This document shows, one piece after another, positions 1 through 64,000 of a DNA stretch of 64,000 bases; within the stretch, counting starts at the first letter, position 1, and every line of letters starts with the position of its first letter. The translations under genes and the position numbers were made by a program. The notes under the pieces are model-generated. The model did no database searches. It was not told the origin of the DNA and saw only the letters and a list, made by a program, of their open reading frames with translations. Where the stretch lies: positions 24,544-88,543 of the forward strand of contig JBEKZD010000003.1 in the NCBI GenBank assembly GCA_049510215.1, in the 5' to 3' direction. The stretch comes from Verrucomicrobiia bacterium (GTDB taxonomy: Bacteria; Verrucomicrobiota; Verrucomicrobiia; Palsa-1439).

Positions 1-791
1 TGATAGCCGTCGTGTTGTGTGATCGCGAGGCCGATCACGTTCTCACCCGGACCGAGCGCCGCTGTGAGATCGACCGGTCGTATTTGCTCCCAGCGGGTGA
101 CTTTGCCGGCAGGTTTGCCGTTGACCGTGATCGTGCAGACCTGGTCCGGCGAAAGCGCCAGTCCGGCGCGGGCCAACTTTTTATCCGGCGGTAGCGTCAG
201 CACGCCGCGGACAAACGCCGCGAGCGGCGCCGTTTTCGACTCGTCCAGCGGAGCATAAGCCCATCGCTGCTTTTGCAGGCGAGCCCGGGCCTCGTTGCTG
301 AGCTCCGTCCCGTCAGCCGGTGCGGGCGTGTCGAATCCGATCCACTGCGCCTGCCAGTCGGCCGGCTGCACCAGGCCCATGCTCCAGCGGGCCGGTGCGC
401 TCCAGGCCGACTCGCGGCCGGCCTCGTCCCACACGCGGACCTGCCACCAGCATCGCTGGCGCGAACCGAGTGGCTTTCCGGCGTAGACAATCTGCTGCGT
501 CGCGTCGGAGGCGACTTTGACGGTATCCCACAGGTCGCCGCGGCCGCCCGCGAGCAGTTCGACCGACGAGGCAACGAGGATCCGATAGGCAGTCTGGCGG
601 ACGCCGCGGGCGTCGGCCTCCGCCTCCAATCCCCAGCCGAGACGTGGCGCCGGCTCGCTAATGCCCTCAGGATCGACGCGATACTCGCACCGCAAGCGGG
701 TCGGCGTCAGGGCGCCGGATGCGCCCGGCGCGGCAAGACCGACAACGCCGGCCAGGAGAAGAACGAGGCGACAAACACATTGATGGTTCAT
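1..791 (-). CDS. alpha-L-rhamnosidase (GH78), N-terminal part; the C-terminus runs off the window start
   Basis: Hand translation of the minus frame that is open to position 1 (not in the ORF track because it has no stop): MNHQCVCRLVLLLAGVVGLAAPGASGALTPTRLRCEYRVDPEGI...WQAQWIGFD. Signal peptide, plus LRCEY and WxAxWI motifs typical of the Bac_rhamnosid_N domain. ATG at 789-791. Confidence 0.5.
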   Translation of the reverse strand, partial: MNHQCVCRLVLLLAGVVGLAAPGASGALTPTRLRCEYRVDPEGISEPAPRLGWGLEAEADARGVRQTAYRILVASSVELLAGGRGDLWDTVKVASDATQQIVYAGKPLGSRQRCWWQVRVWDEAGRESAWSAPARWSMGLVQPADWQAQWIGFDTPAPADGTELSNEARARLQKQRWAYAPLDESKTAPLAAFVRGVLTLPPDKKLARAGLALSPDQVCTITVNGKPAGKVTRWEQIRPVDLTAALGPGENVIGLAITQHDGY

Positions 792-845
792 GGGTCAGAT
801 CTATCCATTATTCAATTCCTTTATAGCCTGCTGTATTGAACTTAA

Positions 846-2282
846 TCATCGAAAGCTTTCGGCGAGGGCGACGGCTTTGATCATGGCTTTGGCTTTGTTG
901 ACGGTCTCGTTGAATTCGTATTGCGGATCGCTGTCGGCCACGATGCCGCCGCCGGCCTGCACGTACGCGATGCCGTCCTTCAGCAACGCGGTGCGCAGCG
1001 TGATGCAACTGTCGAGGTTGCCGTTGAAGCTGAAGTAGCCGACCGCGCCCGCGTACGGGCCGCGCTGCGTGGCTTCGAGTTCGCTGATGATCTGCATCGC
1101 GCGAATCTTGGGCGCGCCGCTGACGGTGCCGGCGGGAAACGTGGCCCGCATCAGATCGTACACGTTGCGGTGCCCATGCAATTTGCCGGTCACGTTGGAG
1201 ACGATGTGCATCACGTGTGAGTAACGTTCCACCACCATGAACTCGTCCACTTTCACGCTGCCGTAATCGCAAACGCGGCCGATGTCGTTGCGCGCCAGAT
1301 CAACGAGCATCAGGTGCTCGGCGCGCTCTTTCTCATCCGCCAGCAATTCCTTTTCGAGCCTGGCGTCTTCCTCGGGCGTCTTTCCTCTCCAACGCGTCCC
1401 CGCGATGGGACGAATCTCGACGTTGCGCTCCTCGCAGCGGACGTGCACTTCAGGCGACGCGCCGACAAGTTGAAAATCTCCGAAGTCGAGCAGGAACATA
1501 TACGGCGATGGATTCACGGAGCGTAACGCGCGATAAACGTCCAACGCCGACGCGTTGGTATGCGCCTGAAACCGTTGCGCCAGCACGACCTGAATGATGT
1601 CGCCAGCCCGGATGTATTCCTTGGCGCGTTTGACCATGTCGGCATGGCGATCGGGCATCATGTTCGAGTCCACGTGGACCGGCTTCGGCTCGCGTTGAAA
1701 TTCCAGAACGCGCGCGGCGATGGGTTGTTCTAACTGCGTTATGATTTCATCAATCCGCGCGCATGCGCCCTCATAAGCCGCTTCGGGCTTACCGTCGATG
1801 AGCGCGTTGGCGACGATCTTGATCGTCTGTCGCAGGCGGTCAAAGATCAGAATCGTGTCGGCGATCATGAAACAGAGCGACGGCGTATGCAGATCGTTTC
1901 GCGCCGGCGCGTGCACGGTCGGCTCGATATGATGAATGTATTCGTAGCCAACGAACCCGACTGCGCCACCCGTGAACCGGGGCAGGTCGGGCACGCTGAC
2001 GGGTGTGAACTTGGCCATCTCTTCTTCAACCGAGCGCAACGGATCGCCGGTCGCGCCCGCTTCGGCGCGAATCACCTTGCGCGGGCGCGTGCCGAGAAAC
2101 GAATAACGTCCGATGTGCTCGCCGCCCTCGACCGATTCGAGCAGGAACGAGCCGCCGCTCTTGCGAAGTTTCTGAAACGCCGACACCGGCGTCTCCGCGT
2201 CCGCCAGAATCTCGCGATACACGGGGATCAGGTTGCCGCGCTCTGCCAGTTTCAAGAATTCAGTTTTGGATGGAGTGAACAT
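846..2282 (-). CDS. trpE: anthranilate synthase component I
   Basis: 509-aa ORF. The conserved TrpE core is present (LLESVEGGE...; chorismate-binding C-terminus GAVGYFSFNGNLDSCITLRTA...). Start trimmed to the internal ATG MFTPSKTEF at 2282. Confidence 0.85.
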   Translation of the reverse strand: MFTPSKTEFLKLAERGNLIPVYREILADAETPVSAFQKLRKSGGSFLLESVEGGEHIGRYSFLGTRPRKVIRAEAGATGDPLRSVEEEMAKFTPVSVPDLPRFTGGAVGFVGYEYIHHIEPTVHAPARNDLHTPSLCFMIADTILIFDRLRQTIKIVANALIDGKPEAAYEGACARIDEIITQLEQPIAARVLEFQREPKPVHVDSNMMPDRHADMVKRAKEYIRAGDIIQVVLAQRFQAHTNASALDVYRALRSVNPSPYMFLLDFGDFQLVGASPEVHVRCEERNVEIRPIAGTRWRGKTPEEDARLEKELLADEKERAEHLMLVDLARNDIGRVCDYGSVKVDEFMVVERYSHVMHIVSNVTGKLHGHRNVYDLMRATFPAGTVSGAPKIRAMQIISELEATQRGPYAGAVGYFSFNGNLDSCITLRTALLKDGIAYVQAGGGIVADSDPQYEFNETVNKAKAMIKAVALAESFR

Positions 2283-2420
2283 TTTTTCCGTGTCATTCCA
2301 AGCGAAGTGAGCCGAAGCCCTGAGTCCGCGAAGGGGAAGAACCTCTGCATCGAAAATCCGCGCGTGGGCAAACATTCAGAGGCCCTTCGCTACGCTCAGG
2401 GTGACAAACTGGAGCCGACC

Positions 2421-2804
2421 TCATTTTTTTCCGTACACCTTCTCCGGATCTACCAACCGCGGCTCCGTGACTCTCACTTCTCCTTTCACGATGCTGCGGA
2501 AGAAACAGGATTTGTAGCCTTCGTGGCAGGCTGCGCCGGTCTGCTCGACCTGAATCAGCAGCGCATCCTTGTCGCAATCGAACGCGATGTCCTTCACCTT
2601 CTGCGTGTGCCCGCTCGTCGCGCCCTTGTGCCAGAGTTCCTTGCGTGACCGGCTCCAGAACACCGTCTCACCGATCTCCAGCGTCTTCTTCAGCGATTCC
2701 TTGTTCATCCACGCCACCATCAACACGCGCCCCGTACCCGCTTCCTGCACAATGGCCGGAATCAACCCGTTCGCGTCGTACTTCAATTCATTAACGATGC
2801 TCAT
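2421..2804 (-). CDS. hisI: phosphoribosyl-AMP cyclohydrolase
   Basis: 127-aa C-terminal part of the ORF ([38 protein letters not shown]...HEGYKSCFF) matches the PRA-CH family. The start overlaps the hisF stop by 4 nt (ATGA). Confidence 0.8.
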
Positions 2805-3595
2805 AATCGCACCGGTATTCCCTTCTGCCTCAAAAACTGTTTTACCTGCAGCACGGTGTACTCGCCAAAGTGGAAAATCGACGCCGCCAGCACCGCGTCG
2901 GCCTTGCCTTCGCCCAGCACGTCGGCCATGTGTTCCAGAGTTCCCGCGCCGCCGCTGGCAATAACCGGAATCGACACCGCTTCGCTGACCGCCCGCGTCA
3001 ACTCGACGTCGTAGCCGCGCTTTGTCCCATCCGTGTCCATGCTTGTCAACAGGATTTCGCCCGCCCCGAGAGCTTCCACGCGACGCGCCCACTCGATGGC
3101 ATCAAGCCCCGTGGGTTTCCGGCCGCCATGCGTGAATACTTCCCAGCGGGAGGCGCTGGAGTGTTGGAGTGTTGGAGTGTTGGGGTGAATGCGCTTGGCG
3201 TCGATGGCGACCACGATGCACTGACTGCCGAATCGCTCCGCGCCCGCTCGCACCAGGTCCGGATTCTGCACTGCCGCGGTGTTAACGCTGGTCTTGTCAG
3301 CGCCGGCCTTGAGCATCGCACGGACGGCTTCGACGCTGCGAATGCCGCCGCCGACCGTCAGCGGCATGAAACATTCGCTCGCAGTGCGCTCGACCACGTC
3401 GATCATCGTAGCGCGATTCTCGGCGCTGGCCGTGATGTCCAGAAAGACCAATTCATCGGCTCCCTGCCGATCATATTCCTTCGCACACTCAACCGGATCG
3501 CCGGCGTCGCGCAGGTTCAAGAATTTCGTTCCCTTCACCACGCGCCCGCGATCCACATCGAGACATGGAATGATTCGTTTGGCTAACATAGGCAA
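2801..3595 (-). CDS. hisF: imidazole glycerol phosphate synthase, cyclase subunit
   Basis: [20 protein letters not shown]...GGGIRS...VAIDAKR...[20 protein letters not shown]...ASGGAG are canonical HisF motifs. Contains an in-frame octamer tandem repeat at 3157-3187. Confidence 0.9.
3157..3187. repeat. 8-bp tandem repeat (TGGAGTGT x3 plus a degenerate fourth copy) inside the hisF CDS
   Basis: Plus-strand sequence tggagtgt tggagtgt tggagtgt tggggtg. On the minus strand it encodes PNTPTLQHS, lengthening the loop between the AIDAKR and WEVFTHGG segments of HisF. Confidence 0.8.
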
Positions 3596-3676
3596 GAGAA
3601 TACACCAACGCCTTCGGGTTTGTCATCCGCAGCGCGTCCCAGGATTTGGAAGGAAGCTGCCGCGCCGTTTGGGAAT

Positions 3677-3697
3677 CTGCGCTTCATAGAAGCGCAG
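3677..3697. repeat. perfect 9-bp-stem palindrome CTGCGCTTC-ATA-GAAGCGCAG (copy 1 of 2)
   Basis: An identical 21-mer followed by CTACA recurs at 29867-29887. Confidence 0.7.
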
Positions 3698-4010
3698 CTA
3701 CAACAAACTCCAGACCGTCAATGTAGGGGCGCTTCTGTGAAGCGCCATCGACCGTCTAATCACTCGTCGGCCCGGCGTTTCGCTTCTGTCGGTCGCCGCC
3801 GCCTTCTCAGTTCCCTTCGCCGCGACGCTGGCCACGCTCTTGTTGGTCGCGTCTCTCCTCGCCTTTGGGCGGCTGACTGTAGCGTCTGATTTGTTTGGCG
3901 AGGCGGTGACACTCAGCGGGGGCGGTGTTGAGGAGGCGCGGTTCGGGCACGCCGTGCTTGCTCGCGTAGTCGGTCCTGCCCCTGACGATTCTGAGTGAGG
4001 CGGACTGTTG

Positions 4011-4508
4011 TTATTTGCCGCCCAACCGAGTGGGCGGGAGACGTTCTTCGGTCATCTGGCGGACGGTCTGGCCGTAGTGCTGGTGCCGTTCGACGGGGTC
4101 GGCAATATCTTTGCATTTGAGCAGGGCGCGGACGCGGAGGCACAGGTCCTGCACGTCGATGGGCTTGCAAACAAGGTCGTCGGCGCCCGCAGTCATGGAT
4201 CCCTCAATCTCTTCACGCGAAGTGGACCCCGTGATGACAAGGATGGGGATGTGTTCCGTCTTCTTGTTCGTCCGAATCGCCTTGCAGACAGCCACCCCGT
4301 CCGGGGCGGGCATGCGCAGGTCGAGGAGGATCAAATCCGGCTTGTTGGTGATCGCTTGTTGGATGCCGTCGTCGCCAGTGGCCGCTGTGAGGACAGACAT
4401 ACCCTCGGTCGCTAGAACTTTCTTCAGAAAGCCCCGCATCTCTGCGTCGTCCTCTACGACTAGTAGTGTTGGTTCGTTCAAGGGCTGCGACCCCCTTGCC
4501 GATTGCAC
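4011..4508 (-). CDS. response regulator receiver-domain protein (CheY-like, no recognisable output domain)
   Basis: LLVVEDDAEMRGFL...LILLDLRMPAPDGVAVCKAIR...IPILVITG... carries the phospho-acceptor Asp and the conserved Lys of REC domains. No cognate kinase is adjacent. Confidence 0.7.
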   Translation of the reverse strand: MQSARGSQPLNEPTLLVVEDDAEMRGFLKKVLATEGMSVLTAATGDDGIQQAITNKPDLILLDLRMPAPDGVAVCKAIRTNKKTEHIPILVITGSTSREEIEGSMTAGADDLVCKPIDVQDLCLRVRALLKCKDIADPVERHQHYGQTVRQMTEERLPPTRLGGK

Positions 4509-4739
4509 CTATTTACCCCAGCGTGGGGCGGCTTGGCAAGCGTATTTTTCGAAATAACCTCCGGCAAGCCTCGAAGAGGATCCGAGGTGAACTCATGACA
4601 GACGAGGGAGAGCGGCTCGGCGGCGGCGTGGCGGGCAATGATGTCCATCGTGTTTACGGAACTGTCGGGTGGACGCTAGACGGAGTGGATCGAACACGGT
4701 GCCGTGACGATCTGACAAACTCGTCGGTCGATCAGCCTG

Positions 4740-5153
4740 TTGAAAAGCTTCGCGCCCGACAGTAGAAGTGAGGATAATCCAGACATGGATACACCGCCCA
4801 AACTGCAGAAGCGAAAGAGCCTGCGATTCGCTGCAACGCTGAACTTTGTCGTGCCCGGCGCGGGTCAGTTCTATCTCGGCCAGCGCGTGTTCGGCGGCAT
4901 GTTGGCGGTGACATTCCTCACCTGCTTCGTGGCGATGATCGCGCTCTTTTTGCGCGGCTACGGGGAATACATTCAGGCCGTTACCGGCGGTGACATTTTT
5001 CAGTCCGACGTTTTGGAACGATTGGGCACTGTTTTCCACGTCCGTTGGCTCATCGGCTTGCTCGTTGCGTCCCTCGTGATTTTCGTAGTGTCAATGGTTG
5101 GCCTCGCAGTTGCATCCAAAAGCGCGAGCAACGACCGGACCGCTGACCGCTGA
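4740..5153 (+). CDS. TM2-domain-like small membrane protein
   Basis: NFVVPGAGQFYLGQRVFGGMLAVTF... followed by a second transmembrane segment. The start is uncertain; the alternative ATG MDTPPK is at 4785. Confidence 0.4.
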   Translation: MKSFAPDSRSEDNPDMDTPPKLQKRKSLRFAATLNFVVPGAGQFYLGQRVFGGMLAVTFLTCFVAMIALFLRGYGEYIQAVTGGDIFQSDVLERLGTVFHVRWLIGLLVASLVIFVVSMVGLAVASKSASNDRTADR

Positions 5154-5167
5154 CTGCTCAGCCGCCC

Positions 5168-6148
5168 TCAGCCTTCGACATCGCCGACGATTTCCTCGAC
5201 GATGTCTTCGATGGTGACAATGCCGAGATGTTGCCCCTCGGGGTTGATGACGACACTGATGGGATTATGGCTGGCGCGCAGCACAGGCAGGACACGATCG
5301 ATCCGGTCCGTCGAACGCACAAACTGCGCATTCTGCATCAGTTCATGCGCGGTCTTGCCATCGCGCGCGACGTTTTCAAAGAGAATCTCGTACACGTTCA
5401 CAACGCCTGAAATCTTGTCGCCCTCGCGCACGGGAAGCCGCGCGTAGCCCGTGCGCTGCGAGATCTCGAACAACTCCCGGATCGGCGTATCTCGCGCGAC
5501 GGTCACAGTCCGTGACAGTGGGACCATGATCTCGTGAACCGTTTTGTACGGGAAATCGAAAACCCCGTCGATCATCTGGCGTTCATCGGTCGTGAGCGCG
5601 CCGCCCGCCTCCCCCTCCTTGGCGAGTTGCTTGAGTTCCTCGCGCGTCACAAAAAAGCTTCTTGGCTGTTCCGCCCTCCTCCCCACCCGAGCGATCGCTC
5701 GCATCAGCACGCCGAACAGCCCTGCCAACGGCGCAAACAACCACGCCGTCGCGTTCAGGACATCGGCGCACGTCATGCACAAGCGATGCGTGTAATGGCG
5801 AAACAGCGTCTTCGGTGTGATCTCGCTGAGGATAAGGAGCACCGAAGAAGCGACAACGGTCGCGGCAAGCCCGATCAGCGCGTTTGCGCCGAACAGATGC
5901 GTCGCCAGCACCGAGGCCGAAACCGCCACGGCCACGTTGGCCAGATTCGTGCCGATCAGCGTCGTGCCCAGGAGCCGCTCGGTGTTCTCGACGAATGTGC
6001 TGAGGATCATCGCGCGACGGTTCCTGCGTTCGACTTCGTGACGAAGACGCACACGATTCAATGAAATCAAACCCGTCTCGATGCCGGAGAAGAACGCTGA
6101 CGCCAGGACACCGACAAGAATTGCGAGCCAATACCAGTAGAGCGCCAT
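5168..6148 (-). CDS. CNNM/CorC-family protein (DUF21 transmembrane domain plus CBS pair)
   Basis: N-terminal DUF21 membrane region (LASAFFSGIETGLISLN) followed by CBS-like segments. Start trimmed to MALYWYW, 1 nt downstream of the preceding stop. Confidence 0.7.
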   Translation of the reverse strand: MALYWYWLAILVGVLASAFFSGIETGLISLNRVRLRHEVERRNRRAMILSTFVENTERLLGTTLIGTNLANVAVAVSASVLATHLFGANALIGLAATVVASSVLLILSEITPKTLFRHYTHRLCMTCADVLNATAWLFAPLAGLFGVLMRAIARVGRRAEQPRSFFVTREELKQLAKEGEAGGALTTDERQMIDGVFDFPYKTVHEIMVPLSRTVTVARDTPIRELFEISQRTGYARLPVREGDKISGVVNVYEILFENVARDGKTAHELMQNAQFVRSTDRIDRVLPVLRASHNPISVVINPEGQHLGIVTIEDIVEEIVGDVEG

Positions 6149-6149
6149 C

Positions 6150-7427
6150 TCAGTTGTCCTCGACCACGAAAGTTTCGGGGTCAATCTGCAACACCACTTC
6201 TCGAACGCGGTTCTTGACCACTTTGCGCGCGGTCACGCGCACGTTGTCGACCTTCACTTGCTCGCCGTCCTTCGGCAGCGAACCGAGTTGGGCGATCAGC
6301 CAGCCCGCGATCGTTTCCACATCGGCGGCCCGCAGTGAAAGGCCGCACTGTTCGTTTACCAATTCCAGCCGCGCCTTGCCGTTGATGAGATAGCGCTGCT
6401 TGTCCAGCTTCTGCACCATGATTTCGCTGGCGTCGAATTCATCCTCGATCTCGCCGATGATCTCCTCCAGAATGTCTTCCAGCGTCACCATGCCATGCGT
6501 GCCGCCGTACTCATCAACGACAATCGCGACGGGATGTTCTTGCTTGCGGAAATTCTTCAGCAACTTCGCCACGCTCATCGTGTCGGGCACGAAATTCGGC
6601 AGTTCGACCACTTCATCGAGTTCGCGCTCGGGATGGATTAGGAACTCCTTTACGTTCAGGATGCCTTCGACGGTGTCGGGCGAATCATGGATGATCGGGA
6701 CACGGCGGTGTTTGATCTTGCGCAAGGCAGCCGCCATTTCTTCTCGACTCAGGGCGTCCTCGACACATTGCATGTCCACGCGAGGGGTCATGATCTCCTT
6801 GACCTGCATGTTTTCCAGGGCGAGGATCTTGTTGACCATATCGCGCTCTTCTTTGCGCACTACGCCCGCGCGTTCGCTGACTTTTAGCAATGTGCGGTAC
6901 TCGTCTTCCGTTGGTGCACTGGTGCGTGCCTGGCGCGCGGAGAAATACGGGAGGCGCTCGATCCATCGCACCAGAAGTTCTGACGCAGCCTCGGCCACGC
7001 GACGGAGGCGCGACGTCGAGGCAACCATCCAATGTGTGATCTGCGCCAAATGCACGGCGCAAAACTCAGGGCTGCGGATGACCAGTGTTTTGGGGGTCAC
7101 TTCCCCAAACAGCAGAATCAGAAGGGTCATCACGGGGACTGCCAGCTCTTCGGCTTGGAGCGGCCAGACGGCTGCGATGATGTTGAAGCCGACGACAGCC
7201 GCCGCGACGTTGGCGACGGTGTTGCCGAGCAAAATGGTGGAGAGCAGGCGATGCGGCTGATCAAGCAGTTCACTGATCTGCTGTCCCTGCCGCGGATGCT
7301 CCTGACGCAGTCGCCGCACCTGCAGCTTGCTCAAGGAGAAAAGGGCAATCTCGGTTCCGGAGAAGAATGCCGAGAGCGCCAGCAATCCTCCCAGAACCAG
7401 CAATTCGAAAATCGCGGTTGTCAGCAT
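6150..7427 (-). CDS. HlyC/CorC-family transporter (DUF21-CBS-CorC_HlyC)
   Basis: LALSAFFSGTEIALFSL (DUF21), a CBS pair, and a C-terminal CorC/HlyC transporter-associated domain (ETIAGWLIAQLGSLPKDGEQV). Tandem paralog of the gene at 5168-6148. Confidence 0.8.
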   Translation of the reverse strand: MLTTAIFELLVLGGLLALSAFFSGTEIALFSLSKLQVRRLRQEHPRQGQQISELLDQPHRLLSTILLGNTVANVAAAVVGFNIIAAVWPLQAEELAVPVMTLLILLFGEVTPKTLVIRSPEFCAVHLAQITHWMVASTSRLRRVAEAASELLVRWIERLPYFSARQARTSAPTEDEYRTLLKVSERAGVVRKEERDMVNKILALENMQVKEIMTPRVDMQCVEDALSREEMAAALRKIKHRRVPIIHDSPDTVEGILNVKEFLIHPERELDEVVELPNFVPDTMSVAKLLKNFRKQEHPVAIVVDEYGGTHGMVTLEDILEEIIGEIEDEFDASEIMVQKLDKQRYLINGKARLELVNEQCGLSLRAADVETIAGWLIAQLGSLPKDGEQVKVDNVRVTARKVVKNRVREVVLQIDPETFVVEDN

Positions 7428-7535
7428 GCGCTGGTTAAGAAGTCTATGAAACTTCCCACGTCAGCGTCAATCGCCCGGCGGCGGGCCCGGCGGTCGCGTC
7501 CTACCACGGCGCATCAAATGAGATGTGACAGAGCA

Positions 7536-8678
7536 CTACGGCTTCGGTGCCGTCACTGCGGGCTTTCCCGCCGTAGGCGGTGCCTGCGAAGGAATTGCAC
7601 TCGGCTTGGAATCGCCGGGCACAGCTTCGATGGGCTTCAGGAAGACCTCGACCTTCGTCTTGTCGCGCAGGCCCTTGATGTGTTGTTGGGCGACTTCAGT
7701 GCTCTTGGTGGAACGCAGGAATTTTTCGATGTCGCCTTTGACTTCATCGAGCGTTGCTTCCCGCTCGGGTTTGCGATCGGTGACCATCAACAGGTGATAA
7801 CCATATTGCGTGGTCACAACATCGCTCAATTCGTTTGTCCGAAGGGAAAAGGCTACGGCTTCGAACTGCGGCACCATCTGGCCGCGCGTGAAAAAGCCGA
7901 GATCGCCGCTGTTGCTGGCACTGCCCGGGTCTTCCGACACCTTTCGAGCTATGTCCGCGAATTTTTCTCCGCCTTTGATCAACGAACGGGCTGCTTCGAT
8001 CTGCGCCAGCTTTGCCGCCTTGGTCTCTTCAGATGCGTCGGGCGACATGCGGATGAGGATGTGGCTGGCCCGGACTGCTTCGGGTTGCTTCATTTTCTCG
8101 CGATTGCTATCGTAGTATGCCTTGATTTCCTCTGGCGTGACCTTGATTTCGCGGTCGAACACGCTTCGCATCGTCTCTTGAATGATCACGTTTTCGCGCG
8201 TGCGCTTGGCGTATTCGTCGGGCGTCACACCAGCCTCCTGCAACGCTTTCGTCAGACCTTCCTCGCCGCCGAGTTGCGATTTAACTCTGTCGAGTTGCTG
8301 CTGAACCTTCACGTCAACGTCAGGGGGGACATGGGCAAGCCCTTCCTGCAATATCAACTCGTGGTTGATCATGTCGTCGATGATCTGATGTTCGAGCACC
8401 GGAATCTGTTGCTGCGGAAACGAACGTCCGCCTTGCGCAAGCCGGGTTTCCACGGTTTGCACGGCCAAATCCAATTCCTTGCGCTTGACTTCGTGGCTGC
8501 CGATGCGCGCGACGACTTCATCGAGATTGTGTGCAGGTGCCGGCGTCACCGCCGGCGCTGCCGCCTGCTGGGTTGCTTTCGGAGCGGGTTCGGCGGAACC
8601 AACGGTCTTGTCTTCACCAACCACTGGCTTTGCGGCGAGGGCGACGGCAAAAACGATGAGGGCACATGTGATTTTCAT
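7536..8678 (-). CDS. periplasmic peptidyl-prolyl cis-trans isomerase, SurA/PrsA (parvulin) type
   Basis: Signal peptide, SurA-like N-terminal domain, and parvulin rotamase core (ASHILIRM...GDLGFFTRGQMVPQFEAVAFSL...). Confidence 0.75.
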   Translation of the reverse strand: MKITCALIVFAVALAAKPVVGEDKTVGSAEPAPKATQQAAAPAVTPAPAHNLDEVVARIGSHEVKRKELDLAVQTVETRLAQGGRSFPQQQIPVLEHQIIDDMINHELILQEGLAHVPPDVDVKVQQQLDRVKSQLGGEEGLTKALQEAGVTPDEYAKRTRENVIIQETMRSVFDREIKVTPEEIKAYYDSNREKMKQPEAVRASHILIRMSPDASEETKAAKLAQIEAARSLIKGGEKFADIARKVSEDPGSASNSGDLGFFTRGQMVPQFEAVAFSLRTNELSDVVTTQYGYHLLMVTDRKPEREATLDEVKGDIEKFLRSTKSTEVAQQHIKGLRDKTKVEVFLKPIEAVPGDSKPSAIPSQAPPTAGKPAVTAPKP

Positions 8679-8817
8679 TTAGGATACTTTCTTGAGTTTC
8701 GGATTCCTTCTGCGTCTGGTTGTTTCAAAGCTGTAAACGGAGGCACGCTAACACGCGCGGCGGGAATCGTCAACACTCACGCGGACGAGCGCGGGCGTTC
8801 ATAATTGTGCAGGTTTA

Positions 8818-9066
8818 TTAACGAAAATGGCCGCTATGCCAACTGTGGGCCAGTTCGCGCGGAGTCAGGGGTTGTTCCGCACCCGCCAGCAATGCTCGCA
8901 ACGCCTCATAGGCCACTGCATCGATTTCCTCGTCCGTCACCCCCGCCTTCATGGCAACCGCCACCAGATGCTCGTAGCGCCAAGTCGCTCCCTCCACAAT
9001 CGCAATCCTGAGCGCCTTCAACGCGCTGCTCTTTTCGGTGCGCGGACTGGCTTTGAGTTGCTTCAT
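8818..9066 (-). CDS. hypothetical small protein
   Basis: 82-aa ORF in typical high-GC codon usage. No recognisable motif. Confidence 0.3.
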   Translation of the reverse strand: MKQLKASPRTEKSSALKALRIAIVEGATWRYEHLVAVAMKAGVTDEEIDAVAYEALRALLAGAEQPLTPRELAHSWHSGHFR

Positions 9067-9190
9067 CGGTTACGTGCCAGCCAAAGCACTGCCCGCGCCA
9101 ACTCTCGAGGCGTCAAGCAAGAAAACTGCATGCCTTTACAGCACGATGGCCTCGCCGTATGTTTAGAGTGGGCACGGAGGGAAAAGAAAA

Positions 9191-9754
9191 ATGGAAAGCA
9201 ACTGGTTCAACAAATACTTTCCCTGCCTCCTCACCCTTCTGGCGGCTGCGAGTGTGGGGCTCGCGCCGTCTGCAACGATGCAAGGCCAGCAATCACAGTT
9301 GCTGGTGGACTACGTGCCGCCTTCGTTCGCGCAAACGAATCACATCTCCGCCGTTTCATCGCTGCCCGAGCTCTTCCCCGCCGATTCAACGAATCGCACA
9401 ATCGCCAGCGCCCCCACGCGGCACACCCCGGTGGATCGCTGGGAGGAATTTGAAGCTGAATTTGGCATCAAGAAAACGGAGCCGTCATTCGTGAAGAGCT
9501 CAATCGAATCCACGAAATACAAACTGGACGAGACCGTCTTCGCCGCGAAGGAGTTTGTGGAGAGTTTTCGATACGACGTATATCTGAAAGATTTGATGAC
9601 CAGTTCCAGTTCGACTGCCCCGTTGCGACGGTACTATTCCGATCCGATCCTGGACTCCTTGGAAAACGCGCAGATCAGGTCCGGCGTCGACTGGGATGCG
9701 CACGCCGGCCGTGCCTTTGTGGGCGTCAGGCTGGTGTTGCCGCTCGGAGATTAA
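9191..9754 (+). CDS. hypothetical secreted protein
   Basis: N-terminal signal-peptide-like segment (LLTLLAAASVGLAPSA). Its stop overlaps the convergent GT2 gene stop (TTAA). Confidence 0.4.
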   Translation: MESNWFNKYFPCLLTLLAAASVGLAPSATMQGQQSQLLVDYVPPSFAQTNHISAVSSLPELFPADSTNRTIASAPTRHTPVDRWEEFEAEFGIKKTEPSFVKSSIESTKYKLDETVFAAKEFVESFRYDVYLKDLMTSSSSTAPLRRYYSDPILDSLENAQIRSGVDWDAHAGRAFVGVRLVLPLGD

Positions 9755-10518
9755 TGACTGGTCGTAGAGGGCGACGGAGAAGAGCGCGCGCTTTTCGAAG
9801 GAGCGCGTCGGAACCCGTGCGAAAACGCTAGCAACCACACCATCCATAGCGCCTCGCGCACAATCTTTCCCGACATTTTGGACTGTCCTGCATACCGATC
9901 GACAAACGTAATGGGAGTCTCCGCGACGCGAAAACCCTTCATCCAAGCTTTATAGGTCATTTCGACCTGGAACGCGTAGCCATTGCTCCGCACTTTGTCG
10001 AGTTCGATGGCTTCCAACACTTCCCGACGAAAACACTTGAAACCGCCCGTTGGGTCTGTCACCGGCAATCCCGTTATCAATCGGACATACCAGGCTGCTC
10101 CTTTGCTCAACATCAGGCGCGACAACGGCCAGTTGATCACGCGAATCCCGTTCCAGTAACGCGATCCCAGCACCAGATCCGCCTCTTCGATCTTCTTCAG
10201 AAAATTCGGAATCTCATTCGGATCGTGGGAGAAATCCGCGTCCATCTCCATCAAATAGTCGTAGCCCCGCGTCAGTCCCCATTTGAATCCTGCGATGTAG
10301 GCCGTGCCCAGTCCCAGTTTGCCTGCGCGCCGCAGCAGGTGCAACCGCGGCTGCTTCCGCGACATCTCTTCGACAATGTCCCCCGTGCCGTCGGGCGAAT
10401 TGTCGTCAACAATCAACAAGTCGATGTCAGGCGACTGCTGCAGGGCCATCTCAACAATGCCGTGCATGTTTTCGCTTTCGTTGTACGTCGGAATGATGAC
10501 TAACGTTCGTTTCTCCAT
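9751..10518 (-). CDS. GT2 polyprenyl-phosphate glycosyltransferase (Dpm1/ArnC-like)
   Basis: VIIPTYNESENM...LLIVDDNSPDGT...MDADFSHDP...GGFKCFRREVLE are GT2 DPM1-family motifs (DxD present). Confidence 0.8.
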   Translation of the reverse strand: MEKRTLVIIPTYNESENMHGIVEMALQQSPDIDLLIVDDNSPDGTGDIVEEMSRKQPRLHLLRRAGKLGLGTAYIAGFKWGLTRGYDYLMEMDADFSHDPNEIPNFLKKIEEADLVLGSRYWNGIRVINWPLSRLMLSKGAAWYVRLITGLPVTDPTGGFKCFRREVLEAIELDKVRSNGYAFQVEMTYKAWMKGFRVAETPITFVDRYAGQSKMSGKIVREALWMVWLLAFSHGFRRAPSKSARSSPSPSTTSH

Positions 10519-10551
10519 TTGCCTTTGTTCAGCCTTTCATTGTTGTGTTGG

Positions 10552-12213
10552 CTACGCGAATCGCGGATTCGCCAGCACGATGTAGGCTCCATGATGGAAC
10601 ACGACCGCCCACTTTTCGTTTTGGGTCTGCTGCACCACTTCCCGCACGCCCCGCAGCACGGGTAAGGTATACACCGCGTCGATGCCGACTGGCAACTGCA
10701 TGCGGCGACCGTCGGGGAGCGTTCGTTCCTCCACCCCGTACTCCAAGACGAGGAACTTCGCCTGCTGCAAGCGGCAATCGAACCAGAACAGTTCACGCGG
10801 AATGTGCGCCGGCACGGGCGTGTCGTTGTCCACGCCCTCGTAACGGGCGCAGAACGTCAGCATGCTGCGCCGCCCGCACCGCGCAAGCCAGTAGATCTGC
10901 TTCGGCACAATCACGAAGTCGTCCTTCGTAGTGTGCGCGTTGACGAACGCCATTGCCGCCTCGGCGTCGGCAGCGGACTGCTGCGTCCACATGTCGATTC
11001 GGGTGTGGAAACGTCCCAACGCCCCTGATGCCGACTCCAGACCGAAGCCGGCCAACACGACGACTGCGATTGCCACAGGCAACACGTTGCCCAGCTTCGG
11101 CGCGACGCGTTTGGCCAGTCCCCCCGCCCATGCCAGCACGCCCGCGAAGCCCACCGCCATCAGCGGCAGGAAGATGGTCGCCGGATAGAAGAACAGCGGC
11201 ACGTTGTTGAGCTTCTTGAACACGCCATACATCAGCACCAGCAGCCAGAACGGCATCCACAACCGCAGCCGCCAATCTCGCGTTGGCAGGAACACAAACC
11301 CGATTGTTGCCACCGTCAGCCACCAATCATGTCCCGACCACGGCAACGGTGGCCCTTGCGTCGGCGTCTTGAATCCGAGGTTCCACACGTTCTCCGCGAA
11401 CCGCGCCGCTTCTCCCATCAACGTCGGCTGCGTTTCGTTGCTGGCGACGCTGGTCAACAAGGCGACGTGGGACCGAAGTTGCACCGCGCCGTGGACCGCC
11501 ACATACCACAACACGAATAAGGCTCCGTACGCGCCCGCCGTCGCGCCCGCCACCAACACCCGCACCAACCGCCGCTTCAGCGTCTGTGGGAGCGGCGTTC
11601 CCGCCCCGACCGGATTCACCAGCGCCGCTGTCACCACCACTGCACCGATCAACGGATACGTGAAGTAGTTCGTTGCTGTCGCCAGCGAACACATGACTCC
11701 GGCCCACGTGATGTCGCGTCCCCGCCTCTCCTGCACATAACGGATGAGAAACCCAACTGACGCCAGCGCGAACGTCCCCGCCATCGGATGCGAGCGCACC
11801 CAACGGAAATTGACGTTCGCTTCGCTGTAAACCAGAAACGCCGCGGCGCAAAGGAAGCCAAAATTCTTGTCGCGCAGCCGCGACCCGACCCAAAACAAAA
11901 TCGCCGCCGCCGCCAACGCTGTCACCGCGCCGAGCGCGCGGCCCATGACGATGTCATCGCCAAAGACACGCAGCAGCGCGCCGTTGACCAGCATGTACAA
12001 CGGCGGATACGGATACGGGAAAACGAAGTCGTCGATGATCGGCCCGACGCGCGGCGTGCCGTGAATGAAGGTCCAGCACTTTTCCATCCATTCGCCTTCG
12101 TCGCCGTACCAGTTCGGATTCGTCCGCAGATTCGGCAGAAACAAAAAAGCCCACAGTGCTACCAAAGCGATGGTGACGTTGCGTTCCCAGTTTGTCTCGA
12201 AAGGCAGCTTCAT
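10552..12213 (-). CDS. GT-C fold membrane glycosyltransferase (GT39/PMT_2/ArnT-like)
   Basis: 553 aa with more than 10 predicted transmembrane segments. Loop-1 acidic motif YGDEGEW and hydrophobic architecture typical of the GT39/GT83 dolichyl-/undecaprenyl-phosphate sugar transferases. Confidence 0.7.
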   Translation of the reverse strand: MKLPFETNWERNVTIALVALWAFLFLPNLRTNPNWYGDEGEWMEKCWTFIHGTPRVGPIIDDFVFPYPYPPLYMLVNGALLRVFGDDIVMGRALGAVTALAAAAILFWVGSRLRDKNFGFLCAAAFLVYSEANVNFRWVRSHPMAGTFALASVGFLIRYVQERRGRDITWAGVMCSLATATNYFTYPLIGAVVVTAALVNPVGAGTPLPQTLKRRLVRVLVAGATAGAYGALFVLWYVAVHGAVQLRSHVALLTSVASNETQPTLMGEAARFAENVWNLGFKTPTQGPPLPWSGHDWWLTVATIGFVFLPTRDWRLRLWMPFWLLVLMYGVFKKLNNVPLFFYPATIFLPLMAVGFAGVLAWAGGLAKRVAPKLGNVLPVAIAVVVLAGFGLESASGALGRFHTRIDMWTQQSAADAEAAMAFVNAHTTKDDFVIVPKQIYWLARCGRRSMLTFCARYEGVDNDTPVPAHIPRELFWFDCRLQQAKFLVLEYGVEERTLPDGRRMQLPVGIDAVYTLPVLRGVREVVQQTQNEKWAVVFHHGAYIVLANPRFA

Positions 12214-13838
12214 GGTCTGCTGATGACGTATATTCGCATCGGACCGAAGTTGGTGCTCAATCCACCGAAGTTCACCCGACTGGCGTCAAAACTCGTCCGA
12301 TTGTCATCCACGACGAGCACGAGTGAATTGGTCCCCAACTGACCACCCTGGCCATGCAACATGGCCAAAAAAGGCACATCCAACTGCGCCGGTTCCACCC
12401 GCTGCCAATGATCCATCTGTAGCAGCCGGTTCTCTTTGAAAAGCCTGTCAACGTCCGCGCGTGCAGACACAAATTCCGCCGCCTCCCGCTTAAAACCAAG
12501 CCCCGATCCGTACGTGCCTTGTGCCCCACCATACCGGTTCAAATAGCGATTCGCATCAAGCATGAAAATGACGTTGCCCACCACAAAGATTGCCACCCCC
12601 GCAATCACGATCTTCGCCGGCAACGCGCGCTGGCCAAGCGCCCCAAAAATCAGGAAATGTACCGGGTACAAAATGACGTAGTAAGACAAATACGTCCACA
12701 GCCCGGCCACGAGATATACGCCCAAAGGCACTACAAACCACAGCGCCAAAATCCATGCCCTCTTCGATTCCTCATCCGCCGTCACTTCCCGGCGGAGAAC
12801 GGCCCTCAGAGACTTCGCCACCACCACGCAGAACCACACCAACGCCGCGAGAAACGCCAGCCGTTGCGTCGCCGGCAACCAATCACTCATCGTCAGCGAC
12901 GACTCAAAATACCGGTTCTGTCCCGCGCCCTTGCCGACCCAAATTCGATTCGGGTCAAACTTCTCGCTTGTGCTCAATCCGAACACATCCTCGATCTCGC
13001 CAGCATTCATGATCGCCAACGCATGTTGCCACGCCTCCGTTGGCCGCCGCGGAAACGGGTAACCGCTCTGCGGATTGATCGTCATTCCCGGCGGAAGTTG
13101 CTCCCATTGACGGCTGCTGCGCTCTTCCGACATCCGCTTCCACCCGGCCCAGCCGGTCTTCTGTTGCTCGATCACGTAGGGCAATGCCAACATCACTGCC
13201 GCCGCCACGCCGGCGATCGCCAGCCGCCAGTCAATCTTCGGACGCAACAACAAAAGAATCGCCACGGCCGCCGCCGTCAAAGCAAACCCGCTGTAGTGAA
13301 TCTGAATCACGCACAACGGCAGGCACAACACCCAAAACACCGCTTTCGGTTTCTTCCCCAGGACGAGCGCATGCACTGCCCACATCGTCGCCGTCGCGAA
13401 CACGGGCACGAAATCCTGCGCCCAAATTTTCCGGGAATAAATGACCGCCCACGGCGACGTTGCGAACAATGCCGCTGCCACCAAGCCGGTCAATGGGCCG
13501 TAGTATTTCCGCCCGATCCACCATGTGGCGACAACCGCGGCCAGCCCCAACCCGGCGATCATGCAGCACACCACCGCGACGTTCGACGTGACGAAAAACA
13601 TCGGAATCAACAGCCAGATGAACAGCGGCGGATTCGTCACACCCACGCTCGACATCAAACCCGACGTCGGCAGCTTGCCGCCCCGCACGAACTCCAGCGC
13701 CCGATTCGCCGCAAACGCCTCGTCACCTTTGAACTCCAGCAGATCGAGATGCGAGAACCGCAGCCAGGCACCGGCGGTGACGATGAGAGCCAGAAGAATC
13801 CATTCGCGCGCCGTGATGTTGGCGGGCGTTCGCGCCAT
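12210..13838 (-). CDS. GT-C fold membrane glycosyltransferase (GT39/PMT_2/ArnT-like), paralog
   Basis: Start trimmed to MARTPANITAREW at 13838 (ATGA overlap with the upstream GT2 stop). Loop-1 KGDEA motif and polytopic membrane architecture. Confidence 0.7.
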   Translation of the reverse strand: MARTPANITAREWILLALIVTAGAWLRFSHLDLLEFKGDEAFAANRALEFVRGGKLPTSGLMSSVGVTNPPLFIWLLIPMFFVTSNVAVVCCMIAGLGLAAVVATWWIGRKYYGPLTGLVAAALFATSPWAVIYSRKIWAQDFVPVFATATMWAVHALVLGKKPKAVFWVLCLPLCVIQIHYSGFALTAAAVAILLLLRPKIDWRLAIAGVAAAVMLALPYVIEQQKTGWAGWKRMSEERSSRQWEQLPPGMTINPQSGYPFPRRPTEAWQHALAIMNAGEIEDVFGLSTSEKFDPNRIWVGKGAGQNRYFESSLTMSDWLPATQRLAFLAALVWFCVVVAKSLRAVLRREVTADEESKRAWILALWFVVPLGVYLVAGLWTYLSYYVILYPVHFLIFGALGQRALPAKIVIAGVAIFVVGNVIFMLDANRYLNRYGGAQGTYGSGLGFKREAAEFVSARADVDRLFKENRLLQMDHWQRVEPAQLDVPFLAMLHGQGGQLGTNSLVLVVDDNRTSFDASRVNFGGLSTNFGPMRIYVISRP

Positions 13839-14593
13839 CAAGTCCTCACCTTCAGCGGCCAGCCGATGCGCTGCGCCCGCCGGATTCGGAACAACTCTGC
13901 CCAGATGCGCAGCGCGCGCCGCAAGTTGTACGGGATGCGCGTGTCGGGGTCGTGCACCCATTGCACCGGCAGTTCGGCAACGCGACAGCCTTCGCGCGTC
14001 GCAACCACCAGCATCTCGATGTCGAATATCGCCGTGTTTGATGTGACCTGCGGAAAAACCTTCTGCGCCACCTCGCGTTTCATGCACTTGAAACCGCACT
14101 GCGTGTCATGGAAGCCGCGAACGCAGAGCAATCGCGTGCCGACGCCGAACAGTTTGCCGGCGAGCGCCCGATACCATACTTGTGGCTGCTCGACCTCCGC
14201 GCCGGGAATCGAGCGCGAACCCATCGCCATGTCATAGCCGTCGTGCTCCAGCTTGACCAGGAGCTTGTCCACCTCGCCAATCGGTGTACTCTGGTCGGCG
14301 TCCGTGAACAACACGTAGCGGCCTCGCGCGTCGAGCATCCCCGCTTTCACTGCCCCGCCCTTGCCGCGGTTGGGCTGCAGATCGATCAGCCGCACCATCG
14401 GGTGGCTCTTCGCCAGTTCGCGTGCGACTGCTGCCGTGTCGTCCTTGCTGCCGTCGTTGACAACGATAATCTCGAATCTCAAATTCTTCCCTGACAAATA
14501 AGCAACAATCCCCGGCACCTGTTTCCGCAGCCGCTCCTGCTCGTTATAGGCGGGAATAACGACGGAGAGATAAGGCGCGGAGTCCGTTTCCAT
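13838..14593 (-). CDS. GT2 polyprenyl-phosphate glycosyltransferase (Dpm1-like)
   Basis: LSVVIPAYNEQERL...IIVVNDGSKDDT...FTDADQSTP...CGFKCMKREV are GT2 motifs. Confidence 0.8.
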   Translation of the reverse strand: METDSAPYLSVVIPAYNEQERLRKQVPGIVAYLSGKNLRFEIIVVNDGSKDDTAAVARELAKSHPMVRLIDLQPNRGKGGAVKAGMLDARGRYVLFTDADQSTPIGEVDKLLVKLEHDGYDMAMGSRSIPGAEVEQPQVWYRALAGKLFGVGTRLLCVRGFHDTQCGFKCMKREVAQKVFPQVTSNTAIFDIEMLVVATREGCRVAELPVQWVHDPDTRIPYNLRRALRIWAELFRIRRAQRIGWPLKVRT

Positions 14594-15718
14594 TCAGCTG
14601 GCTTTCTTCAACGCACCGAGTTTGCGCAGCGTGGCCAGCGCTTCGGCCGCGTAATCCTTGTCGAGTTTCTGCTTCCGGATCCATTCAACGTACTCGCGAA
14701 CACTGTCACGCGGCGTTTTGGTCGGTTGCCAGCCGAGCCGTTGCAGTTTGGAAATATCCGACACGCTGTGCCGCGTGTCGCCGACACGGTACTCCCCCGT
14801 GATGCTGGGCTTGAACTCCTTGCCCAACACCTCCGCGACGATCCGCGCAAACTCCAGTACCGTGTAGCCGCGTCCGCCGCCGACGTTGAACACTTCGAAA
14901 TTCGCCTCGTCGCGTTCGAGAATGAGCAAATTGGCGCGGGCGACATCGGAGACGTTCACGTAATCGCGGAGTTGCTGGCCGTCCTCAAACACGCTGGGCG
15001 GCTGGCCTTGGAGCATCTGCAGTGTGAAAATGCGCAGTACGCCGGAGTAGGCGTTGCGAAACGACTGACGCGAACCTTGCACGATCGAGTAGCGCATCGC
15101 GGCGCTGGGAATCCCGTAGTTCCTACCCAGCGCGATCGCCATCAACTCCTGCGAGTATTTGGCTATAGAATACTGGTTCCTCGGATTCGCGTGCGTCTCG
15201 AGCAGCGGCAGCGGCTTGATTGCGCCGCCACACTTTGGACAAACCGGTTCCCACAAACCGTTCGCCAGCCGTTGCGGATCCCGGCCGTCGGGAAACACTT
15301 CACCATTCTTGGCGCATCGGTAGCGGCCTTCGCCATAAACGAACTGCGTGCTGGCAACCACAACTTTGCGCACCGGCAGTTTCTCGGCAACGATCAACTC
15401 GTACAGCAGCGCCGTTCCGACGGAGTTGACGTGGAAAAACTGCGAGAAGTTTGGAAGCAAATCTTGGTACGCCGCAAGATGGAATACCACGTCCACTCCG
15501 TTCAGCGCCTTGTGCCAGTCGTCGCGATTGCGTACGTCGCCGTGCACCCGCTCCACGTGCTGCGAGAGCCACGCGGGCCATTCGCTGGTGGAGGCATGCA
15601 CGGGCGTCGTGAGACTGTCCAACGCGCGCACGTCGTAGCCTGCGCGCAGCAGTTCCTCCGCTGTGTGCGATCCGATGAACCCTGCTCCCCCGGTGATGAG
15701 AGCCAACCCTTTGCTCAT
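14594..15718 (-). CDS. NAD-dependent epimerase/dehydratase (extended SDR) with an inserted CxxC...CPKC zinc ribbon
   Basis: Rossmann fold (ITGGAGFIGSH) and catalytic YxxxK (YSIAKY). An unusual ~40-aa insertion carries RYRCAKNG...CPKCGG. Its stop abuts the GT2 start. Confidence 0.8.
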   Translation of the reverse strand: MSKGLALITGGAGFIGSHTAEELLRAGYDVRALDSLTTPVHASTSEWPAWLSQHVERVHGDVRNRDDWHKALNGVDVVFHLAAYQDLLPNFSQFFHVNSVGTALLYELIVAEKLPVRKVVVASTQFVYGEGRYRCAKNGEVFPDGRDPQRLANGLWEPVCPKCGGAIKPLPLLETHANPRNQYSIAKYSQELMAIALGRNYGIPSAAMRYSIVQGSRQSFRNAYSGVLRIFTLQMLQGQPPSVFEDGQQLRDYVNVSDVARANLLILERDEANFEVFNVGGGRGYTVLEFARIVAEVLGKEFKPSITGEYRVGDTRHSVSDISKLQRLGWQPTKTPRDSVREYVEWIRKQKLDKDYAAEALATLRKLGALKKAS

Positions 15719-15850
15719 GGCGAAATCGTTAAAAGGGTTAAAAGGTCAAGAAGGTTAAAATCGTTAAAACGGGTAAAAGGTGAAGACACGCCAACACGCA
15801 CAATCCACCTGCTAACTGTTTTAACCTTTCTAACGATTTTAACGATTCTC
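15719..15850. repeat. intergenic short-tandem-repeat hairpin (GTTAAAAGG direct copies followed by CCTTTTAAC-type inverted copies)
   Basis: cgttaaaagggttaaaaggtcaagaaggttaaaatcgttaaaacgggtaaaagg ... ctgttttaacctttctaacgattttaacgatt. Confidence 0.7.
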
Positions 15851-16444
15851 CCCTTTCAGCTTTTCGTACAGGTAACCGGTGATGATGTGATCCAGGATCA
15901 TATGAACATCTTCGACAGGACCGTAGCCATCGGATGGAACAATAAACGCCACGTCAGCCAGCTTCGCCAGTTTGCCGCCACCGAAACCGGTCAAGCCGAC
16001 CACGCGAACGCCCATTTGCTTCGCGGCCTCAACGGCGGCGAGGACGTTCGGCGAATTACCGGACGCCGAGATCGCGACAAGCAGGTCGCCAGCCCGCGCC
16101 AGGTTCTTCAGCGGCTCGCTGAAGATGTGGTTGTAGTCAGTGTCGTTGGCCCACGCGGTCATTAGCGAGACGTTATCGGTGAGCGCGATAACGCGGAAAC
16201 GCTTCCGCCCCGACGAGCCTTCCTTGTCGGGGTTGTGGCCCAGCGTGCCTTTGCACAAATCGTTCATCATGTGCGACGCCGTCGCCGCGCTGCCGCCGTT
16301 GCCAATGACAAAAATCTGTTTACCGGCCGTGTGCGCCGCTTCAATGGCTTCCACCGTGCGATCCACTGCATCGAGTGGCAGCCGATCCAAAACCGCTTTC
16401 AGTCCGTCAACGTACTTCCGCGCATATTCCGAGGCTTTTACCAT
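15839..16444 (-). CDS. gmhA: D-sedoheptulose 7-phosphate isomerase
   Basis: SIS domain (IFVIGNGGSAATASHMMNDL...ALTDNVSLMTAWANDTDY...LVAISASGNSPNVL) matching GmhA. Confidence 0.8.
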   Translation of the reverse strand: MVKASEYARKYVDGLKAVLDRLPLDAVDRTVEAIEAAHTAGKQIFVIGNGGSAATASHMMNDLCKGTLGHNPDKEGSSGRKRFRVIALTDNVSLMTAWANDTDYNHIFSEPLKNLARAGDLLVAISASGNSPNVLAAVEAAKQMGVRVVGLTGFGGGKLAKLADVAFIVPSDGYGPVEDVHMILDHIITGYLYEKLKGENR

Positions 16445-16509
16445 AATTTTATCACCACGAAGCTCACGAAGAGCACGAAGTCTTCATGGACTTCGTGTCC
16501 TTCGTGGTT
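16445..16509. repeat. intergenic short-tandem-repeat hairpin (CACGAAG x3, then CTTCGTG x2)
   Basis: caccacgaagctcacgaagagcacgaagtcttcatggacttcgtgtccttcgtggtt. Confidence 0.7.
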
Positions 16510-17490
16510 CTAATACCGTTGCATGTTGAACACAACCCGGCTACCGCCGCGTTCGAGCCGAAACGGCATCTCGCGCAGGTTGGAAAGCGCCTGCCGCACC
16601 GCTTGGCGTTTGTCGCTCGGCACGCAGAGCAGGAAAAATCCGCCACCACCGGCGCCGGAAATTTTGCCGCCGAGCGCGCCCGCTTTCACTGCCCGCTCAT
16701 ATATCTTATCCATTTCGTTGTTGCTGATCGACTGCGCCAGCTTCCGTTTAGCCTCCCACCCCTGATGCAACAGTCGCCCCAACCCTTGGACGTCCCCCGT
16801 CTCAATGATCTGGCGCGCTTCCTGCGCTTGCCGCGCCATCGCGCGCAATACGTCCAACTTCCCGCCGATGTTCGACTTCTGCTCGGAGAGAATCGTGGCG
16901 GCGCTGCGGGTCCTGCCCGTGTAAAACAGCATGAGCATGTTGTCCATGTCCTCAAGAACTGCGCGGGACATCTTCACGGCGTTCACCTTGATGTCGGGGC
17001 CCGGCCCGAACTGAAAGCAGCGCAGGCCGCCGTACGCTGCGATGTACTGGTCTTGCACGCCGATTGGCTTCTTCAGAATCTCGATTTCGATCTCACACGC
17101 CTCGCGCGCCAATTGCTCGGTCGTCGGGGTTTCGTCCACGAGGTGGTACAAGGCGTTGAGAACGCCGACCGTCACGCTGCTGGACGAACCCAGGCCTGAA
17201 CCCTCGGCGGGAATGTCGGAAAGGAAGGAAATCTCCACTGCTTTCGTCACGCCGACCTTGCGCATCGCCTCGCGCACGAGTTCGTGCTCCAGTTGGTCCA
17301 CGGAATCAACGATCTCCTTCTTCGAGTAACTGACGTAAATCTTGTCGTCGAATCGCTCCTTGACAATGCAGTAAACAAACTTGTCGATCGCCGAGCTGAC
17401 GACGCAGCCGCCGTGCTTTTCAAAGAAATCGCGGAAATCCGTGCCACCGCCGGCAAACGACACGCGCAAGGGTGTCTGGGTGATGATCAT
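16510..17490 (-). CDS. hddA: GHMP kinase, D-glycero-alpha-D-manno-heptose 7-phosphate kinase-like
   Basis: MIITQTPLRVSFAGGGTDF... and the GHMP ATP-binding motif PAEGSGLGSSSSVTV. Overall similarity to HddA. Start trimmed to MIITQ (17490). Confidence 0.65.
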   Translation of the reverse strand: MIITQTPLRVSFAGGGTDFRDFFEKHGGCVVSSAIDKFVYCIVKERFDDKIYVSYSKKEIVDSVDQLEHELVREAMRKVGVTKAVEISFLSDIPAEGSGLGSSSSVTVGVLNALYHLVDETPTTEQLAREACEIEIEILKKPIGVQDQYIAAYGGLRCFQFGPGPDIKVNAVKMSRAVLEDMDNMLMLFYTGRTRSAATILSEQKSNIGGKLDVLRAMARQAQEARQIIETGDVQGLGRLLHQGWEAKRKLAQSISNNEMDKIYERAVKAGALGGKISGAGGGGFFLLCVPSDKRQAVRQALSNLREMPFRLERGGSRVVFNMQRY

Positions 17491-17581
17491 GGCCGGAATG
17501 GAGTACTGGGGAATTGGAGCACTGGAGTACAGGGACAAACTTCTTTCCCACATCTCCACTCTCCATCACTCCACAACTCCA
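17491..17581. repeat. intergenic short-tandem-repeat hairpin (GGAGTACTGG-type direct copies, then CCATCACTCC inverted copies)
   Basis: ggaatggagtactggggaattggagcactggagtacaggg ... ctccactctccatcactccacaactccatcactccatcactcc. The related motif TGGAGT also occurs in the hisF repeat and at 19160-19200. Confidence 0.7.
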
Positions 17582-18298
17582 TCACTCCATCACTCCTTCC
17601 TCGTAGTCTTTCTGCGCCTTGGCTAATCGCTCGGGCGTGCCGACATCCTGCACGTATGCCTCTGGTTTCATCGCGTACAACGGTTTCCTCTCCGCCAGCA
17701 GTTTGGGAAACAAATCCTTCCCGAAGTCATAAAACTGACCCGCGGAAATCTCGTTCAACACTTGCGGCTCGACCACAAAAATACCAGCACTAATGAGGTT
17801 TGTCGAAACCTGTTTTGGATCGGGCTTTTCGATGAACCGCAAGACTCGCCCCGCCGCATCCGTCTCCACTACCCCACCCGTCCACGGCTCAGGCGACTCG
17901 AATAAGGCGATCGTCGCCAATGCTTTCCGCGCGCGGTGAAACTCCAGCAGCGGCGCGAACCGGATGCGCACGAGATTGTCCCCGTAAAACACGATGAACG
18001 GGCCATCGCGCAGCAAATGCTCCATCTTTTTTACCGCGCCGGCCGTGCCCAGCAGCTTCGGTTCAAGCGAGTAGGTGATCGCTACACCAAACTTGCTCCC
18101 GTCCCCGAAATAGCTCGTGATCTTTTCTGGCATGTAGTGGAGGTTGATGATGAGCTCACTAATCCCCTGCTCGCGAAACAACTCGATGTGGTGCTGCAAC
18201 ACCGGCTTGCCGCCGATCGGCACCATCACTTTGGGCACATCCAGCCCCAGCGACCGCAACCGCGTCCCCAACCCCGCCGCGAGGATAAAGGCTTTCAT
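17582..18298 (-). CDS. hddC: D-glycero-alpha-D-manno-heptose 1-phosphate guanylyltransferase-like nucleotidyltransferase
   Basis: MKAFILAAGLGTRLRSLGLDVPKVMVPIGGKPVL...YFGDGSKFGV...LGTAGAV is the NTP-transferase fold, sized like HddC (238 aa). Confidence 0.7.
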   Translation of the reverse strand: MKAFILAAGLGTRLRSLGLDVPKVMVPIGGKPVLQHHIELFREQGISELIINLHYMPEKITSYFGDGSKFGVAITYSLEPKLLGTAGAVKKMEHLLRDGPFIVFYGDNLVRIRFAPLLEFHRARKALATIALFESPEPWTGGVVETDAAGRVLRFIEKPDPKQVSTNLISAGIFVVEPQVLNEISAGQFYDFGKDLFPKLLAERKPLYAMKPEAYVQDVGTPERLAKAQKDYEEGVME

Positions 18299-18470
18299 GG
18301 AGAGGACGGCAATGAGGTTAAAAAGGTTGAAGAAGTTAAAGAAGTTGAAGAAGTAAAAAGCGTTAGACAGATTGAGAACGTTGAAACTCTGAAGTGAGCG
18401 TGTGGCCGGCGGTCTTTAACCCTTTCAACCACTTTAACCGTTTTAACCTCTTTAACGGTTTCGCCGATCT
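18299..18470. repeat. intergenic short-tandem-repeat hairpin (GTTAAAGAAG/GTTGAAGAAG direct copies, then CTTTAACC inverted copies)
   Basis: ggttaaaaaggttgaagaagttaaagaagttgaagaagtaaaaag ... ctttaaccctttcaaccactttaaccgttttaacctctttaacggtt. Confidence 0.7.
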
Positions 18471-19073
18471 TCATTGCCGCTCCCTCAAATACCGGGACAA
18501 AACCGCCCACGCCTTTTGCAGCGCCTTCGCGCGATGGCTGATTCGGTTCTTCACGTCAGGCGACAGTTCTCCGAACGTCTTTACCTGCCCGTCGGCAATG
18601 AAGAGCGGGTCGTAACCGAAACCGCCTCCGCCGCGTTCCTCCTCGATGATCGTGCCATTGCAGATGCCCTCGACCGTCTCGACCAACCCGTTTTCGTCCG
18701 CAATCGCGGCGACGCAACGAAACCGCGCGGCGCGTTTTTCCATCGCTACGCCTTTCAACAATCCCAACAACTTCTTGTTGTTCTCGTGATAGCTTCCGTC
18801 GTCGCCTGCGAACCGCGCCGAGCGCACACCCGGTTCGCCGTTGAGCGCGTCCACTTCGAGTCCCGTGTCGTCGGCAAGCGTCAACATCCGGGCCGCCTTC
18901 GCCGTCTCGACCGCCTTCTTGACGGCGTTGTCCCGAATCGTCGCGCCGTCCTCGTCGATTTGCGGCAATCCCTTGACGTCCGCCGCCGAGACGACTTCCA
19001 ACTTCAAGTCAGCCAGAAGCGCCTGAATCTCCTTCAACTTGTCCTTGTTCCGCGTCGCTACCAAAACTTGCAT
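18471..19073 (-). CDS. rdgB: non-canonical purine NTP pyrophosphatase (dITP/XTP pyrophosphatase)
   Basis: MQVLVATRNKDKLKEI...ADDTGLEVDALNGEPGVRSARFAG...GFGYDPLF are Ham1/RdgB motifs. Confidence 0.85.
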   Translation of the reverse strand: MQVLVATRNKDKLKEIQALLADLKLEVVSAADVKGLPQIDEDGATIRDNAVKKAVETAKAARMLTLADDTGLEVDALNGEPGVRSARFAGDDGSYHENNKKLLGLLKGVAMEKRAARFRCVAAIADENGLVETVEGICNGTIIEEERGGGGFGYDPLFIADGQVKTFGELSPDVKNRISHRAKALQKAWAVLSRYLRERQ

Positions 19074-19321
19074 GGGCGGGGATTATAGTTGCGCCTGTGA
19101 AAAAATGAAGGATAGATTGCGAGCTGCGACAAATGGGGCGCTGGGGCATTGCAGTGATGGAGTACTGGATTACGCCGCCATCGCTCCACTGCTCAGGCGT
19201 CATCGTATTCTCAATGTTGGGTAGTGTCCTGATTTGCAGTTTGGAGGGACGCGCTCCGTCGCGTCCGTTCGCGAAATGCGGCCACGACAGAGCGTGGCCC
19301 TCCAGATTAGGACACTGCCCA

Positions 19322-20512
19322 ATGTTGAACCAGCTTTACATTCTCTACCTCGTGTCGTTGTTGATGGACATGAGCGTGGCAGGGGTGTCGTTTGCGATCA
19401 GCCGACGCGCCGCCGAGCTCGGCGCCAGCGCGTCGGAACTCGGCTGGCTGGCGGCGGTGTGGATCGGCGTGTACGGCGCGCTGGTGCTCCTGACAGGCCA
19501 CCTGTCGGACCGGGTAGGCCGTCGCAAGCTGGCCGTCATCGGTTGTCTCATTGCGTCGAGCATGACGTTGATTTGTTCGTTCACGACGCGCGTGCCGTTG
19601 CTGCTCTGGTTCAGCGCGGGAATCGGCGCCGGCATCGCGTGTTTCTGGCCGTCGATCATCGCGTGGCTCGGCGAAGGATTGAGCGGCGCGCAATTGGCGA
19701 AACGGTTGACCACTTTCGGCGTGGCATGGAACGCCGGTCTCCTCTTGGGTTTCGGCTGCACCGGAGTCATTTTCAAGCACTGGCCGCAGCCGGCATTCTA
19801 TGCGCCGGCAGGCGTGATCTTGCTCATTGCCGCGCTGTTGTTCATGCATGTTGAAGGTAGGGCTCGACCGCCGGGCGAGCTGAACGACTCGGACGGCCCG
19901 GCGGTCCGTCCCTACCAAAAACCTCACGTGCCGGCCGGTCGTGGATTCCGCAAAACGGCCTGGCTGGCGCTGTTCGCGACGAACTTCGCGCTCAACGGCA
20001 CAGCCGCGCTGTTCCCGCAACTGGCGACGCATCTCGGCATCAGCGCTGACGTGCACGGTGCATTGTTGGCAGCGGGACGCGGTGCCGCCCTGGCGGCATT
20101 TGTCGCACTGCAACTGCTGACGTTCTGGCGAACGCGGCTGTGGCCATTGTGGGTGGCGCAGGCGTGTTGCGCAACCAGCATCGTGTGGATCGGCCTGGCT
20201 AACGCGACGTGGATGTTCGCAACGGCGTGGGTGATCGGCGGCGTGGTATCAGGTTACGCGTATCAGGCGAGCATCTACTTCACGCTCGAAGAGATGAGTG
20301 AAAAAGGCAAAGGCAGCGGCTTCCACGAAGCGATGCTCGGCAGCGGGATGTTTTTCGGGCCGATGTTGGCGGGCTGGGTCGGCAACAATCACGGGTTGCG
20401 CACCCCGTACTTGTTCTGCGCCGCGGCGCTGCTGGCGCTCATCGTGGCTCAGATGATTCTTGTCTTTTGGAGACGCACCGCAGCCGCGAACGCCATCCTC
20501 CGCCACGACTGA
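19322..20512 (+). CDS. MFS transporter
   Basis: Twelve-TM-like hydrophobic pattern with the MFS signature GHLSDRVGRRK. Start trimmed to MLNQLYILY (19322). Contains an in-frame MITE-like insertion at 19856-19916. Confidence 0.7.
   Translation: MLNQLYILYLVSLLMDMSVAGVSFAISRRAAELGASASELGWLAAVWIGVYGALVLLTGHLSDRVGRRKLAVIGCLIASSMTLICSFTTRVPLLLWFSAGIGAGIACFWPSIIAWLGEGLSGAQLAKRLTTFGVAWNAGLLLGFGCTGVIFKHWPQPAFYAPAGVILLIAALLFMHVEGRARPPGELNDSDGPAVRPYQKPHVPAGRGFRKTAWLALFATNFALNGTAALFPQLATHLGISADVHGALLAAGRGAALAAFVALQLLTFWRTRLWPLWVAQACCATSIVWIGLANATWMFATAWVIGGVVSGYAYQASIYFTLEEMSEKGKGSGFHEAMLGSGMFFGPMLAGWVGNNHGLRTPYLFCAAALLALIVAQMILVFWRRTAAANAILRHD
19856..19916. mobile_element. MITE-like palindromic element, family 2 (GGTAGGG...CGGACGGCCCGGCGGTCCGTCCCTACC), inside the MFS CDS
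   Basis: Terminal inverted repeats GGTAGGG/CCCTACC plus internal hairpin GGACGG...CCGTCC. Near-identical copies at 41051-41123 and 31312-31378. Here it encodes a loop (...[12 protein letters not shown]...). Confidence 0.65.
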
Positions 20513-20521
20513 CTCGCCTCG

Positions 20522-21142
20522 CTAGAACGGGAACGGGAAGCTGCTGCCGCCGCCGCCCTTGCTCGTGTTCTGCGTGCGGGCACCGCCGGTCAGGAAAATC
20601 TTCGCGCCGCCGGGGTTGTCGGTCTGGATCATGCCGACCGCCTTGCCTTTGGTGTCGCCCGAGATGACGATCGCGTACGTCTCGGCGCCTTCCAACGTTT
20701 CACAACCGCTCAACGGCGTGCCGTTGCCGGACTTGCAGGAGTTGATGTCCGCTGCCGAGGGCGCGTTGATCGTCATCGTGCCCGTGCCGTCGCCGTTGGT
20801 GCTCACGCTGTAGGTGCCGGTCCAGTTGTAGTCGATCACGACCGTGGATATTCCATCGTCGGTGGTGGAAATCGTCCGCCCGGTCAAATTGCCTTTCCCA
20901 TCGGAGGCGAACACGCCGACCCGCAGGATGTCCTGACGCGGCGCGGTGGCGATGCCGGAATTCGTTTTGCCCGCCGTGCCGTCGTAGAACGGCGCGAAGC
21001 TCGTCACGCCGTGAAGCTGAAAGACGAACGCCCCCTTCAAGCTACTGGCCTTAAACTTTGCCGCTTCGCTCGCTGTGGCGACGGCCAGAGCCAGCGCTGC
21101 GAACCCGAGATATTTCACCGCTCTCAACATAATGATTTGCAT
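20522..21142 (-). CDS. hypothetical secreted protein (Gly/Thr-rich)
   Basis: Signal peptide (MLRAVKYLGFAALALAVATA) on a Gly/Thr-rich mature region. The long N-terminal extension of the ORF overlaps the next gene and was trimmed. Confidence 0.4.
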   Translation of the reverse strand: MQIIMLRAVKYLGFAALALAVATASEAAKFKASSLKGAFVFQLHGVTSFAPFYDGTAGKTNSGIATAPRQDILRVGVFASDGKGNLTGRTISTTDDGISTVVIDYNWTGTYSVSTNGDGTGTMTINAPSAADINSCKSGNGTPLSGCETLEGAETYAIVISGDTKGKAVGMIQTDNPGGAKIFLTGGARTQNTSKGGGGSSFPFPF

Positions 21143-21241
21143 CGAAGTCTCCTCGTAGTAAAAGGTTGTTGCCAGCCAGTCTATTAAGACACAACTCGCT
21201 GGAGATTGCTCGTTAAATCTTCTTGCACTAGACTCTGCGCC

Positions 21242-21670
21242 ATGAACGTTCCCAACCTCCGCAGTTGCCACGATACGGTCGGCGGCATCGTTTACTTCGG
21301 GCGCATGCTCGACAAAATCCGCCTCCACGCCCAAGGCAAACTCCCCGCTGATTACCACGAAAACCTCGGCAAAGGCTTCGACGGCCGCTGCTGCAGTTTT
21401 CTCCACGTCGCACACGACGGCGTCGTCTCGCGCGTCAAACAAGGCGGCACCGACGAAGAGATTTTGCGCTGGTGTTTCGCCCACGGCCGCAAACCGACCG
21501 ACGAAGAAATCGAAATCTGGAACGATTACATGCGGAAACGCGGCTGGCGCGATTCCTCGAGCAAACGATTGGCCGAACGCCTCAAGGAAAGCGGCCTCTC
21601 CCACCGCACCGACATCCAGACCTTCTTCGACTACATCGACGCCGACGAAGGCCGCGAATTGCGGACCTAA
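21242..21670 (+). CDS. DUF5069-like hypothetical protein
   Basis: MNVPNLRSCHDTVGGIVYFGRMLDKIRLHAQGKLPADY resembles the conserved DUF5069 N-terminus. Start trimmed to MNVPN. Confidence 0.45.
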   Translation: MNVPNLRSCHDTVGGIVYFGRMLDKIRLHAQGKLPADYHENLGKGFDGRCCSFLHVAHDGVVSRVKQGGTDEEILRWCFAHGRKPTDEEIEIWNDYMRKRGWRDSSSKRLAERLKESGLSHRTDIQTFFDYIDADEGRELRT

Positions 21671-21836
21671 AGGTGTTAGCAAGACCGTTTTGACTCGTGG
21701 GAGCGACATTCCTGTCGCGATCTTTCGCCGTGATTCCGGTCGGGGCAGGAATGCCCCTCCTACAAGGTCGTCCGCAGCATCTTCGTGATTTCGGCTGGCG
21801 TTCGCGGCGGGCTGTCGGTATTTTCCCGCCCACCGA

Positions 21837-23363
21837 ATGGCGACCAGAAAACCCAAGAAGAGGACCTCAAAAAGGGCAAAGGAAACGTTGCGCGTGCTGT
21901 TTGTCGCGTCGGAATGCACGCCGTACGCTAAAACGGGAGGACTCGGCGACGTCGTTGCGGGTTTGTCGAAGGCGTTGCGTCAACTCGGGCACGACGCGCG
22001 CGTGCTGGTTCCGCTGTATTCGTCGATCGACCGCGCGAAGTACGGCCTGAAGCCCGCACCGGGCGCCTGCGTGCACATGGGCGGTGGCATCGAGCATTGG
22101 GTCGGGCTGCAAGAGGCCCGGCTGGACGACATCGTGCCGGTGTGGTTCCTCGATTACAATTCGTACTTCGGGCGGCCTGGAATTTACGACGGGCCTTTCG
22201 GGCAGTATCACGACAACGCGTTCCGGTTCGCGCTCCTGTCGAAGGCGGCCCTCCAAATCTGCAAAGACCAGCAATGGATCCCGCACGTGATGCACGGGCA
22301 CGATTGGCCGGGCGCGCTGGTGCCCGTGTTTCTTAAAACGTGGGACCACGTTCTCTCGCCGCTGTCGAACACGGCCAGCGTGTTGACCATCCATAATATC
22401 GGCTACCCCGGCGTGTACGACGCGAACGTCCTGCCGTACGCAGGTCTTGGCAGCCAGTATTTCACGCCCGACATCTTCGAAGACCACGGCAAGGCGAATC
22501 TGTTGAAGGCGGGCATTTGGTTCGCCGACGCGTTGACGACTGTTTCGCCGACGCACGCGAAGGAGATTCTCGATCCTGTCGGCGGCATGGGACTGACCCC
22601 GTATGTCAGCAACCGACGCGCCGATTTCTTCGGCATCCTCAACGGCGCCGATTACTCGCTCTGGAATCCCGAAACCGACCGCCATCTTCCCGCGCGCTTT
22701 TCGGCGAATGACATCAGCGGCAAGGCGGTCTGCAAACGCGCCCTGCAGGAACATTTCCACCTCGAAGTCACTGACAAGCTGCCGCTCTTTGGGATCGTCA
22801 GCCGGTTCGCGTACCAGAAAGGGTTCAGCCTGTTGCGCGACGCGCTGCCCGCGGCGCTCGACGACATGCTGATGCAGTTGGTCGTGCTCGGCAACGGCGA
22901 TCCCGACACGGAGGATTTCTTCCGTTGGTTGCGTTCGGCGTATCCGGGACGCGTCGGCGCGCACATTGGGTTCTCGATTGAACTCAGTCATCTCATCGAG
23001 GCGGGCAGCGATTTCTTTCTCATGCCGTCGCTCTACGAACCGTGCGGACTCAATCAGATTTACTCGTTGAAGTACGGCACGTTGCCTGTCGTTCGCGCCA
23101 CGGGCGGCCTCGACGACACCGTACAGAACTATAACGAGGGCACGGGAGACGGGACAGGGTTCAAGTTCTGGGAACCGTCAGCTCGCGCGCTGTACTACAC
23201 GATTGGCTGGGCCGCCGCGACTTGGTTTGACCGCCCGCAGCACATCACCAAGCTCCGCCAACAAGCCATGGCGCAGAACTTTGATTGGCGCACCGCCGCC
23301 CAACACTACATCGATGTCTACCACCGCGCCCTGCGCAACAAGCAAGCTGCGGCGCTGGGTTAA
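21837..23363 (+). CDS. glgA: glycogen/starch synthase (GT5, ADP-glucose type)
   Basis: LFVASECTPYAKTGGLGDVVAGL is the hallmark GlgA KTGGL motif. C-terminal GT-B domain present (SRFAYQKG...VVLGNGD...PSLYEPCGL). Confidence 0.85.
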   Translation: MATRKPKKRTSKRAKETLRVLFVASECTPYAKTGGLGDVVAGLSKALRQLGHDARVLVPLYSSIDRAKYGLKPAPGACVHMGGGIEHWVGLQEARLDDIVPVWFLDYNSYFGRPGIYDGPFGQYHDNAFRFALLSKAALQICKDQQWIPHVMHGHDWPGALVPVFLKTWDHVLSPLSNTASVLTIHNIGYPGVYDANVLPYAGLGSQYFTPDIFEDHGKANLLKAGIWFADALTTVSPTHAKEILDPVGGMGLTPYVSNRRADFFGILNGADYSLWNPETDRHLPARFSANDISGKAVCKRALQEHFHLEVTDKLPLFGIVSRFAYQKGFSLLRDALPAALDDMLMQLVVLGNGDPDTEDFFRWLRSAYPGRVGAHIGFSIELSHLIEAGSDFFLMPSLYEPCGLNQIYSLKYGTLPVVRATGGLDDTVQNYNEGTGDGTGFKFWEPSARALYYTIGWAAATWFDRPQHITKLRQQAMAQNFDWRTAAQHYIDVYHRALRNKQAAALG

Positions 23364-23416
23364 CGCACGGCTCTTGCCAGCGCTTCGCCGCGCCGATATA
23401 GTCGCAGCCTGATTCC

Positions 23417-26410
23417 ATGCCCGAAATCCGAAAGAAATATCCGTTCGACAAGATCGAGCCGAAGTGGCAACGCTATTGGGCCGAGCACAAGACGTTTGCT
23501 GCCGTTGACCAGTCACCGATCCCCAGTCACCAATCACCGAAGTTGTACGTCCTAGACATGTTCCCGTACCCCAGCGGCGCAGGGCTGCACGTCGGCCATC
23601 CCGAAGGCTACACCGCCACCGACATTTACTGCCGATTCAAACGGATGCGCGGATTCAACGTGCTGCATCCGATGGGCTGGGACGCGTTCGGTCTTCCCGC
23701 CGAACAATACGCCATCGACACCGGCACTCAGCCCGCCGTCACGACGCGCAAGAACATCGACACCTTTCGCCGCCAAATCCAGATGCTCGGCTTTTCCTAC
23801 GATTGGGACCGCGAAGTGGACACGACCGACCCGAATTACTTCAAGTGGACGCAGTGGATTTTCCTCCAGCTCTACAACAGCTACTTTGACTTCGAACTCG
23901 AGAGGGCGACGCCGATTTCGCTCCTCGAAGATGCTCTCTCCGAGACTCCGCAGCGCGAGACCGAGTGGAAGGACAATGCTTTCCTCTCTGGAACCCGCGC
24001 GGGCTTCTTCAAACGGCCACGCCACGAGCACGACAACCTGCGCTGTTCATTTATCCGCAACATGCGCCTCGCCCGCGAGGCCGAAGTACCCGTCTGGTGG
24101 TGTGAAGGCTGCAAAGCCGTTCTCGCCAACGAGGAAGTCAACGCCGACGGCACGTGCGACCGCAAAGGTCACAAGGAAGTTTATCGCCGTCCCCTTCGAC
24201 AATGGATTCTCAAGATCACCGCCTACGCGGAGCGATTGCTGAAAGATTTGGAGTTGGTCAACTGGCCAGAATCCATCAAGGAACAGCAGCGCAACTGGAT
24301 TGGGCGGAGTGAGGGGGCGGAAGTAGACTTCCAAATTGCCGGTGGCACAGGCGTCCCTGCCTGTGACAAGATTCGTGTGTTCACCACACGACCTGACACA
24401 CTCTTCGGCGCGACGTACATGGTGCTCGCACCGGAGCACCCGCTCGTCGAGAAAGTCACGACATCCGAACAGCGCGCTACCGTGATCGCCTACCGCGAGG
24501 AAGCTCAACGCAAGAGTGAGCTGGAACGCACGCAGTTGGAGAAGGAAAAGACCGGCGTGTTTACCGGCGGCTACGCCATCAATCCGGTGAACGACGAGAA
24601 GATTCCGATTTGGGTCGCCGATTACGTGATGATGAGCTACGGCACAGGCGCCATCATGGCCGTGCCAGCGCACGACACGCGTGACTTCGAGTTCGCGAAG
24701 AAATTTGGTTTGGAGATTCTTCTGGTAGTAAAACCCCTTTTTGAGAATGCAGAGCATCTCAAGCGTAACGCCGAGTTTTGGGCACGTTTCGACGAGGATT
24801 ATCAAAGCGAGGAAGAGTTCGCGAATGCTATCAGAAAGGAGGAGAGATCCTGGGGTAAGGGTGAAACACTGCTGAGCCAGATTGTTGACAAGAATACTGG
24901 TGAGGTTCTCTCTCCTTTCGTCGGGGACGGCACGTGCTTCAACTCTCCAAACAAGAAAGATGCCGAAGCGTGGAGGCGTGAAGGCCGAAGCTTTTGTGAA
25001 ATCACCGGCCTGCCCACTCCCGAAGCCAAGAAGAAGATCACTGCTTGGCTCGAAGAGCGCGGCCTCGGCAAGGCAACCGTGCAATACAAGCTGCGCGACT
25101 GGTTGTTCTCGCGGCAACGGTACTGGGGCGAGCCGATTCCGATTGTCCATTGCGAGGGATGCGGAACGGTTGCCGTGCCTGAGAGCGACTTGCCGCTCAC
25201 GTTACCGGAGATGAAGGATTACACGCCGACGGGCAATGCCGAGCCGCCGTTGGCCAAGGCAACGGATTGGGTCAACACGAAATGTCCGCAGTGTGGCGGC
25301 CCAGCCCGGCGCGAGACGAACACGATGCCGCAGTGGGCGGGATCGTGCTGGTATTACCTCCGTTACATTGACCCGAAAAACAAGGCAGCGTTCGTCGGGA
25401 AAGAGAAGGAGAAGTACTGGATGCCGGTCGATCTCTACGTCGGTGGCGCGGAGCACGCGGTGTTGCATCTGCTTTACTCGCGATTCTGGCACAAGGTGCT
25501 GTTCGATCTCGGCCACGTCTCGACGCCGGAGCCGTTCGTGCGGTTGGTCAACCAGGGCATGATTCTCGGCGAAGACAACCAGAAGATGTCGAAGTCGCGC
25601 GGCAACGTGATCAATCCCGACGACGTGGTGCGCGAGTGCGGCGCGGATGCGTTCCGCATGTACGAGATGTTCATGGGGCCGCTCGAAGCGACGAAACCGT
25701 GGAGCACGGAAGGGTTGCAGGGCGTGTATCGGTTCCTCGGCCGCGTCTGGCGACTGTTCTGCGATGAGGACGGCAATCTCATCGTGGACGACGAACCGAA
25801 TCCCCCTCACCTTGATCCTCTCCCCCAAACGACGGGGGAGAGGAAACAGCAAGGAATCCCCTCGCCCTTGCCGTCCAAGGGAGAGGTTTACCCGCCGCAG
25901 GCGGCGCCAAAGGCGACCAAGGGTCAGGGTGAGGGTTCCGTTGATCCCAAGCTGCTCAAAGCGCTCCATCAGACGATCAAGAAAGTCGGCGAAGACACCG
26001 ACACACTCAACTTCAACACCGCGATCTCGCAGATGATGATCTTCGTCAACGAAGTCACGGCGCAGACGGCCCGTCCACGCAAACTTCTCGAACCGTTCGT
26101 GCTGGTGCTCGCGCCGTACGCGCCGCATCTGGTCGAGGAACTCTGGGAAAAGTTAGGGCACAAGCAATCGCTCGCCCAAGAACCGTGGCCGAAGTACGAC
26201 GCCGCGTTGCTGGTGGAGAGCACCGTCACGGTCATTCTACAGGTCAACGGCAAGTTGCGCGACCGCATCGAAGTGCCGGCCAACGCATCGCAGTCGGAAC
26301 TCGAAACGCTGGCGCTCGCCAACGACCGCGTGAAGGAATTCCTCGCCGGCAAGCAAATCAAGAAAGTCATCGTCGTCCCCGGCAAACTGGTCAACATCGC
26401 GGCGGGTTGA
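23417..26410 (+). CDS. leuS: leucyl-tRNA synthetase
   Basis: [12 protein letters not shown] (HIGH) and KMSKSRGN (KMSKS) are present, with the editing domain and anticodon-binding domain. Carries a 47-aa in-frame insertion encoded by a MITE-like element at 25805-25934. Confidence 0.95.
25805..25934. mobile_element. MITE-like palindromic element, family 1 (TIR CCTCACCTTGATCC ... GGTCAGGGTGAGG), inserted in frame in leuS
   Basis: Internal hairpins TCTCCCCCAAACGACGGGGGAGA and CCCTCGCCCTTGCCGTCCAAGGGAGAGG. Related copies at 42725-42808 (intergenic) and 38098-38148 (short variant). Translated as [47 protein letters not shown]. Confidence 0.7.
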
Positions 26411-26538
26411 ATCCCGGTCCCGCCAAGGCGAGGCAAACGCGCGCGCAAAAAAAGTGGTTGTGATGCCGGGGAAGTTGGCTGATATTGGTGTGTGCGAAGG
26501 TGGAGATAGGGTTATGGCTGGGTTACAGTCAGCAAATG

Positions 26539-26682
26539 TTCAAACTTACCAGGCAAGAGCAAATGATTGTGGCGTTCCTCGTGGGAGCAATCCTGCTCGG
26601 CACAGTCGTTCGGCAATGGCGTGCGCGGACCGGTTCCAAGGAGGCGCCGGCCGCCGTAACCATGGAGAAGAGGGATAGATAG
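26539..26682 (+). CDS. possible small membrane protein
   Basis: MFKLTRQEQMIVAFLVGAILLGTVV. Its TAG stop directly abuts the ATG of the next gene (TAGATG). Weak evidence. Confidence 0.25.
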   Translation, partial: FKLTRQEQMIVAFLVGAILLGTVVRQWRARTGSKEAPAAVTMEKRDR

Positions 26683-27177
26683 ATGCAAAAGCCTAGTTTT
26701 TACGAATCGGTCGATGAGATTTTGCAGAGGGACGGACGTTACGATCGGGACTCCTACTACTTTGTGCGGGAAGGATTGGATTACACGCTGAAGATGCTCA
26801 GGAAAAACGCACACACGCAGCCCGCTCTTCGCCACGTCACGGGACAGGAATTACTGGAAGGGCTGCGGCGCTACGCACTCGATCAATTCGGCCCAATGGC
26901 GAAGACGGTGCTGGCCTACTGGGGCATACGTCGGTGCGACGATTTTGGCGAGATCGTCTTCAACATGGTCGAAAAAGGCATCCTCGGAAGGACCGAGCAA
27001 GACTCCCGCGAAGATTTCAAAGGCGGTTATGATTTTGATGAAGTGTTCGTTAAGCCGTATCAGCCGCTTGCGCGGGCCGCCGGCAGCCGTCCAGTCACCG
27101 CCCACGCCAATCCCGATCGCTTTCGTGACAAGAGTCGCAGTTCGGGCGCGGAAAAACTGAGCGGCGGTTCCAACTAG
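26683..27177 (+). CDS. conserved hypothetical protein
   Basis: 164-aa ORF with good codon usage and no diagnostic motif that I can name. Confidence 0.5.
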   Translation: MQKPSFYESVDEILQRDGRYDRDSYYFVREGLDYTLKMLRKNAHTQPALRHVTGQELLEGLRRYALDQFGPMAKTVLAYWGIRRCDDFGEIVFNMVEKGILGRTEQDSREDFKGGYDFDEVFVKPYQPLARAAGSRPVTAHANPDRFRDKSRSSGAEKLSGGSN

Positions 27178-27191
27178 CTGTCTCATTCGAC

Positions 27192-29795
27192 ATGCGATTC
27201 AATCCCGTCGCTTGTTGTCTGATGGCAGCCTTGGCCGCAATGGCGACCAATTCCATGGCAATCACGCAGACAAACCATACGTTATCGGCGCGCAAAACGA
27301 TTCTCGACAACGGGCTGACCCTTCTCGTCAAAGAAGACCACAGCGCGCCCGTCGTGAGCGCCCAAGCCTGGTGTCGCGCGGGCAGCATTACGGAAGGCCG
27401 TTGGATGGGCGCGGGCTTGTCGCACGTGCTGGAGCACATGCTCTTCAAGGGCACGACCACGCGCGGCGTCGCGCAGATTGCGCAGGAGATTGAAGACAAG
27501 GGCGGCTACATCAACGCCTATACCTCCTTCCAGCAGACCGTTTTCCACATCAACATCCCGTCGGAAAATTGGAAGACCGCTGTCGACATTCTCGCCGACT
27601 GCATGATGAACGCCACCATTCCCGAGGAGGAACTGCTCAAGGAGAAGCAAGTCATCCTCCGCGAAATGGCGATGAACGTGGACGATCCCGGTCGTCGCTC
27701 CTCGCTGATGCTGTGGGCAACGGCGTACACGACGCATCCGTTTCGGCATCCCGTCATCGGTTATCCCGACATTTACAATCGCATTACGCGCGACGACGTG
27801 GTGGCGTATTACAAGGAACATTACGTGCCGAACAACCTCATCTTCGTCGTCGTGGGCGACATCAATGCCGACGAGATCGAAGCGCGCGTCCGCGAGTTGA
27901 CGAAAGATTTCAAGATGGGTGCGATCGAGCCGGCGACGGTTCTGCCCGAGCCGCCGCAGCTCAGCACGCGCGAACGCCACGAGGAAGCGCCGATTCAACT
28001 CTCCAACATTCATCTCGCCTGGCACATTCCCGCGTTGACGAATCCCGACGTGTATCCGCTGGACGTGTTGGCGATCATCCTCGGCCAGGGCAAAAGCTCG
28101 CGCCTGTACCGCGAGGTGCGGCAGAAACGCGGTCTCGTGCATGCGATCGACGCCAGCAGTTACACGCCGTCTTATCCCGGCGTTTTCGAGATTGAAGCGA
28201 TCGCCGACGCGGAGAAGCGCGACGAAGCCATCGCCGCGATTCGAGGCGAGGTCAGGAAACTGATCGCCGAATCCGTCACCGACGCAGAATGCCAGAAAGC
28301 GATCAAAGCCTCCGTCAACAATCATCTCGAAACGTTCAAGACGATGGAAGGCCAGGCGGTCGACCTGGCGCAGAGCGAAATTCTCGTGGGCGACCCGAAT
28401 TTCTCGACGGTTTATCTGGACCGCGTTCGCCAGGTCACACCGGCGGACATTCGCCGCGTCGTGGCGCAGTATTTTGCCGATGCCAATCTGACGATCACGT
28501 CGCTCGATCCCGAAGGCACGGAAGCGAAGCCGCCGGCAGAGAAAACGGCCAGGACCGAAATCAAGATTCAGAAGTTCGAGTTCCCGAACGGCCTGCGATT
28601 GCTCGTGCGCGAAGACCACAAGCTGCCGTTCCTCGATCTGCGCGCGTTGATGAAGGGCGGCGTCATCGCCGAGACCGGCGCCGACAACGGCATCACCAAA
28701 CTCACCGCGCGAATGATGTTGAAGGGAACGAAGACCCGCACGGCCAACCAGATTGCCGACGCCATCGAATCGGTTGGCGGCGACATCAGCTACATGTCCG
28801 GCAACAACAGTTTCGGCGTGTCCGCGCACGTGATGGATGAAGACCTGGATCTGGCGCTGGACGTGTTGGCCGATGTGTTGCAGAACCCGACGTTCCCGGA
28901 GGACATGCTCAAGCGCGAGCGCGACGTGCAACTGGCCGAGATCAGGGCGGAGCAGGACCAGGTTTTGCGCGCGGGCCAGCAGTTGTTGCGCGAGGCGATG
29001 TACGCGCATCACCCGTATCGCTTGAACCCGCTCGGCAAAGCCGAGACGGTCCAGAAACTGACGCGCGCGGACGCGGTGGATTTCCACCGGCGCTACGTCG
29101 TGCCGAACAACATGGTGTTGACCGTTTTTGGCGACGTGAATGCCGAGGAGATCCGCCGGAAGGTGGAAGCTAAGTTCGGCGGCATGAAATCGGTGAAACC
29201 GGAGTTTCCGCGCACCGGCCCCGAGAAGCTGGCTGCCTCGTCGGAGAAAATCGAGAACAAACCGAAGGAGCAGGCGGTGCTCCTGATAGGTTTCAGCGGC
29301 ACCGACATGTTCAGCAATGACCGCTTCGCCTTGGAACTTCTCGACGAAGCGTACTCCGGGCTAGGCTCGCGACTGTTCCTGCGGATTCGGGATGAGTTGG
29401 GTCTGGCGTATTACGTCGGCGCGTACCAACAGCCCGGACTCGATCCCGGTTATTTTGCGTTTTACGTGGGAACGATGCCCGAGAAGGTCGATCTCTGTAA
29501 GAAGGAAATCTTCGCCGAACTCGACAAGCTCAAACAAGACGGTCTCAGCGCGAAGGAGCTTGAGCGCGCCAAGAACAGCCTCATCGGCCAGCGCAAAGTC
29601 CGGATGCAGGATAACGCGGATTTGAGCCTGATGGTTGGCCTCGACGAGTTGTACGGGCTCGGCTATAATTTCTTCCAGTCGATGGACGAAAAATACAACG
29701 CCGTCACTGCTGACGACATCAAGCGCGTGGCAAACAGGTATTTCACCGATCAGCCGCACGCCGTCGTGGTGATCAAACCCGTGGAGAAACAATGA
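27192..29795 (+). CDS. M16-family zinc metallopeptidase (tandem insulinase-like halves)
   Basis: Signal peptide. HVLEHMLFKGT is the inverted zincin HxxEH motif. Two M16 / M16_C repeats give 867 aa. Confidence 0.85.
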   Translation: MRFNPVACCLMAALAAMATNSMAITQTNHTLSARKTILDNGLTLLVKEDHSAPVVSAQAWCRAGSITEGRWMGAGLSHVLEHMLFKGTTTRGVAQIAQEIEDKGGYINAYTSFQQTVFHINIPSENWKTAVDILADCMMNATIPEEELLKEKQVILREMAMNVDDPGRRSSLMLWATAYTTHPFRHPVIGYPDIYNRITRDDVVAYYKEHYVPNNLIFVVVGDINADEIEARVRELTKDFKMGAIEPATVLPEPPQLSTRERHEEAPIQLSNIHLAWHIPALTNPDVYPLDVLAIILGQGKSSRLYREVRQKRGLVHAIDASSYTPSYPGVFEIEAIADAEKRDEAIAAIRGEVRKLIAESVTDAECQKAIKASVNNHLETFKTMEGQAVDLAQSEILVGDPNFSTVYLDRVRQVTPADIRRVVAQYFADANLTITSLDPEGTEAKPPAEKTARTEIKIQKFEFPNGLRLLVREDHKLPFLDLRALMKGGVIAETGADNGITKLTARMMLKGTKTRTANQIADAIESVGGDISYMSGNNSFGVSAHVMDEDLDLALDVLADVLQNPTFPEDMLKRERDVQLAEIRAEQDQVLRAGQQLLREAMYAHHPYRLNPLGKAETVQKLTRADAVDFHRRYVVPNNMVLTVFGDVNAEEIRRKVEAKFGGMKSVKPEFPRTGPEKLAASSEKIENKPKEQAVLLIGFSGTDMFSNDRFALELLDEAYSGLGSRLFLRIRDELGLAYYVGAYQQPGLDPGYFAFYVGTMPEKVDLCKKEIFAELDKLKQDGLSAKELERAKNSLIGQRKVRMQDNADLSLMVGLDELYGLGYNFFQSMDEKYNAVTADDIKRVANRYFTDQPHAVVVIKPVEKQ

Positions 29796-29802
29796 TGTAG
29801 TG

Positions 29803-29851
29803 GCGCTTCCCTGCCCCGAAGGCTTTCGGGGTGAACGAAGCGCCGCGAATT
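29803..29851. repeat. nested GC-rich hairpin downstream of the M16 gene (GGCGCTTC...CCCCGAA-ggct-TTCGGGG...GAAGCGCC)
   Basis: The inner 18-mer CCCCGAAGGCTTTCGGGG recurs inside the FGGY-kinase CDS at 43779-43797. There is no U-tract, so terminator function is uncertain. Confidence 0.5.
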
Positions 29852-29866
29852 AACAACTGCGCTTCA

Positions 29867-29887
29867 TAGAAGCGCAGCTACACCGAG
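29867..29887. repeat. perfect palindrome CTGCGCTTC-ATA-GAAGCGCAG (copy 2 of 2)
   Basis: Identical to 3677-3697, including the following CTACA. Confidence 0.7.
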
Positions 29888-29896
29888 AGAATCAAC

Positions 29897-30337
29897 ATGG
29901 CTGAAGTCCAAAAAGACACCGTCGGTTCGCGCGAGGACACGCTGCGATTTCTCGACATGGTTGGCCTGTTCGGCAGCCAGGCGATGATTTGCCTCGGCAA
30001 GCTCGCCAATCCCATGACCGGCAAAGCCGAGAAGAATCTTCCCGCCGCGCGCCTGTTCATCGACACGTTGGAAATGCTGGAGCGCAAAACGCAAGGCAAT
30101 CTCACTGCTGACGAAACCAAAGTCTTGCACGCCACGCTCACCGATCTGCGGCTGATGTACGTCGAAGAATCGAAACAGCCCGAAGAGCGAGGAGCGAAGA
30201 GCGAAGAGCGTCCCTCAGCCCCGGAACAAGGAAAGCCAGACGTGTCCGCCGAAGCCTCGGCGAAGCCGGACGTGTCCGCCGAAGCCTCGGCGAAGGCGGA
30301 CGAGTCCAAGGTCAGGTTCCGCAAGACCTACGAGTAA
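29897..30337 (+). CDS. DUF1844-like protein with a duplicated 10-aa segment
   Basis: RFLDMVGLFGSQAMICLGKL...IDTLEMLERKTQGNLTADE resembles DUF1844. A 30-bp perfect tandem duplication at 30235-30294 encodes KPDVSAEASA twice. Confidence 0.5.
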   Translation: MAEVQKDTVGSREDTLRFLDMVGLFGSQAMICLGKLANPMTGKAEKNLPAARLFIDTLEMLERKTQGNLTADETKVLHATLTDLRLMYVEESKQPEERGAKSEERPSAPEQGKPDVSAEASAKPDVSAEASAKADESKVRFRKTYE

Positions 30338-30522
30338 TACGACCGCCCTTGGCTTATGCTGAGAGTCAATCGTTGGCCCGCTCACACTGCTGTCCGCAGA
30401 TTTCATAAAGAGTAAGGCTTCGCCCATCCCGCGCCTTGGCTCAGCGATCCGCCTTGACAGATCAGGCGGCATTCGGGGATTGTCTCATCCGCTGGGAGAC
30501 GGCAAACCGAGGAGGAATGAAT

Positions 30523-31302
30523 ATGGGGCAATTGCCTTCAGAACAAGCCGGACCAACCGCACCCCAGTCGTCGCTGATGGGACGGCTGGCGAATGTTTAC
30601 GCCGCACCGGGCGAGGTCTTCGATCAAGTCAAAGCCAGCCCGCCTTCCACCGCCAACTGGCTCGCACCGGTTCTGATCTTTATCGTCGTGGGTTGGGTGG
30701 GAGGGTGGCTCGTCCTCTCGCAAGCCTCGGTCAAACAACAGTTGCGCGACATCCAGGAACAGGCCATCCAGAAACAGGTGGACAAAGGCCGTCTGTCCCA
30801 GAAGCAGGCCGACTCCGCAATGCAGGCAGGGGAGAAGTTCGCCAACATCGGCGCCATAGCTGGCGTCGCGGTTGTAACACCACTCGCCGCCTTCGCCTCT
30901 CCGCTTTTATGGGGCCTGGCCGTCTGGCTGGTCGGCGTCAAGATCTTGAAAGGCAACTTCACTTACATGAAAGCCTTGGAAGTCGCGGGCTTGGCCAACA
31001 TGATCGGCGTGCTGGGTTCCATCGTCTGGACGCTGCTCATCCTGATCACGGGCAACTTCTTTGCTTCACCCGGCCTGATGCTGCTCGTCAAGGATTTCGA
31101 TCCGCAAAATAGCCTCCACTCCGTTCTCGCCGCGATCAACGTCATGACTTTCTGGGGGCTGGCCGTGAAAGCGATCGGACTGTCGCGCCTGAGCGGCGCA
31201 TCGTTTGGCAAGGCCGCAGTGTGGATCTTCGTGATTTGGGCCGCTTGGACCGGCTCGATGATTGGCATCGGTGCCGCATTCCGTGCTGCCTTTGGCGGGT
31301 AA
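30523..31302 (+). CDS. Yip1-domain membrane protein
   Basis: Five-TM Yip1-like topology. Start set to the ATG 7 nt after GGAGG. About 70% identical to the downstream paralog. Confidence 0.55.
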   Translation: MGQLPSEQAGPTAPQSSLMGRLANVYAAPGEVFDQVKASPPSTANWLAPVLIFIVVGWVGGWLVLSQASVKQQLRDIQEQAIQKQVDKGRLSQKQADSAMQAGEKFANIGAIAGVAVVTPLAAFASPLLWGLAVWLVGVKILKGNFTYMKALEVAGLANMIGVLGSIVWTLLILITGNFFASPGLMLLVKDFDPQNSLHSVLAAINVMTFWGLAVKAIGLSRLSGASFGKAAVWIFVIWAAWTGSMIGIGAAFRAAFGG

Positions 31303-31311
31303 CGCCTTCGG

Positions 31312-31378
31312 GGTAGGGTGCGCTCGCTGAGCGTGCCGCTCCGGAGGTTCGGGCAGCCCGGCGGTCTGCCCCTACCAA
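31312..31378. mobile_element. MITE-like element, family 2 copy (GGGGTAGGG...CCCCTACC)
   Basis: ggggtagggtgcgctcgctgagcgtgccgctccggaggttcgggcagcccggcggtctgcccctacc. Confidence 0.6.
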
Positions 31379-31517
31379 CACCTGTCAGATCAACTTTGAC
31401 AGAAGCCCGCTCGCGCAATCACCAACGACTTTTTCAACAGCTTCATCCGTCTTGACAGAACCGTCAGCATCAGGGGATTGTCTCACTCGCTGGGACGGCA
31501 AGCCGCCGGGAAACACC

Positions 31518-32285
31518 ATGGATCAATTGCCTTCAGACCAAACCGGGCCAACCGTTCCCCGGTCATCCCTCATCGGACGGCTGGCGAATGTTTACGCCAC
31601 ACCGGGCGAGGTCTTCGACCAAGTCAAAGCCAGTCCGCGTTCCATCCTCAACTGGCTCGTGCCGTGCCTGATCCTCCTGCTCGTGGGTTGGCTGGGAACG
31701 CGGTTCGCCCTCTCCCAAGCCGTCATCAAACAACAGTTGCGCGACTACGAGGAACAAGGCGTCCAGAGACTGGTGGACAAAGGCCGAATACCGAAGGAGC
31801 AGGCTGACGCTGCCCAGGAAGCGGGGCAGGCCAGCCTCAATGTCCGTATCTCGTCTGAACCACTGTACAACGCGATCGCAGTCCCGTTTTTGTGGGCCGT
31901 GCTCTTCTGGCTCGTCGGGACCGTGCCCTTGAAAGGCAATTTCACCTACCTGAAAGCCTTGGAAGTCGTCGGCTTGGCAAGCATGATTACCGTGCTGGGT
32001 TCCGTCGTCAGAACGCTGCTCATCCTGGCCACGGGAAACTTCTTTGCCTCACCCGGCCTGATGCTGGTGGTCAAGGAATTCGATCCGCAGAACACGCTCC
32101 ACTCCGTTCTCGCCGCGATCAACATCATGACCTTCTGGGCGCTGGCCGTGAAAGCGATCGGGCTGTCGCGGTTGAGCGGCGCATCGTTCGGCAAGGCGGC
32201 AATCTGGGTCTTCGTGCTTTGGGGCACTTGGACGGCCCTGCTGATTACCGTCAGCGCCGGAGCCCGCATCGCCTTCGGCGGATAA
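31518..32285 (+). CDS. Yip1-domain membrane protein (tandem paralog)
   Basis: Collinear with 30523-31302. The upstream 90 bp is also duplicated. Confidence 0.55.
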   Translation: MDQLPSDQTGPTVPRSSLIGRLANVYATPGEVFDQVKASPRSILNWLVPCLILLLVGWLGTRFALSQAVIKQQLRDYEEQGVQRLVDKGRIPKEQADAAQEAGQASLNVRISSEPLYNAIAVPFLWAVLFWLVGTVPLKGNFTYLKALEVVGLASMITVLGSVVRTLLILATGNFFASPGLMLVVKEFDPQNTLHSVLAAINIMTFWALAVKAIGLSRLSGASFGKAAIWVFVLWGTWTALLITVSAGARIAFGG

Positions 32286-32509
32286 CGCCGGGTGTAAGGC
32301 AATCAGTTGGCAGCGGTCGTGGAGAAAGTGCGGCGGCAATTATTTCGTAACGAGACCTGACCCGATTACTGCTCCAGCCGTGCCCGCTCAGGCCGCCGTG
32401 TTCTACAATGGCAACTAGGTCTTCAGCGGCGGGTCGATTCTCGCGTGGCGAACACAGACATCCTCTTAGCGTTCTATTAGGGGAATGTCCATGGTCTGAC
32501 AATTGGGTA

Positions 32510-32539
32510 TTGACAAGTCCCTTATTATTCGGTATAAAT
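32510..32539 (+). promoter_or_regulatory. sigma70-like promoter (TTGACA, 17 nt, TATAAA) upstream of the first small HTH gene
   Basis: ttgacaagtcccttattattcggtataaat. The consensus is borrowed from proteobacteria, so function in this lineage is unproven. Confidence 0.4.
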
Positions 32540-32591
32540 CACACGCACAGTGAATATGGAAGGTGTGACTTAAAACTAAGGAGGAAGCTCA

Positions 32592-32813
32592 ATGGAAGGC
32601 GATGTGCTTAAGAGGATCGACCGCAAGCTTTCAGCCGTCATGGCGCTTATGGTCGAAGCGCGAGAAACTCGAACGGATGCGGAGTTGGATAAGATCGAGC
32701 TACTTTTGGGGCGGTGTGGGTTGAGCGCACCCGAAATATCGGAAATCGTGGACAAATCGACCGAAGCAGTACGGAAGGCGATTCAAAGGGGACGGAAAGC
32801 GAAACGGACATAG
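32592..32813 (+). CDS. small HTH protein (paralog 1 of 4), low-GC island
   Basis: 73 aa with a strong SD (GGAGGAAGC). C-terminal HTH-like SAPEISEIVDKSTEAVRKAIQRGRKAKR. Confidence 0.5.
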   Translation: MEGDVLKRIDRKLSAVMALMVEARETRTDAELDKIELLLGRCGLSAPEISEIVDKSTEAVRKAIQRGRKAKRT

Positions 32814-32822
32814 GAATGTAAT

Positions 32823-33038
32823 ATGGACGAACAAACAAAAACGGAAGCATTGCTGGAGGAAGCGGTTCGTCTGCTTGCCATCCTGGCCAAGCGAGGCATG
32901 AATCAAACGGCGACAATCGCTGAGCTAAGTAATGCAGGCTTTCAGCCGAAGCGGATTGCAGAGCTTCTCGGGACGACGGCGAACACTGTAAGCGTCACCC
33001 TGGCCACATCGCGAAAGCGGAAGAAGGGTAAGCGGTAG
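32823..33038 (+). CDS. small HTH protein (paralog 2 of 4)
   Basis: 71 aa. C-terminus IAELLGTTANTVSVTLATSRKRKKGKR is a sigma-70 region-4/LuxR-like HTH. Confidence 0.5.
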   Translation: MDEQTKTEALLEEAVRLLAILAKRGMNQTATIAELSNAGFQPKRIAELLGTTANTVSVTLATSRKRKKGKR

Positions 33039-33064
33039 ACGTAGGTAAATCCGGATGAAAGTAG

Positions 33065-33283
33065 GTGGTTGGAATGAGTAAAGCCAAAAGCGATAATGAG
33101 CTATTAGAGGAAATCGGCGGGAAACTAGATCTAGTAATCGCGTTGCTTGCGATTCAAGGTAAGGAGCAGGGTGCACAGATTAAGATCCTGTATTCTCTCG
33201 GCTTTGATTCGAACACGATTGGCCGCTTGGTTGGCATGTCAGGAACCGCAGTCAGAGTGAGGAAATTCCGCGGACGTAAGTGA
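33065..33283 (+). CDS. small HTH protein (paralog 3 of 4)
   Basis: C-terminus IGRLVGMSGTAVRVRKFRGRK. N-terminal LLEEIGGKLDLVIALLAIQGKEQ shares the pattern seen in paralogs 1, 2 and 4. Confidence 0.5.
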   Translation: MVGMSKAKSDNELLEEIGGKLDLVIALLAIQGKEQGAQIKILYSLGFDSNTIGRLVGMSGTAVRVRKFRGRK

Positions 33284-33301
33284 GGTTCCGCGTCAGGCAT
33301 C

Positions 33302-34105
33302 ATGGACTTACAGGAGATGATTCTTCGCGGGCGCTTTATTTTTTCGGGGGCTGGCCAGCGCCTCAGGGTATATGAACTGGTAAACGGTAAGCGGAACACT
33401 GCCGAAATCGCCAGACTTGTTAAGCGTCATGTGAACAACGTCCGTCGGGATCTTACGATTATCAATGATGCAGAGCTGATCCAACCAAAGATGAAAAATG
33501 GTCAGTCGTTAGAGTCGAATGGCTTTCCGGTCTACGAAAAAGTGCCGCTTGGTAGGACTGTCCCCCTCAGCTACTTCGAGGGGCCGCCGGCACGCCTTCC
33601 CGCTTCCTCGGTAACGGCCACAGCGAAATCATCTTCGAAGGGTTATGTGACCAAGAAGCCCTCCGCTCTCGGGCTGCCAAGCGAGACGGAAATTCTGGAT
33701 ATCTGTAGGAACGGCGAGGATCAGATTTCCGAGTTCAAGGGACAAGGAACTGACTTTAATAAGATTAGCCGTGAGGTGGCCGCAATGCTCAATACTCGGG
33801 AGGGAGGCAGGGTTTTTTACGGAATCGACGACGCGGGCACAATTCAAGGCAGCGACATTTCTCGGCAACAATTCGACCAAGGGCTGCAGAATTCTATTCG
33901 AAATACAATTTCTCCGGCTGCGACGGTGAGACTACACTCCGTGTCCGTCGTGGGCTCGGAGGTCCTTGTGGTCATCGTGCCTCCGTGGAACAGAAGTGAT
34001 GTATATCAATTCGAAGGGCGTGTTCTCCTTCGAAAGGGCACAAATGTCTTCTTCGCGAAACCGGAAGAAAGCAAGAAACTTCACAAGGGGATTTACGTCG
34101 TCTGA
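33302..34105 (+). CDS. winged-helix HTH plus Schlafen-like AlbA_2 domain protein
   Basis: N-terminal ArsR/MarR-like HTH (NTAEIARLVKRHVNNVRRDL). C-terminal ISEFKGQGTDFNKISREVAAMLNTREGGRVFYGIDDAGTIQG...VLVVIVPPW matches the AlbA_2 (PF04326) consensus. Confidence 0.6.
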   Translation: MDLQEMILRGRFIFSGAGQRLRVYELVNGKRNTAEIARLVKRHVNNVRRDLTIINDAELIQPKMKNGQSLESNGFPVYEKVPLGRTVPLSYFEGPPARLPASSVTATAKSSSKGYVTKKPSALGLPSETEILDICRNGEDQISEFKGQGTDFNKISREVAAMLNTREGGRVFYGIDDAGTIQGSDISRQQFDQGLQNSIRNTISPAATVRLHSVSVVGSEVLVVIVPPWNRSDVYQFEGRVLLRKGTNVFFAKPEESKKLHKGIYVV

Positions 34106-34128
34106 CATGAGAGGAGGTTATTCTACCA

Positions 34129-34326
34129 ATGCCGAAGACTAAGAGAAACTCCACGCGAGAAGATCCAGCACTCAAAGAGTTGCAGCGGATCAGAAATCTG
34201 CTGATGCTTTGCTTAATTAAGTTGGGGGCCGATTCAAAGGAGCTTGATTTGGCTGTCGGGATGGGGTCCAGCAACATTCGAGCGATGCTCCCGATCAAGC
34301 AAATTGAGAAAATTCTAAAGGACTAG
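34129..34326 (+). CDS. small HTH protein (paralog 4 of 4)
   Basis: 65 aa with SD GAGGAGG. LKELQRIRNLLMLCLIKLGADSKELDLAVGMGSSNIRAM follows the same pattern as paralogs 1-3. Confidence 0.45.
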   Translation: MPKTKRNSTREDPALKELQRIRNLLMLCLIKLGADSKELDLAVGMGSSNIRAMLPIKQIEKILKD

Positions 34327-34396
34327 TCACGCTGCAATAAGGCGGTTCAAGGAGTTCTTGGGCGAGGCGTTGCTTCCCTGTTCTCTCCCGTCCGGC

Positions 34397-35884
34397 CTAG
34401 ACCTTCCCGGTTTCGAGGCCGAAGTAATCTTTCGCGTTGCCGAAGCAGATGTTGCGGACCATCGTGCCGAGCATTTTCATGTCGCGGGGTAGTTCGCCGT
34501 TGACGACGTCGCGGCCGAGGAGGTTGCAGAGCAGACGGCGGAAGTATTCGTGCCGCGAATAACTCAGGAAACAGCGCGAGTCGGTCAGCATGCCGACGAA
34601 CCGGCTGAGCAGACCGAGGTTGGACAGCGCGTTGATCTGCCATTCCATCGCTTCCTTCTGATCGAGAAACCACCAGCCGCTGCCGAACTGGATTTTGCCG
34701 GGCACGCTGCCGTCCTGGAAATTGCCGAGCATCGTGGCGAAGGCGTAGTTATCGGCGGGATTCAAGTTGTAGAGGATCGTTTTCGGGAAACGATTGGTCG
34801 AGTCGAGCCGGTCGAGATAACGCGCCAATGCCTCGGCCTGCGGCCAGTCGCCGATCGAGTCGAACCCCGTGTCGGCGCCGAGCGTGCGCATCAGGCGTGT
34901 GTTGTTGTTGCGCAACGCGCCGAGGTGCAATTGCATGACCCAGCCGCGCGCGGCGTAGAGTTCGCCCACAAACAGCAGCATGAAGCTGCGGAACTTGTTG
35001 GCCTCCGCTGGGGAGACCTTCTTTCCACTGCGGGCGTCTGCGAAAATGCGCGCCGCCTCGGCTTCGGTGCAATCGTCGGCATACACGTGATTCAACCCGT
35101 GATCGGAAAGGCGGCAGCCGTTGTCGTGAAAGTAACGATGCCGTTTCCTGAGCGCGTCGAGAAAGCCGCTCAAACTGCGGCATTCCACGCCACTCACCTG
35201 CCCGAGCTTGTCCACCCAGGCGTTGAACGCGGCTGGCTGGTCCACCGTCAACGCCTTGTCGGGCCGGAACGCCGGGTACACCCGCGTACCCAGTGGTTTG
35301 GTGGCGCGGGCGTCCCTGCCTGCGGATTGTGATTCGCGGATCTTCCGGTGATGTTCGAGCGAGTCGGTCGGATCGTCCGTCGTGCAGACGACCGCGACGC
35401 GATTTGTTTCAAGGATCGTGTGCACGGGCATTTTGGACAGCTTGGCGTTGGCCGTATCCCAAATCTCTTTCGCGGTGGACTCGTCAAGCAACTTGGTGAT
35501 GCCGAAGAACCGTTTCAATTCGAGGTGCGTCCAGTGATAGAGCGGATTGCGCAGCGTGTACGGCACCGTACGGGCGAAGGCGAGGAACTTCTCCCAGTCG
35601 CTGGCGTCGCCGGTGCAATACTTCTCCGACACGCCGTTGGAACGCATCGCGCGCCACTTGTAATGATCGCCCCCCAGCCAGACTTCATAAAGGTTGCGGA
35701 ATACTTTGTTGGCCGCAATCTGGTCGGGCGGCAGATGCGTGTGATAATCGAAGATCGGCTCGTGCTTGGCGTGGTCGTGGTACAACTCCCGCGCCACGTC
35801 ATTCTGCAGCAGAAAATCATCCGTAAGAAAAGTTCTGGTCGTCTTGGTTGTCTTGGCCGCTGGTTTGGTCTTGGTGCGTTTCAT
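34397..35884 (-). CDS. uxaC: glucuronate isomerase
   Basis: DFLLQNDVARELYHDHAKHEPIFDYHTHL is the UxaC N-terminal signature. Full-length conservation, with a short Lys/Thr-rich N-terminal extension. Confidence 0.85.
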   Translation of the reverse strand: MKRTKTKPAAKTTKTTRTFLTDDFLLQNDVARELYHDHAKHEPIFDYHTHLPPDQIAANKVFRNLYEVWLGGDHYKWRAMRSNGVSEKYCTGDASDWEKFLAFARTVPYTLRNPLYHWTHLELKRFFGITKLLDESTAKEIWDTANAKLSKMPVHTILETNRVAVVCTTDDPTDSLEHHRKIRESQSAGRDARATKPLGTRVYPAFRPDKALTVDQPAAFNAWVDKLGQVSGVECRSLSGFLDALRKRHRYFHDNGCRLSDHGLNHVYADDCTEAEAARIFADARSGKKVSPAEANKFRSFMLLFVGELYAARGWVMQLHLGALRNNNTRLMRTLGADTGFDSIGDWPQAEALARYLDRLDSTNRFPKTILYNLNPADNYAFATMLGNFQDGSVPGKIQFGSGWWFLDQKEAMEWQINALSNLGLLSRFVGMLTDSRCFLSYSRHEYFRRLLCNLLGRDVVNGELPRDMKMLGTMVRNICFGNAKDYFGLETGKV

Positions 35885-35904
35885 GGTTGCCTCCTAAATC
35901 TTAA

Positions 35905-36040
35905 GCAGTAAATCCGAAATCCGAATCTCGAAATCCGAAAATGAAAATCCGACCAGCGTGGCCCTATCCCTGCCGTCGTTTGTAAAATTGTAGTTTTCCT
36001 GACTTCCACTTGTTTCGGATTTTGTGCTTCGAGTTTTCCC
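35905..36040. repeat. short-tandem-repeat hairpin upstream of uxaC (AAATCCGA x5 direct, TCGGATTT inverted)
   Basis: gtaaatccgaaatccgaatctcgaaatccgaaaatgaaaatccga ... gtttcggattttgtg. Confidence 0.65.
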
Positions 36041-36161
36041 CTACTGGCTCCTGCGGTAGATCGCTCCGAAGATGGTCATCGGTTTCTCGCTGGTGGCGTC
36101 ACTGTACATTTCCGAGCGCGCACTGGCGCCGACCGACGGCGTACCGTTTGCGGTTCACAGC

Positions 36162-37340
36162 TTAGCCCTTGCTCAAGAGAGAGAGATGCTTGCTGAGGTG
36201 TTTGTCGAGCAACTCCTCGTGCAACGCCGCGTTCTTCTGGAGGACACCGAGGATGCGCGGCTTGAACTGCGGGTTGGTCAGCACCGAGCCGAACGTGACG
36301 TGCAGTAACTGCCGCCCCGGTATCTCGTCGAGAAACACAGGCTCATCCTTCGGCCCGCTGTACTTGGGCAGCGCCTTCACCTGTGCCAGGGTCGTCGAGA
36401 TGTGATAGCTCGCGCGATCCGTGTCGAACCTTCCGCGGCAGAACTCGACGATCTCACCAAACAGTTTTGTGTCCGTGCGTGCCACCACCCGCAACGCTTC
36501 CAGGTAACTCGTGCCCGCAGTCTTCACGTGCAACAGGTCGCCGCAGACGCGGCCGAAGATCGGATACACTGCGAATTTGTCCGAGCCGCTGTGGACGCTC
36601 ATCTTGTACGGGCCGCAGTGCTTCGCGATGGCGGCGTGTTGCACCAATGCTTCCTCGAACTTCTTCAGGTCGCCCTTGTAATCAATCCCTTTCTCAAAAT
36701 CGCCGATGAATCGCGGAGCGACGCTCACAACGTTCGGCACCTTGTGCCGCTTGAGTTCCATGCCGATGAATAAATGCTCCAGCACGCTCGTCGGTTCGTC
36801 GGTCTCGTCCACGCTGACTTCGATCTCAAACGGGCGCGCGCCCATGGTCTTCGCGATGTGACGGCCCATGGCGCCGACGTGCTCCAGCGCGGCAGCGTAC
36901 TTCGCCGCGGCGCGCTGCAGCGATGCGCGGTCAAACTGCGCCGTGGCAACCCCCGGCACGTCGAACTTCTTGCCGACGTAGAGCGACTCCAGTTCGGCAG
37001 TCAGCGTGCCCTTGCCGACGTACGCCGACGGATCAATCGTGAAAAAGCAGAAGCCTGCCGCCGCAGTCCGATCCACGTGTTCCGGCAACTTCAGGTGATC
37101 GGCGTCGGCGCCCCACGGCTTGGTATAGCCGAGTTTTGCCAGCGCGGTCTGGGCCGCTTTCATCACCTCTTCGGGTGAACGCTGGGTGCGCTCCATTTCG
37201 CGGATGGACTGCTGCGCGAAGATCGGAGCAAAATCATATTTCTTTGAAGCACTGAGATGACCGGGAGTCGCCAAGCCGGTGCGATCGCCGAAGCCAAAAG
37301 ATTTCTTGAGTCCCAAAGGAACAGCGTTGGTAATATTCAT
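36162..37340 (-). CDS. tagaturonate/fructuronate epimerase-like (UxaE family)
   Basis: SFGFGDRTGLATPGHL...PIFAQQSIREMERTQRSP...GADADHLK resembles the UxaE family signature. Sits between uxaC and araD. Confidence 0.5.
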   Translation of the reverse strand: MNITNAVPLGLKKSFGFGDRTGLATPGHLSASKKYDFAPIFAQQSIREMERTQRSPEEVMKAAQTALAKLGYTKPWGADADHLKLPEHVDRTAAAGFCFFTIDPSAYVGKGTLTAELESLYVGKKFDVPGVATAQFDRASLQRAAAKYAAALEHVGAMGRHIAKTMGARPFEIEVSVDETDEPTSVLEHLFIGMELKRHKVPNVVSVAPRFIGDFEKGIDYKGDLKKFEEALVQHAAIAKHCGPYKMSVHSGSDKFAVYPIFGRVCGDLLHVKTAGTSYLEALRVVARTDTKLFGEIVEFCRGRFDTDRASYHISTTLAQVKALPKYSGPKDEPVFLDEIPGRQLLHVTFGSVLTNPQFKPRILGVLQKNAALHEELLDKHLSKHLSLLSKG

Positions 37341-37385
37341 TGCAGTTGCATCCTAAGCGATGTGGCTCGTCATGCCAATTCCTAA

Positions 37386-38084
37386 TTATACGCGCTTCTG
37401 TCCGTAATACGCGCCCGGCCCGTGCTTGCGCAGAAAATGTTTGTCGAGCAGGACCTTCTGCATGGGTCTGACCGATGGTTTGACCCGCAATGTCTCGCTC
37501 GCCAGACGCGCCAGGTGTTCGAGCACGGCCGCGTTCTCGACCGCCTTCTCAACCGTTTCGCCCCATGCAAACGGTGCATGGCTGGCCACCAACACGCCGG
37601 GGAAACGAAGCGGGTCAACCTTCCTGAACTTCTCAACAATCACGTGCCCGGTGTTCGCTTCATACTCGGATTTGATTTCCCGGGCCGTGAGCAACCGCGT
37701 GCACGGTACCGGCCCGTGGAAATAATCCGCGTGCGTCGTTCCTAGCGGCGGAATCTCGCGCCGCGCCTGCGCCCACGCGGTGGCGTACAGGCTGTGCGTG
37801 TGCACGACGCCGCCGATACTCTTGAAGGCACGGTAAAGAATGCGGTGCGTCGGCGTATCGGAACTGGGCTTCAGATCGCCCTCGACGACCCTGCCTGTTT
37901 CCAGCGACACGACCACCATGTGCCCGGGTTTCATCCTGTCGTAAGGCACACCCGAGGGCTTGATCACCATGTTGCCGCTGGCGCGGTCAACGCCGCTGAC
38001 GTTGCCCCAGGTCTGGATGACCAGTCCCTCGGCAACCAGTTTCAGGTTCGCCTCACAAACTCGCTTCTTCAGTTCTTCAAGCAT
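37386..38084 (-). CDS. araD: L-ribulose-5-phosphate 4-epimerase (class II aldolase/adducin fold)
   Basis: [34 protein letters not shown]...[13 protein letters not shown] matches the AraD family. Start trimmed to MLEEL. Confidence 0.8.
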
Positions 38085-38097
38085 CGCAAAACCTTTC

Positions 38098-38148
38098 CCC
38101 TTCACCTTGATCCTCTCCCTTGTTCAAAGGAGTGGGTCAGGGTGATGG
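38098..38148. mobile_element. short variant of MITE-like family 1 (CCTTCACCTTGATCC...GGTCAGGGTGATGG)
   Basis: Intergenic between araD and araB. Confidence 0.5.
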
Positions 38149-38154
38149 TTCGTG

Positions 38155-39816
38155 TCACTTTCTCACTTGCATCCGTATCTCCAACAGCTTCTTCATCACG
38201 TCGTACAGGTTGCCGTTCCACTCTTTGGTGCCGAAGGCATCATGAAGCTTTCGGTACAGCGGGTAAAGTTCACGATAGACGCTATGCGCCTGCGGATTCG
38301 GCGTGAAGACGCGCTTCTTGACGCCGGTCATCGCCTTCTGGGCATCGGCGTAATTCCTGTGCGCTCCCGCAACCACCGCACCCGCGATGGCGGCTCCGAG
38401 CGCGCACGTCTGGGCGGAGCGGGAGACTTTCATCGGACGGCCCGTCACGTCGGCGTAGATTTGCATCACCAGCGGATTCTTCTCCGCAATGCCGCCGCAG
38501 TTGACGATCTGCGCGACTTTCACACCATATTCTTCGAACCGGTTGATGATCGTCAGAGCGCCGAACGCCGTTGCCTCGATCAACGCGCGGTAAATCTCGG
38601 CGGGCGTCGTGTAGAGAGTCTGACCGAGCAGCAAGCCCGTGAGCCGCTGGTCCACAAGGATCGTGCGGTTGCCGTTGTTCCAGTCCAACGCCAGCAGCCC
38701 TGACTCGCCGGGTTTGAGTTTCGCCGCACCGGTGGTGAGATTTTCGTGGCTGCCGGCGCGGATGTAGTTCACAAACCAGTTGAAGATGTCGCCGACCGCC
38801 GACTGGCCGGCTTCAAGCCCGTAAAATCCGGGTAAGATGCTGCCGTTGACGATGCCGCAAAGGCCGGGGATATCAGCGAGCGGTTCTCCAACGGGCGCAA
38901 CCATCATGTCGCACGTGCTGGTGCCGATGATCTTCACCAGCGTGCCCGGCGCAATCCCCGCGCCGACACCGCCAAGATGCGCATCAAACGCGCCGACGGC
39001 CACGGGCGTGCCGGCCCGCAAACCGGTGCGCTTCGCCCAGTCCGCCGTCAATTTGCCGACGGCGCGGTCAATCGTGTGCGCTTTCGGACGAAGCCGCGCA
39101 CGCAGTTCGCCAAGCTTCGGATGCAACGAACCGAGGAATTCGGCATCGGGGTAGCCGCCCCAGTTGTCGTTGTACATCGCCTTGTGGCCAGCGGCGCAGA
39201 CGCCCACGGTCAACCTGTCGGGTGCTTCCGTGCCCGTCAGCATCGCGGGAATCCAGTCGGCGCATTCGACCCACGTGTGTGCCGCATCGAACACCGCCGC
39301 GTCCGTGCGCAGGCAATGGAGGACCTTGCTGAAAAACCATTCGCTCGAGTACGTCCCACCGCACTTGGCGAGATACTGCGGACGCATCTGTCGCGCGCGC
39401 TCCGTGATCTCCACCGCCTCCGCCACACCGGTGTGGTCTTTCCAGAGCCACGCCATCGCGTTCGGGTTCCTGGCAAACCGTTTGTCCAACGCCAACGGCC
39501 GACCGTTGCGATCCACGGGAATCGGTGTGCTGCCCGTCGTGTCCACGCCGATACCGACGATTTGCTCGGCCTTGAAGCTCTTCACAGCGCGCTTGGCCTG
39601 CGCCAGCGCTTTCTTGATCGTCGTCTCCGCACCCGTGACGTAATCGGCAGGGTGCTGGCGGGCGAGATTCGGGTCACGGGACAAAATCACGCCATGCGTC
39701 CCGTGCGCGTACTCCCAAACCGCCGTGCCCACCTCGCGGCCGTTGCTCGCGTCCACAATCAGGCAGCGGACGGTGTTCGTTCCGTAGTCCAAACCGATGG
39801 AGTATTTGGCGCTCAT
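38155..39816 (-). CDS. araB: ribulokinase (FGGY family)
   Basis: MSAKYSIGLDYGTNTVRCLIVD... N-terminus and FGGY C-terminal domain typical of AraB. SD AAGGAGA upstream of the ATG at 39816. Confidence 0.8.
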   Translation of the reverse strand: MSAKYSIGLDYGTNTVRCLIVDASNGREVGTAVWEYAHGTHGVILSRDPNLARQHPADYVTGAETTIKKALAQAKRAVKSFKAEQIVGIGVDTTGSTPIPVDRNGRPLALDKRFARNPNAMAWLWKDHTGVAEAVEITERARQMRPQYLAKCGGTYSSEWFFSKVLHCLRTDAAVFDAAHTWVECADWIPAMLTGTEAPDRLTVGVCAAGHKAMYNDNWGGYPDAEFLGSLHPKLGELRARLRPKAHTIDRAVGKLTADWAKRTGLRAGTPVAVGAFDAHLGGVGAGIAPGTLVKIIGTSTCDMMVAPVGEPLADIPGLCGIVNGSILPGFYGLEAGQSAVGDIFNWFVNYIRAGSHENLTTGAAKLKPGESGLLALDWNNGNRTILVDQRLTGLLLGQTLYTTPAEIYRALIEATAFGALTIINRFEEYGVKVAQIVNCGGIAEKNPLVMQIYADVTGRPMKVSRSAQTCALGAAIAGAVVAGAHRNYADAQKAMTGVKKRVFTPNPQAHSVYRELYPLYRKLHDAFGTKEWNGNLYDVMKKLLEIRMQVRK

Positions 39817-39991
39817 GTGAAATCTCCTTTCCAATCCACAGGGTTGTCACCCTGATCCCGCCGTAGCGGGAGAATGGTCTCTGTTGTTTCTGTCCAGACG
39901 ACTGAGATTTGCCGTCGCGCGACAGACGGCCCGCAGCGGTTTCGCTCCGCTCAGAATGACAAGTGGACAGGATATACGATGAATCAGGATG

Positions 39992-41038
39992 TTAGTGCTC
40001 AATCATCACCTTCACCACCTTGTCCCCGTACGCCGCATTCAGCTTGAACGCCTCCGTAGCACGCTCCAGCGGAAAACGGTGGCTGATGAGACTTTGTAAA
40101 TCAACACGTCCCCGTACTGCCAGTTCAATCGCGCGCGGGTAGACGTGTTTCATCCGTCGGCTCATCATAATCGTCAGACCTTTGCGACGGGCAGTTGAAT
40201 GTTTCATCTCGAACCGGTCGTCTGAGGGGATGCCCACCGCAACCAGTCGCCCCCCCAGCCGCGCCATCTCGGCAGCCTGCTGAAGCGAATGACCAGCCCA
40301 CGCCGCTTCAAAGGCCATGTCCACACCATGCCCATCGGTTTCCTTCAATACACGCTGAACAGGATCTTCCGAATCGCAGTTGATCGGAATCCCACCGAAA
40401 TGCTCAGCCAATTGCAGACGCCACGAAAACTTGTCGGAGATGAAAACCAGTCCCACACCGGACAGTTTCACGACCTGCAGGATCAACAACCCAATCGGCC
40501 CCGCGCCAAGTATCGCCACGCTGTTGGCCACGCGAATCCTGGCGAGATCGACAGCGTGCATCGCAACGCCGAGCGGTTCGAGCATCGCAGCAGCTTCATC
40601 ATCGAGTTCGTCCGGCACGGGAAAGCAACTCCGTGCCGGCATGTGCATCCACTGGCACAGGCTGCCGTTGTCGGGATAATTCCCGCAGAAGTGCAGCCGA
40701 CGGCAGAGATTCGGATGCCCCCGTTCGCAGAGGTCGCAACGACCGCATGGTTGCGCGGGATCGACGGCCACGCGGGCGCCGATGCGCAACGGCTCGAAAT
40801 TGCCGTCGACCGAATCGGGCCCGACTGCCTCGACCACACCGGCAAATTCGTGGCCGAGAATCAATGGCGACTTCACAACGCTGTCGCCGATGCAGCCGTC
40901 CTGATAAGAGTGCAGGTCGCTACCACAAATGCCCGTGGCGGTCACGCGCAAAAGCACTTCGCCACGTCCGGGCGGCCCGGGGTGTGGCACTTTCTCGACG
41001 CGCAAATCCTTGGATCCATGAAGCCGTGCAGCCAACAT
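39992..41038 (-). CDS. zinc-dependent sugar-alcohol dehydrogenase (MDR family; sorbitol/xylitol/L-arabinitol DH-like)
   Basis: [10 protein letters not shown]...GHEFAGVV... catalytic zinc ligands, a CGRCDLC structural zinc site, and the Rossmann motif GAGPIGL. Confidence 0.75.
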
Positions 41039-41050
41039 TCGACGTATTGT

Positions 41051-41123
41051 GGTAGGGCGCGACCGCCGGGCGCGCCGCTTCTGTTGTTCTCGGTTTCGGA
41101 CGGCCCGGCGGTCCGTCCCTACC
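41051..41123. mobile_element. MITE-like element, family 2 copy
   Basis: ggtagggcgcgaccgccgggcgcgccgcttctgttgttctcggtttcggacggcccggcggtccgtccctacc. Confidence 0.65.
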
Positions 41124-41128
41124 AACGG

Positions 41129-42550
41129 CTATTGGTGATGATAAACTTCCCAGCCCAGGTACTTCGTCAGCGCTTCCTTGACGCCTGCAGCGGTGTGCGT
41201 GGCGTTGATCGCGACGTGATGTTCGAATCCGTTCTCGCAAATGTAGGCCAGCAGTTTCTGGAAATTCGGGATGTGGACGACGCCGTAGCCGCCGAACGTT
41301 TTCAGCGGATCATCGGTCAGTTCGCCTTCGCCGATGTAAGCGCGCACTTTACCCGCAGCATCGTCGGTACTGACGCGCAGATAGGTGAACGGCGCGGCTT
41401 TGACGCGGCCGACAATCGTGCCGTAGGTGTTGGCCTTGCCGACGGTGCCGGCGATGATCTCCTGATAATCCATCACGGGTTTGCCTTCGCCCCTTTCGAC
41501 GAAAATGTCCTTCGGCAGGTTGCTGCAATGGAACACGACGCCTTTGTCGGGATCGTCGCCGTAGTTGTTGTTCCAGTCCACCAACGCGCTCGGTCGGCCG
41601 CTGCCATGCGCCATCGCGTACATCGCCACCGTGCCCATGATGTCCACTTCACACGCGCTCGACATCAGCGTGTTGCTCATCATGCTCATCAACGTGCACG
41701 GCACCACGCCGAAGAATTCCTCCATCGCCGTCCAGCACTGGACGGCGGTAGCGTTGAGCTTGGTCCGCTCCATCCAACTGTCCACGGCGACGCCGAACTT
41801 GGCCATCTTCAGCAATGACGCCGGCGGAACGGCTTTGGCGTTGACGTACTCGCCGATCTGCTTGAGCTTGGCCTTCACCGCCTTGTCGTCGTCCTTCAGT
41901 TTGCCGACCCAGCCAAACAACTCGAACAGGTCGAGGGTCTCGATGCTGATACCGCTTTGTTCGAGCAACTTCTCGCTGTAGCGAACTGTGTTGAATGCTG
42001 TCGGCCGAGCGCCGAGAGCGCCGATGCGCAGGTTGCGCAGGCCGCGCACCACACGGCAGGTCACGGCGAAATCGGCGAGGTCCTGTTTGAAACTGTTGCT
42101 CTTCGGATCCGTCGTGTGCAGCCGCGTGAGTGTGAAGGGGATGTTGTACTGGCGCAGATTGTTGCAGACCGACATCTTGCCGCAAAAGCTGTCACGCCGG
42201 TTGTCGATCAGCATGCTGCCCGGCACATCGGGGAACGCGTGGATCAAAACCGGCACCCGCAGGTCCGCCCAGCGCAGCGCGTTGGCGACTGCGCGCTCGT
42301 CTCCGAAATTGGGCAACGTGACGAGAATGCCGTCGATCTCATTGCGGTGTCTGCCGAACAGGTCGGCGCACTTGCGCGCGTCGTTGTGACTTTCGATGCT
42401 GCCGTACTTCGTTTTCTTCGGAGCGAGCGCGACGACTTCGAAGCCCGCTTTTTCCAGCACTTCCAGAATGAGCGCCCGGCCCTTTTCACAAAGATGAGCG
42501 GGAAAAAAGCCGCGGTTGCCGACCATCAAGCCTAACGTGACAGGTTTCAT
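41129..42550 (-). CDS. L-fucose/L-arabinose isomerase family protein (probable L-arabinose isomerase given the araBD context)
   Basis: FucI-like N-terminal domain plus the C-terminal L-fucose-isomerase-type domain (about 473 aa after trimming to MKPVTLG). Not the canonical AraA fold family. Confidence 0.7.
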   Translation of the reverse strand: MKPVTLGLMVGNRGFFPAHLCEKGRALILEVLEKAGFEVVALAPKKTKYGSIESHNDARKCADLFGRHRNEIDGILVTLPNFGDERAVANALRWADLRVPVLIHAFPDVPGSMLIDNRRDSFCGKMSVCNNLRQYNIPFTLTRLHTTDPKSNSFKQDLADFAVTCRVVRGLRNLRIGALGARPTAFNTVRYSEKLLEQSGISIETLDLFELFGWVGKLKDDDKAVKAKLKQIGEYVNAKAVPPASLLKMAKFGVAVDSWMERTKLNATAVQCWTAMEEFFGVVPCTLMSMMSNTLMSSACEVDIMGTVAMYAMAHGSGRPSALVDWNNNYGDDPDKGVVFHCSNLPKDIFVERGEGKPVMDYQEIIAGTVGKANTYGTIVGRVKAAPFTYLRVSTDDAAGKVRAYIGEGELTDDPLKTFGGYGVVHIPNFQKLLAYICENGFEHHVAINATHTAAGVKEALTKYLGWEVYHHQ

Positions 42551-42724
42551 GTTGCTCTCCTTTGACACCGGGTAATCCATAAACTTATGCACTGGGTTTT
42601 CAACAGGCTCTCGCAAGACGCCGAAAATCCGGTTCATCTTTTGCCATATTCCTGCTACAAACAGCAATACCAATCTCACTGATGGATGCGATCAAAAGTG
42701 GCGGACGCCAAGCACACTCAACCT

Positions 42725-42808
42725 CCTCACCTTGATCCTCTCCTCCGACGAACGGAGGAGAGGAAATCCCCTCTCCCTTGCCGTTCAAGGGAGAGGGTCA
42801 GGGTGAGG
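42725..42808. mobile_element. MITE-like element, family 1 copy (intergenic)
   Basis: cctcaccttgatcctctcctccgacgaacggaggagaggaaatcccctctcccttgccgttcaagggagagggtcagggtgagg. Confidence 0.7.
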
Positions 42809-42846
42809 GTTCCGGGCCGCCGCTGCACGTGATGCGGGAGGCAGTT

Positions 42847-44502
42847 ATGGCACGCTTGTTCCTCGGACTCGATTCCAGCACGCAGAGCCTGTCGGCCATC
42901 GTGATCGATCACGATACGCGGAAGGCCGTGTACGAAGCGTCGCTGAACTTCGACCAATCGCTCTCGCACTACGGCACGCAGAACGGCACGTTGCGCAACA
43001 AAGACCCGCTGGTCGTGCACAGTCCGCCGTTGATGTGGGCGGAAGCGCTCGACCTGATGTTCGTGCAAATGAAGAATGACGGCCTGCCGCTCGGCGACAT
43101 CCTGGCCATAAGCGGCAGCGGTCAGCAACATGGGTCGGTCTATCTCAACGACCGTGTTGCCGATGCACTAGCCAATCTCGACCCGGCCAAGAGCCTCGTG
43201 GAGAATCTCAGCGGCACATTTGCACGGGCAACGTCGCCGATCTGGATGGATTCCTCAACCAGTGCCGAGTGCGCCGAGATCCGCCAGAAACTTGGCGGCA
43301 TCAAGGCCACGGCGCAACTGACAGGCTCAGACACTTTCGAGCGATTCACCGGGCCGCAGATCCGCAAGTTCTACAAGACCGAGCCGGAGAACTACGAGCG
43401 AACCGCGAGCATCGCGCTCGTGAGTTCGTTCATGGCGTCCATCATCGCCGGGAAGATCGCACCGATCGATCACGGCGACGGCGCGGGCATGAACCTGATG
43501 GACATCAGGAAGAAGACGTGGCATCCCGACGCGCTCAAAGCCACCGCGCCGCGCTTGAAACAGAAGCTTCCGCCGCTCGCCGAGTCATCGAGAATCATCG
43601 GTTCGGTCAGTCCGTATTTCGTGAAGAAGTACGGACTCAATCCTGATGCACAGGCGCTGGTCTGGTCGGGTGACAACCCGTGCAGCCTCATCGGCCTCGG
43701 CCTTATCAAGGAAGGCATGGTCGCCATCAGCCTCGGCACCAGCGACACCTATTTCGGTTTCATGAAACGCTGCCCCGAAGGCTTTCGGGGCGAAGGTCAC
43801 GTGTTCGGATCTCCTACTGGTGACTACATGACGCTCATCTGTTTCAAGAACGGCTCGCTCGCCCGCGAAAAGATCCGCGACCAGTACGGCCTCGACTGGA
43901 ACGGTTTCAACCGCGCGCTGGCCAGCACGCCACCCGGCAACAACGGCGGCATTCTCCTGCCGTGGTTCGAAGCCGAGATCGTCCCGCGTGTCAACAAGCC
44001 CGGCATCCACCGTTTCGACCTCGACGAACGCGACGCCGCCGTGAACTGCCGGGCGGTCGTCGAAGCGCAGATGATGTCGATGCGCCTCCACTCGCAATGG
44101 ATGAAAGTCGCACCGAAGCGCATCTACGCCACCGGCGGCGCCTCGATGAACACCGCGATCCTTCAAGTGATGGCCGACGTGATGAACTGTCCCGTCCTGC
44201 GCATCGAGGTCGCTAAGAGTGCCGCGCTTGGCGCCGCGTTGCGCGGCGCCCACGGGTACTTGGTAGCGCAAGCCTCCGCGCTTGCGAAAAGGGGAAAGAT
44301 GGTAGGAAGGGATCACCGCCGAGGCGGGACAGGCGCCCGCGCCACCAATCTCTGGCAGGAAATCGTCGCCGGCTTCACCAACCCGATCACCAACAGCGAA
44401 ATCAAACCCAACCGGAACTCCGCCGAGGTTTACGACAAGCTAATCGGGAAGTATGCCTCGTGCGAACGGCGGGTTCTCCAAGCCTGTCAGAACGAAGTGT
44501 GA
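42847..44502 (+). CDS. FGGY-family sugar kinase (xylulokinase-like)
   Basis: MARLFLGLDSSTQSLSAIVID... N-terminus and FGGY C-terminal domain (ATGGASMN). Carries a C-terminal tail beyond typical XylB length. The internal 18-mer CCCCGAAGGCTTTCGGGG is shared with 29821-29838. Confidence 0.7.
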   Translation: MARLFLGLDSSTQSLSAIVIDHDTRKAVYEASLNFDQSLSHYGTQNGTLRNKDPLVVHSPPLMWAEALDLMFVQMKNDGLPLGDILAISGSGQQHGSVYLNDRVADALANLDPAKSLVENLSGTFARATSPIWMDSSTSAECAEIRQKLGGIKATAQLTGSDTFERFTGPQIRKFYKTEPENYERTASIALVSSFMASIIAGKIAPIDHGDGAGMNLMDIRKKTWHPDALKATAPRLKQKLPPLAESSRIIGSVSPYFVKKYGLNPDAQALVWSGDNPCSLIGLGLIKEGMVAISLGTSDTYFGFMKRCPEGFRGEGHVFGSPTGDYMTLICFKNGSLAREKIRDQYGLDWNGFNRALASTPPGNNGGILLPWFEAEIVPRVNKPGIHRFDLDERDAAVNCRAVVEAQMMSMRLHSQWMKVAPKRIYATGGASMNTAILQVMADVMNCPVLRIEVAKSAALGAALRGAHGYLVAQASALAKRGKMVGRDHRRGGTGARATNLWQEIVAGFTNPITNSEIKPNRNSAEVYDKLIGKYASCERRVLQACQNEV

Positions 44503-44539
44503 CACGGCGCCGCTGCTGATTGACAACCGGAAGGGAATC

Positions 44540-45361
44540 TTAACGTCCACCAACCGACGGATTGAAACCCACGTCCTCCGGTTTGCTGCCCGACCTCACC
44601 TGGTTCACATAGGTGACATAGGCCTTGTCCGAGTCGTCCCGGTAAATGCCGAACGTGAGATACGGCCCGACATCGTCGTTGTAGCCAACGGGGCCATGGT
44701 ATTGCACTACCGGTTTGCCCTGCCACCAAACGTTAATGAATCCATCTTCTTCAAAGGACCACTTTGCTTGCACCACAAAATCGTTCCATTCATTGAGAGG
44801 AAATGAGTTCGTTCCGAATAGTTCCTTGGATAGGACGGCGTCAGCGTCGCGAACCACGCGCTCGGCACTGTGCCGTAACGTGATGAAAAAGCGTCCGCTC
44901 CGGTACCGAAATGCCAGGACCGGGCTTCTGCCCACTTCTCCCAGATACGTCTTGTCTTCCCCATGCCATTGGGCCAGCACCAACCGGTTATTCTCGATGG
45001 GGAAGTCTTGCGGCAGGTAAAGATCGAGCCGGTACCATCGCACGGATTTCATTGGGGGGTACTCGTCGGTATCCACCTCCGTACGAAAGGTCCTCGACCC
45101 GCTTCTGTTCGCCCAATCTTCTCCCTTCCTCAACTCAAACCGCAGTGAATCCTCTCCATGGAGCGAGGGTTGTGAGACTCTTTGAATGGACCAGGGCTTG
45201 GCGGGAGACTTCAAAACCCATTTGGAACCGAACGGCTTCAACCATCCGCTGTTGGCGTCCTTCGACGGCGTCGCGGCCGACCCTGCGTCTCGCGCCAACA
45301 GCCAAATCGCCACCAGCGAGAGAAGCGCCCCGACTGTTGCACGACGGAAGCATGTGTTCAT
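44540..45361 (-). CDS. secreted concanavalin-like polysaccharide lyase family protein
   Basis: Signal peptide. The WHGED...FRYRSGRFFI...WNDFVVQAKWS...INVWWQGKPVV...GPYLTFGIYR pattern resembles the Polysacc_lyase (PF14099; heparinase I / PL20-like) fold. Confidence 0.45.
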   Translation of the reverse strand: MNTCFRRATVGALLSLVAIWLLARDAGSAATPSKDANSGWLKPFGSKWVLKSPAKPWSIQRVSQPSLHGEDSLRFELRKGEDWANRSGSRTFRTEVDTDEYPPMKSVRWYRLDLYLPQDFPIENNRLVLAQWHGEDKTYLGEVGRSPVLAFRYRSGRFFITLRHSAERVVRDADAVLSKELFGTNSFPLNEWNDFVVQAKWSFEEDGFINVWWQGKPVVQYHGPVGYNDDVGPYLTFGIYRDDSDKAYVTYVNQVRSGSKPEDVGFNPSVGGR

Positions 45362-45546
45362 CGTTATCCATCCAGAAGTCGATTGGGTTTTCAGGTTGAA
45401 ACGGATGCGCTTGTAACAGGAAGGCGTTGCAAGAACAACCCAATAACTGGCTTTGGCGGTTCACGGTTGATCGTAACCCAGAACCTTTACCCCGAGTCCT
45501 TTTCGGCGCTGGACGCGGCAACCCCAGGCCAAGGCGTCAGCCTCCT

Positions 45547-46308
45547 TTAGAGTAGCGATTTCGCTTGTACTCGAATACGAGCAAGCCCCAAAACGGTTGA
45601 ATTGTAACGGCTAGGCATGGCCTTTCCAAACAATGCTTGGTCGATAGGATCGTCCAGAGGCAGAGGCTTGGTGTGGCCGCCCGTCATTGTTTTTACACCC
45701 GCCCGACGAATCCGGTAGGCCAGCAGATCGGCTGCTTGGAGGGGCAGTCCTTCTAGCGCCCTTTTGTCGCGGAAACGGATTTCGGTAATTCTACGATCAA
45801 CCGCCTTGAAATCAGAATATGTATCGTGGATCAAGTGCTTCCAACTTTTGTCCGTGGTGTCGTCAAAAATAAAGGTGAAGTTTTCAGTACACAGTGGCCA
45901 GCGGTCATTCACTTCTTGGAGGAAGGACTCAAAAAAAAGTTTGGGACATGATCTGCGCGGGTCTCCCTTCGATGCCAGCCGATGAAGGCTCCTGACGTTG
46001 ATTAAACCGCCAATATGAAATCTCGGCCACCTACCGGCAATCTCTGCCAGTTCTACAAGGAAGGAATCAACCCGCGCTTGGGGCCATGCGTGATATATTG
46101 ACTTCCTATCTCTGTCCCTGAACCTAATCTCGCGGTAATGAAAGTATGGGGGTCCGTATTCACCCAGCTTGCTTTGCCACTCGCGGCAAAAATTCAGCCA
46201 GTCTCCGCGCCACGCCACGAATCCAGCCAGTGCCGCGACCTTTGATCCCGGCTCCATGCCTTCACGGTCATGTATTCCCGATTCATCGGCGTAAATGTCA
46301 ATGCTCAC
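45547..46308 (-). CDS. DUF3800-family protein (low-GC accessory gene)
   Basis: (V)SIDIYADESG matches the DUF3800 N-terminus. GTG start with GGAAG 7 nt upstream. Local GC is about 50% versus about 62% in the flanks. Confidence 0.5.
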   Translation of the reverse strand: MSIDIYADESGIHDREGMEPGSKVAALAGFVAWRGDWLNFCREWQSKLGEYGPPYFHYREIRFRDRDRKSIYHAWPQARVDSFLVELAEIAGRWPRFHIGGLINVRSLHRLASKGDPRRSCPKLFFESFLQEVNDRWPLCTENFTFIFDDTTDKSWKHLIHDTYSDFKAVDRRITEIRFRDKRALEGLPLQAADLLAYRIRRAGVKTMTGGHTKPLPLDDPIDQALFGKAMPSRYNSTVLGLARIRVQAKSLL

Positions 46309-46357
46309 TATCAAGCTTCCTGAAAACTCTGGAGCAAATCTTTGTGGAGAGACGAGA

Positions 46358-47773
46358 TTACTTCTTCCGTCTCGGCGGGGCGTGGACGCAAGTGCCATGG
46401 AGGGCGTGAGCGGCTTCCATCCATGCTTCGCTGAACGTCGGATGCGCGTGAATGGTCTTGCCGAGTTCGGCAGCGGTAAACTCGGCGCGGATGGCCGTCG
46501 TCGCTCCGGCGATCAACTCCGTGGCGTGCGGACCGATCGCGGCTGCACCGAGCAGTTGATCGGTTGCAGCGTCGGCGATCCATTTGACGAAGCCGACCGT
46601 TTCGTTAACTGCCATGGCGCGGCCCAAACCGCTGAAGCGAAACTTGCCGGTCTTGACGGCGCGGTTCTGTTTCTTCGCGTCTTCCTCGGTGATGCCCACC
46701 AGCGCGACTTCGGGTGACGTGAAGATGACGCCCGGCACGAGCGTGTCGTGTCTCTGCAGCCGATGGCCGCAGGCATTGGACGCAGCAGCAATGGCTTGCG
46801 CCGTCGCGTAGTGCGCCAGTTGCACCTTGCCCGTGACGTCGCCGATGGCATAGACCGTGGCGACGGCAGTGCGACCGTACTCGTCGGCCTCGATGAATCC
46901 CCGATCATTCGTCTTCAGCCCGGCGTTCTCCAGTTTCAGGCCGTCCGTGACCGGCTTCCGCCCGACCGAGACCAGCAACAACTTCGCTTCAAGCATTTCG
47001 TCACCGCACAGGCCGCGCACACCGTTGTCGTCCGCAGCAATTTTCTCCAGCGCTTTGCCGGTGAGCACGCGAATACCGAGCTGTTGCTCCATGTGCGCGC
47101 GGACTTCGCGGCGCACGTCGGCGTCGAGCAACAGAAGGATATCCTCCAGCAATTCAACAATCGTCACCTTTGCTCCGCATTGCGCCGCCATGCAGGCCAG
47201 TTCGCAGCCGATGTAACCGCCGCCGAGAACCAGCAGCGATTCCGGCAGCTTGTCGAGATCGAGGAACGCGCGGCTTTCGACCACGCGGGAGTGTTTGGGC
47301 AGAAACCCGGGCACGGCAGAGGTTGAGCCGGTGGCGATGATCGTCTTCTTCGCGCCAATTTGAATGGTGGCACAGGCCTCCGTGCCTGTGGCAGTACTGC
47401 CAGTAATCTCAATCGTGTTGCGGTCCTTGAACGATGCCGTGCCGCTGAATTGTTTCACGCCATTGGCGGTGAGCAACTGCTTGACTCCGCCCCGCAACTG
47501 GTCGACCACCTTGTTCTTGTGGGCGATCATAGCCGCGTAATCGACCGACGCATCTTTGACCGTGATCCCGAGCGCGTCGGCGTGGCGGATGTGTTGATAG
47601 AGATCGGCGGCGGCGATCAGCGCCTTGGTCGGGATACAGCCCCAGTTAAGGCAAGTGCCGCCGAGTTGTTCCTTCTCGACGATAGCGACGGACGCGCCGA
47701 GTTGCGCCGCGCGGATGGCCGCGGGATACCCCCCCGGCCCAGCGCCGATGACGACGATGTCAAATGTGTCCAT
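46358..47773 (-). CDS. lpdA: dihydrolipoyl dehydrogenase (E3)
   Basis: MDTFDIVVIGAGPGGY... FAD motif and redox disulfide GGTCLNWGCIPTK. C-terminal dimerisation domain with HAHPTFSEA. Confidence 0.9.
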   Translation of the reverse strand: MDTFDIVVIGAGPGGYPAAIRAAQLGASVAIVEKEQLGGTCLNWGCIPTKALIAAADLYQHIRHADALGITVKDASVDYAAMIAHKNKVVDQLRGGVKQLLTANGVKQFSGTASFKDRNTIEITGSTATGTEACATIQIGAKKTIIATGSTSAVPGFLPKHSRVVESRAFLDLDKLPESLLVLGGGYIGCELACMAAQCGAKVTIVELLEDILLLLDADVRREVRAHMEQQLGIRVLTGKALEKIAADDNGVRGLCGDEMLEAKLLLVSVGRKPVTDGLKLENAGLKTNDRGFIEADEYGRTAVATVYAIGDVTGKVQLAHYATAQAIAAASNACGHRLQRHDTLVPGVIFTSPEVALVGITEEDAKKQNRAVKTGKFRFSGLGRAMAVNETVGFVKWIADAATDQLLGAAAIGPHATELIAGATTAIRAEFTAAELGKTIHAHPTFSEAWMEAAHALHGTCVHAPPRRKK

Positions 47774-47788
47774 GTTACTGTTCCTCAG

Positions 47789-47850
47789 TTTGTAGCCGCG
47801 AAACTCTTTCGCGGCCCTTTTCCCGCCGCGAATACGATTCGCGGCTACAA
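47789..47850. repeat. palindromic intergenic element TTGTAGCCGCGAA...TTCGCGGCTACAA (copy 1 of 2)
   Basis: ttgtagccgcgaaactctttcgcggcccttttcccgccgcgaatacgattcgcggctacaa. Two GCCGCGAA-N5-TTCGCGG hairpins inside 13-nt terminal inverted repeats. Second copy at 59817-59880. Confidence 0.75.
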
Positions 47851-47866
47851 AATCAGAGCGACGGTG

Positions 47867-49216
47867 CTACGCCGTCAGCCGTTTCCACAATTCCAAATCC
47901 TCCAATTTCTGTTTCACGGCGTTGGTGAACCGCGCGCCGAGCGCCCCGTCCACGATGCGGTGATCGCACGACAGCGTCATCTTCATCATCTGGCGCACGA
48001 CGATCTGGCCATCCCGCACGACGGGCTGCGGTTTGGTGCTGGCGACGGCGAGGATGGCGCCCTCGCCGGGGTTGATGATCGCGCCGAAGTTCTCCACATC
48101 CAGCATGCCCATGTTGGTAATGGTGAACGTACCGCCGCTGAGATCGTCGGGCGTCGCTTTGCCGGCGCGCGCTTTCTCGGCGAGTTCCTTCGACCGCTGA
48201 CAAAGTTCCAGCAGCGGCAATTGCTCGGCGGCGCGCACCACCGGCACGACGAGGCCCTGATCGAGCGAGACGGCAATGCCGAGATTGACGTGGCTGTGCC
48301 ACCACGCGGTCTTGCCGTCGGTGGAACTGTTCACGCCGGGGAACTCCTGCAACGTCAGCACCACGGCCTCGGCAATGAAATCCGTGACCGTGTACGGCGC
48401 GCCCGCCGCCTTGAGCTGGTTTCGATAAGCGATCAGGCCGGTCATGTCCACCGCGACCGTGACGTAGAAATGTGGCGTGTCGCGGAAACTCTGCGTCAAC
48501 CGCTGCGCAATCACCTGCCGCATCTTCGACATCGCTTTCGGTTTCTCGGCGACGGCGCGCTGCACATCGGCGACGGCAATGCGCCCGCCATCGCCCGGGG
48601 TGACGCCGAGCAGGTCGATGTTCTCCTTGGCCGCGAGTTCCTTCGCGGCGGGACTGACGCGGAGCTTGTCGTAGCCGCGCGACTCCAGGTACGCTTTCAC
48701 GTCCTTCTCGACGACGCGCCCCTCGGGCCCGGTGCCGACAATCTTCGTCGGATCGATCACCACCTCTCGCACCAGCGCCCGCGCGCGCGGAGAAATGCGG
48801 AAAACTTCTGGAGTTGTGGCCGCGCTTGTGACAAGCGCGGGGGCCGCAGTCTTTGGAGGGCTCGGCTCCTGCCGAGCCGACGGAGTGACCGGTCGCGGCG
48901 GGGACGCCGCTCCCACAGATGGTTCAACTTTTTTGGGAACTGCCGGTGCGGGCGCCGTCACTTCCGGAATCGGCTCGCCGGGGTTGCCGATAAAACCAAC
49001 CGTGGTCTGCACGGGGACGCTGACACCGGGCGGCACGACGATTTTCAACAGTGTGCCGTCGCTGAATGCTTCGACATCCATCACCGATTTGTCCGTCTCG
49101 ACGGTGAAAAGAACGTCGCCCCTGGCGATCTTGTCCCCTTCCTTCTTGCGCCACTCGACGATGGCGCTCTCCTCGGTCATCTGACCGAACTTAGGCATGG
49201 TAATGGGCGTGGGCAT
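47867..49216 (-). CDS. 2-oxoacid dehydrogenase E2 (dihydrolipoamide acyltransferase)
   Basis: Lipoyl domain (VETDKSVMDVEA), E3-binding domain (ISPRARALVRE), and catalytic domain with DHRIVDGA. The exact start is uncertain (MPTPITMPKF versus MPKF). Confidence 0.9.
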   Translation of the reverse strand: MPTPITMPKFGQMTEESAIVEWRKKEGDKIARGDVLFTVETDKSVMDVEAFSDGTLLKIVVPPGVSVPVQTTVGFIGNPGEPIPEVTAPAPAVPKKVEPSVGAASPPRPVTPSARQEPSPPKTAAPALVTSAATTPEVFRISPRARALVREVVIDPTKIVGTGPEGRVVEKDVKAYLESRGYDKLRVSPAAKELAAKENIDLLGVTPGDGGRIAVADVQRAVAEKPKAMSKMRQVIAQRLTQSFRDTPHFYVTVAVDMTGLIAYRNQLKAAGAPYTVTDFIAEAVVLTLQEFPGVNSSTDGKTAWWHSHVNLGIAVSLDQGLVVPVVRAAEQLPLLELCQRSKELAEKARAGKATPDDLSGGTFTITNMGMLDVENFGAIINPGEGAILAVASTKPQPVVRDGQIVVRQMMKMTLSCDHRIVDGALGARFTNAVKQKLEDLELWKRLTA

Positions 49217-49231
49217 GATTAGTAATCTAGG

Positions 49232-49732
49232 CTAGTCTGTGATTTTAATTCCCTTATCAGTCGCTTTCACCAGCCCTGACCAACTCGCGCCGTCCGAAGG
49301 TGTTGGCTGACTGGTGTGCGCAGCCTTGAGTATGTACTTACCGGCTTTCTTGATATCGTAGTAATTGTTGAAGTTGAATCTTGATTCGACACTCTTACCG
49401 GGTTCAACAGTAGCCCAAGATGGAGGAAAGTCCTTGAATGGGCCTGCATAACGAACGCTCTCCCCGTCCCGTACCACGGCAAACGTCCACAACTCATCCG
49501 CCTGCCCGTCCGACTTAACAACTCCAACACCTGCACCCGGTGCATGCAATTGCGCGACCGTGACTTTGTTAGTAGATGTGTTGGTCAACCTCAGTATAAC
49601 CATTACATATTCGCCGACACGATAAGAATCCTTGTCTGTAAGTATCTCGTATCGGAAAGGAACATCGTCGGTTGCTGCATTGGCAGGAACATGACAAATC
49701 AGTACGAGCAGAGCGAGTGTGATGATTCTCAT
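49232..49732 (-). CDS. hypothetical secreted protein embedded in the dehydrogenase operon
   Basis: Signal peptide (MRIITLALLVLICHVPANA). Lower GC than its neighbours. Lies between the E1 and E2 genes on the same strand. Confidence 0.45.
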   Translation of the reverse strand: MRIITLALLVLICHVPANAATDDVPFRYEILTDKDSYRVGEYVMVILRLTNTSTNKVTVAQLHAPGAGVGVVKSDGQADELWTFAVVRDGESVRYAGPFKDFPPSWATVEPGKSVESRFNFNNYYDIKKAGKYILKAAHTSQPTPSDGASWSGLVKATDKGIKITD

Positions 49733-49747
49733 GTGGCCATAATCTCC

Positions 49748-52051
49748 TCACAAAATTGCGTTGGCAGCCTGCATCAGGTCGTTGACGTTCGGCAGGAATG
49801 CCGCTTCGAGGATGTGCGACTGCGGCGCGATGCCGTTCTTGGCACCGACGCGTTTGACCGGCGCATCGAGGTAGTCGAAGGCCGCGTCCTGAATCGTCGA
49901 GGCAACCTCGGCGGTGTAACTGCCAATATGGATCGCCTGGCTGGCCACAATGCACCGGCCCGTCTTTTGGACGGAGCGGACAATCGTGTCCACGTCCAGC
50001 GGCACGAGGCTGCGCAGGTCAACAACCTCGGCGCTGACGCCGCGCTCCGCCTTGAGTTTGTCGGCTGCTTTGAGGCAATCGTGGACGACGGGGCCCCATG
50101 CGACGAACGTGAGATCGCTCCCCTCGCGTTTCACGTCAGCCACGCCCAGCGGGACGAGGTATTCGCCCTCGGGCACCGGGCCTTTGACGCCGTAGAGGCC
50201 TTGCGACTCGACGAACATGACCGGGTTGTTGTCGCGGATGGCCGCCTTCATCATGCCCTTGGCGTCGTAGGGCGTGGCCGGATAAACGACGTAGAGGCCG
50301 GGGATGTGGCAGAAAACGGATTCCAACGTCTGGCTGTGCTGGCCGCCGTAACCTTTGCCGGCGCCGACCGACGCGCGGATGACCAGCGGCACTTCGATCT
50401 GCGCGCCACTCATGTAATGCCACTTGGCGGCCTGATTGCTGATCTGGTCGGAAGACATCAACGCAAAATCCATGTACATCAACTCGACCACGGGCCGCAG
50501 TCCTTTCATGGCGGCGCCGACCGCCGTGCCGCAGATGCAGGCTTCGCTGATCGGCGTGTTGAATACACGATCACGCCCGAACGCCTCCAGCAAACCCTTG
50601 GTCAGCTTGAACGCGCCGCCATACTCGGCCACGTCTTCGCCATAGAAAATCACGCGGGCATCGCGTTTCATCTCCTCAACCAACGCCTCCTTGATGGCGT
50701 CGCGGTAGGTGATCTGGCCATCGGTGCGTTTCACCACGGGCAATGCACCGACCAACGTGACCTTCTGGAACCCGACCGGCACGGTCTCGCACTTTGTGTC
50801 GGTGTACATGTATTTGATCACGTCGGCGGCCGGAGGATCGGCGGCGGCGGCCGCGCGTTTGGCGGCGCGGGTGTTCCGGTCGCGAACGCGCTGCTCGACG
50901 GCTTCAATTCCAGCTTTGGCGAGCGCCTTGCAGTCGAGCAGTTGTTTCTTGAATGTCTCGATGGGGTCCACGGCCTTCCACGCGGCTTCCTCTTCCTTGG
51001 TGCGATACTCGTTGCGCGGGTCGCTGAGCGAGTGTCCCCAGTAACGATACGTGTCCACGTCGAGCAACACCGGCCCTTTGCCTTCGCGGCAGAGCTTGGC
51101 CGCCCGCTGCACGGCGTCGCGAACGGCGAGCACGTCCATGCCGTTGACAATCTCGGCGTGCATGTTGTTGTTGGCAAACCCCGCCCCGCGCCGCGCCATC
51201 TGGTCAATGCCCATCACCTCGTCGTCGCTGCGGTGGGTCATGCCGTAGTGGTTGTTGACGATGAGGTAAATGATCGGCATACCGAACTTGTGGTCGCCGG
51301 CCAGGTAGTTGGTGAACTGCGCTTGCGTGGACCAGTTGAGCGACTCGAGCACCACGCCGTTGGCAAACGCGCCGTCGCCCGCAAAACAGCACACCACGCT
51401 GTCGGCCCGCAGATAACGGTTGGCCAGCGCCGCGCCCGTGGCAATCGGCACGCCGCCGCCGACGATGGCGTTGGCGCCGAGGTGGCCGACGGTGAAATCC
51501 GCGATGTGCATGCTGCCGCCCCGGCCTTTGCAGTAACCGTCGTCCTTGCCGAACAACTCGCAGATCGTCCGGTAAAGGTGTTCTTCGAGCGCCGCTTCAA
51601 GCAATTCCTCGCGCGTCGTGGCCGTGCAACCCGGCACGCGCGCCTTGAGCTGCTCGGCGCTCATGTTACGGATGGCCACCGTGCCTTTGGCGAGCGATTC
51701 GCCGTGGCCGCGGTGCGTGCTGGTGATGTTGTCCACAATCCGCAACGCCGCGCACGCGCCCACCGCCGTGCCTTCCTGCCCGACCGATACATGCGTCGGC
51801 CCGCGGTAATCATAGGCCGGCAACGGTTCGTAGCCGCCCGACCGCAACCTGACGATCATCTCCTCCAACTCGCGGACGATCAGCATGTCCTCCAACAGCG
51901 CGACGGCCTCTTCCTTGGCGATCGTCTTGGCCTTCAATGCGCTCTTCAGATCGCCGGCGTAGCGGTAAGCGGGGATTTTGCCGCAATTGATTTCAAACGG
52001 CTCGAAGTCCGGCCGCATGTCGCTCAGATAAACTGGTGATGCTGCTTCCAT
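49748..52051 (-). CDS. 2-oxoacid dehydrogenase E1 component, fused alpha and beta subunits (TPP-dependent)
   Basis: 767 aa. N-terminal E1-alpha TPP-binding region (GDGAFANG..., NNHYGM) and C-terminal transketolase-like E1-beta region (ISEACICGTAVGAAMKG). SD AAAGGAA 7 nt before the ATG. Confidence 0.85.
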   Translation of the reverse strand: MEAASPVYLSDMRPDFEPFEINCGKIPAYRYAGDLKSALKAKTIAKEEAVALLEDMLIVRELEEMIVRLRSGGYEPLPAYDYRGPTHVSVGQEGTAVGACAALRIVDNITSTHRGHGESLAKGTVAIRNMSAEQLKARVPGCTATTREELLEAALEEHLYRTICELFGKDDGYCKGRGGSMHIADFTVGHLGANAIVGGGVPIATGAALANRYLRADSVVCCFAGDGAFANGVVLESLNWSTQAQFTNYLAGDHKFGMPIIYLIVNNHYGMTHRSDDEVMGIDQMARRGAGFANNNMHAEIVNGMDVLAVRDAVQRAAKLCREGKGPVLLDVDTYRYWGHSLSDPRNEYRTKEEEAAWKAVDPIETFKKQLLDCKALAKAGIEAVEQRVRDRNTRAAKRAAAAADPPAADVIKYMYTDTKCETVPVGFQKVTLVGALPVVKRTDGQITYRDAIKEALVEEMKRDARVIFYGEDVAEYGGAFKLTKGLLEAFGRDRVFNTPISEACICGTAVGAAMKGLRPVVELMYMDFALMSSDQISNQAAKWHYMSGAQIEVPLVIRASVGAGKGYGGQHSQTLESVFCHIPGLYVVYPATPYDAKGMMKAAIRDNNPVMFVESQGLYGVKGPVPEGEYLVPLGVADVKREGSDLTFVAWGPVVHDCLKAADKLKAERGVSAEVVDLRSLVPLDVDTIVRSVQKTGRCIVASQAIHIGSYTAEVASTIQDAAFDYLDAPVKRVGAKNGIAPQSHILEAAFLPNVNDLMQAANAIL

Positions 52052-52076
52052 GATATGTTCCTTTGGGTCGCCTGGG

Positions 52077-52856
52077 TCAGGCGCGCACGATTTTGATTCC
52101 TTTCTTGATCAGTTCTTTTGCGAAATTCTTGTCCACCCGTTTGTCCGTGATCAGCACGTGCACGTGGTCCAATCGTCCCGTGCGCGCGAACGACACTTTA
52201 CCAATTTTGCTGCTGTCAGCCAGCAGAATCACCTGCCGGGCCTGGCTCATGACCAATTCCTTTGTGTACGCCTCGCTCGGGTCGGTCGTCGTCACCCCTT
52301 CTTTCAATGTCAATCCGATCGTCCCCATGAACGCTTTGTCCACGTGCAACTCCGCCAAGGTCAGTCGCGTCAACGGTCCGACCATCGTTTGGCTCAGCCG
52401 CCGCAGTTCGCCGCCGATCAAGATCAGCCGCGGCCCGCGCCCCGCGAGTTCGTGCGCGGCGCGCAAGGAGTTGGTGACGACCGTGATATTGGTCCGGTCG
52501 CGCAACAGCCGCGCAAACTCCAGCACCGTGCTGCCGCCGTCGAGATAGATCGTATCGCCCGCCGCGACATAATCGAGCGCCGCCCGGGCAATCCGCTGCT
52601 TCTCCTTCGTGGACATGGAGGCCTTGTCGTCAAACAGCGGCTCGTCCATCCGGCTGTCCATGCTGACCGCGCCGCCGTGCACGCGCTGGATTTCGCCCAG
52701 TTCCTCCAGCCGCGCCAGGTCGCGGCGCACCGTCGCGGGCGAAGCGTGCAGCTCGCGGCACAGATCCTCCACGCGGACGACCCGGTTTTGGCGCAACGCC
52801 GAGCGCAGCCGGTCCCACCGTTGCGGCGCGAGGTCTTTTTGATCAAGCCCAGTCAT
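52077..52856 (-). CDS. DeoR/GlpR-family transcriptional regulator
   Basis: N-terminal HTH (RVEDLCRELHASPATVRRDLARLEELG) plus DeoR C-terminal sugar-phosphate-binding domain. Confidence 0.85.
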   Translation of the reverse strand: MTGLDQKDLAPQRWDRLRSALRQNRVVRVEDLCRELHASPATVRRDLARLEELGEIQRVHGGAVSMDSRMDEPLFDDKASMSTKEKQRIARAALDYVAAGDTIYLDGGSTVLEFARLLRDRTNITVVTNSLRAAHELAGRGPRLILIGGELRRLSQTMVGPLTRLTLAELHVDKAFMGTIGLTLKEGVTTTDPSEAYTKELVMSQARQVILLADSSKIGKVSFARTGRLDHVHVLITDKRVDKNFAKELIKKGIKIVRA

Positions 52857-52877
52857 GATTACTTGTGATTAGTTACG

Positions 52878-53078
52878 CGCAAATCCAATCACAGTCAATC
52901 ATAAAATACCGGACGCTAACCGCTGATTACGCCGAATCCGCGCAATCCGTGAAATCCGCGGTTTAACTCATTCTTCGGCCGCCGGTATTAACCACTGATT
53001 ACGCCGATGACGCTGATCGGCCGAATCCGTGCGATCTGCGAAATCCGTGGTTTAATCCATCTCCTGACTGCCGGGCCT
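52878..53078. repeat. ~95-bp repeat family, two tandem copies (left flank of the R-M/GHKL island)
   Basis: Unit approximately ...CTGATTACGCCGA(A/T)..CGCTGAT.GGCCGAATCCG.GC.ATC.G.GAAATCCG.GGTT.AA.TCATT.CT..GCCGCCGGTATTAACC. Further copies at 57555-57690, 58405-58575 and 58940-59030. Confidence 0.75.
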
Positions 53079-53414
53079 GCCCGCGCGAGGGGTGGATTCC
53101 TTTTCTTCGTGCTTGAAAGTCATCGCCCTGAAGCACAGACTCGCGGTGATGGCGGCAATGTTTCAGGAAATCAAACAGTCCCTCCATCGGCTGTACGGCG
53201 AAGATGCTCACCCGTGGATGATGAGGTTGAGCAGCAGGAGCACTGGCACCGTCGTCGAACGCGACAAAGCCAGCGAAGGTTTGCTCGCTGCCGGCGACGA
53301 ACGCATGGAAGACATGATCGCCTTCCGCGACCCCGCCAACGGCTTGAAGCCGTCCGGCACCAGTGAATCAGATGACGCTTGGTATTTCGTACAAGCGATC
53401 TGAAAGGACGTAGC

Positions 53415-54047
53415 ATGGCAATCAAAGATGAAATTCGGACGATGGCCAACCGGTACGCTGCGGAGCTCAAAACCAGCATTGATGCGCGCGTTGTCGAGAT
53501 GGAGCAGGATGACCGCTCCCACGTCCTTATTTACCGAGTGCTTGGGATTAGTGAACCGGAAGGCAAGCTCATTGACGTTTATCAGAACAAGGGACGGTTC
53601 GTTTACAAGTATGCTGGCTCATTCCTTGAAGAGGCTGCAAAGCTTTGCTTCAAGAAGAACTTCCCGCAGTCGGGATCGCTACGCGTCCCAAACACCCACG
53701 GGCAACGACCGAAAACATTTGAGATTGATTGCTTGGTTGGCACTGACGCTTTGGAAATCAAGTGGAGGGATGCAACGACAGACGGCGATCATATCACGAA
53801 AGAGCACACTCGGATAAAGGCGATATGCGACGCTGGGTACAAGCCAATCCGAGTGATGTTCTATTATCCGAATCGTGACCAAGCGATCCGGATTCAGCAA
53901 GCGTTGGAGAGTATATACAAGGGCGTGCATGGAGAGTATTATTACTCAGACACTGCATGGGATTATGTGAAACGGCGAACAGAAATTGACCTGCTCGGAA
54001 TCCTTAAGCAACTTGCTGGGGAAAGGAGCGCACAACGTGAGCAGTGA
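53415..54047 (+). CDS. putative type II restriction endonuclease (PD-(D/E)xK-like)
   Basis: FEIDCLVGTDALEIKWRD fits a D...ExK catalytic motif. About 210 aa. The 3' end overlaps the methyltransferase start by 11 nt. Low GC. Family not identified. Confidence 0.4.
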   Translation: MAIKDEIRTMANRYAAELKTSIDARVVEMEQDDRSHVLIYRVLGISEPEGKLIDVYQNKGRFVYKYAGSFLEEAAKLCFKKNFPQSGSLRVPNTHGQRPKTFEIDCLVGTDALEIKWRDATTDGDHITKEHTRIKAICDAGYKPIRVMFYYPNRDQAIRIQQALESIYKGVHGEYYYSDTAWDYVKRRTEIDLLGILKQLAGERSAQREQ

Positions 54048-55245
54048 GGTCCGGCAAGGTGACTGCCTGGAGGTTCTGCAGAGACTGGATTCTCAGTCGG
54101 CTGATCTCATTTATGTTGACCCGCCTTTTTTCACCCAGAAGACGCACGCTCTGGTCACTCGTGACCGTACCGCGACTTTTCAGTTTAGCGACGAATGGAA
54201 TTCCCGCGACGAATATTTGAACTTCCTTCGTGATCGTTTGGTTGAGTTCAACCGTGTGCTCAAGCGCACCGGCTCGATTTTCTTTCATTGTGACACGAAC
54301 GCATCCCACCACATCCGCTGCCTGCTTGATCGTGTATTTGGAGAAAGTATGTTCCGCTCCGAAATCATCTGGCACTATCGTCGTTGGTCAAACTCCCAGC
54401 GCTGTCCGCTGCCGTCGCATCAGACCATCTACTTCTACAGCAAGTCGGACGACTACAAGTACAATCAGGTTTTCGAAAAATACTCGCCCTCGACAAATGT
54501 TGACCAGATTTTGCAGCGCCGTCGACGCGATGAACATGGCAAATCCGCTTACGCACGCGACGAGAACGGCAATATCATCTATGATGGGCACAAGAAGGGC
54601 GTGCCAATGTCTGACGTGTGGGACATCCCCTTCCTGAATCCCAAGGCAAGGGAGCGAGTCGGTTATCCGACTCAGAAGCCAATTCTGCTACTCGAACGCA
54701 TCATCTCTCCGGTCACGAACAAGGGTGATTTCGTGCTCGACCCCTTTTGCGGCAGCGGCACAACGCTTGTCGCTGCCGAACTTCTTGGACGGAATTCACT
54801 TGGCATCGACATCGCCGCCGAAGCTGTGAAACTTGCTGCGGAGCGATTGAAGCAGCCGATAAAGACATCGTCTGAGTTGCTGCGAAAAGGCCGCGATGCC
54901 TATGTTGAGTCCGACGAAGAGGCATTAGCCTATTTGCACGGTTTACAAATAGTAGCGGTTCAACGGAATCGCGGGATTGACGCGATCATTAAGACACCTC
55001 CAGGCGAGAATCCTGTTCTTATCCGAGTTCAGCGGCAGGGCGAGCTACTCCTCGATGCGGCAGAGCAACTCCACCGCGCCGGGCTGAGTAAACAGCCAGC
55101 CACACTTATACTTATCGCCACGGATGAGACGCAGTCAGCAGGGCTCTTTGACCTGCTGCCCACAGGAGTCACGGTTGTGAACTCGACGCGCAAGGAAGTC
55201 ATGGAACTACTGAACACTAAGGTGTTCAGCAACTTGTTCAGATGA
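54037..55245 (+). CDS. DNA methyltransferase, beta-class N6-adenine/N4-cytosine (N6_N4_Mtase), with a ~130-aa C-terminal extension
   Basis: Motif IV LIYVDPPF precedes motif I DPFCGSGTT (beta-class order). GTG start with AAAGGAG 7 nt upstream (the ORF is open from 53986). The C-terminal extension (GIDAIIK...LIRVQRQGE) is not part of the MTase core. Confidence 0.8.
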   Translation: MSSEVRQGDCLEVLQRLDSQSADLIYVDPPFFTQKTHALVTRDRTATFQFSDEWNSRDEYLNFLRDRLVEFNRVLKRTGSIFFHCDTNASHHIRCLLDRVFGESMFRSEIIWHYRRWSNSQRCPLPSHQTIYFYSKSDDYKYNQVFEKYSPSTNVDQILQRRRRDEHGKSAYARDENGNIIYDGHKKGVPMSDVWDIPFLNPKARERVGYPTQKPILLLERIISPVTNKGDFVLDPFCGSGTTLVAAELLGRNSLGIDIAAEAVKLAAERLKQPIKTSSELLRKGRDAYVESDEEALAYLHGLQIVAVQRNRGIDAIIKTPPGENPVLIRVQRQGELLLDAAEQLHRAGLSKQPATLILIATDETQSAGLFDLLPTGVTVVNSTRKEVMELLNTKVFSNLFR

Positions 55246-55264
55246 CCCATCGCAGCATCATGCC

Positions 55265-57211
55265 ATGACAGAACTGAAACAAAGTCTCTTTGCTGAACTG
55301 CCTTTCATCTTCGGATCGGATTTCCTTCGCGACCATGCGGGGCATCTTATCTCAGAGCCGCGCATAGCCATCGTTGAGTTGATTGCCAATGCGTACGATG
55401 CCGGGGCAACCGAAGTGAAAATAGCGTGGCCTGACGAGGCAGGCGGTCACTTCGAGGTCGCTGACAACGGGACGGGGATGACAGCCGAGGAATTTCACCG
55501 CCGGTGGAGGACTCTGTGCTACAACCGCATGCACGAGCAAGGTCAAATTGTCCAGTTTCCTCCCGGAGTAAAACAGAAGAAGCGAATCGCATTCGGCACG
55601 AGCGGGAAAGGGCGGCACAGCGCATTTTGTTTTGCTGACTCTTATGAGGTCGAGACGTGGAAGGATGGAAGGTCAATCACTGCGCTCGTAAGAATGACAG
55701 AAGGCGGTAACGAGCCCTTCCACTGCGCGGTGCAAGGGGAAACCGACAAGAAGGGTCACGGAACAAGGCTCTCGGCGGAGGTTGCTCGACGGTTGATACC
55801 GGTCGAGCAGATACGGGAATGGGTCGGCTCGAAGTTCGCCGTCGATCCGTCCTTTGCAGTTGTTATCAATAGGCAGCGTCTACAACTACTCGATCTGAAG
55901 GCTCTCACGAGCAGTGAGATTGATGTCGAGTCGTATGGAAAGGTCGTGATTCACCAGATTGATGCCGCTGCCCAAGACCGGTCCACACGATTGCGGGGCA
56001 TTACATGGTGGGTCAACAAGCGAATGGTCGGACAGCCATCTTGGGACGGACTCGATGAGAGAGGCGCGATTCTGGATGGTCGAACGGCTGCGGCTAAGAG
56101 ATACAGCTTCGTTATCGAGGCGGACTTTCTGAAACCAGACCTGAAGGACGACTGGACTGGTTTTCGCGATACTCAACGGTCGAATGTGGTGCGGGAATCT
56201 GTGCGCACCCATGTGATCAGGTTGTTGAACGATCTGCTTGCTGGTACTCGCAAGGAAAGAAAGAAGGCTGCCTTGGCAGAGAACAGGAAGGCACTGGGCG
56301 AGCTTTCACGGCTTTCGCGGAAGGTCCTCGGGCATTTTGTAGATGAGATTCAAGAAAAGTGTCCAACGCTCTCCCAAGGAGATCTGGCCCGAACCGTAGA
56401 GGTGTTCACAAAGATGGAGCAGGCCCGAAGTGGCTATGACCTCCTATACCGGTTGGCAGCGTGTTCGCCCGATGATCTGGACACTTGGAATAGGCTGATG
56501 CAAGAATGGACCGCGAGCAATGCCGAGGTCGTTCTTAGAGAACTCGGCAGACGGCTTGAGCTAATCAAGCAGCTTCAGTCGCTCGTGCATACCGCGACGA
56601 CAGATGAACTGCACGACTTGCAGCCGCTATTCGCACGCGGGCTTTGGATATTTGGGCCAGAATACGAGGCGGTCGATTTCGCTTCCAATCGTGGCATGGC
56701 GTCGGTCATTCGTGAACTGCTTGGTGGGACGGAAACTGAGGTGGCTCGCCTCCGCCCCGATCTTGTGGCTTTACCAGACAGGTCTATCGGTGTGTATGCA
56801 GCCGATTCGTACGATGAAAGCGGTGAGGTGGCTGGCATCAGAAAGGTTTTGATCGTCGAACTCAAGAAGGGCGGCTTCACAATCACGCGTGAAGAGCTTC
56901 GACAAGGTGAAGACTATGCGCTCGAAGTCCGAAAAGCGAACTTGGTTCGTGCTGACACTGAGATAATCGTATATGTCTTAGGCGATTCATTAGGTGACGA
57001 TGCTCAAGAAAGAACTGTCGGAAAGGCGACGAAGCTCATACCGATGATGTACGACACAGTTCTCAAGAAAGCACACGCTAGGACGTTTAACCTCCAGAAG
57101 AAACTCGAAGCAAACCAGCTTCGGATTGAAACAGATGTAGAAGTCGAAGAAGTCCTTGCCCAACCGGAACAGCAGGAGCTTCCCGAACAGGCTAACTCAA
57201 TTCTTGGTTAA
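55265..57211 (+). CDS. MORC/MutL-like GHKL ATPase with a C-terminal PD...ExK nuclease-like motif
   Basis: Bergerat-fold motifs ELIANAYDAGATEVKI (N box) and VADNGTGMTAEEF (G1 box). C-terminal RPDLVALPDRS...KVLIVELKKGG resembles a PD-(D/E)xK site. Starts 20 nt after the MTase stop. Confidence 0.55.
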   Translation: MTELKQSLFAELPFIFGSDFLRDHAGHLISEPRIAIVELIANAYDAGATEVKIAWPDEAGGHFEVADNGTGMTAEEFHRRWRTLCYNRMHEQGQIVQFPPGVKQKKRIAFGTSGKGRHSAFCFADSYEVETWKDGRSITALVRMTEGGNEPFHCAVQGETDKKGHGTRLSAEVARRLIPVEQIREWVGSKFAVDPSFAVVINRQRLQLLDLKALTSSEIDVESYGKVVIHQIDAAAQDRSTRLRGITWWVNKRMVGQPSWDGLDERGAILDGRTAAAKRYSFVIEADFLKPDLKDDWTGFRDTQRSNVVRESVRTHVIRLLNDLLAGTRKERKKAALAENRKALGELSRLSRKVLGHFVDEIQEKCPTLSQGDLARTVEVFTKMEQARSGYDLLYRLAACSPDDLDTWNRLMQEWTASNAEVVLRELGRRLELIKQLQSLVHTATTDELHDLQPLFARGLWIFGPEYEAVDFASNRGMASVIRELLGGTETEVARLRPDLVALPDRSIGVYAADSYDESGEVAGIRKVLIVELKKGGFTITREELRQGEDYALEVRKANLVRADTEIIVYVLGDSLGDDAQERTVGKATKLIPMMYDTVLKKAHARTFNLQKKLEANQLRIETDVEVEEVLAQPEQQELPEQANSILG

Positions 57212-57280
57212 GTATGTGTCGAAGGATGCGTTTGTGGTCACGGCGTACCTGACCGATCAACCAAAAGCCGGAGAGGATTT

Positions 57281-57538
57281 ATGGCCGACAAAGTAAAAAT
57301 CTGGTTCGATGCGGAAGCGGATTACCTGGAGGTCCGGTTTGCCGGGGCCGCCGGCTATATGAAGGAAACCCAGCACGATGCCGTCATGGAGCGCGTGGAC
57401 GCCCAAGGCCGTGTGATTGGGTTCAGCGTTTTGGGCGTGAGCCGTTTCAAGAAGAACAAGCCATTGGAAGCCGAGCTAGTCTCCACTTTTCCCCCGGCAG
57501 TTGTGCGCGAGAAGCCTGGCAAGAAGTACGGGAAGTAA
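57281..57538 (+). CDS. DUF2283-family small protein
   Basis: MADKVKIWFDAEADYLEVRF matches the DUF2283 N-terminal pattern (x-Y/W-D-xEAD-x-LYI/LEV). Confidence 0.5.
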   Translation: MADKVKIWFDAEADYLEVRFAGAAGYMKETQHDAVMERVDAQGRVIGFSVLGVSRFKKNKPLEAELVSTFPPAVVREKPGKKYGK

Positions 57539-57554
57539 GGTTTCTCTTTTCGCC

Positions 57555-57690
57555 TATCCGCTCAATCAGCGAAATCCGTGGTTCAACTCATTTCCTAACC
57601 GCCGGTATATTAACCGCGGATCACGCCGATGACGCTGATTGGCCGAATCCGCACAATCTGTGAAATCCGTGGTTCAATTCAGAGAAGGGG
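57555..57690. repeat. ~95-bp repeat family, about 1.5 copies (right flank of the island)
   Basis: gcgaaatccgtggttcaactcatttcctaaccgccggtatattaaccgcggatcacgccgatgacgctgattggccgaatccgcacaatctgtgaaatccgtggttcaa. Confidence 0.75.
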
Positions 57691-57704
57691 GTCAAAAACG
57701 TCGC

Positions 57705-58400
57705 TCACTTCGGGCTGAACCGCCGGACGATGATCTCGGGCAGATCAATATTATCCGGCTGTTTGAGGAGGAAAACGACCATCGCGGCCACGTCGGCAGG
57801 ACGGATCATCTGCTGGCCTTTCAAGCGGTCGCCGAGGTAGGTGCCCTTGATGAAATCGGTGTCCACCCCGCCGGGACAGAGATTATAGACGTGGATGTTG
57901 TGCGGCTTGGCTTCGATTGCCAGGCTGCGCGCGAACCCGAGCAGGCCGTGTTTGCTTGCGCAATAGGCGGATTGATGCAGATATCCCTGCACGCTGGAGG
58001 TGCTGGCGAGGTTGATGATGCGTCCTTGTTTGCGGGCGATCATGTGCGGCAGCACCTCGCGGCAAATCAGGAACGGCGCAGTGAGATTGACGCGCATCAC
58101 TCGCTCCCAGTCAGGCAGCGAAATCGCCGGAACCTGTTTTTCGAGGAAGATACCGGCGTTGTTGACGAGAATGTCACAAGTGCCCAAGTGTTTCATCGCT
58201 TGAGTAACGGCGCCGGGGATCTGCTTCAAGTCGGCCAGATCGCATTTGATGAACTTGGCGCGGACCGTCGCTCGGGATTTGGTGCGCGATAACAGCGCGA
58301 GCCGCACGCCTTCCCGTGCCAACGCCTGTGCGATGGCCAGCCCGATCCCACGGCTTGCGCCGGTGACGATGGCAGTCTTGCCTTTTATTGATAACGACAT
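57705..58400 (-). CDS. SDR-family oxidoreductase
   Basis: TGASRGIG Rossmann motif. NNAG. Catalytic Y-x3-K (YCASK). Confidence 0.85.
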   Translation of the reverse strand: MSLSIKGKTAIVTGASRGIGLAIAQALAREGVRLALLSRTKSRATVRAKFIKCDLADLKQIPGAVTQAMKHLGTCDILVNNAGIFLEKQVPAISLPDWERVMRVNLTAPFLICREVLPHMIARKQGRIINLASTSSVQGYLHQSAYCASKHGLLGFARSLAIEAKPHNIHVYNLCPGGVDTDFIKGTYLGDRLKGQQMIRPADVAAMVVFLLKQPDNIDLPEIIVRRFSPK

Positions 58401-58404
58401 TTCT

Positions 58405-58575
58405 TTGACCGCGGATTACGCTGATGACGCTGATTGCGCCGAATCGGCGCCCTCATTGGTTATCCGTGCTATCTGCGTTATCCGTGGTTCGTTCCCTCTG
58501 CGTTCATTTCTTTAACTGCGGATAACGCTGATTGCGCCGAATCGGCGCAGTCAGTGGTCTGCGCTCCTAATCACG
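58405..58575. repeat. ~95-bp repeat family, two degenerate copies
   Basis: gcggattacgctgatgacgctgattgcgccgaatcggcgc ... gcggataacgctgattgcgccgaatcggcgc. Confidence 0.65.
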
Positions 58576-58937
58576 CGTTTCCACTCCAATTTGGCGCTCT
58601 TAAAGTTGAGCAGCAACGCCAGTTCAAGACCTGTGATGGCCAGATAACCGGTCATTTGCGCAATGTGCGCATCAATGAAAGCCGTGACGACCTTGGTATC
58701 CACGATCACAGCATTGTCCACGATTAAGTCGGGTACCATGGTGCCCACAAGTTTCCCGTCATAGTGAACAGGGAATTGACTCTGTTGCTCGACTCTGTGG
58801 CCACGTTTCTGAAGCTCAATGACCAAGGCGTTTTCGTAGAGTTTCTCGTCAAGACCGGGTTTCAGGATGTTCAGCACCTGCATTGCCGCGCCAATGATCT
58901 CACGACTGAGTTCCTCATGGATTAACTTTTGGTTCAT
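58551..58937 (-). CDS. GxxExxY-family protein (PD-(D/E)xK-like fold)
   Basis: LSREIIGAAMQVLNILKPGLDEKLYENALVIEL...PDLIVDNAVIVDTKV matches the GxxExxY family pattern. Start trimmed to MNQKLIHEEL. Confidence 0.6.
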   Translation of the reverse strand: MNQKLIHEELSREIIGAAMQVLNILKPGLDEKLYENALVIELQKRGHRVEQQSQFPVHYDGKLVGTMVPDLIVDNAVIVDTKVVTAFIDAHIAQMTGYLAITGLELALLLNFKSAKLEWKRVIRSADH

Positions 58938-58939
58938 CG

Positions 58940-59030
58940 CATCGCGCGGATAACGATTCGTTATCCGCGCCATCCGCGTGATCCGCGGTTCATTTCTCCG
59001 TCAATTCATTTCCTGGCCGCCGGTGACGCT
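58940..59030. repeat. ~95-bp repeat family, partial copy
   Basis: cgcggataacgattcgttatccgcgccatccgcgtgatccgcggttcatttctccgtcaattcatttcctggccgccggtga. Overlaps the 3' end of the SDR gene at 59001-59801. Confidence 0.6.
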
Positions 59031-59801
59031 GAGGGCGATGCCGGTGATGTACGAAGCCGCGTCGCTGGCGAGGAAGACGAGGGTGTTGCAGACGTCGTCG
59101 TAGGTACAACCGCGTTTCATGGGCACCTGGTTGACGTATGCCTGACGAACATCCTCGACGGACTTGGCACCCGGCACTTTGCCGGCGCGGAGATACTGGA
59201 CGAACAAACCTTTGTCGGGATCGGTCCAGAGCGGAGAGTCGAGCAGGTTGCCGGGACAGATGGCGTTGCAGCGGATGCCGTGAGGCGCCATTTCGAGCGC
59301 GACGCTTTGCACGAGGCCGATCCCGCCGAACTTCGTGGCGGCGTATGCGGAGTTGGCGGCGCTGCCTTTCTTGCCGGACTTGGAGTTGATCTGGATGATC
59401 GCGCCGCTGCGCTGCGGTTTCATGACGCGGCAGGCGTGCTTCATCGTGAGAAAATTGCCAAACAAGTTGACGTTCATCACCGCCCGCCACTTTTCGGCAT
59501 CCGCTTCGGCGATGGGTTCGGCGATGAGGATGGCGGCATTGGAGACGACAATGTCCACGCGCTTGAACGTCTCGACGGCCTTGTCGAACAGCGCCTTGAC
59601 CTGCGGCTCCTGTGTGACATCCACCTTGAAGGCGAAACTGCGGCCACCGATCTCCTTAGCGGTTTGTCTCGCCCCGTCCTCGTTCATGTCGGCGACCACA
59701 ACCTCACAACCTTCCTGCACGAGCCGTTGGCAGATGGCCTGGCCGAGTCCCTGCGCCCCGCCGGTGACGACGGCGATTTTGTTTTCGAGTGTTCTGTTCA
59801 T
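59001..59801 (-). CDS. SDR-family oxidoreductase (sorbitol-6-phosphate/polyol dehydrogenase-like)
   Basis: VTGGAQGLG...NAAI...YAATK with catalytic Tyr/Lys. 266 aa. Confidence 0.85.
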   Translation of the reverse strand: MNRTLENKIAVVTGGAQGLGQAICQRLVQEGCEVVVADMNEDGARQTAKEIGGRSFAFKVDVTQEPQVKALFDKAVETFKRVDIVVSNAAILIAEPIAEADAEKWRAVMNVNLFGNFLTMKHACRVMKPQRSGAIIQINSKSGKKGSAANSAYAATKFGGIGLVQSVALEMAPHGIRCNAICPGNLLDSPLWTDPDKGLFVQYLRAGKVPGAKSVEDVRQAYVNQVPMKRGCTYDDVCNTLVFLASDAASYITGIALSVTGGQEMN

Positions 59802-59816
59802 GATCGGTTTAGGAAT

Positions 59817-59880
59817 TTGTAGCCGCGAATCTCATTCGCGGTGAGTGGCAAGAAGCCGCGAAAATGTTTCGCGGCTACAA
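59817..59880. repeat. palindromic intergenic element TTGTAGCCGCGAA...TTCGCGGCTACAA (copy 2 of 2)
   Basis: ttgtagccgcgaatctcattcgcggtgagtggcaagaagccgcgaaaatgtttcgcggctacaa. Confidence 0.75.
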
Positions 59881-59901
59881 CATCGCTGGCAGAACCGTTC
59901 A

Positions 59902-61479
59902 TCATTTCTTGAATTGCTCCAGTAACGCTTTCTCAGCCTTTTCATTCCAGTGACCGTTTTCGAGCGGCAGTTTGCCGCCCAACTCGGTCAATGGCGTCAG
60001 TTTCAGCCCTTTGCACATCGGATAGACAATGATCTTGCCCGGCATGAGGTTTTTCTCCACCGCGCGGATGCCGTCGATTGCGCCGTCGATGCCGGACACG
60101 GCAGCCACGGAAAGATTCGTGTCGAGCTTGCGTGAAGCAACCTTCTTCAAGACGGCCTTCATGTCGTCCAGTGTCGAACCGCTTGTCCCGATGAAATAAC
60201 ACTGTTTCTCGATGTAGGCGTCGAGGTCAATTTCGCCGGTCACGTTCGCGGGAATACCGGCAAAAATATTAATGATCGCGCGCGGCGCGGCGTCCTTCAC
60301 TGCTTGTGCGACCAGAGCCGGCACGGGCGCCATGAGCACGATGTAGTTGAATTTTTCCGCAAGCTTGTCCTTCTGCGGATTGTAAGGGTGCAATGCCACC
60401 CCGTTCTTCTGTGCCAGCGGGGTTGCCAGTTTCTGAAGCATCGCCAAGCGCTCGTCGCTCAGGTCGCCGGCGAAGACGCTCACGCCGGCAACGCCCTGAC
60501 AAAGATCGCGGATGACGTGCATTGTGCCCATCGGACCGGCGGCGCCGATGATGTTGATCTTGTCGTTGGGACGAATCTCGGCGGTGGCGGGAATCGCAGC
60601 CAGGGCGGCGGCGGGGTCGTTGCCCGTCGTGCCTATGACGCGAATGCCGCCGTAGTGGACACGACCAATGGCGCTGAAGACCGGGCGTCCGAACTTCCTG
60701 CCGCACTGGGCAACAACGAACAAGCCGTTCGTTCCGACGTTGGCGAAGAGTTTTTCGGCGACAGCGGGATCGCTACCGAAATAAACCACGTCGTCGAACG
60801 TTCCGCTCGGGAGCGCGGATGGCTTGGCGCGGGTGACTGTTCCAACATTGGTGAGTTTCGGTTCGTCGTCCGCGACGATCAGCGTTTTACCGTCGCGTTT
60901 GAACACGCGGCGCTGTTTCTCGACGTACGCGTCTTCCACGCAGGCCCACGGCTCGCACAATGCGATGGCCGACGCGGACAAATCTTCGGGCGCGGGAATA
61001 AACATGGATTCACCGTCGGGCGCGGTGATGACGCGTTCATCCACCAGCACGTACTCTTGCAGTGCGCCCTCGAAATTGTAGCCAAACGCCGAGTTGGAGT
61101 TGGCCGTCGGCAGCCAGCGGTAGTCGGTCTGCACGAGGTAACGCTCGCCAACCTTGTGGCGGGTGACCTTGTTGCCGACCTTGACGATGCGGATCACCGT
61201 TTCGTGGCCGGGCACGGTCGGTTTATCACCCGGCACGTAGTGAGGCATATCCAGCAGCGCGTTCTGCTCGATTCCTCCGGTGATCTGCGATTTACGGGCA
61301 TGACCGGAAAACTGTTTCAGCAATTTGAGATCGGAGAAGCACAGCCCGACGACTTCGACCCGCCCCAAAATCTGGTGCGGGCCGGGTTGGAAGACAGACT
61401 TGGCCTCGTTGATTCTCAATTGATCCGGACCGACCAATTGCACGGCACGTTGTTGTTTAGGAATGGTCGCGGTTGCCAT
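59902..61479 (-). CDS. long zinc-binding dehydrogenase (MDR superfamily) protein
   Basis: GLCFSDL...GHE... zinc-ligand pattern near the N-terminus and a Rossmann-like GAAGPMG. 525 aa is unusually long for an MDR enzyme. Substrate unknown. Confidence 0.6.
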   Translation of the reverse strand: MATATIPKQQRAVQLVGPDQLRINEAKSVFQPGPHQILGRVEVVGLCFSDLKLLKQFSGHARKSQITGGIEQNALLDMPHYVPGDKPTVPGHETVIRIVKVGNKVTRHKVGERYLVQTDYRWLPTANSNSAFGYNFEGALQEYVLVDERVITAPDGESMFIPAPEDLSASAIALCEPWACVEDAYVEKQRRVFKRDGKTLIVADDEPKLTNVGTVTRAKPSALPSGTFDDVVYFGSDPAVAEKLFANVGTNGLFVVAQCGRKFGRPVFSAIGRVHYGGIRVIGTTGNDPAAALAAIPATAEIRPNDKINIIGAAGPMGTMHVIRDLCQGVAGVSVFAGDLSDERLAMLQKLATPLAQKNGVALHPYNPQKDKLAEKFNYIVLMAPVPALVAQAVKDAAPRAIINIFAGIPANVTGEIDLDAYIEKQCYFIGTSGSTLDDMKAVLKKVASRKLDTNLSVAAVSGIDGAIDGIRAVEKNLMPGKIIVYPMCKGLKLTPLTELGGKLPLENGHWNEKAEKALLEQFKK

Positions 61480-61488
61480 CGTTTCCTT

Positions 61489-62808
61489 TTAGCGAATCTT
61501 CGATAGTATCGTAGCCGGAGTGGCGTCGGCGGGCAAGCTGCGGAGATGATCTTCCTGCGCCGGTTGAAGTTTGCGGCCCAGCTTCTCGAAGAACTCATTC
61601 CTTGCGACCACCGACGCAAATGTCTTTCGCGCCCACGAGCTGAGATAACCGAAGCCGCTCTGCCGTTGCAGCACCGAGTGGGCATAAGCGATGTGCGCCC
61701 CCTTGAGGAATACCGGCACAAACGGATTCAGCTCCGCTGTCTCGAACGAGTCCACAAACTTGTTGCCCGGCGCGTTCATCTCCGTGCCGACGATGATCGG
61801 GAAGTGGTGCTTCTCTGCCAACGCGACCACGTCGCGCAGATTCTGCAGTTTCTGATCTTTCACGCCCGGCGTGTAATTGCGGTCCGGAATTATGTTCAGC
61901 GCTGCAGCCCCTGACGCCATCGCAACCTGGAAAAGTTCTTCGATGCACTTCTCTCCATCGGATGTGCCGTCGAGCCACGTCAACGTCGGGATCGCGCCGG
62001 CTTCAAGCACAAACCGGTTCATTTCGGCCATCAACGGAAACGATCCCTTGCCGGGCTGGACGTAGCCGACGCCGCCACGTTTCATTGTTTTGGCACGGAT
62101 CAGCGCCTGCAACTTGCCGCTTTCCGACGGACAATCACCGAGTTTTTCCCGCCAACACTTCTCCCGCGCGGCACGGTCGGGAAACATCGCTGCCGCTTTG
62201 CGCTCGTATGCCTCGCAGACGTGGCGCTCGGTGGCGTTGCCTTTCGGCGTCAGCGGCAACGCATCCTTTTCGTAATCCAGTTCGACGGGGCGCATGAACG
62301 TGTTGACGCGCGCGATCAACTCGCGGTTGCGTTGCTCCGCCGTGCGGCGCATCGAGGCGAGATACTCCGCCGCGTATCCCGATAACCTGGCTGAGGTGAA
62401 TCCGACGCCCATGTGGTAGGCAATGCCCGGCTCGCCGGGTGAGTTGATGACTCGCGTGGCAAACTCCGGCACGAACACGCGCGACTCCAGGCTCACGCAG
62501 GTCTTCAGACCGAGCAGACGTCCTGCTTCGAGGAATTCTTCCAGGCCGTCGAGCACATCAAAATCCACGATCCCTGCTGCTGTCAGTCCAGCTTTGCGCG
62601 CCAGCCACGCGAACTTCGACGGCGAGTAGCCGTAGGCGTTATAGGAGAATAAGGTGTGGCTGTGTAAATTGACGATGGGTTGAACGGTCGGCCAGAGGCC
62701 GCCCGTTGCCCTGGCGTGCTCGCATAACTGAAGCAACGCCTGTCTTCTGACGCTTGGCTTGAAATCATCAAGCGCTTGTTCCAGTTGACTGACTTCGTGA
62801 GTTTGCAT
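61489..62808 (-). CDS. PHP-domain metal-dependent phosphoesterase family protein
   Basis: VNLHSHTLFS (the PHP HxH motif) and downstream metal-ligand histidines. Start trimmed to MQTHEV. Confidence 0.55.
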   Translation of the reverse strand: MQTHEVSQLEQALDDFKPSVRRQALLQLCEHARATGGLWPTVQPIVNLHSHTLFSYNAYGYSPSKFAWLARKAGLTAAGIVDFDVLDGLEEFLEAGRLLGLKTCVSLESRVFVPEFATRVINSPGEPGIAYHMGVGFTSARLSGYAAEYLASMRRTAEQRNRELIARVNTFMRPVELDYEKDALPLTPKGNATERHVCEAYERKAAAMFPDRAAREKCWREKLGDCPSESGKLQALIRAKTMKRGGVGYVQPGKGSFPLMAEMNRFVLEAGAIPTLTWLDGTSDGEKCIEELFQVAMASGAAALNIIPDRNYTPGVKDQKLQNLRDVVALAEKHHFPIIVGTEMNAPGNKFVDSFETAELNPFVPVFLKGAHIAYAHSVLQRQSGFGYLSSWARKTFASVVARNEFFEKLGRKLQPAQEDHLRSLPADATPATILSKIR

Positions 62809-63134
62809 TGGGAAGATCAAGTTACGCCCAGCAAGTGGAAATGATATTCGCAAGGGGCGTGCGGCGCGTCAAGCACAAGCCCGTCGCTCAGCAACACGGC
62901 GAACGACTGACTTCAATGAGAGAAGTTGCGCGCCATTGACCAAATCCATCATGACGCGGCACAATGTGGTCGCATTGGACGCGCTTGAGCGGCTTGCCGT
63001 CCTTGGAAGCCATATTTCTGGACTTGGACGAAAACGTCAGGCAAAGACCGACGCGGGCCTCCACTTCCCTGACCGATTTCGTTTCCAAAGACCGTTATCT
63101 GCAAGAACTTCGGGTTTTTATAGCAAATTACGGC

Positions 63135-64000
63135 ATGTGTGGTGCTCTTAGTGCTGTCAAAGGAGCGAACGGAGTTTCGGTCAATCCAGTGAACATATTG
63201 GCGGAAACGGTCTTAACTCAATATGACCAGTCGGGTCTTCTGTTCCCGCCTGAGTGGGTCCGAGCCGCGTTGGTTCTGGCCCTGATCAGCATCTGGGTGG
63301 TAATCGGGCTCTTCGTCTACCTCAATCGCACCACCAAGGAATCCTATTTCAACCTCTGGACAGTCGCTTGGATGTTCTACTCCGTGTATTTGGCTGCCGC
63401 GATCGGCTTGGAGGAAACACCGGACACGCCGTTTCTCGTCATGGTGCGGCGCGCGTGCATCGGGATCAGTGCGCTGTTCATGTTCTGGGGCAGTTTTCAG
63501 CTCACGGGTCACAGCCGCAATCGATGGGAACTCGGCTCGGCGACAATCCTGATGCTGCTCTGGAGTTGCGTCGCAGCCTACAAGGTGCAAGCCCGACTCT
63601 GGATCACGACTCCCGTCTTTGTGCTGCTGTCGGCTGCGGGCATCTATACGGGCATCCTGTATATGCGCCACCGCAAACGACATCACGGCGCAAATATTCT
63701 GGCTGTGGGGTTTTTGCTCTGGGGCGTGCACCTCCTGGCGTTTCCATTCGTCGAACGATCGCCCGCGCTCCTGGCGGGAGGGTATCTGACTTCTGCCGCG
63801 CTGTCGCTATTGATTACGGTGGGCATGGTTGTCGAACATCAATTCACCCTGTCAGAGCAGAATTACCGGGAGCTGTTCGACTCGGCAGGCGACGCCATGT
63901 TTCTGGTGGATTATGAAACGTTGCGCATTCTGGAGGCAAATCCCTCCGCGCATCGGTTGGCGGGCCATGAAAATGCGAAGCTGATTGGTCGAAGCATCCT
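63135..64000 (+). CDS. membrane sensor protein with a PAS domain; the 3' end lies beyond the window
   Basis: Frame-0 reading from ATG 63135 has no stop before the window end, so it is absent from the ORF track. Five or six hydrophobic segments (LVLALISIWVVIGLFVYL...), then TLSEQNYRELFDSAGDAMFLVDYETLRILEANPSAHRLAGHENAKLIGRS (PAS). Confidence 0.45.
   Translation, partial: MCGALSAVKGANGVSVNPVNILAETVLTQYDQSGLLFPPEWVRAALVLALISIWVVIGLFVYLNRTTKESYFNLWTVAWMFYSVYLAAAIGLEETPDTPFLVMVRRACIGISALFMFWGSFQLTGHSRNRWELGSATILMLLWSCVAAYKVQARLWITTPVFVLLSAAGIYTGILYMRHRKRHHGANILAVGFLLWGVHLLAFPFVERSPALLAGGYLTSAALSLLITVGMVVEHQFTLSEQNYRELFDSAGDAMFLVDYETLRILEANPSAHRLAGHENAKLIGRSI

Follow-up and report, generated by a model that had tools for sequence, protein, structure and literature searches.

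The eight minus-strand genes at 9751-18298 of the DNA analyzed here (the window, 64,000 nucleotides), encoded by a soil or peat Verrucomicrobium, bring together heptose-activation enzymes, two GT2 enzymes, and two polytopic membrane transferases (table below). We think there is about an even chance that they specify a glycosylation system that works in the periplasm through a lipid carrier and is dedicated to a heptose. All of the evidence bearing on this heptose-lipid reading is genomic context. No Leloir glycosyltransferase is encoded in the operon, where the only transferases are the two DPMS/GtrB-type GT2 enzymes and the GT-C proteins. An earlier, sequence-only reading had counted nine genes on one strand in this range; it holds only eight, and a ninth co-oriented gene, lying outside it, is rdgB/Ham1 (TIGR00042 at 173.5 bits, over a cut-off of 145). 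This gene is a neighbor only, and we assign it no role in the heptose pathway.

In the scheme that we propose, the GmhA-like isomerase would convert sedoheptulose-7-P to D-glycero-D-manno-heptose-7-P in the cytoplasm, and the HddA-like kinase would carry the latter to the alpha-1,7-bisphosphate. A GmhB phosphatase encoded elsewhere would remove the 7-phosphate, and the pyrophosphorylase would then yield an NDP-heptose (probably GDP-heptose), part or all of which may be epimerized by a GalE-like SDR with a three-Cys insertion. One or both of the GT2 enzymes would load the heptose onto polyprenyl phosphate on the inner membrane face, and mannose or some other second sugar may be loaded as well. 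Once the lipid-linked sugar has been flipped, the pair of GT-C transferases would hand it on to acceptors in the periplasm or outer envelope, presumably with the participation, in most relatives, of a third, TMEM260-like GT-C protein with TPR repeats.

Features of the operon and its immediate surroundings, with positions in the window
Feature	Position	Strand	Details
rdgB/Ham1 (XTP/dITP diphosphatase)	18471-19073	-	PF01725, E 3.7e-64
Hairpin, rdgB/NTP-transferase junction	18310-18455		MFE -34.4, z -3.4
NDP-sugar pyrophosphorylase (NTP_transferase)	17582-18298	-	238 aa; PF00483, E 6.5e-47
Hairpin, NTP-transferase/kinase junction	17491-17581		MFE -34.0, z -3.2
HddA-type GHMP kinase	16510-17490	-	326 aa; GHMP_kinases_N and GHMP_kinases_C domains
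Hairpin, kinase/isomerase junction	16445-16509		MFE -32.6, z -7.7
GmhA-type SIS isomerase	15839-16444	-	201 aa; SIS_2, E 1.9e-18
Hairpin, isomerase/SDR junction	15719-15838	-	MFE -33.1 kcal/mol, z -3.7
GalE-like extended SDR	14594-15718	-	PF01370, E 5e-44
GT2b, DPMS/GtrB/ArnC type	13838-14593	-	251 aa; PF00535, E 1.5e-30
GT-Cb, polytopic GT-C-fold transferase	12210-13838	-	542 aa; PMT_2, 16.7 bits only
GT-Ca, polytopic GT-C-fold transferase	10552-12213	-	553 aa; PMT_2, 21.5 bits
GT2a, DPM1/Ppm1 type (last gene of operon)	9751-10518	-	255 aa; PF00535, E 4e-29
Conserved convergent gene, ending the transcription unit beyond GT2a	9191-9754	+	

The kinase, whose reading frame reaches back to a GTG at 17559 but which most likely starts at Met24 (17490) to give the length seen in all homologues, is a proposed D-glycero-D-manno-heptose-7-P 1-kinase. 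Its best NCBIfam match is HddA (179.6 bits against a cut-off of 600, E 1e-52, full length), and only heptokinases appear among its best PDB sequences (3k85, 5e-50; WcbL 4usk, 1e-44; 4n3o). The isomerase is likewise a proposed sedoheptulose-7-P isomerase: its four highest-ranking NCBIfam models, all of them for phosphoheptose isomerase, score below their cut-offs (E 1e-34 to 6e-28), and GmhA takes the first twelve places among PDB sequences (5ltz/2x3y, about 1e-26). The names HddA-like kinase and gmhA given in the earlier reading are therefore borne out.

One alternative is that the kinase, isomerase, and pyrophosphorylase make no heptose nucleotide and instead activate some other sugar for attachment to the lipid, such as a hexose or another ketose-derived sugar phosphate. 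None of the three reaches its NCBIfam equivalog cut-off, and the metal site of the isomerase reads H/D/E/H rather than the H/E/Q/H of GmhA (E to D, Q to E), and the protein also has a 9-residue insertion. The absence of GmhB, which had been noted earlier, points the same way: no open reading frame in the window has HAD motif I, and no HAD gene occurs in any of 29 related operons. Nevertheless, we consider a non-heptose sugar improbable. Heptose enzymes top every library for both the kinase and the isomerase; the alignments span the full length, the catalytic residues are kept, and natural kinase-SIS fusions are found among the nearest relatives of the kinase. Moreover, in most cassettes outside the clade a HAD phosphatase of the GmhB type is present, in many cases as a fusion with the NTP-transferase, and this marks the subfamily as one of the 1,7-bisphosphate pathway.

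The pyrophosphorylase is more equivocal. Homology to the NTP-transferases of such cassettes holds, as it is 30 to 50% identical to those adjoining HddA-like kinases in other phyla, but the label HddC-like is weakened: by sequence, GDP-mannose and UDP-glucose enzymes are nearer to it than proteobacterial HddC is. Its best NCBIfam match is the mycobacterial Man-1-P guanylyltransferase (175 bits, cut-off 440), as opposed to 102 bits for the HddC model (cut-off 300), and among PDB sequences a UGPase-like protein (8x7s, 1e-43) and GDP-Man pyrophosphorylases (1e-34) precede HddC (4e-21). Its proposed product is an NDP-heptose, probably with GDP as the nucleotide.

The closest solved relatives of the SDR are UDP-hexose/HexNAc/GlcA 4-epimerases (4zrm at 1e-41, WbpP, WbgU, and MoeE5). 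An insertion of about 35 to 45 residues (residues about 131 to 170), absent from every solved homologue, is present as the earlier reading had it, but not with the CxxC...CPKC pattern of a zinc ribbon; instead, there are three invariant cysteines (C135 ... C160-P-x-C163), and position 138 is N, D, or H. These cysteines, together with S123, Y183, and K187, are also invariant in 47 to 51% identical homologues outside the clade. The enzyme is GalE-like, with S-Y-K and no dehydratase among its top matches. Hence, of the two modifications suggested earlier, epimerization of the heptose is plausible, whereas nothing indicates a 6-deoxy-heptose. In three other loci (L124, L112, and L101), insertion-bearing SDRs lie directly upstream of an NTP-transferase and a kinase; because these lineages are unrelated, we regard the SDR as belonging to the heptose cassette and propose that it is an NDP-heptose epimerase.

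Both GT2 enzymes are DPM1/ArnC-like, as first described, and they share 31% identity. GT2b, which has the DAD motif, matches PfDPMS (1e-18), the GtrB sll0501 (1e-15), and ArnC (1e-13) among PDB sequences. GT2a matches Pyrococcus furiosus DPMS (5mlz) at 1.2e-36 over residues 4 to 230 and keeps equivalents of Y10, E12, D39, G68-L69, the DAD motif, H94, and R117, including the residues that contact guanine, metal, and mannose in the DPMS donor site (PMC5526996). It thus looks like an ordinary GDP-mannose DPM1/Ppm1, with no sign of altered specificity, and a mannose/hexose system consequently stays a serious rival. According to this alternative, GT2a makes Pren-P-mannose from GDP-mannose that the pyrophosphorylase (its best NCBIfam match being a Man-1-P guanylyltransferase) can supply, GT2b makes Pren-P-hexose from a UDP-sugar, the GT-C proteins are mannosyl- or hexosyltransferases, and the cotranscribed heptose genes feed Leloir heptosyltransferases of the LPS core or capsule encoded elsewhere. 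Human TMEM260-type GT-C enzymes do use Dol-P-Man (PMC10214176). In addition, one subclade (L003, L022, and L031) lacks the kinase and isomerase while retaining the pyrophosphorylase, SDR, both GT2 genes, and the GT-C genes. In that subclade the pyrophosphorylase is switched at 7 of 124 otherwise conserved positions, mostly in the sugar-binding half, against 6 of 561 in the remaining cytoplasmic proteins together (Fisher p = 0.004); this excess fits a change of pyrophosphorylase substrate and speaks for the heptose reading. Against that reading, only 1 of 118 positions of GT2a is switched between lineages with and without the heptose genes. The mannose/hexose alternative is somewhat unlikely in our judgment: it places the Leloir heptosyltransferase outside an operon in which the heptose genes lie between rdgB and the GT2/GT-C genes, translationally coupled, in 26 of 29 loci, and in which the SDR beside GT2b is of the type that belongs to heptose cassettes elsewhere. 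The link between the GT2/GT-C genes and the heptose pathway drawn in the sequence-only reading is accordingly supported in part: upheld by operon conservation and recurrence and weakened by the DPMS-like GT2a and by this subclade.

The two membrane proteins appear from their models to be very divergent GT-C-fold transferases. Both fall below the Pfam PMT_2 gathering score of 26.1 bits, and neither detectably resembles solved PMT, ArnT, or STT3 in sequence; a profile of the GT-Cb family matched no PDB sequence at E<=1. The assignment comes from Foldseek matches of the AlphaFold2 models (pLDDT 70 and pTM 0.75 for GT-Ca, 73 and 0.76 for GT-Cb) and from invariant loop-1 Asp-Glu motifs. All significant PDB matches of both models are GT-C enzymes, headed by STT3, ArnT 5f15, AglB, PglB, and Pmt4 for GT-Ca and by ArnT 5ezm/5f15, AglB, AftB, ALG12, and STT3 for GT-Cb. 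In GT-Ca the first periplasmic loop, after TM1, carries the invariant motif NPNWYGDEGEWM, with D38 and E39 invariant; in GT-Cb it carries D39-E40, invariant in 16 homologues. The two are remotely related (hhalign E 3.5e-5) across the N-terminal 250 residues, an alignment that brings their DE motifs together. Every GT-Ca homologue with an organism name (195 homologues in all) and all 239 matches of the GT-Cb family are from Verrucomicrobia. Gene positions and family-level identities were thus read correctly at the outset, as were the GT-C fold and DE motif, but membership of these proteins in GT39/ArnT is not demonstrable.

A single-operon organization is supported across the relatives. Of 29 distinct related Verrucomicrobiota loci, 26 share the gene order, even though the GT-C proteins have diverged to 47 to 50% identity; the genes overlap or abut, and in most of these relatives the third GT-C gene directly follows GT2a. 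In the window, the overlaps are ATGA-type, as had been claimed, only at GT-Cb/GT-Ca. GT2b and GT-Cb share 1 nt (TGATG), the SDR and GT2b abut with zero gap (TGAATG), and 33 nt separate GT-Ca from GT2a. The four junctions farther upstream measure 65 to 172 nt, the longest being that between rdgB and the NTP-transferase, and each is filled by a hairpin whose arms consist of short periodic units of ~7 to 9 nt. Such hairpins could separate transcripts, and all 38 loci bearing a GT-Ca homologue come from one Verrucomicrobiota clade, so it might be argued that the sugar-activation and GT2/GT-C genes are distinct transcription units held together only by shared ancestry. We find this very improbable. 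None of the four hairpins is followed by a U-tract, and terminator-like sites in the region do not exceed the shuffled expectation. The same junctions in relatives are overlaps or gaps of 0 to 10 nt; rdgB, which adjoins the NTP-transferase on its upstream side in almost all related loci, overlaps its start by 4 to 8 nt in two of them (L001 and L004). The block also stays intact while flanking genes vary, and the association is found again outside the clade.

Indeed, the pairing of cassette, DPMS-like GT2, and GT-C is met again in several independent lineages of bacteria and archaea, where the partners are of the PMT_2, YfhO, GT22-like, TMEM260-like, or Gtr type. In an archaeal locus (L048), the SIS gene is followed directly by one for a GT22/PMT_2-like GT-C, and a woesearchaeotal locus (L049) has YfhO; both include a DPMS-like GT2, as do L050 (with PMT_2) and L114 (with PMT_2 and TPR). 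Two GT2 genes flank the cassette in L096 and L098, again with PMT_2, and L108 combines it with GtrA, a GtrB-like GT2, and a 13-TM protein. The closest outside relative (L128) has PMT_2 and TMEM260-like GT-C proteins, and no DPMS-like GT2 was detected there. Rosetta-stone evidence comes from a fusion of an HddA-like kinase to a DPMS/ArnC-like GT2 (P0286), preceded by an NTP-transferase::HAD fusion and followed by an overlapping PMT_2 GT-C. This fusion and the repeated pairing are hard to explain if the modules are independent, as the mannose/hexose alternative would have it. In favor of that alternative, most G7-like heptose cassettes found elsewhere are part of ordinary Leloir polysaccharide or LPS-core clusters, so that a link to GT-C enzymes is not a general property of heptose cassettes.

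The operon shares features with several known systems. Like actinobacterial Ppm1/PMT and eukaryotic DPM1 with POMT/TMTC/TMEM260, it pairs a DPM1/DPMS homologue having the same donor-site residues with GT-C-fold partners having a loop-1 Asp-Glu motif, and its relatives add the TMEM260-like protein, whose TPR domain hints at protein acceptors. Unlike these systems, it adds heptose-activation genes (all but GmhB), a putative NDP-sugar epimerase, and a second GT2, and its sugar may be heptose instead of mannose. With ArnC/ArnT (undecaprenyl-phosphate Ara4N on lipid A), GtrA/GtrB/GtrC, and CsbB/YfhO, it shares the logic of a nucleotide-sugar pathway, a GT2 that loads undecaprenyl phosphate, and a periplasmic GT-C in one operon, and both GT-C models count ArnT among their best fold matches; the operon differs in its sugar pathway and in having two GT2/GT-C pairs. 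No flippase (ArnE/F or GtrA) is encoded in the window. The Pgf system of Streptococcus mutans also combines a GT2 (PgfS), a 4-epimerase-like SDR (PgfE), and two polytopic membrane transferases (PgfM1 and PgfM2) in one operon, but its sugars are UDP-hexoses or UDP-HexNAc and it has no heptose genes. The likeness is at the family level only, PgfS being among the NCBIfam matches of both GT2 proteins at E 1e-11 to 1e-18, far under cut-off.

The GDP-D-glycero-alpha-D-manno-heptose pathway (GmhA, HddA/WcbL, GmhB, and HddC) is known from the Aneurinibacillus S-layer glycan and from capsules and O-antigens of Campylobacter, Burkholderia, and Yersinia. The isomerase and kinase of the operon are clear homologues, and its NTP-transferase is homologous to those adjoining such kinases in many phyla. 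However, in the known systems GDP-heptose is consumed by Leloir transferases that act on Und-PP-linked glycans. The operon, in contrast, offers only DPMS-type GT2 and GT-C enzymes, lacks GmhB, and has its GalE-like SDR in place of a DmhA-type 4,6-dehydratase. The literature that we searched contains no mention of polyprenyl- or dolichyl-phosphate heptose, in agreement with the earlier statement that such a donor has not been described. The recurrence of this arrangement in unrelated bacteria and archaea suggests that an undescribed lipid-linked heptose donor exists.

Eight genes, all on the minus strand, occupy positions 9751-18298, one fewer than the nine counted in the sequence-only reading, whose family-level gene identities agree with Pfam and NCBIfam. 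We give about an even chance to the proposal that this operon encodes a lipid-carrier-dependent periplasmic glycosylation system that works with heptose. In such a system, an NDP-heptose would arise in the cytoplasm through the isomerase and the kinase, a phosphatase encoded elsewhere and the pyrophosphorylase, and the SDR would epimerize it. One or both of the GT2 enzymes would move the sugar to polyprenyl phosphate, and the lipid-linked sugar, once flipped across the membrane, would be passed by the GT-C enzymes to periplasmic or envelope acceptors.

Features of the operon, its surroundings and related loci (L-numbers)
Locus	Feature	Coordinates	Strand	Remark
Window	Sugar-1-phosphate nucleotidyltransferase	17582-18298	-	First in transcription order
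Window	GHMP kinase	16510-17490	-	ORF extends to GTG at 17559; homologues all begin at the Met24 equivalent
Window	SIS isomerase	15839-16444	-	Third in transcription order
Window	Extended SDR	14594-15718	-	Fourth in transcription order
Window	GT2b	13838-14593	-	Fifth in transcription order
Window	GT-Cb	12210-13838	-	Sixth in transcription order
Window	GT-Ca	10552-12213	-	Seventh in transcription order
Window	GT2a	9751-10518	-	Last in transcription order
Window	Spacer hairpins	18310-18455, 17491-17581, 16445-16509, 15719-15838	-
Window	rdgB/Ham1	18471-19073	-
Window	187-aa gene	9191-9754	+	No Pfam match
Window	82-aa gene	8818-9066	-	No Pfam match
Window	GGTAGGGCNCGACCGCCGGGC sites	7485-7505, 19856-19916, 31356-31376, 41051-41123
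Window	Predicted MFS transporter ORF	19133-20512
Window	997-aa ORF	23417-26410		Leucyl-tRNA synthetase
L001	rdgB	3571-4164
L004	rdgB	3555-4157
L003	Third GT-C	12422-15670
L004	Third GT-C	12471-15434		Also in 20 other related loci
L043	FAD amine-oxidase-like protein	3175-4491
L049	FAD amine-oxidase-like proteins	1010-2317, 7056-8360
L075	FAD amine-oxidase-like protein	2985-4286
L048	LPG_synthase_TM protein	15101-16045
L075	LPG_synthase_TM protein	4289-5166
L043	Gene order			SDR, two aminotransferases, SDR, NTP-transferase::HAD, kinase::GT2 (P0286), overlapping PMT_2 GT-C
L048	Gene order			Archaeal; AglB nearby; GT22/PMT_2-like GT-C begins at SIS stop codon
L049	Gene order			Woesearchaeota; GT2 and YfhO
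L050	Gene order			NTP-transferase::HAD fusion, kinase, SIS; divergent GT2 ... PMT_2 GT-C unit
L075	Gene order			HAD, kinase, SIS, GT2, then flippase-like LPG_synthase_TM protein
L096/L098	Gene order			GT2, NTP-transferase, kinase, SIS, GT2; convergent PMT_2 GT-C above gathering score
L108	Gene order			GtrA, GtrB-like GT2, 13-TM protein of 934 aa
L114	Gene order			One protein combining PMT_2 and TPR
L128	Gene order			Cassette flanked by PMT_2 and TMEM260-like GT-C proteins

A clade scan of one genome per species, with loci annotated by tblastn using the window proteins, returned 38 loci, all from Verrucomicrobiota MAGs. Twenty-nine distinct loci cover the region, and 26 of them keep the full order rdgB, nucleotidyltransferase, kinase, isomerase, SDR, GT2b, GT-Cb, GT-Ca, GT2a; in the relatives with examined gene calls, the genes overlap or lie a few bases apart. 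Identity to the relatives is 64 to 85% for the cytoplasmic enzymes and goes down to 47 to 50% for the GT-C proteins. That these genes merely sit side by side with no shared function strikes us as highly improbable. The junctions were described earlier as ATGA overlaps, which is true of GT-Cb and GT-Ca, but GT2b and GT-Cb share a single base, the SDR and GT2b genes abut, and GT-Ca and GT2a are separated by 33 nt.

The four upstream spacers of the operon measure 65 to 172 nt, and each contains a strong hairpin; in a scan for terminators and promoters within the operon, the counts were not above shuffled expectation. The hairpin arms consist of periodic units of ~7 to 9 nt (e.g., three CACGAAG against three CTTCGTG), with further pairing between GGTTAAA-type and TTTAACC-type units, and MFE values of -33 to -34 kcal/mol (z, -3.2 to -7.7); they are not followed by a U-tract. 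Given that the corresponding junctions in relatives are 0 to 10 nt or overlapping, the hairpins of the window are lineage-specific insertions, which may act in the processing or stability of the mRNA or may be REP-like repeats.

Housekeeping genes lie on both sides of the operon, with trpE, hisF, two CNNM/CorC genes and a SurA-like PPIase gene downstream and rdgB/Ham1, an MFS transporter gene, glgA and leuS upstream, and no paralogues of the cluster genes were found elsewhere in the 64-kb window. In almost all related loci rdgB/Ham1 adjoins the nucleotidyltransferase gene on its upstream side, and in L001 and L004 it overlaps the start codon of that gene by 4 to 8 nt, which suggests cotranslation with the sugar-nucleotide pathway; we know of no functional link between the two. 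The 187-aa gene, conserved in 11 related loci, converges on GT2a with overlapping stop codons, and the 82-aa gene, which precedes the SurA-like gene, is conserved in 26 loci. A REP-like element, GGTAGGGCNCGACCGCCGGGC, has six matches at four sites in the window (0.01 matches expected by chance), two of the sites being inverted pairs. One such pair falls at about residue 242 of the predicted MFS transporter ORF and looks like an in-frame insertion, unless the ORF has been misdelimited.

The kinase has both GHMP N and C domains, and whichever library was searched, it matched heptose-7-phosphate kinases best (PDB 3k85 at 5e-50, WcbL at 1e-44, and 4n3o among them). Counterparts of R13 and D163, which are catalytic in WcbL, are retained as the Arg in PLRVSF and the first Asp in QDQY, and the NCBIfam HddA model gives 1e-52 and 179.6 bits, below the equivalog cut-off of 600. 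For the SIS isomerase, the top NCBIfam (E, 1e-34) and PDB (1e-26) matches are all GmhA, with NCBIfam scores of 120 and 114 bits against equivalog cut-offs of 276 and 209; the zinc ligands of Burkholderia pseudomallei GmhA (H64/E68/Q175/H183) become H/D/E/H, a conservative change, and a 9-residue insertion is present. The nucleotidyltransferase scores 102 bits with the HddC equivalog model (cut-off, 300) and resembles Man-1-P guanylyltransferase (175 bits) and UGPase/GMPP structures more closely than proteobacterial HddC. It is also 30 to 50% identical to nucleotidyltransferases that lie beside HddA-like kinases in many phyla and in many cases carry a fused GmhB-type HAD domain, a context which argues that it has the same role as HddC. 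As all three enzymes fall below the NCBIfam equivalog cut-offs, their membership holds at the family level and not at the orthologue level. In the gmhA-hddA-hddC set recognized earlier, the first two members have heptose enzymes as their best matches and the third does not reach the HddC score. Nor is the GDP-D-glycero-alpha-D-manno-heptose pathway complete within the window, as had been claimed, since the GmhB 1,7-bisphosphate 7-phosphatase is absent from it; the sequence-only reading had itself noted this absence, and indeed no window ORF has HAD motif I and the 29 related operons are all without a HAD/GmhB gene. We think it quite unlikely that a cassette with this kinase and isomerase makes a sugar other than heptose.

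Loci L003, L022 and L031 lack the kinase and isomerase and keep all else; GCA_033577295.1 is one of the genomes without these heptose genes. Because the three loci belong to one subclade, the two genes were lost or relocated only once. In this subclade, of 124 nucleotidyltransferase positions that are otherwise conserved, 7 have switched (five within the sugar-binding half), against 6 of 561 for SDR, GT2b, GT2a and RdgB pooled (Fisher P = 0.004), which fits a pyrophosphorylase that takes another substrate where the heptose genes are missing. GT2a, with 1 of 118 positions switched, gives no sign of responding to their absence.

The SDR is a GalE-like extended SDR with the Rossmann motif GGAGFIGSH and a triad (S123, Y183, K187) that is invariant among homologues; its best solved relatives are 4-epimerases (4zrm at 1e-41, WbpP, WbgU and MoeE5). 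Of the two products once proposed for this modifying enzyme, a 6-deoxy or an epimerized heptose, its GalE-like character makes epimerization the more likely and dehydration the less. None of its nearest solved relatives has its insertion of ~40 residues. This had been taken for a four-Cys zinc ribbon with two CxxC motifs, but only C135 and C160-P-x-C163 are invariant, and position 138 is N, D or H; from the sequence, metal binding by the three Cys and another ligand is possible. SDRs that are 47 to 51% identical and carry the same insertion lie directly upstream of a nucleotidyltransferase and kinase in L124, L112 and L101 and near such a pair in L102; C135, P143, R146, W156 and C160-P-x-C163 are invariant in these SDRs as well. 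All four loci are ordinary Wzy/GT4/Bac_transf polysaccharide clusters which also contain SIS and HAD genes. This recurrent placement means that the substrate is most likely an NDP-heptose, not an unrelated UDP-hexose. We also considered two independent branches, in which GT2b would draw on the SDR acting as a UDP-hexose epimerase and GT2a on the heptose cassette, and rejected this model as primary because same-insertion SDRs stand beside a nucleotidyltransferase and kinase in unrelated loci.

GT2a (PF00535; E, 4e-29), whose GT-A catalytic domain carries a DAD (DxD) motif, is typical of DPM1/DPMS homologues and matches Pyrococcus furiosus DPMS (PfDPMS; 5mlz) at 1.2e-36 over residues 4 to 230, with PTYNE, VDDNSPD, GLG, DADFSH and GSRY at equivalent positions. 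The donor-site residues of PfDPMS are Y10, E12, D39, G68-L69, H94 and R117, and the equivalents of these contacts to guanine, metal-diphosphate and mannose are kept in GT2a (roles from PMC5526996). PfDPMS Q93 and K178 are replaced by Ser and Ala. Human DPM1 has the same residues at these positions. GDP-mannose and GDP-D-glycero-D-manno-heptose differ only by the added C7, so the sequence of GT2a cannot tell one from the other. GT2b (PF00535; E, 1.5e-30), likewise a GT-A domain with a DAD motif, belongs more distantly to the DPMS/GtrB/ArnC group and shares 31% identity with GT2a. Its homology to PfDPMS (1e-18, residues 9 to 209), GtrB (1e-15) and ArnC (1e-13) runs through the C-terminal acceptor-loop region of these enzymes, and it reached no NCBIfam equivalog cut-off. 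Either or both of these enzymes may take heptose. The cassette-attached GT2s of L043, L049, L050 and L075 form a subfamily of their own (30 to 44% mutual identity), only 22 to 29% identical to GT2a and GT2b and equally distant from both; an ERKGY-type motif is common to them, and the DxD position reads SD[ST]GG in L043 and L049.

GT-Ca and GT-Cb are predicted to have a polytopic GT-C fold. AlphaFold2 models from homologue alignments had pTM values of 0.75 and 0.76, which is moderate confidence, and their Foldseek PDB matches at E<=1e-3 (25 and 12) are all GT-C enzymes (STT3/PglB/AglB, ArnT, Pmt4, AftB, ALG9/12 and Emb), with TM-scores of only 0.44 to 0.55. The loop-1 DE motif, correctly picked out from the sequence, directly follows TM1 and is invariant in 15 homologues of GT-Ca (D38-E39) and 16 of GT-Cb (D39-E40); a remote relationship joins the two proteins across the N-terminal 250 residues, where the DE motifs align (hhalign). 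Called GT39/ArnT-like earlier, they could not be shown by sequence to belong to the GT39 (PMT) or GT83 (ArnT) families proper, PMT_2 giving 21.5 bits for GT-Ca and 16.7 bits for GT-Cb, below its gathering score of 26.1; some database homologues are labelled "glycosyltransferase family 39" by their sources. Searched against the PDB, the profiles of the two families found no sequence at E<=1. Both families are confined to Verrucomicrobia (~200 to 240 sequence clusters among 5.8 billion proteins), and all homologues with organism names come from uncultured Verrucomicrobiia; one GT-Cb homologue, ABSH21_02565 from a MAG, is 100% identical. A third GT-C of ~1,000 aa, with a TMEM260-like/DUF2723 N-terminal domain and TPR repeats, directly follows GT2a in 22 related loci, and its TPR repeats point to proteins as one acceptor class. 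It was found neither at this position nor anywhere else in the 64-kb window, where a 997-aa ORF considered as a candidate proved to encode leucyl-tRNA synthetase.

An exhaustive HMMER search with the kinase returned 15,205 relatives, the nearest cluster representatives being only 55% identical. Natural fusions among the closest relatives comprise kinase-SIS, kinase-SIS-GAF and one kinase::GT2 protein (P0286), the GT2 domain of which aligns full length with GT2b and GT2a and has chondroitin synthase (N-terminal region only) and ArnC as its best solved matches. The kinase-SIS-GAF proteins P0244, P0245 and P0247 (727 to 774 aa), which join an HddA-like kinase and a GmhA-like SIS domain, hint that small molecules regulate the activation of heptose in certain lineages. 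Eight further kinase loci were picked only for long contigs and diversity. In three of these (L048, L049, L050) the cassette is accompanied by a DPMS-like GT2 and a GT-C, the GT2 of L048 (226 aa) lying 3 kb away; the remaining five (L044 to L047, L051) are Leloir clusters of the classic kind, including one LPS-core locus that has GT9 heptosyltransferases. From a metagenome scan came 80 more loci (41 of at least 8 kb), and in about ten a DPMS-like GT2 lies near the cassette; partners were confirmed by Pfam in L096/L098, L108, L114, L128 and L075. L128, whose kinase and nucleotidyltransferase are the closest to those of the window (56 and 50% identity), had no detected DPMS-like GT2 on its 15.5 kb. 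Since such loci occur in unrelated bacteria and archaea, the association of cassette, GT2 and GT-C is a recurrent minority arrangement and not the quirk of one clade. FAD amine-oxidase-like proteins (~435 aa) and LPG_synthase_TM (MprF flippase-domain-like) proteins also recur in unrelated loci, beside a DPMS-like GT2 and a heptose cassette, and are absent from the Verrucomicrobial operon; they are candidate extra components for sugar modification and flipping.

The majority of cassettes elsewhere supply Leloir enzymes, which together with the resemblance of GT2a to a normal GDP-mannose enzyme and the one subclade without heptose genes would suit an ordinary Pren-P-mannose or -hexose system, its cotranscribed heptose genes serving transferases encoded elsewhere. 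We nonetheless regard this explanation, the chief rival of the heptose proposal, as rather unlikely, given that the operon has no Leloir transferase, that the genes are translationally coupled in relatives, that a kinase::GT2 fusion exists and that the arrangement arose repeatedly and independently.

The overall scheme of the operon is that of Ppm1/PMT, DPM1/POMT-TMTC-TMEM260, ArnC/ArnT, GtrABC and CsbB/YfhO and of the Streptococcus mutans Pgf system. It departs from these systems in which sugar pathway is linked to it, in its two GT2/GT-C pairs, in two clade-specific GT-C families that show no resemblance in sequence to solved members and in an SDR subfamily whose insertion bears three Cys. 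Known donor sugars are mannose, glucose, Ara4N, arabinofuranose, GalN/GalNAc, GlcNAc and GalA; to our knowledge, the characterized lipid-monophosphate donors for GT-C enzymes are hexoses, pentoses, amino sugars or uronic acids only. The full texts searched, which cover few subscription journals, mention no polyprenyl-, undecaprenyl- or dolichyl-phosphate heptose, in line with the earlier view that a lipid-linked heptose donor is undescribed, although this is absence of evidence only. Searches for manno-heptose with GT-C, and for heptose with dolichol and archaea, gave irrelevant co-occurrences only.

A broader and more tentative possibility, to which we give somewhat less than an even chance, is that polyprenyl-phosphate heptose in bacteria and dolichyl-phosphate heptose in archaea are a real, fairly widespread and undescribed donor. 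It would be made from NDP-heptose by DPMS/GtrB-like GT2 enzymes and consumed by several unrelated GT-C families (PMT_2-like, YfhO, GT22-like, TMEM260-like and the two Verrucomicrobia-specific ones). The Verrucomicrobial operon would then be its most compact genetic signature, and the SDR with the three-Cys insertion would define a new subfamily of NDP-heptose epimerases. If the heptose proposal is false, the locus would nonetheless be a neat case of DPM1-type mannosylation in an uncultured soil or peat Verrucomicrobium. If it is true, heptose would join the short list of lipid-monophosphate donors and would have a route to periplasmic, S-layer and N-glycan targets that needs no Leloir heptosyltransferase, which could help to account for the heptoses of archaeal glycans; two Verrucomicrobia-specific GT-C families and a distinctive SDR subfamily would also gain a function.

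Follow-up and report, generated by a model that had tools for sequence, protein, structure and literature searches.

Tandem-unit hairpins at four junctions of a verrucomicrobial heptose operon appear to be inserted elements and resemble repeats beside GxxExxY nuclease genes

Hairpins of the STRR (short tandemly repeated repetitive) type have been recorded from bacteria over several decades and, to our knowledge, neither their origin, nor a mobilising enzyme, nor their function has been established. In cyanobacteria, intergenic or intercistronic DNA, such as that between hupS and hupL, contains hairpins made of short units in tandem and then their complements, of unknown function (PMC2670836). 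The P6b stem of the Nostoc tRNA-Leu intron is built of heptamers that follow one of two motifs, TDNGATT or NNTGAGT; the distribution of these stems is not phylogenetic, they have been replaced independently, and repeats have been gained and lost on both arms (PMC4476775). In Beggiatoaceae, direct repeats of the heptamer TAACTGA make up abundant intergenic arrays just upstream of start codons, some of which overlap the end of the upstream ORF (PMC4679880). REP elements, in turn, are known in Verrucomicrobia (PMC3733652).

We analysed a stretch of 64,000 nucleotides (the window) containing an operon of housekeeping pathway genes, as identified with Pfam, which are separated by four hairpin-forming spacers (Table 1). 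The host of this heptose (sugar-synthesis) operon is a soil or peat Verrucomicrobium, and the closest relatives of the window are metagenome-assembled genomes (MAGs) of Verrucomicrobiia. The locus offers a very clean setting, with four consecutive junctions invaded and empty ancestral sites available in relatives.

Table 1. Operon genes, spacers, hairpins and related elements of the window, with TRF arrays (unit, copies, position) given beside the element concerned
Feature	Position	Strand	Description
Invaded operon	14594..19073	-	ham1 - nucleotidyltransferase (HddC-like) - GHMP kinase (HddA-like) - SIS isomerase (GmhA-like) - epimerase
Epimerase	14594-15718	-	Pfam
Spacer 1	15719-15838		120 nt
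GmhA-like SIS protein	15839-16444	-	Pfam
Spacer 2	16445-16509		65 nt
GHMP kinase	16510-17490	-	Pfam
Spacer 3	17491-17581		91 nt
Nucleotidyltransferase	17582-18298	-	Pfam
Spacer 4	18299-18470		172 nt
Ham1	18471-19073	-	Pfam
Hairpin 1	15719..15853	-	gmhA-epimerase junction; GTTAAAAGG-type units; MFE -40.6 kcal/mol with coding-sequence end; TRF GTTAAAAGG x6.0 at 15728-15780, TTTTAACGA x3.2 at 15819-15847
Hairpin 2	16449..16513	-	kinase-gmhA junction; CACGAAG units, 9-nt period; termini AACCAC...GTGGT; TRF CACGAAGAG x2.8 at 16456-16480
Hairpin 3	17491..17600	-	nucleotidyltransferase-kinase junction; TGGAGTNN units (8-mers); TRF CTCCATCA x4.5 at 17561-17596
Hairpin 4	18302..18472	-	ham1-nucleotidyltransferase junction; units GTTAAAGAA / CTTTAACC; TRF GTTAAAGAA x4.7 at 18317-18358, CTTTAACC x4.9 at 18414-18456
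Hairpin 5	35905..36029	-	uxaE-uxaC spacer; AAATCCG(A) units; TRF AAATCCG x4.4 at 35910-35940
hisF array	3157..3187	-	direct-only TGGAGTGT x3.9; encodes ...NTPTLQHS... in protein loop
Two further elements of the CGCGGATNA / ATCCGYG family	52918..53056	.	AACCRC...GYGGTT termini; divergent intergenic region; z -0.4 and -2.5
Partial and complete element, same family as 52918..53056	57570..57676	.	convergent intergenic region
Two tandem-unit hairpins, directly downstream of GxxExxY	58401..58564	.	CGCGGATNA / ATCCGYG family; z -5.6 and -4.2
GxxExxY gene	58554..58937	-	128 aa; PF13366 / TIGR04256, PD-(D/E)XK nuclease; between two co-directional SDR genes
Tandem-unit hairpin, directly upstream of GxxExxY	58938..58990	.	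CGCGGATCA CGCGGATGG CGCGGATAA ... TTATCCGCG; z -4.9

A sequence-only reading had described the four operon spacers, and a fifth upstream of uxaC, as repeats followed by their inverted copies. This architecture was confirmed: all five are long imperfect hairpins, and in the operon spacers the arms consist of tandem 8-10-nt units and then their inverted copies. The minimum free energies of spacers 1-4 (sense RNA) were -33.1, -32.6, -34.0 and -37.1 kcal/mol, with z-scores of -3.7, -7.7, -3.2 and -3.9, and 0 of 200 dinucleotide shuffles folded equally well. A detector of tandem pairs accompanied by inverted tandem pairs (7-mers with one mismatch allowed), which misses degenerate elements, found six clusters in the window where Markov shuffles gave a mean of 0.65; versions based on exact 6-mers, or on TRF plus an exact core, were too strict. 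The uxaC element folds with a z-score of -3.5 on either strand; it does carry four to five copies on one arm, with just one or two on the other. The unit of spacer 3, earlier read as a 10-mer, is the 8-mer TGGAGTNN. The octamer array reported inside hisF is real by TRF and consists of direct copies only, with no inverted arm, and a TGGAGTG-related segment placed at 19150-19200 formed no significant hairpin (z -1.2 and -0.3).

The arms take up as much as ~20 nt at the end of the upstream coding sequence and provide its stop codon, and the stems (-33 to -48 kcal/mol) begin at the stop codon and finish 0-19 nt short of the start codon. In hairpin 1 the 5' arm takes in the final 15 nt of gmhA, including its TAA stop (...GAG AAT CGT TAA), and the epimerase ATG stands directly after the 3' arm. 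Similarly, the 5' arm of hairpin 3 takes in the final ~19 nt of the upstream gene (GGAGTGATGGAGTGA), with the kinase ATG following the 3' arm, while the stem of hairpin 4 begins at the ham1 stop codon and finishes 3 nt short of the next ATG. Hairpin 2 is formed by helices of 9, 7 and 6 bp with 2x2 internal loops between them. The genes downstream of the hairpin junctions have no Shine-Dalgarno sequence. Hairpin 5 is followed by a normal GGAGG ribosome-binding site and, thus, does not bridge stop and start. A-tract DNA bending was rejected as an explanation because spacers 2 and 3 contain no A-tracts.

We compared the same operon junctions in relatives, mostly MAGs. In most of them adjacent genes share 4 nt (ATGA) or are no more than 11 nt apart (L001, L002, L004, L005, L007-L010 and several metagenome orthologues), and in the operon tree the spacer-bearing lineages (the window with L012, L003, L006 and L011) are interleaved with spacer-less sister lineages. 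Hairpin 2 is a clean insertion that separates TAT from the ancestral TGA stop, still present downstream (...TAT/TAGAACCAC..GTGG/TGATAAAATTATG in the window versus the ancestral ...TATTGA(ATAAT)ATG, slashes marking the borders). The junctions also host GTAG-type REP, GTCACCCTGAGCG-type and CGTGGGAGCGAC-type elements and a CACAGAG tandem-unit hairpin (L086). At one of them (L011) there is an IS200/RAYT-like gene (Y1_Tnp, E 2e-25), flanked by ordinary small palindromes and without tandem-unit hairpins. We saw no transposition event, excision footprint or target-site duplication; the empty site of spacer 2, the sole one that could be reconstructed, had no duplication of 2 nt or more. Taken together, the sequence comparison indicates that the spacers are insertions of patchy distribution, and not conserved regulators. 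The term 'REP-like' had pointed to the right neighbourhood: in their behaviour the spacers are hairpin repeats that are inserted and dispersed. 'Genome-specific' did not hold, as related Verrucomicrobiia have the architecture too, and so do loci labelled Chloroflexi, Armatimonadota, Lentisphaerae, Bacteroidota, Gemmatimonadota and others.

Two unit types, CACGAAG and TGGAGT, recur in other contigs as dispersed families, TGGAGT hairpins being present in unrelated contigs. The terminus of the CACGAAG type is conserved (TTTCACCAC...GTGGTGAAA). Arrays of three CACGAAG units were found in more than 120 IMG/VR stretches, with 174 distinct array starts and the consensus outer terminus TTTCACCACGAAG, and the hairpins were located between ORFs and were all of the same polarity (23/23). 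The elements occupy co-directional, divergent and convergent gaps alike. Spacer 2 and the elements at 52.9-59.0 kb of the window have the termini (TT)WACCRC...GYGGTW(AA) and arms of tandem 8-11-nt units, purine-rich arm first; spacers 1, 3 and 4 have the architecture and polarity of the repeats associated with GxxExxY, but not these termini. An IMG/VR scan for three GTTAAAA units was discarded, as it returned mostly AT-rich direct arrays unrelated to the spacers, and an apparent 801-nt cargo at arrays proved to be one phage region sampled six times. No recurrent partner gene was found beside the CACGAAG arrays in IMG/VR loci, and none of the 205 IMG/VR loci with CACGAAG or GTTAAAA arrays had a GxxExxY gene.

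Tandem-unit arms or hairpins were present at 18 of the 19 GxxExxY loci examined, spanning about eight phyla (loci with arms come from Verrucomicrobiota, Gemmatimonadota, Bacteroidota, Fusobacteriota, Calditrichota, Spirochaetota, Ignavibacteriales and Sphingomonas). When TRF arrays were counted conservatively, 13 of 26 GxxExxY flanks had one, compared to 4.2% of control windows. CAC-type arms, as in spacer 2, bracket the gene in B. finegoldii, Bernardetia and Sphingomonas, and the layout in B. finegoldii (TAG/GTTCACCACAGAGG..gene..CCTCTGTGGTGAAAAAATATG) is that of spacer 2. In Gemmatirosa, a hairpin family has at least 40 and at least 28 copies on two replicons, the first of which has two to three GxxExxY genes while none was detected on the other, and two of the paralogues carry different flavours of arm. 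The GxxExxY gene of the window stands beside arms of one flavour only, CGCGGAT. The GTTAAAA and TGGAGT flavours, which account for three of the four spacers, were not found beside any GxxExxY gene, so that it is their architecture that places them in the class. A PDB sequence search with the GxxExxY profile gave no match, and the fold search gave generic Cas4- or lambda-exonuclease-like PD-(D/E)XK matches only (TM 0.5-0.6). A 2012 survey of the PD-(D/E)XK superfamily entered the function of GxxExxY as 'Unknown' (PMC3424549). On sequence grounds, we assign the four spacers to a class that spans several phyla and has barely been described; in its gene-carrying form it encodes a small nuclease, GxxExxY. 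By analogy with REP/RAYT, we hypothesize that this nuclease is the enzyme that mobilises or maintains the hairpins; alternatively, it could be a passenger homing into hairpin loops.

The explanation that we favour, and consider reasonably probable, is that the spacers are inserted, gene-less hairpin elements of a MITE- or REP-like kind, which come in dispersed flavours and are tolerated at junctions, with the GxxExxY form as a hypothetical relative. Each spacer would be an element of two inverted arms, each arm a short tandem array of 8-10-nt units, and the elements would exist as dispersed families with differing unit sequences, behaving like REP or MITE-type selfish DNA. They would land in non-coding gaps, and in a tightly packed operon the stop/start junctions may be the only viable sites. 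The whole insert would fold on itself, bringing the upstream stop and the downstream start to one stem base, and termination-reinitiation coupling could survive the insertion. Junction inserts are probably tolerated because the stem puts stop and start codons side by side. For at least the CAC-type and GATT-type flavours there is also a gene-carrying form, in which arms bracket, or hairpins flank, a GxxExxY nuclease gene. Any influence on mRNA stability or processing is likely to be a by-product, and not why the elements exist. We propose more tentatively, as a possibility somewhat short of even, that GxxExxY genes and tandem-unit inverted repeats together make up a class of mobile or self-maintaining elements that is so far undescribed and widespread, occurring in at least eight phyla. 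The nuclease would recognise or cut its cognate arms, and the gene-less hairpins would be far more numerous MITE-like offspring, including the operon spacers and possibly cyanobacterial STRR/P6b. Pairing of the arms in mRNA would loop the insert out and leave the host stop and start adjacent, making operon insertions non-polar.

The hairpins might instead have arisen on the spot, the junction sequence being tandem-duplicated by replication slippage and then turned into an inverted arm by fold-back template switching (the quasipalindrome mechanism), in which case flavours would differ because seed sequences differ. Indeed, the unit does differ from spacer to spacer, the number of units varies between lineages, in one lineage (L082) hairpin 1 is a 39-nt form with a single unit whose ...GENR* end is the same, and the hisF array is direct-only. 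The TGGAG unit, moreover, contains GGAG, TGA and ATG, the signature of a coupled junction. TGGAG-type elements recur at one same junction in at least three separate lineages, and the L011 unit (TGGAGCGA) resembles the ancestral local sequence at the empty site of its sister lineage (TGGCAGCGATGA); both hint at local origin or at microhomology-guided insertion. Nevertheless, we consider a local origin unlikely. Spacers 1, 2 and 4 have no similarity to ancestral junction sequences, the GTTAAAA flavour sits at two different junctions, one of which carries another flavour in L006, and CACGAAG occurs elsewhere with a conserved terminus (174 copies) and strict polarity. Within the species, no copy-number variation was found among the strain contigs compared (~99% identity). 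Slipped-strand expansion as first suggested thus accords with the differences between lineages and with the one-unit version, but not with the constancy within the species or with spacer 2, a clean foreign insertion. The strain contigs (two JGI samples and one ENA sample) comprised one identical to the window over 5381 nt and two with 45 and 53 substitutions. In true strain pairs the substitutions in spacers were near-neutral and only ~2-fold faster; an apparent hypermutation of spacers between the window and L012 was dropped, as L012 is a mosaic (ham1 and hddC 97-98% identical, kinase 91%).

Repeats can be mis-assembled, but all four spacers had identical lengths in three independent assemblies and homologous elements occur at the same junctions in other MAGs, so an assembly artefact, the concern raised earlier, is scarcely credible. 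We give as little weight to integron attC-type recombination sites. GTTRRR-like cores in two spacers do recall the attC core site; their order, however, is GTTAAAA...TTTTAAC, the reverse of the attC RYYYAAC...GTTRRRY, each core is present as a tandem repeat, and two spacers have none. A selected function in the polycistronic mRNA is less far-fetched and, in our judgement, still improbable: the hairpins would be barriers to 3'-exonucleases, RNase III sites setting the stoichiometry of the heptose enzymes, or devices making downstream translation depend on termination. Similar roles have been proposed for the STRR hairpins between hupS and hupL (PMC2670836), and the stability and extent of the stems, the missing Shine-Dalgarno sequences and the hairpin lengths kept identical across strains would suit them. 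Most orthologous operons, however, have ATGA overlaps in place of hairpins, and the same elements also occupy divergent and convergent gaps. Strand asymmetry from G-U versus A-C, which would mark selection at the RNA level, showed no bias, with the sense strand the more stable in 7 of 13 elements. Of 11 substitution sites in strain pairs, four break pairs and none is compensatory; in six TGGAG elements the covariation term was positive (+2.58), with 2 of 27 pairs compensatory and the arm sequence conserved. A scan predicted no terminator-like site or promoter in any spacer, and the proposal of termination sites was not upheld, there being no U-tract in any of them and start codons following the 3' arms directly, unlike at a Rho-independent terminator. 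Rfam gave no match at gathering score in the whole window, and relaxing the limit to E<=1 brought up nothing but chance matches to miRNAs or lncRNAs. Strand bias, covariation, strain substitutions and terminator U-tracts thus gave no evidence of selection on RNA structure.

The window also links the hairpin architecture to one specific and very abundant protein family, GxxExxY. If the link is causal, it would define a new type of selfish element, assign a function to GxxExxY proteins, and explain how such DNA enters essential operons, for example Sphingomonas fabD-fabG, without polar damage. Even if it is only correlative, the hairpins create apparent 'long spacers' within operons, and they mislead the annotation of starts and stops, since an arm can bring a new stop codon and C-terminal residues with it.

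The closest known systems are the cyanobacterial STRR hairpins and REP/RAYT. The TAACTGA arrays of Beggiatoaceae are direct repeats, with one inverted case among 170 sets and no hairpins, whereas the spacers are hairpins. Like the spacers, STRR arrays pair with their complements into hairpins that lie between genes or cistrons, and the TDNGATT core of STRR/P6b is that of the NNNGATT units flanking GxxExxY genes here. Units in STRR are, however, 7 nt, compared to mostly 8-11 nt here (the four spacers have a period of 8-10, and only the uxaC element has one of 7), and the hosts are cyanobacteria instead of Verrucomicrobiota and many other phyla. PMC2670836 and PMC4476775 describe no linked protein, and the connection of GxxExxY to STRR is one that we infer. 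As in MITEs, there are terminal inverted repeats around a short internal region, and the spacers look like gene-less derivatives of a longer form with a gene between the same arms (L175, L179, L438, L440, L441). They differ from MITEs in their internally tandem-repetitive arms and in the bracketed gene, GxxExxY, which is no known transposase. No target-site duplication was seen at the one reconstructable empty site (spacer 2). Genuine GTAG REPs do occur elsewhere in the window (47784-47856 and 59817-59880), but the spacers lack the GTAG or CGTC tag, ending in AACCAC/GTGGT (spacer 2) or in unit sequences, and have stems of 55-170 nt with two to six tandem units per arm in place of a single 20-40-nt palindrome. 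RAYT is an HUH/Y1 enzyme, in contrast to the PD-(D/E)XK nuclease associated here, and the window has no RAYT (best tblastn E with the L011 Y1_Tnp protein, 0.14). What REP/RAYT shares with these elements is the position between operon genes, the high-copy, dispersed and extragenic distribution of REPs and REPINs, seen here in the CACGAAG (IMG/VR) and Gemmatirosa families, and the overall arrangement, in which hairpins, dispersed and extragenic, are far more numerous than a small associated gene that is itself flanked by the repeats.

Four spacers separate five co-directional minus-strand genes, which by Pfam encode Ham1, an HddC-like nucleotidyltransferase, an HddA-like GHMP kinase, a GmhA-like SIS isomerase and an epimerase. 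In this gene order the spacers measure 172, 91, 65 and 120 nt (spacers 4 to 1 in the table), and each of them is one long imperfect hairpin over its full length. The architecture described in the sequence-only reading, direct repeats followed by their inverted copies, was borne out: TRF found arrays with a period of 8-9 and 2.8-6 copies on one arm and a complementary array on the opposite arm, and folding was significant, the sense RNAs of the spacers having minimum free energies of -33 to -37 kcal/mol (z -3.2 to -7.7; 0 of 200 shuffles were as stable). The stems are periodic, with conserved 7-nt cores that pair and 1-2-nt linkers that mostly do not; spacer 2, for example, consists of 9-, 7- and 6-bp helices with 2x2 internal loops between them. 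As much as ~20 nt at the end of the upstream gene lies within the arms, which provide its stop codon: gmhA ends within an arm as ...GAG AAT CGT TAA and the nucleotidyltransferase gene as ...GGA GTG ATG GAG TGA. Between the end of the stem and the next ATG are 0-19 nt, and no Shine-Dalgarno sequence was found before the genes 3' of the stems.

The further members proposed in the same reading fared unevenly. The element upstream of uxaC is present as a fifth one, located 5' of a normal GGAGG site, but is lopsided (4-5 copies versus 1-2). The octamer array inside hisF is real but direct-only, lacking an inverted arm; its unit is of a type seen elsewhere in hairpins, here placed within a gene. Folding of the segment at 19150-19200 was not significant.

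The spacers are genuine, and within the species they are stable. An identical kinase protein is encoded on 24 contigs; three of these, from different JGI and ENA samples, we compared in detail with the window. One was identical across 5381 nt and the other two carried 45 and 53 substitutions, and all four spacers had the same length in each of the three, which speaks against an assembly artefact and reveals no variation in copy number between these strains. Spacers accumulated substitutions at about twice the coding rate (7-10 per 448 nt versus 32-34 per 4032 nt); of 11 variable spacer sites, 6 were unpaired, 4 pair-breaking, 1 wobble-forming and none compensated.

Between lineages, the spacers are patchy, and they are inserted hairpin repeats rather than conserved spacers. 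The host is a Verrucomicrobiium, and its nearest loci are from Verrucomicrobiia MAGs (kinase identity 78-91%). In eight comparison loci (L001, L002, L004, L005 and L007-L010) and several metagenome orthologues the genes at these junctions either share the 4 nt ATGA or have no more than 11 nt between them. Hairpin spacers are limited to the window with L012/L101, L003, L006/L089, L011/L094, L081, L082, L086 and L088, and in a tree of concatenated operon proteins these lineages are interleaved with spacer-less sisters. For spacer 2 the ancestral empty site could be reconstructed as ...GGTATTGA(ATAAT)ATG, while the window reads ...GGTAT/TAGAACCAC...GTGG/TGATAAAATTATG. Spacer 2 is thus a 58-nt foreign insert with its own TAG, the old TGA being kept downstream; comparison with the reconstructed site revealed no duplicated target sequence of 2 nt or longer.

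In relatives, the operon junctions take several other hairpin repeats: a GTAG-type REP, a GTCACCCTGAGCG...CGCTCAGAATGAC element (one copy of which is nested in a GTTAAAA hairpin loop), a CGTGGGAGCGAC-type element and a tandem-unit hairpin of CACAGAG units ending in AACCAC...GTGGTT. In L011 (6982-7596; same locus as L094), the kinase-gmhA junction is precisely where an IS200/RAYT-like gene (Y1_Tnp, E 2e-25) has inserted, with small AACCGTTTCAACGGTT-type palindromes on its flanks. The junctions of the heptose operon are therefore general landing sites for hairpin elements. The same kinase-gmhA junction holds a 596-nt insert in the hddA-gmhA spacer of L091. We also noted that L012/L101 form a mosaic relative to window 17450-19073, Ham1 and the nucleotidyltransferase being 97-98% identical and the kinase only 91%, with the two spacers unalignable, a pattern suggestive of recombination that breaks at or close to the hairpin spacers.

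At least two flavours (unit-sequence types) of the spacers belong to dispersed families. CACGAAG, the unit of spacer 2, occurs three times at 9-nt spacing in more than 120 IMG/VR stretches (a lower bound), and at least 174 distinct array starts have the common outer terminus TTTCACCACGAAG, matched in spacer 2 by AACCACGAAGG. Among the matches listed, all 23 complete CACGAAG hairpins have the purine-rich arm first, and the hairpins lie between ORFs of either orientation. Hairpins of TGGAGTNN are present on unrelated contigs such as L393 and L412. The GTTAAAA flavour occupies two junctions and is found in four or five related genomes, and its right arm is nearly identical in L012, L081 and L088, whose flanking proteins are only 75-86% identical to those of the window. 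The GTTAAAA and TGGAGT spacers are assigned to the element class through architecture only. That the spacers are genome-specific, as originally thought, is contradicted by the same architecture in loci labelled Armatimonadaceae, Zhuqueibacterota, Chloroflexi (Viridilinea), Lentisphaerae and Cytophagia, often with CACAAAG or CACAGAG units and ACCAC...GTGGT ends.

Selection on the RNA structure of the spacers was not evident. The sense strand was more stable in 7 of 13 elements and the antisense strand in 6. Six TGGAG elements at one junction can be aligned along the arms, where the TGGAG / CTCCA cores are conserved, but not in the loops; compensatory change was found in only 2 of 27 pairs, and the covariation term was unfavourable. 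None of the spacers contains a terminator-like site, contrary to the suggestion that they act in termination, nor did we find a promoter-like site or a match to an Rfam family in them. Elements of the same architecture also occupy gaps of the window where genes are not co-directional, divergent at 52.9-53.1 kb and convergent at 57.5-57.7 kb.

Repeats, islands and other features by window position
Feature	Position	Remarks
Spacer 1, gmhA-epimerase	15719-15838	
Spacer 2, kinase-gmhA	16445-16509	
Spacer 3, nucleotidyltransferase-kinase	17491-17581	
Spacer 4, ham1-nucleotidyltransferase	18299-18470	
hisF array (TGGAGTGT) x3.9	3157-3187	Direct-only; encodes ...NTPTLQHS... in enzyme loop
GxxExxY gene	58554-58937	128 aa; inserted between two SDR genes, hairpins on both flanks (58401-58990)
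GTAG-tagged classical REP pairs	47784-47856, 59817-59880; also 3679-3745, 29796-29896	
Third palindrome family, GGTAGGG(N)CGACCGCCGGGC...GCCCGGCGGTC(N)CCCTACC	7470-7510, 19856-19916, 31310-31370, 41050-41124	
GTCACCCTGA(GCG)...CGCTCAGAATGACAA repeat family	39835-39991, 2376-2420	
CTCGTGGGAGCGAC...GGGGCAGGAATGCCCCTCC-type imperfect palindrome	21694-21766	Also in L082 ham1-hddC spacer (operon junction)
Low-GC island (~0.50-0.54)	32286-34400	Schlafen/AlbA_2 gene and several small ORFs
Low-GC island (~0.50-0.54)	53404-57211	N6/N4 DNA methylase and HATPase_c_3 protein, then DUF2283-like small gene
29-nt-arm inverted repeat (79% complementary, 60-nt loop) and GC-rich palindrome	19211-19328	Divergent ham1/MFS transporter region

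The window's REP pairs are of two kinds, TTGTAGCCGCGAA...TTCGCGGCTACAA and TGTAGCTGCGCTTC...GAAGCGCCCCTACA, and form a repeat family separate from the tandem-unit hairpins of the same genome. Two copies of the GGTAGGG...CCCTACC palindrome apparently lie within or at the ends of ORFs. The GTCACCCTGA(GCG)...CGCTCAGAATGACAA repeat is also found in the hddC-hddA spacer of L084 and in the loop of the ham1-hddC (GTTAAAA) hairpin of L081, and this nesting suggests that hairpin loops are insertion targets. The two low-GC islands are probably defence or mobile islands, and the MFS transporter probably starts near 19322, not 19133.

The window's other tandem-unit hairpins belong to a CGCGGATNA / ATCCGYG family whose termini are AACCRC...GYGGTT, and none is more than 6 kb away from a gene for GxxExxY, a small PD-(D/E)XK nuclease family (TIGR04256, E 3e-38; PF13366 PDDEXK_3). 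It is a very large family, with over 6000 close homologues; its function was given as 'Unknown' in a 2012 PD-(D/E)XK survey (PMC3424549), and the name is scarcely mentioned in the literature searched. The AlphaFold model, a confident one (pLDDT 94), is a minimal PD-(D/E)XK core nearest to Cas4 and lambda-exonuclease-type nucleases (TM 0.5-0.6), and all 118 sequences compared share residues D70, K82, E31 and E41.

Across phyla, CAC-type and GATT-type architecture is physically tied to GxxExxY genes. Tandem-unit arms or hairpins adjoin the gene at 18 of 19 distinct loci examined (window; L161-L179, L436-L441) in about eight phyla, and by a conservative TRF criterion arrays occur on 13 of 26 GxxExxY flanks versus 4.2% of control windows. 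In one arrangement the gene lies between one left and one right arm, as in Marinilabilia, L179 (GTCTGAACCGCTGAT...ATCAGCGGTTCAGAC), Bacteroides finegoldii (TAG/GTTCACCACAGAGG...CCTCTGTGGTGAAAAAATATG), Bernardetia, Sphingomonas (TTCACGCGAAGG...CTTCGCGTGAA, between fabD and fabG) and Treponema (one unit per arm). In the other, complete gene-less hairpins lie beside the gene, as in the window, L165, L167, both Gemmatirosa paralogues, Caldithrix and a Spirochaetota MAG. The genes are often wedged among housekeeping genes (Sphingomonas fabD-fabG; radA-adjacent in B. finegoldii). The two Gemmatirosa paralogues differ in flavour (GGACTGAAGAA versus CGCGGAT), and the hairpin family there has at least 40 copies on a first replicon with 2-3 GxxExxY genes and at least 28 on a second, where no such gene was detected.

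Of these findings, the association with GxxExxY most deserves further study. GxxExxY may mobilise or maintain the hairpins, the gene-less ones being putative MITE/REP-like derivatives; alternatively, it might home into them instead. Slippage and fold-back copying could also have contributed a local component to their origin, especially for TGGAG, a unit that has the look of a GGAG-TGATG coupling junction in duplicate and is found at one and the same junction in three lineages. The persistence of the hairpins at junctions would be explained by the stem, which holds the stop and start codons close to each other. The 3'-terminal codons of the upstream gene would pair with the leader of the downstream one, so that a ribosome terminating there would free precisely this leader, preserving the translational coupling formerly given by ATGA.

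The elements are neither terminators nor attC sites, nor members of any Rfam family, and they fail the defining features of both systems that they resemble. They are like REP/RAYT in genomic ecology, but have no GTAG or CGTC tag, single short palindrome or Y1 enzyme. Cyanobacterial STRR have heptamer units and a cyanobacterial host, neither of which applies here, although the STRR/P6b hairpins are alike in architecture and evolutionary behaviour. The commonest unit core at GxxExxY loci, NNNGATT, is TDNGATT, the class I motif of the P6b stem, which in the Nostoc tRNA-Leu intron is built of heptamers (PMC4476775).

Follow-up and report, generated by a model that had tools for sequence, protein, structure and literature searches.

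The leucyl-tRNA synthetase gene (leuS) in the 64-kb stretch of verrucomicrobial DNA analyzed here, referred to as the window, encloses a palindromic element at 25805-25942 that is very probably a copy of a BoxC-type repeat, which was inserted once in an ancestor of this leuS, is translated, was later lost, trimmed, or nested, and has a slow-evolving right unit. Specifically, an inverted pair of repeat units together with a 35-nt accessory module would have entered leuS at CCC/GAC, between a Pro and an Asp codon, in the variable linker between the catalytic and the anticodon-binding domain, producing no target-site duplication. Because the length of the element is a multiple of three and its frame lacks a stop codon, it would be translated, giving a 46-residue loop that the synthetase appears to tolerate. 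From the common idiosyncratic loops and spacer, we infer a single insertion in the ancestor of several Verrucomicrobiia lineages, with clean loss in some descendants, trimming in others, and a second nested element elsewhere; because leuS is essential, only in-frame outcomes would have survived. In the right unit, stems and arms change at a much lower rate than synonymous sites nearby, which suggests that something acts on the nucleic-acid sequence itself, with selection for the fold and a repair or conversion bias as candidates.

A palindromic element in the leuS reading frame

The gene carrying the element is intact:

23417-26410, plus strand: leuS (leucyl-tRNA synthetase), 997 aa, an intact ORF enclosing the palindromic element, based on the ORF with its translation and on Pfam

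LeuS (NCBI protein MGA2220665.1) has Pfam editing, catalytic, and anticodon-binding domains. An earlier note on this DNA had described a palindromic element in an essential gene whose frame remains unbroken, and both points were confirmed: the frame is open throughout, and a sequencing error is countered by identical leuS DNA in two independent metagenome assemblies from different sources (L250 and L251). The 997-aa protein was found on 44 contigs, the longest of 981 kb, and is indexed in 65 blocks of the collection. The LeuS segment spanning the insertion site has 87 aa here versus exactly 40 aa in 106 of 120 homologues and 34-35 aa in ten more; because the site thus measures 34-40 aa in 116 of the 120, the additional residues are an insertion and not native sequence. 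This agrees with the 47-aa expansion proposed previously. The expansion of ~47 aa is lineage-specific and rich in Pro, Gly, Gln, and Lys and, as judged from the in-frame translation, lies between the catalytic and anticodon-binding domains, consistent with the Pro/Gly/Lys-rich translated segment upstream of the latter that had been claimed. Solved LeuRS structures could be aligned on either side of the insertion but not across it. In an AF2 model of LeuS, residues 794-840 are coil with pLDDT <50, flanked by helices at 767-781 and 844-862. Because this model is poor as a whole (mean pLDDT 63.8, pTM 0.43), it backs a disordered surface loop weakly; our working hypothesis is that the insert is probably a 46-residue, hydrophilic, disordered loop, which LeuRS would tolerate.

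Based on its sequence, the element consists of two BoxC/TM units in inverted orientation plus an extra 35-nt module, arranged as follows:

25805-25942, plus strand: whole inserted element, 138 nt = 46 codons (P797-V842), with boundaries set by comparison with the empty alleles P0004 and P0029
25805-25844, minus strand: left BoxC/TM-like unit, with C-block TCCTCTCCCCC, 7-nt loop, G-block GGGGGAGAGGA, loop TCA, and third block AGGTGAGGG; perfect 11-bp stem
25845-25858, plus strand: 14-nt spacer AACAGCAAGGAATC, encoding KQQG, from the alignment of the window copies, the P0009 peptide, and the L126 DNA
25859-25886, plus strand: right-unit hairpin CCCTCGCCCTTG-CCGTC-CAAGGGAGAGG, comprising the C-block and first G-block, from an inverted-repeat search
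25887-25921, plus strand: module 3, 35 nt with two short hairpins, encoding 12 residues, between G-blocks 1 and 2 of the right unit
25922-25938, plus strand: right arm GGTCAGGGTGAGGGTTC, the second G-block of the right unit, from a 17-mer count; identical in the window, L126, and L249

The first base of the element coincides with a codon boundary (P797). The empty-allele junctions read GCA CCC/GAC GCG AAG in P0004 and AAA CCC/GAC CCC AGG in P0029, where the slash marks the insertion point; because the window allele has one extra codon on the left side, the boundaries are uncertain by a few bases. The terminal inverted repeats noticed earlier are present as CCTCACCTTGATCC (25805-25818) and GGTCAGGGTGAGG (25922-25934), complementary at 12 of 14 positions or, alternatively, over 16 nt at 88%. 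Hairpins also exist as described, but the 'two to three perfect' ones comprise a single perfect 11-bp stem (25816-25826/25834-25844), an 11-bp stem with one mismatch (25860-25870/25876-25886), and two short stems within 25887-25921. The predicted folds are very stable, with −75.2 kcal/mol for RNA (z = −5.1) and −37.3 kcal/mol for DNA (z = −4.5). A promoter and terminator scan of the element gave no hit on the coding strand, and Rfam gave no family at the gathering threshold in the window, with noise alone at E up to 10.

The window contains two smaller copies, the intergenic status of which holds with realistic start codons:

42725-42812, plus strand: intergenic copy, 88 nt, with both arms and two hairpins, 35 nt upstream of a likely ATG at 42847
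38100-38151, plus strand: minimal intergenic copy, 52 nt, with both arms around one degenerate hairpin, between two co-directional minus-strand genes

The three copies (138, 88, and 52 nt) have in common their arms, with 0-1 mismatch, and one or two hairpins. The smaller two are accordingly intergenic and bear the same arms, as the earlier note had it, but are shorter relatives rather than near-identical elements. The right-end 17-mer occurs three times in the window versus 0.10 expected, and none of 100 shuffles reached three. The 42725 copy has a DNA fold of −37.3 (z = −7.5) and a spacer of only 4 nt (AATC), lacking the 10 bases at 25847-25856 of the leuS copy. Module 3 is missing from both smaller copies; a phmmer search with a 50-aa peptide against 1.84 billion representatives gave six matches and showed that it recurs, and it is found in unrelated copies of the family (P0127, P0129, P0131, P0132, and L149).

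The description of the element as a MITE-like mobile one was not borne out. Between filled and empty leuS alleles, the CCC/GAC junction has zero duplicated bases, a comparison of the flanks of the three window copies revealed no common direct repeat, and no transposase was called within ±10 kb of leuS.

Relation to the BoxC/PIT/TMECO motif

E. coli has an intrastrand triplex motif, for which Hoyne/Maher 2000 is reportedly among the sources. By its sequence, the building block of the leuS element, CCCTC(A/T)CC-YTGAY-CCTCTCCC-loop-GGGAGAGG, is this BoxC/PIT/TMECO motif. The TMECO consensus is CCCTCNCCC-N3-6-GGGNGAGGG-N3-GGGNGAGGG, and Holder et al. 2015 equate TMECO with BoxC and PIT (PMC4666352), the literature on which (Bergler 1992; Bachellier) we take as cited there. 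For GGGAGAGGGTTAGGGTGAGGG, Kaplan et al. 2016 report a G4-hairpin switch, with HPG1/HPG2 named a 'G-quadruplex-hairpin-duplex switch' (PMC5100583). The right unit in leuS matches blocks 1 and 3 of TMECO exactly and block 2 at eight of nine positions, with a second loop of 38 nt instead of 3, while in the left unit each block departs once, by a G>A change, from the E. coli consensus (PMC4666352); the leuS copy thus has the TMECO architecture but not the strict consensus. In the right unit of the 88-nt intergenic copy (42769-42809), all three 9-nt blocks are exact, with a first loop of 11 nt and a second of 3 nt. Units of this type are capable of folding into a hairpin, a G-quadruplex, or an intrastrand triplex. 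In the left leuS unit and the 42769-42809 unit, triads of the kinds G*G:C, A*A:T, and T*A:T would be compatible with the blocks as read by eye; the folds computed here are Watson-Crick alone.

The family is widespread. In 112 of the 122 matches listed for the arm 17-mer in the genome collection, spread over many phyla and including Enterobacter and Pseudomonas, the arm is followed by the CCTCTCCC..GGGAGAGG hairpin. That downstream hairpin marks these 112 matches as true units and not chance hits. An Enterobacter-type pair matches all 5,426 of 5,426 complete E. coli genomes, at a median of 28 places each. Table 1 of PMC4666352 lists the copy that follows E. coli fabI as TMECO no. 9; taken together, these results make the family continuous in sequence with the E. 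coli element. The E. coli motif is exclusively intergenic in both studies (PMC4666352; PMC5100583) and has no established mode of spread (PMC4666352). On metagenome contigs, members of the family also lie in frame within uvrA, queG, and a spermidine-synthase-like (speE-like) gene, with Pfam domains on either side of the insert; the queG insert occurs at one site in two lineages.

Age, remodelling, and constraint of the leuS insertion

The earlier note had the element simply landing in this genome; the same insertion, however, is present with the same loops and spacer in the LeuS lineages P0009, P0122, and P0130 and in a rearranged form in P0003. A 99-aa query (the insertion with flanks) gave 11 candidates in a 5.8-billion-protein set, the fragment P0122 among them. 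The hairpin-1 loop, the KQQ spacer, and the hairpin-2 loop with its variants are common to the window, P0009 (compared as peptide), P0122, and P0130, and the spacer AACAGCAAGGAATC is common to the P0009 and P0122 alleles; hairpin loops are hypervariable in other copies of the family. The site is empty in P0004, P0029, P0030, and P0032, which are interleaved with filled lineages (bootstrap 93% for {window, P0004, P0003} and 94% for {P0009, P0029}), and this interleaving argues that the insertion is old and was later lost or remodelled. Judged from the loops and spacers common to at least four diverged lineages, the insertion is old and not recent. The number of gains and losses is unreliable because, by simple parsimony in the seven-member clade, two to three gains come about as easily as at least three losses, each of which would need a return to the canonical 40-aa length.

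The filled alleles have been remodelled in several ways. In P0003 and P0130, a further element of this kind is nested within the first, and the left half is decayed or replaced; every variant, nested and trimmed ones included, is in frame. We considered the P0003 stretch GGCRCCAnnnGCGACCAAG as an ortholog of module 3 of the window and rejected this because L249 carries both stretches, which places the P0003 stretch in a module-3 copy that the nested element has split.

The right unit stands out by its lack of change. A 46-nt core has no differences across lineages, synonymous positions included, while the flanking leuS DNA has 66-84 differences in 430 nt (Fisher p = 1e-3 to 1e-4), is only 80-85% identical, and differs at 28-33% of third positions, a comparison of two effectively independent lineages only. 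Within the element, 25857-25885 (29 nt, the right-unit hairpin minus its last base) is identical in the window, L126, and L249. This invariance, together with the high stability of the fold and the module 3 of L249, in which the stem sequence is different yet self-complementary so that the hairpin is retained, would fit a domesticated cis-acting element, i.e., a hairpin, triplex, or G4 kept for use, for example in inter-domain translation pausing, in leuS mRNA decay, or in a DNA-level role. We consider such a role unlikely, as close relatives lack the element, decay or replacement has affected its left half in P0003 and P0130, the E. coli motifs have neither promoter or terminator activity nor an in vivo triplex footprint (PMC4666352), and the constraint comes from the two lineages only.

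It is a little less probable still that CCC/GAC CCC is a hotspot that was hit by independent site-specific insertions in the window, P0003, P0009, and P0122/P0130, with the empty alleles being ancestral. The exact canonical 40-aa length and consensus of all empty alleles would be easier to explain had they never been filled; the target CCCGACCCC resembles the arm of the element, queG also has copies at one site in two lineages, and the nested elements indicate that the family is or was active at the leuS locus. However, separate insertions would have had to arrive with the same hairpin-1 loop, KQQ spacer, and hairpin-2 loop including its mismatch, features that differ from those of the intergenic copy in the window and of all ~115 other copies sampled, and the filled alleles are also alike in orientation, frame, and the flanking 'SV'.

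The possibility that the segment is absent from mature LeuS, as an intron, an intein, or through ribosomal bypass, is very improbable: the local RNA structure is strong, but group I/II introns and inteins are far larger than 138 nt, there are neither Rfam matches nor intein blocks, and the open frame is kept in every variant, which is needed only if the segment is translated; we rejected these readings on those three grounds. An assembly artefact, with a repeat-induced misjoin in the metagenome-assembled genome, is scarcely credible, for although repeats do cause chimeras, and contig L126 joins the 3' part of leuS to unrelated DNA at the element, so that its upstream portion may be chimeric, the two independent assemblies agree, the 997-aa protein recurs on contigs of up to 981 kb, and the frame continues on both sides. 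A single old insertion of a translated BoxC-type copy is thus the reading that we prefer.

Significance and comparison with known repeats

In-frame palindromic repeats in housekeeping genes are best documented in Rickettsia, and the leuS case would represent a process like that of the Rickettsia palindromic elements (RPEs) in a phylum other than theirs, involving a distinct repeat that is far more widespread. To our knowledge, neither a function nor a spreading mechanism has been assigned to the BoxC/PIT/triplex motif since the 1990s. Copies that lie within an essential gene are useful in that they can be shown to be orthologous. Those in leuS indicate that the motif persists through speciation, is lost or remodelled in frame, and is in part far slower to change than synonymous sites, making its conservation and instability measurable. 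On the practical side, elements of this kind lengthen proteins, give rise to spurious small ORFs, and can make metagenome contigs chimeric. We speculate, with considerable doubt, that BoxC/PIT-type triplex-G4 palindromes in Verrucomicrobiia enter essential genes at CCC-rich sites in a duplication-free and reversible manner, are translated as linkers, and have stems kept invariant by selection on the fold. If true, such selection on in-gene stems would imply a cis-acting function, and these would be the first orthologous, datable copies on which to measure conservation of this pan-bacterial motif.

The repeat described here resembles BoxC/PIT/TMECO in its build of three blocks, in a sequence that is nearly identical (CCCTCNCCC, loop, GGGNGAGGG, N3, GGGNGAGGG), in its inverted ('palindromic') unit pairs, as at five E. 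coli K-12 sites, and in being multi-copy, locally unstable (motif deletion or mutation), and without an associated transposase. It differs in that E. coli copies are intergenic while here one is translated inside leuS and others lie, elsewhere, inside uvrA, queG, and the speE-like gene; in its host, a member of the Verrucomicrobiota, whereas the TMECO census covers Proteobacteria; in its longer first loop (11 nt, extended stem); and in the left leuS unit, which has CCTTGATCC in place of CCCTGACCC, and the 35-nt module that parts the two G-blocks.

RAYT-mobilised REP/BIME/REPIN sequences (PMC3116915, PMC3733652) are likewise short GC-rich hairpins, paired in inverted doublets across variable linkers and free of target-site duplications, but they lack the third block, and hence the triplex architecture, present here. 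REPs are 20-40 nt palindromes with a conserved 5' GTAG or CGTC tag (PMC3733652); no such tag was found in the units here, which start CCCTCACC, and no RAYT was seen in the 64-kb window. The BRE of Bordetella, BOX/RUP/SPRITE of pneumococcus, and intragenic ERIC, as portrayed in PMC3184786 (section 15) and PMC10969869, are also small non-autonomous open-frame repeats fused with or inside host ORFs; their sequences and architectures are different, and many disrupt genes or extend ends, as opposed to forming an internal loop of an essential enzyme.

RPEs (Ogata et al. 2000, via PMC10969869 and PMC3184786) are palindromes of ~100-150 bp that lie in frame in unrelated housekeeping genes, lengthen the protein by a peptide segment that does not inactivate it, and have intergenic copies too. 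For other prokaryotes, the 2024 review notes only that such an in-frame process is 'conceivable' (PMC10969869). The host phylum is another one, the composition here is GC-rich, and RPEs are not described in these sources as built of triplex/G4 units. Because the host, by the names that homologues carry, belongs to the Verrucomicrobiia and the unit is BoxC-like, RPEs are set apart, by description, as an analogue and not the same family; by analogy, through the in-frame and non-disrupting insertion found in both, they are the closest analogue of the leuS element.

An in-frame, lineage-specific insertion in leuS

The leuS product contains the editing, catalytic and anticodon-binding domains by Pfam, the reading frame is uninterrupted, and a GC-rich palindrome follows the helix that closes the catalytic body and precedes the one that opens the anticodon-binding domain.

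Features of leuS and its palindromic element (window coordinates)
23417-26410, + strand: leuS, leucyl-tRNA synthetase, 997 aa (ORF, translation, Pfam)
25805-25818: left arm, CCTCACCTTGATCC
25816-25844: perfect 11-bp hairpin
25845-25858: 14-nt spacer
25860-25886: second 11-bp hairpin, one mismatch
25887-25921: module 3, 35 nt, two short stems
25922-25938: right arm, GGTCAGGGTGAGGGTTC

The calculated fold of the element region is -75.2 kcal/mol as RNA (z = -5.1) and -37.3 kcal/mol as DNA (z = -4.5), and a scan of its coding strand for promoter- or terminator-like sites returned none. The comparison covered the 120 top-ranking LeuS homologues, to all of which the sources give Verrucomicrobia-type names. 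The segment at the site is exactly 40 aa in 106 of the 120 and 34-35 aa in 10 more, as opposed to 87 aa in the window; this ortholog alignment bears out the 47-aa expansion proposed in the earlier note, and the frame is unbroken by the insert, as also proposed there, with the ORF open across 23417-26410. Comparison of the window junctions (..AAT CCC|CCT CAC CTT ... GGT TCC GTT|GAT CCC AAG) with the DNA of alleles that are empty, i.e. without the insertion, encoding the homologues P0004 (GCA CCC|GAC GCG AAG) and P0029 (AAA CCC|GAC CCC AGG), assigns 25805-25942 to the insert, 138 nt or 46 codons (P797-V842). An additional codon on the left brings the net gain to 47 rather than 46 aa. No junction duplication was found between the window and these two empty alleles. 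Two independent assemblies agree at every base of leuS, and 65 collection blocks index the protein, from which we conclude that the insertion is fixed in the window's own population.

The leuS element is in frame, lineage-specific, old and located between two domains. Solved LeuRS structures align on each side of the insertion and none aligns across it. In an AlphaFold model that is poor as a whole (mean pLDDT 63.8), residues 794-840 are coil with pLDDT <50, flanked by the confident helices 767-781 and 844-862. The element would be translated as a loop in which Pro (9), Gly (6), Gln (5) and Lys (4) are abundant. Of note, the window LeuS has 997 aa against a typical 806-875 aa, and compared with relatives of ~810 aa it has two more large insertions (aa ~153-217 and ~441-527), which are patchy among homologues and have no palindromic DNA.

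A modular family of BoxC type

For the right arm, 0.10 occurrences are expected in the window and three are observed; each of the other two copies has both arms.

Other copies in the window (intergenic with realistic start codons applied)
42725-42812: both arms, two hairpins
38100-38151: both arms, one degenerate hairpin

Because the copies differ in the number of inner modules and the arms are constant, we regard the family as modular; calling these copies near-identical to the leuS element, as previously done, was too strong. The likely ATG of a sugar-kinase-like gene (42847, with GGGAGG before it) is 35 nt downstream of the end of the 88-nt copy at 42725-42812. Two co-directional minus-strand genes surround the 52-nt copy at 38100-38151, whose flank (AAGGGGAAAGG) is immediately upstream of the likely ATG at 38084, at the position expected for a ribosome-binding site.

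Scanning the arm-plus-stem 17-mer against one genome per species gave at least 122 matches; chance hits were expected, yet among the matches listed 112 of 122 continue into a CCTCTCCC-loop-GGGAGAGG hairpin. The matches listed come from Alpha-, Beta- and Gammaproteobacteria (including Enterobacter and Pseudomonas), Bifidobacteriaceae, Oscillospiraceae and others, and from Myxococcota, Chloroflexota (Dehalococcoidia), Planctomycetota, Acidobacteriota, Verrucomicrobiota, Atribacterota and Nitrospirota. The Enterobacter-type inverted pair has a match in all 5,426 of 5,426 complete E. coli genomes (median 28 places per genome), and the E. coli K-12 copy downstream of fabI is listed in Table 1 by Holder et al. 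2015 as entry 9 (PMC4666352). These authors gave the TMECO consensus as CCCTCNCCC-N3-6-GGGNGAGGG-N3-GGGNGAGGG, equated it with the 1990s BoxC repeat and Maher's PIT (potential intrastrand triplex) elements, showed triplex formation in vitro, and counted 23 copies in MG1655 with inverted pairs at five sites, "always located intergenically"; they found no link to mobile elements and an association with local deletion and mutation (PMC4666352). Kaplan et al. 2016 described its G-rich half (GGGAGAGGGTTAGGGTGAGGG), likewise from intergenic copies only, as a G-quadruplex-hairpin-duplex switch (PMC5100583).

In the window, all three TMECO blocks fit at 42769-42809 with a longer first loop. The right unit of the leuS element fits TMECO with module 3 lodged between its two G-blocks, and the left unit, read on the other strand, has the TMECO architecture with a single G>A change in each block. 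Judged by sequence, the leuS element consists of two BoxC/PIT/TM-type units in inverted orientation. It matches no Rfam family and has no REP-type GTAG/CGTC tag. The earlier label MITE-like holds for the terminal inverted repeats and fails for target-site duplication, of which there is none at the CCC|GAC junctions.

As a separate observation, the ~35-nt BoxC/TMECO unit (CCCTCACCCTGACCCTCTCCC-loop-GGGAGAGGG) is near-identical far beyond Proteobacteria, the phylum of its census. Repeat copies also give rise to spurious ORF calls: P0127, P0129, P0131 and P0132, predicted "proteins" of 50-60 aa in public sets, are mere translations of them. Some have AT-rich (Lys/Ile/Asn/Tyr-rich) flanks, indicating that the family is also present in low-GC genomes.

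History and conservation at the leuS site

An insertion at exactly the same site is present in five other LeuS sequences, among them P0009, P0122, P0130 and P0003. The P0009 insert differs from the window peptide by one residue and lacks module 3, and is otherwise identical. The P0122 fragment (DNA L126) has the window's hairpin 2 and right arm and a similar spacer. The P0130 fragment (DNA L249) has hairpin 2, a module 3 whose stem differs but is still self-complementary, and the right arm; ahead of hairpin 2 is a sister-type palindromic pair (CCCCTCC/GGAGGGG) nested in another copy of module 3. P0003 (DNA L001) has a degenerate left arm, the L249-type nested sister element, half of module 3 and a truncated right arm.

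Sister palindromic pair, ACCCACCCCTGACCCCTCC...GGAGGGGCCGGGGGTGGGTTC, with CCCCTCC/GGAGGGG blocks, nested in the leuS insertion
L001, 3085-3230
L249, 1-125

In ~115 other copies sampled from metagenomes, among the matches listed, hairpin loops and spacers are hypervariable, and the window's own intergenic copy has loops and a spacer unlike those of the leuS copies. Because the leuS copies have in common loops and spacers that are hypervariable elsewhere, we infer one original insertion at this site; independent hits at a leuS hotspot are a minority alternative that we consider improbable. In a neighbour-joining tree of ungapped columns only, the window, P0004 and P0003 group together (bootstrap 93%), as do P0009 and P0029 (94%), and the smallest clade with all full-length filled alleles (those with the insertion) also includes the empty P0004, P0029, P0030 and P0032. 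Starting from a single insertion, this patchy distribution reflects either clean loss at least three times or transfer between lineages; clean loss is consistent with the deletion-prone E. coli motif.

Because the sister pair interrupts the module-3 hairpin in L249, palindromic elements may target one another's hairpins. Together, the lack of duplication, the hairpin ends, the element-in-hairpin nesting and the CCC-rich target suggest that insertion would proceed by a single-strand/hairpin or microhomology/repair route rather than by cut-and-paste transposition.

Across the 29 nt over hairpin 2 (25857-25885) and the 17 nt of the right arm, the window, L126 and L249 show 100% identity. Among the same alleles, the next 430 nt of leuS have 66-84 differences (80-85% identity), with 28-33% of third codon positions differing. 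Fisher tests on the core give p values of 1e-3 to 1e-4 with all flanking sites as reference and ~1e-6 with third positions, in a comparison of two effectively independent lineages. Because protein-level selection on a disordered linker would not freeze synonymous sites, the constraint may act on the nucleic acid itself, with selection on the fold and a bias in repair or conversion as the two candidate causes; with two lineages compared, we take this as a lead. The left half of the element is without such conservation, having decayed or been replaced in L126, L249 and L001.

Within L126 1-330, the 3' part of leuS is joined to unrelated upstream DNA (a divergent gene start) exactly within the element; this 994-nt contig is either a chimera that the repeat caused in assembly or the product of a real rearrangement there. 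A different in-frame palindrome of 114 nt (GGTAGGGCG...CGCCCTACC type; RNA fold -58 kcal/mol) lies in the leuS of P0029 (L127 3123-3236; aa ~375-412, GGRAHSPSAPNAFNNSGGVGDTALPT) and also in proteins P0009 and P0022, so that leuS in this clade has been struck at two sites by two repeat families.

In-gene copies and known systems

A metagenome scan with the 19-mer CCTCACCTTGATCCTCTCC gave at least 119 loci; 2 of the 119 listed are chance matches with no hairpin, and among the matches listed four copies are in frame within real genes.

In-frame copies in other genes
L192, ~700-830: uvrA, UvrA domains on either side
L223, 9404-9489: queG
L200, ~395-500: queG, same site as L223, other lineage, different inner content
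L149, 275-392: membrane spermidine-synthase-like protein

The L223 copy uses the leuS frame, and a 77-position Pfam domain is spread over 102 residues. Because each arm has a TGA stop in one of three frames per strand, a fair fraction of random insertions of length divisible by 3 would stay open, and in-frame survivors would be unsurprising where copies are numerous. An unrelated in-frame palindrome (GGTAGGGCTCGACCGCCGGGC...GCCCGGCGGTCCGTCCCTACC, 19856-19916; DNA fold -23.4 kcal/mol, z = -4.7) encodes 21 residues of the central loop of an MFS transporter (ORF 19133/19322..20512, + strand); it is common to close homologues, and the loop is 8-9 aa shorter in distant ones.

By sequence, the closest family to the leuS element is BoxC/PIT/TMECO; in contrast to the E. 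coli description as always intergenic (PMC4666352), BoxC-type copies are present here inside genes. In what it does, its closest analogue is the Rickettsia palindromic element (RPE), as summarised in PMC10969869 and PMC3184786: repeats of ~100-150 bp that are in frame in many housekeeping genes. ORFs may likewise contain BRE repeats in Bordetella and BOX/RUP/SPRITE repeats in pneumococcus. New relative to these systems are a BoxC-type element within genes, an RPE-like phenomenon in Verrucomicrobiota, and orthologous in-gene copies that expose loss, nesting and unusually slow change.
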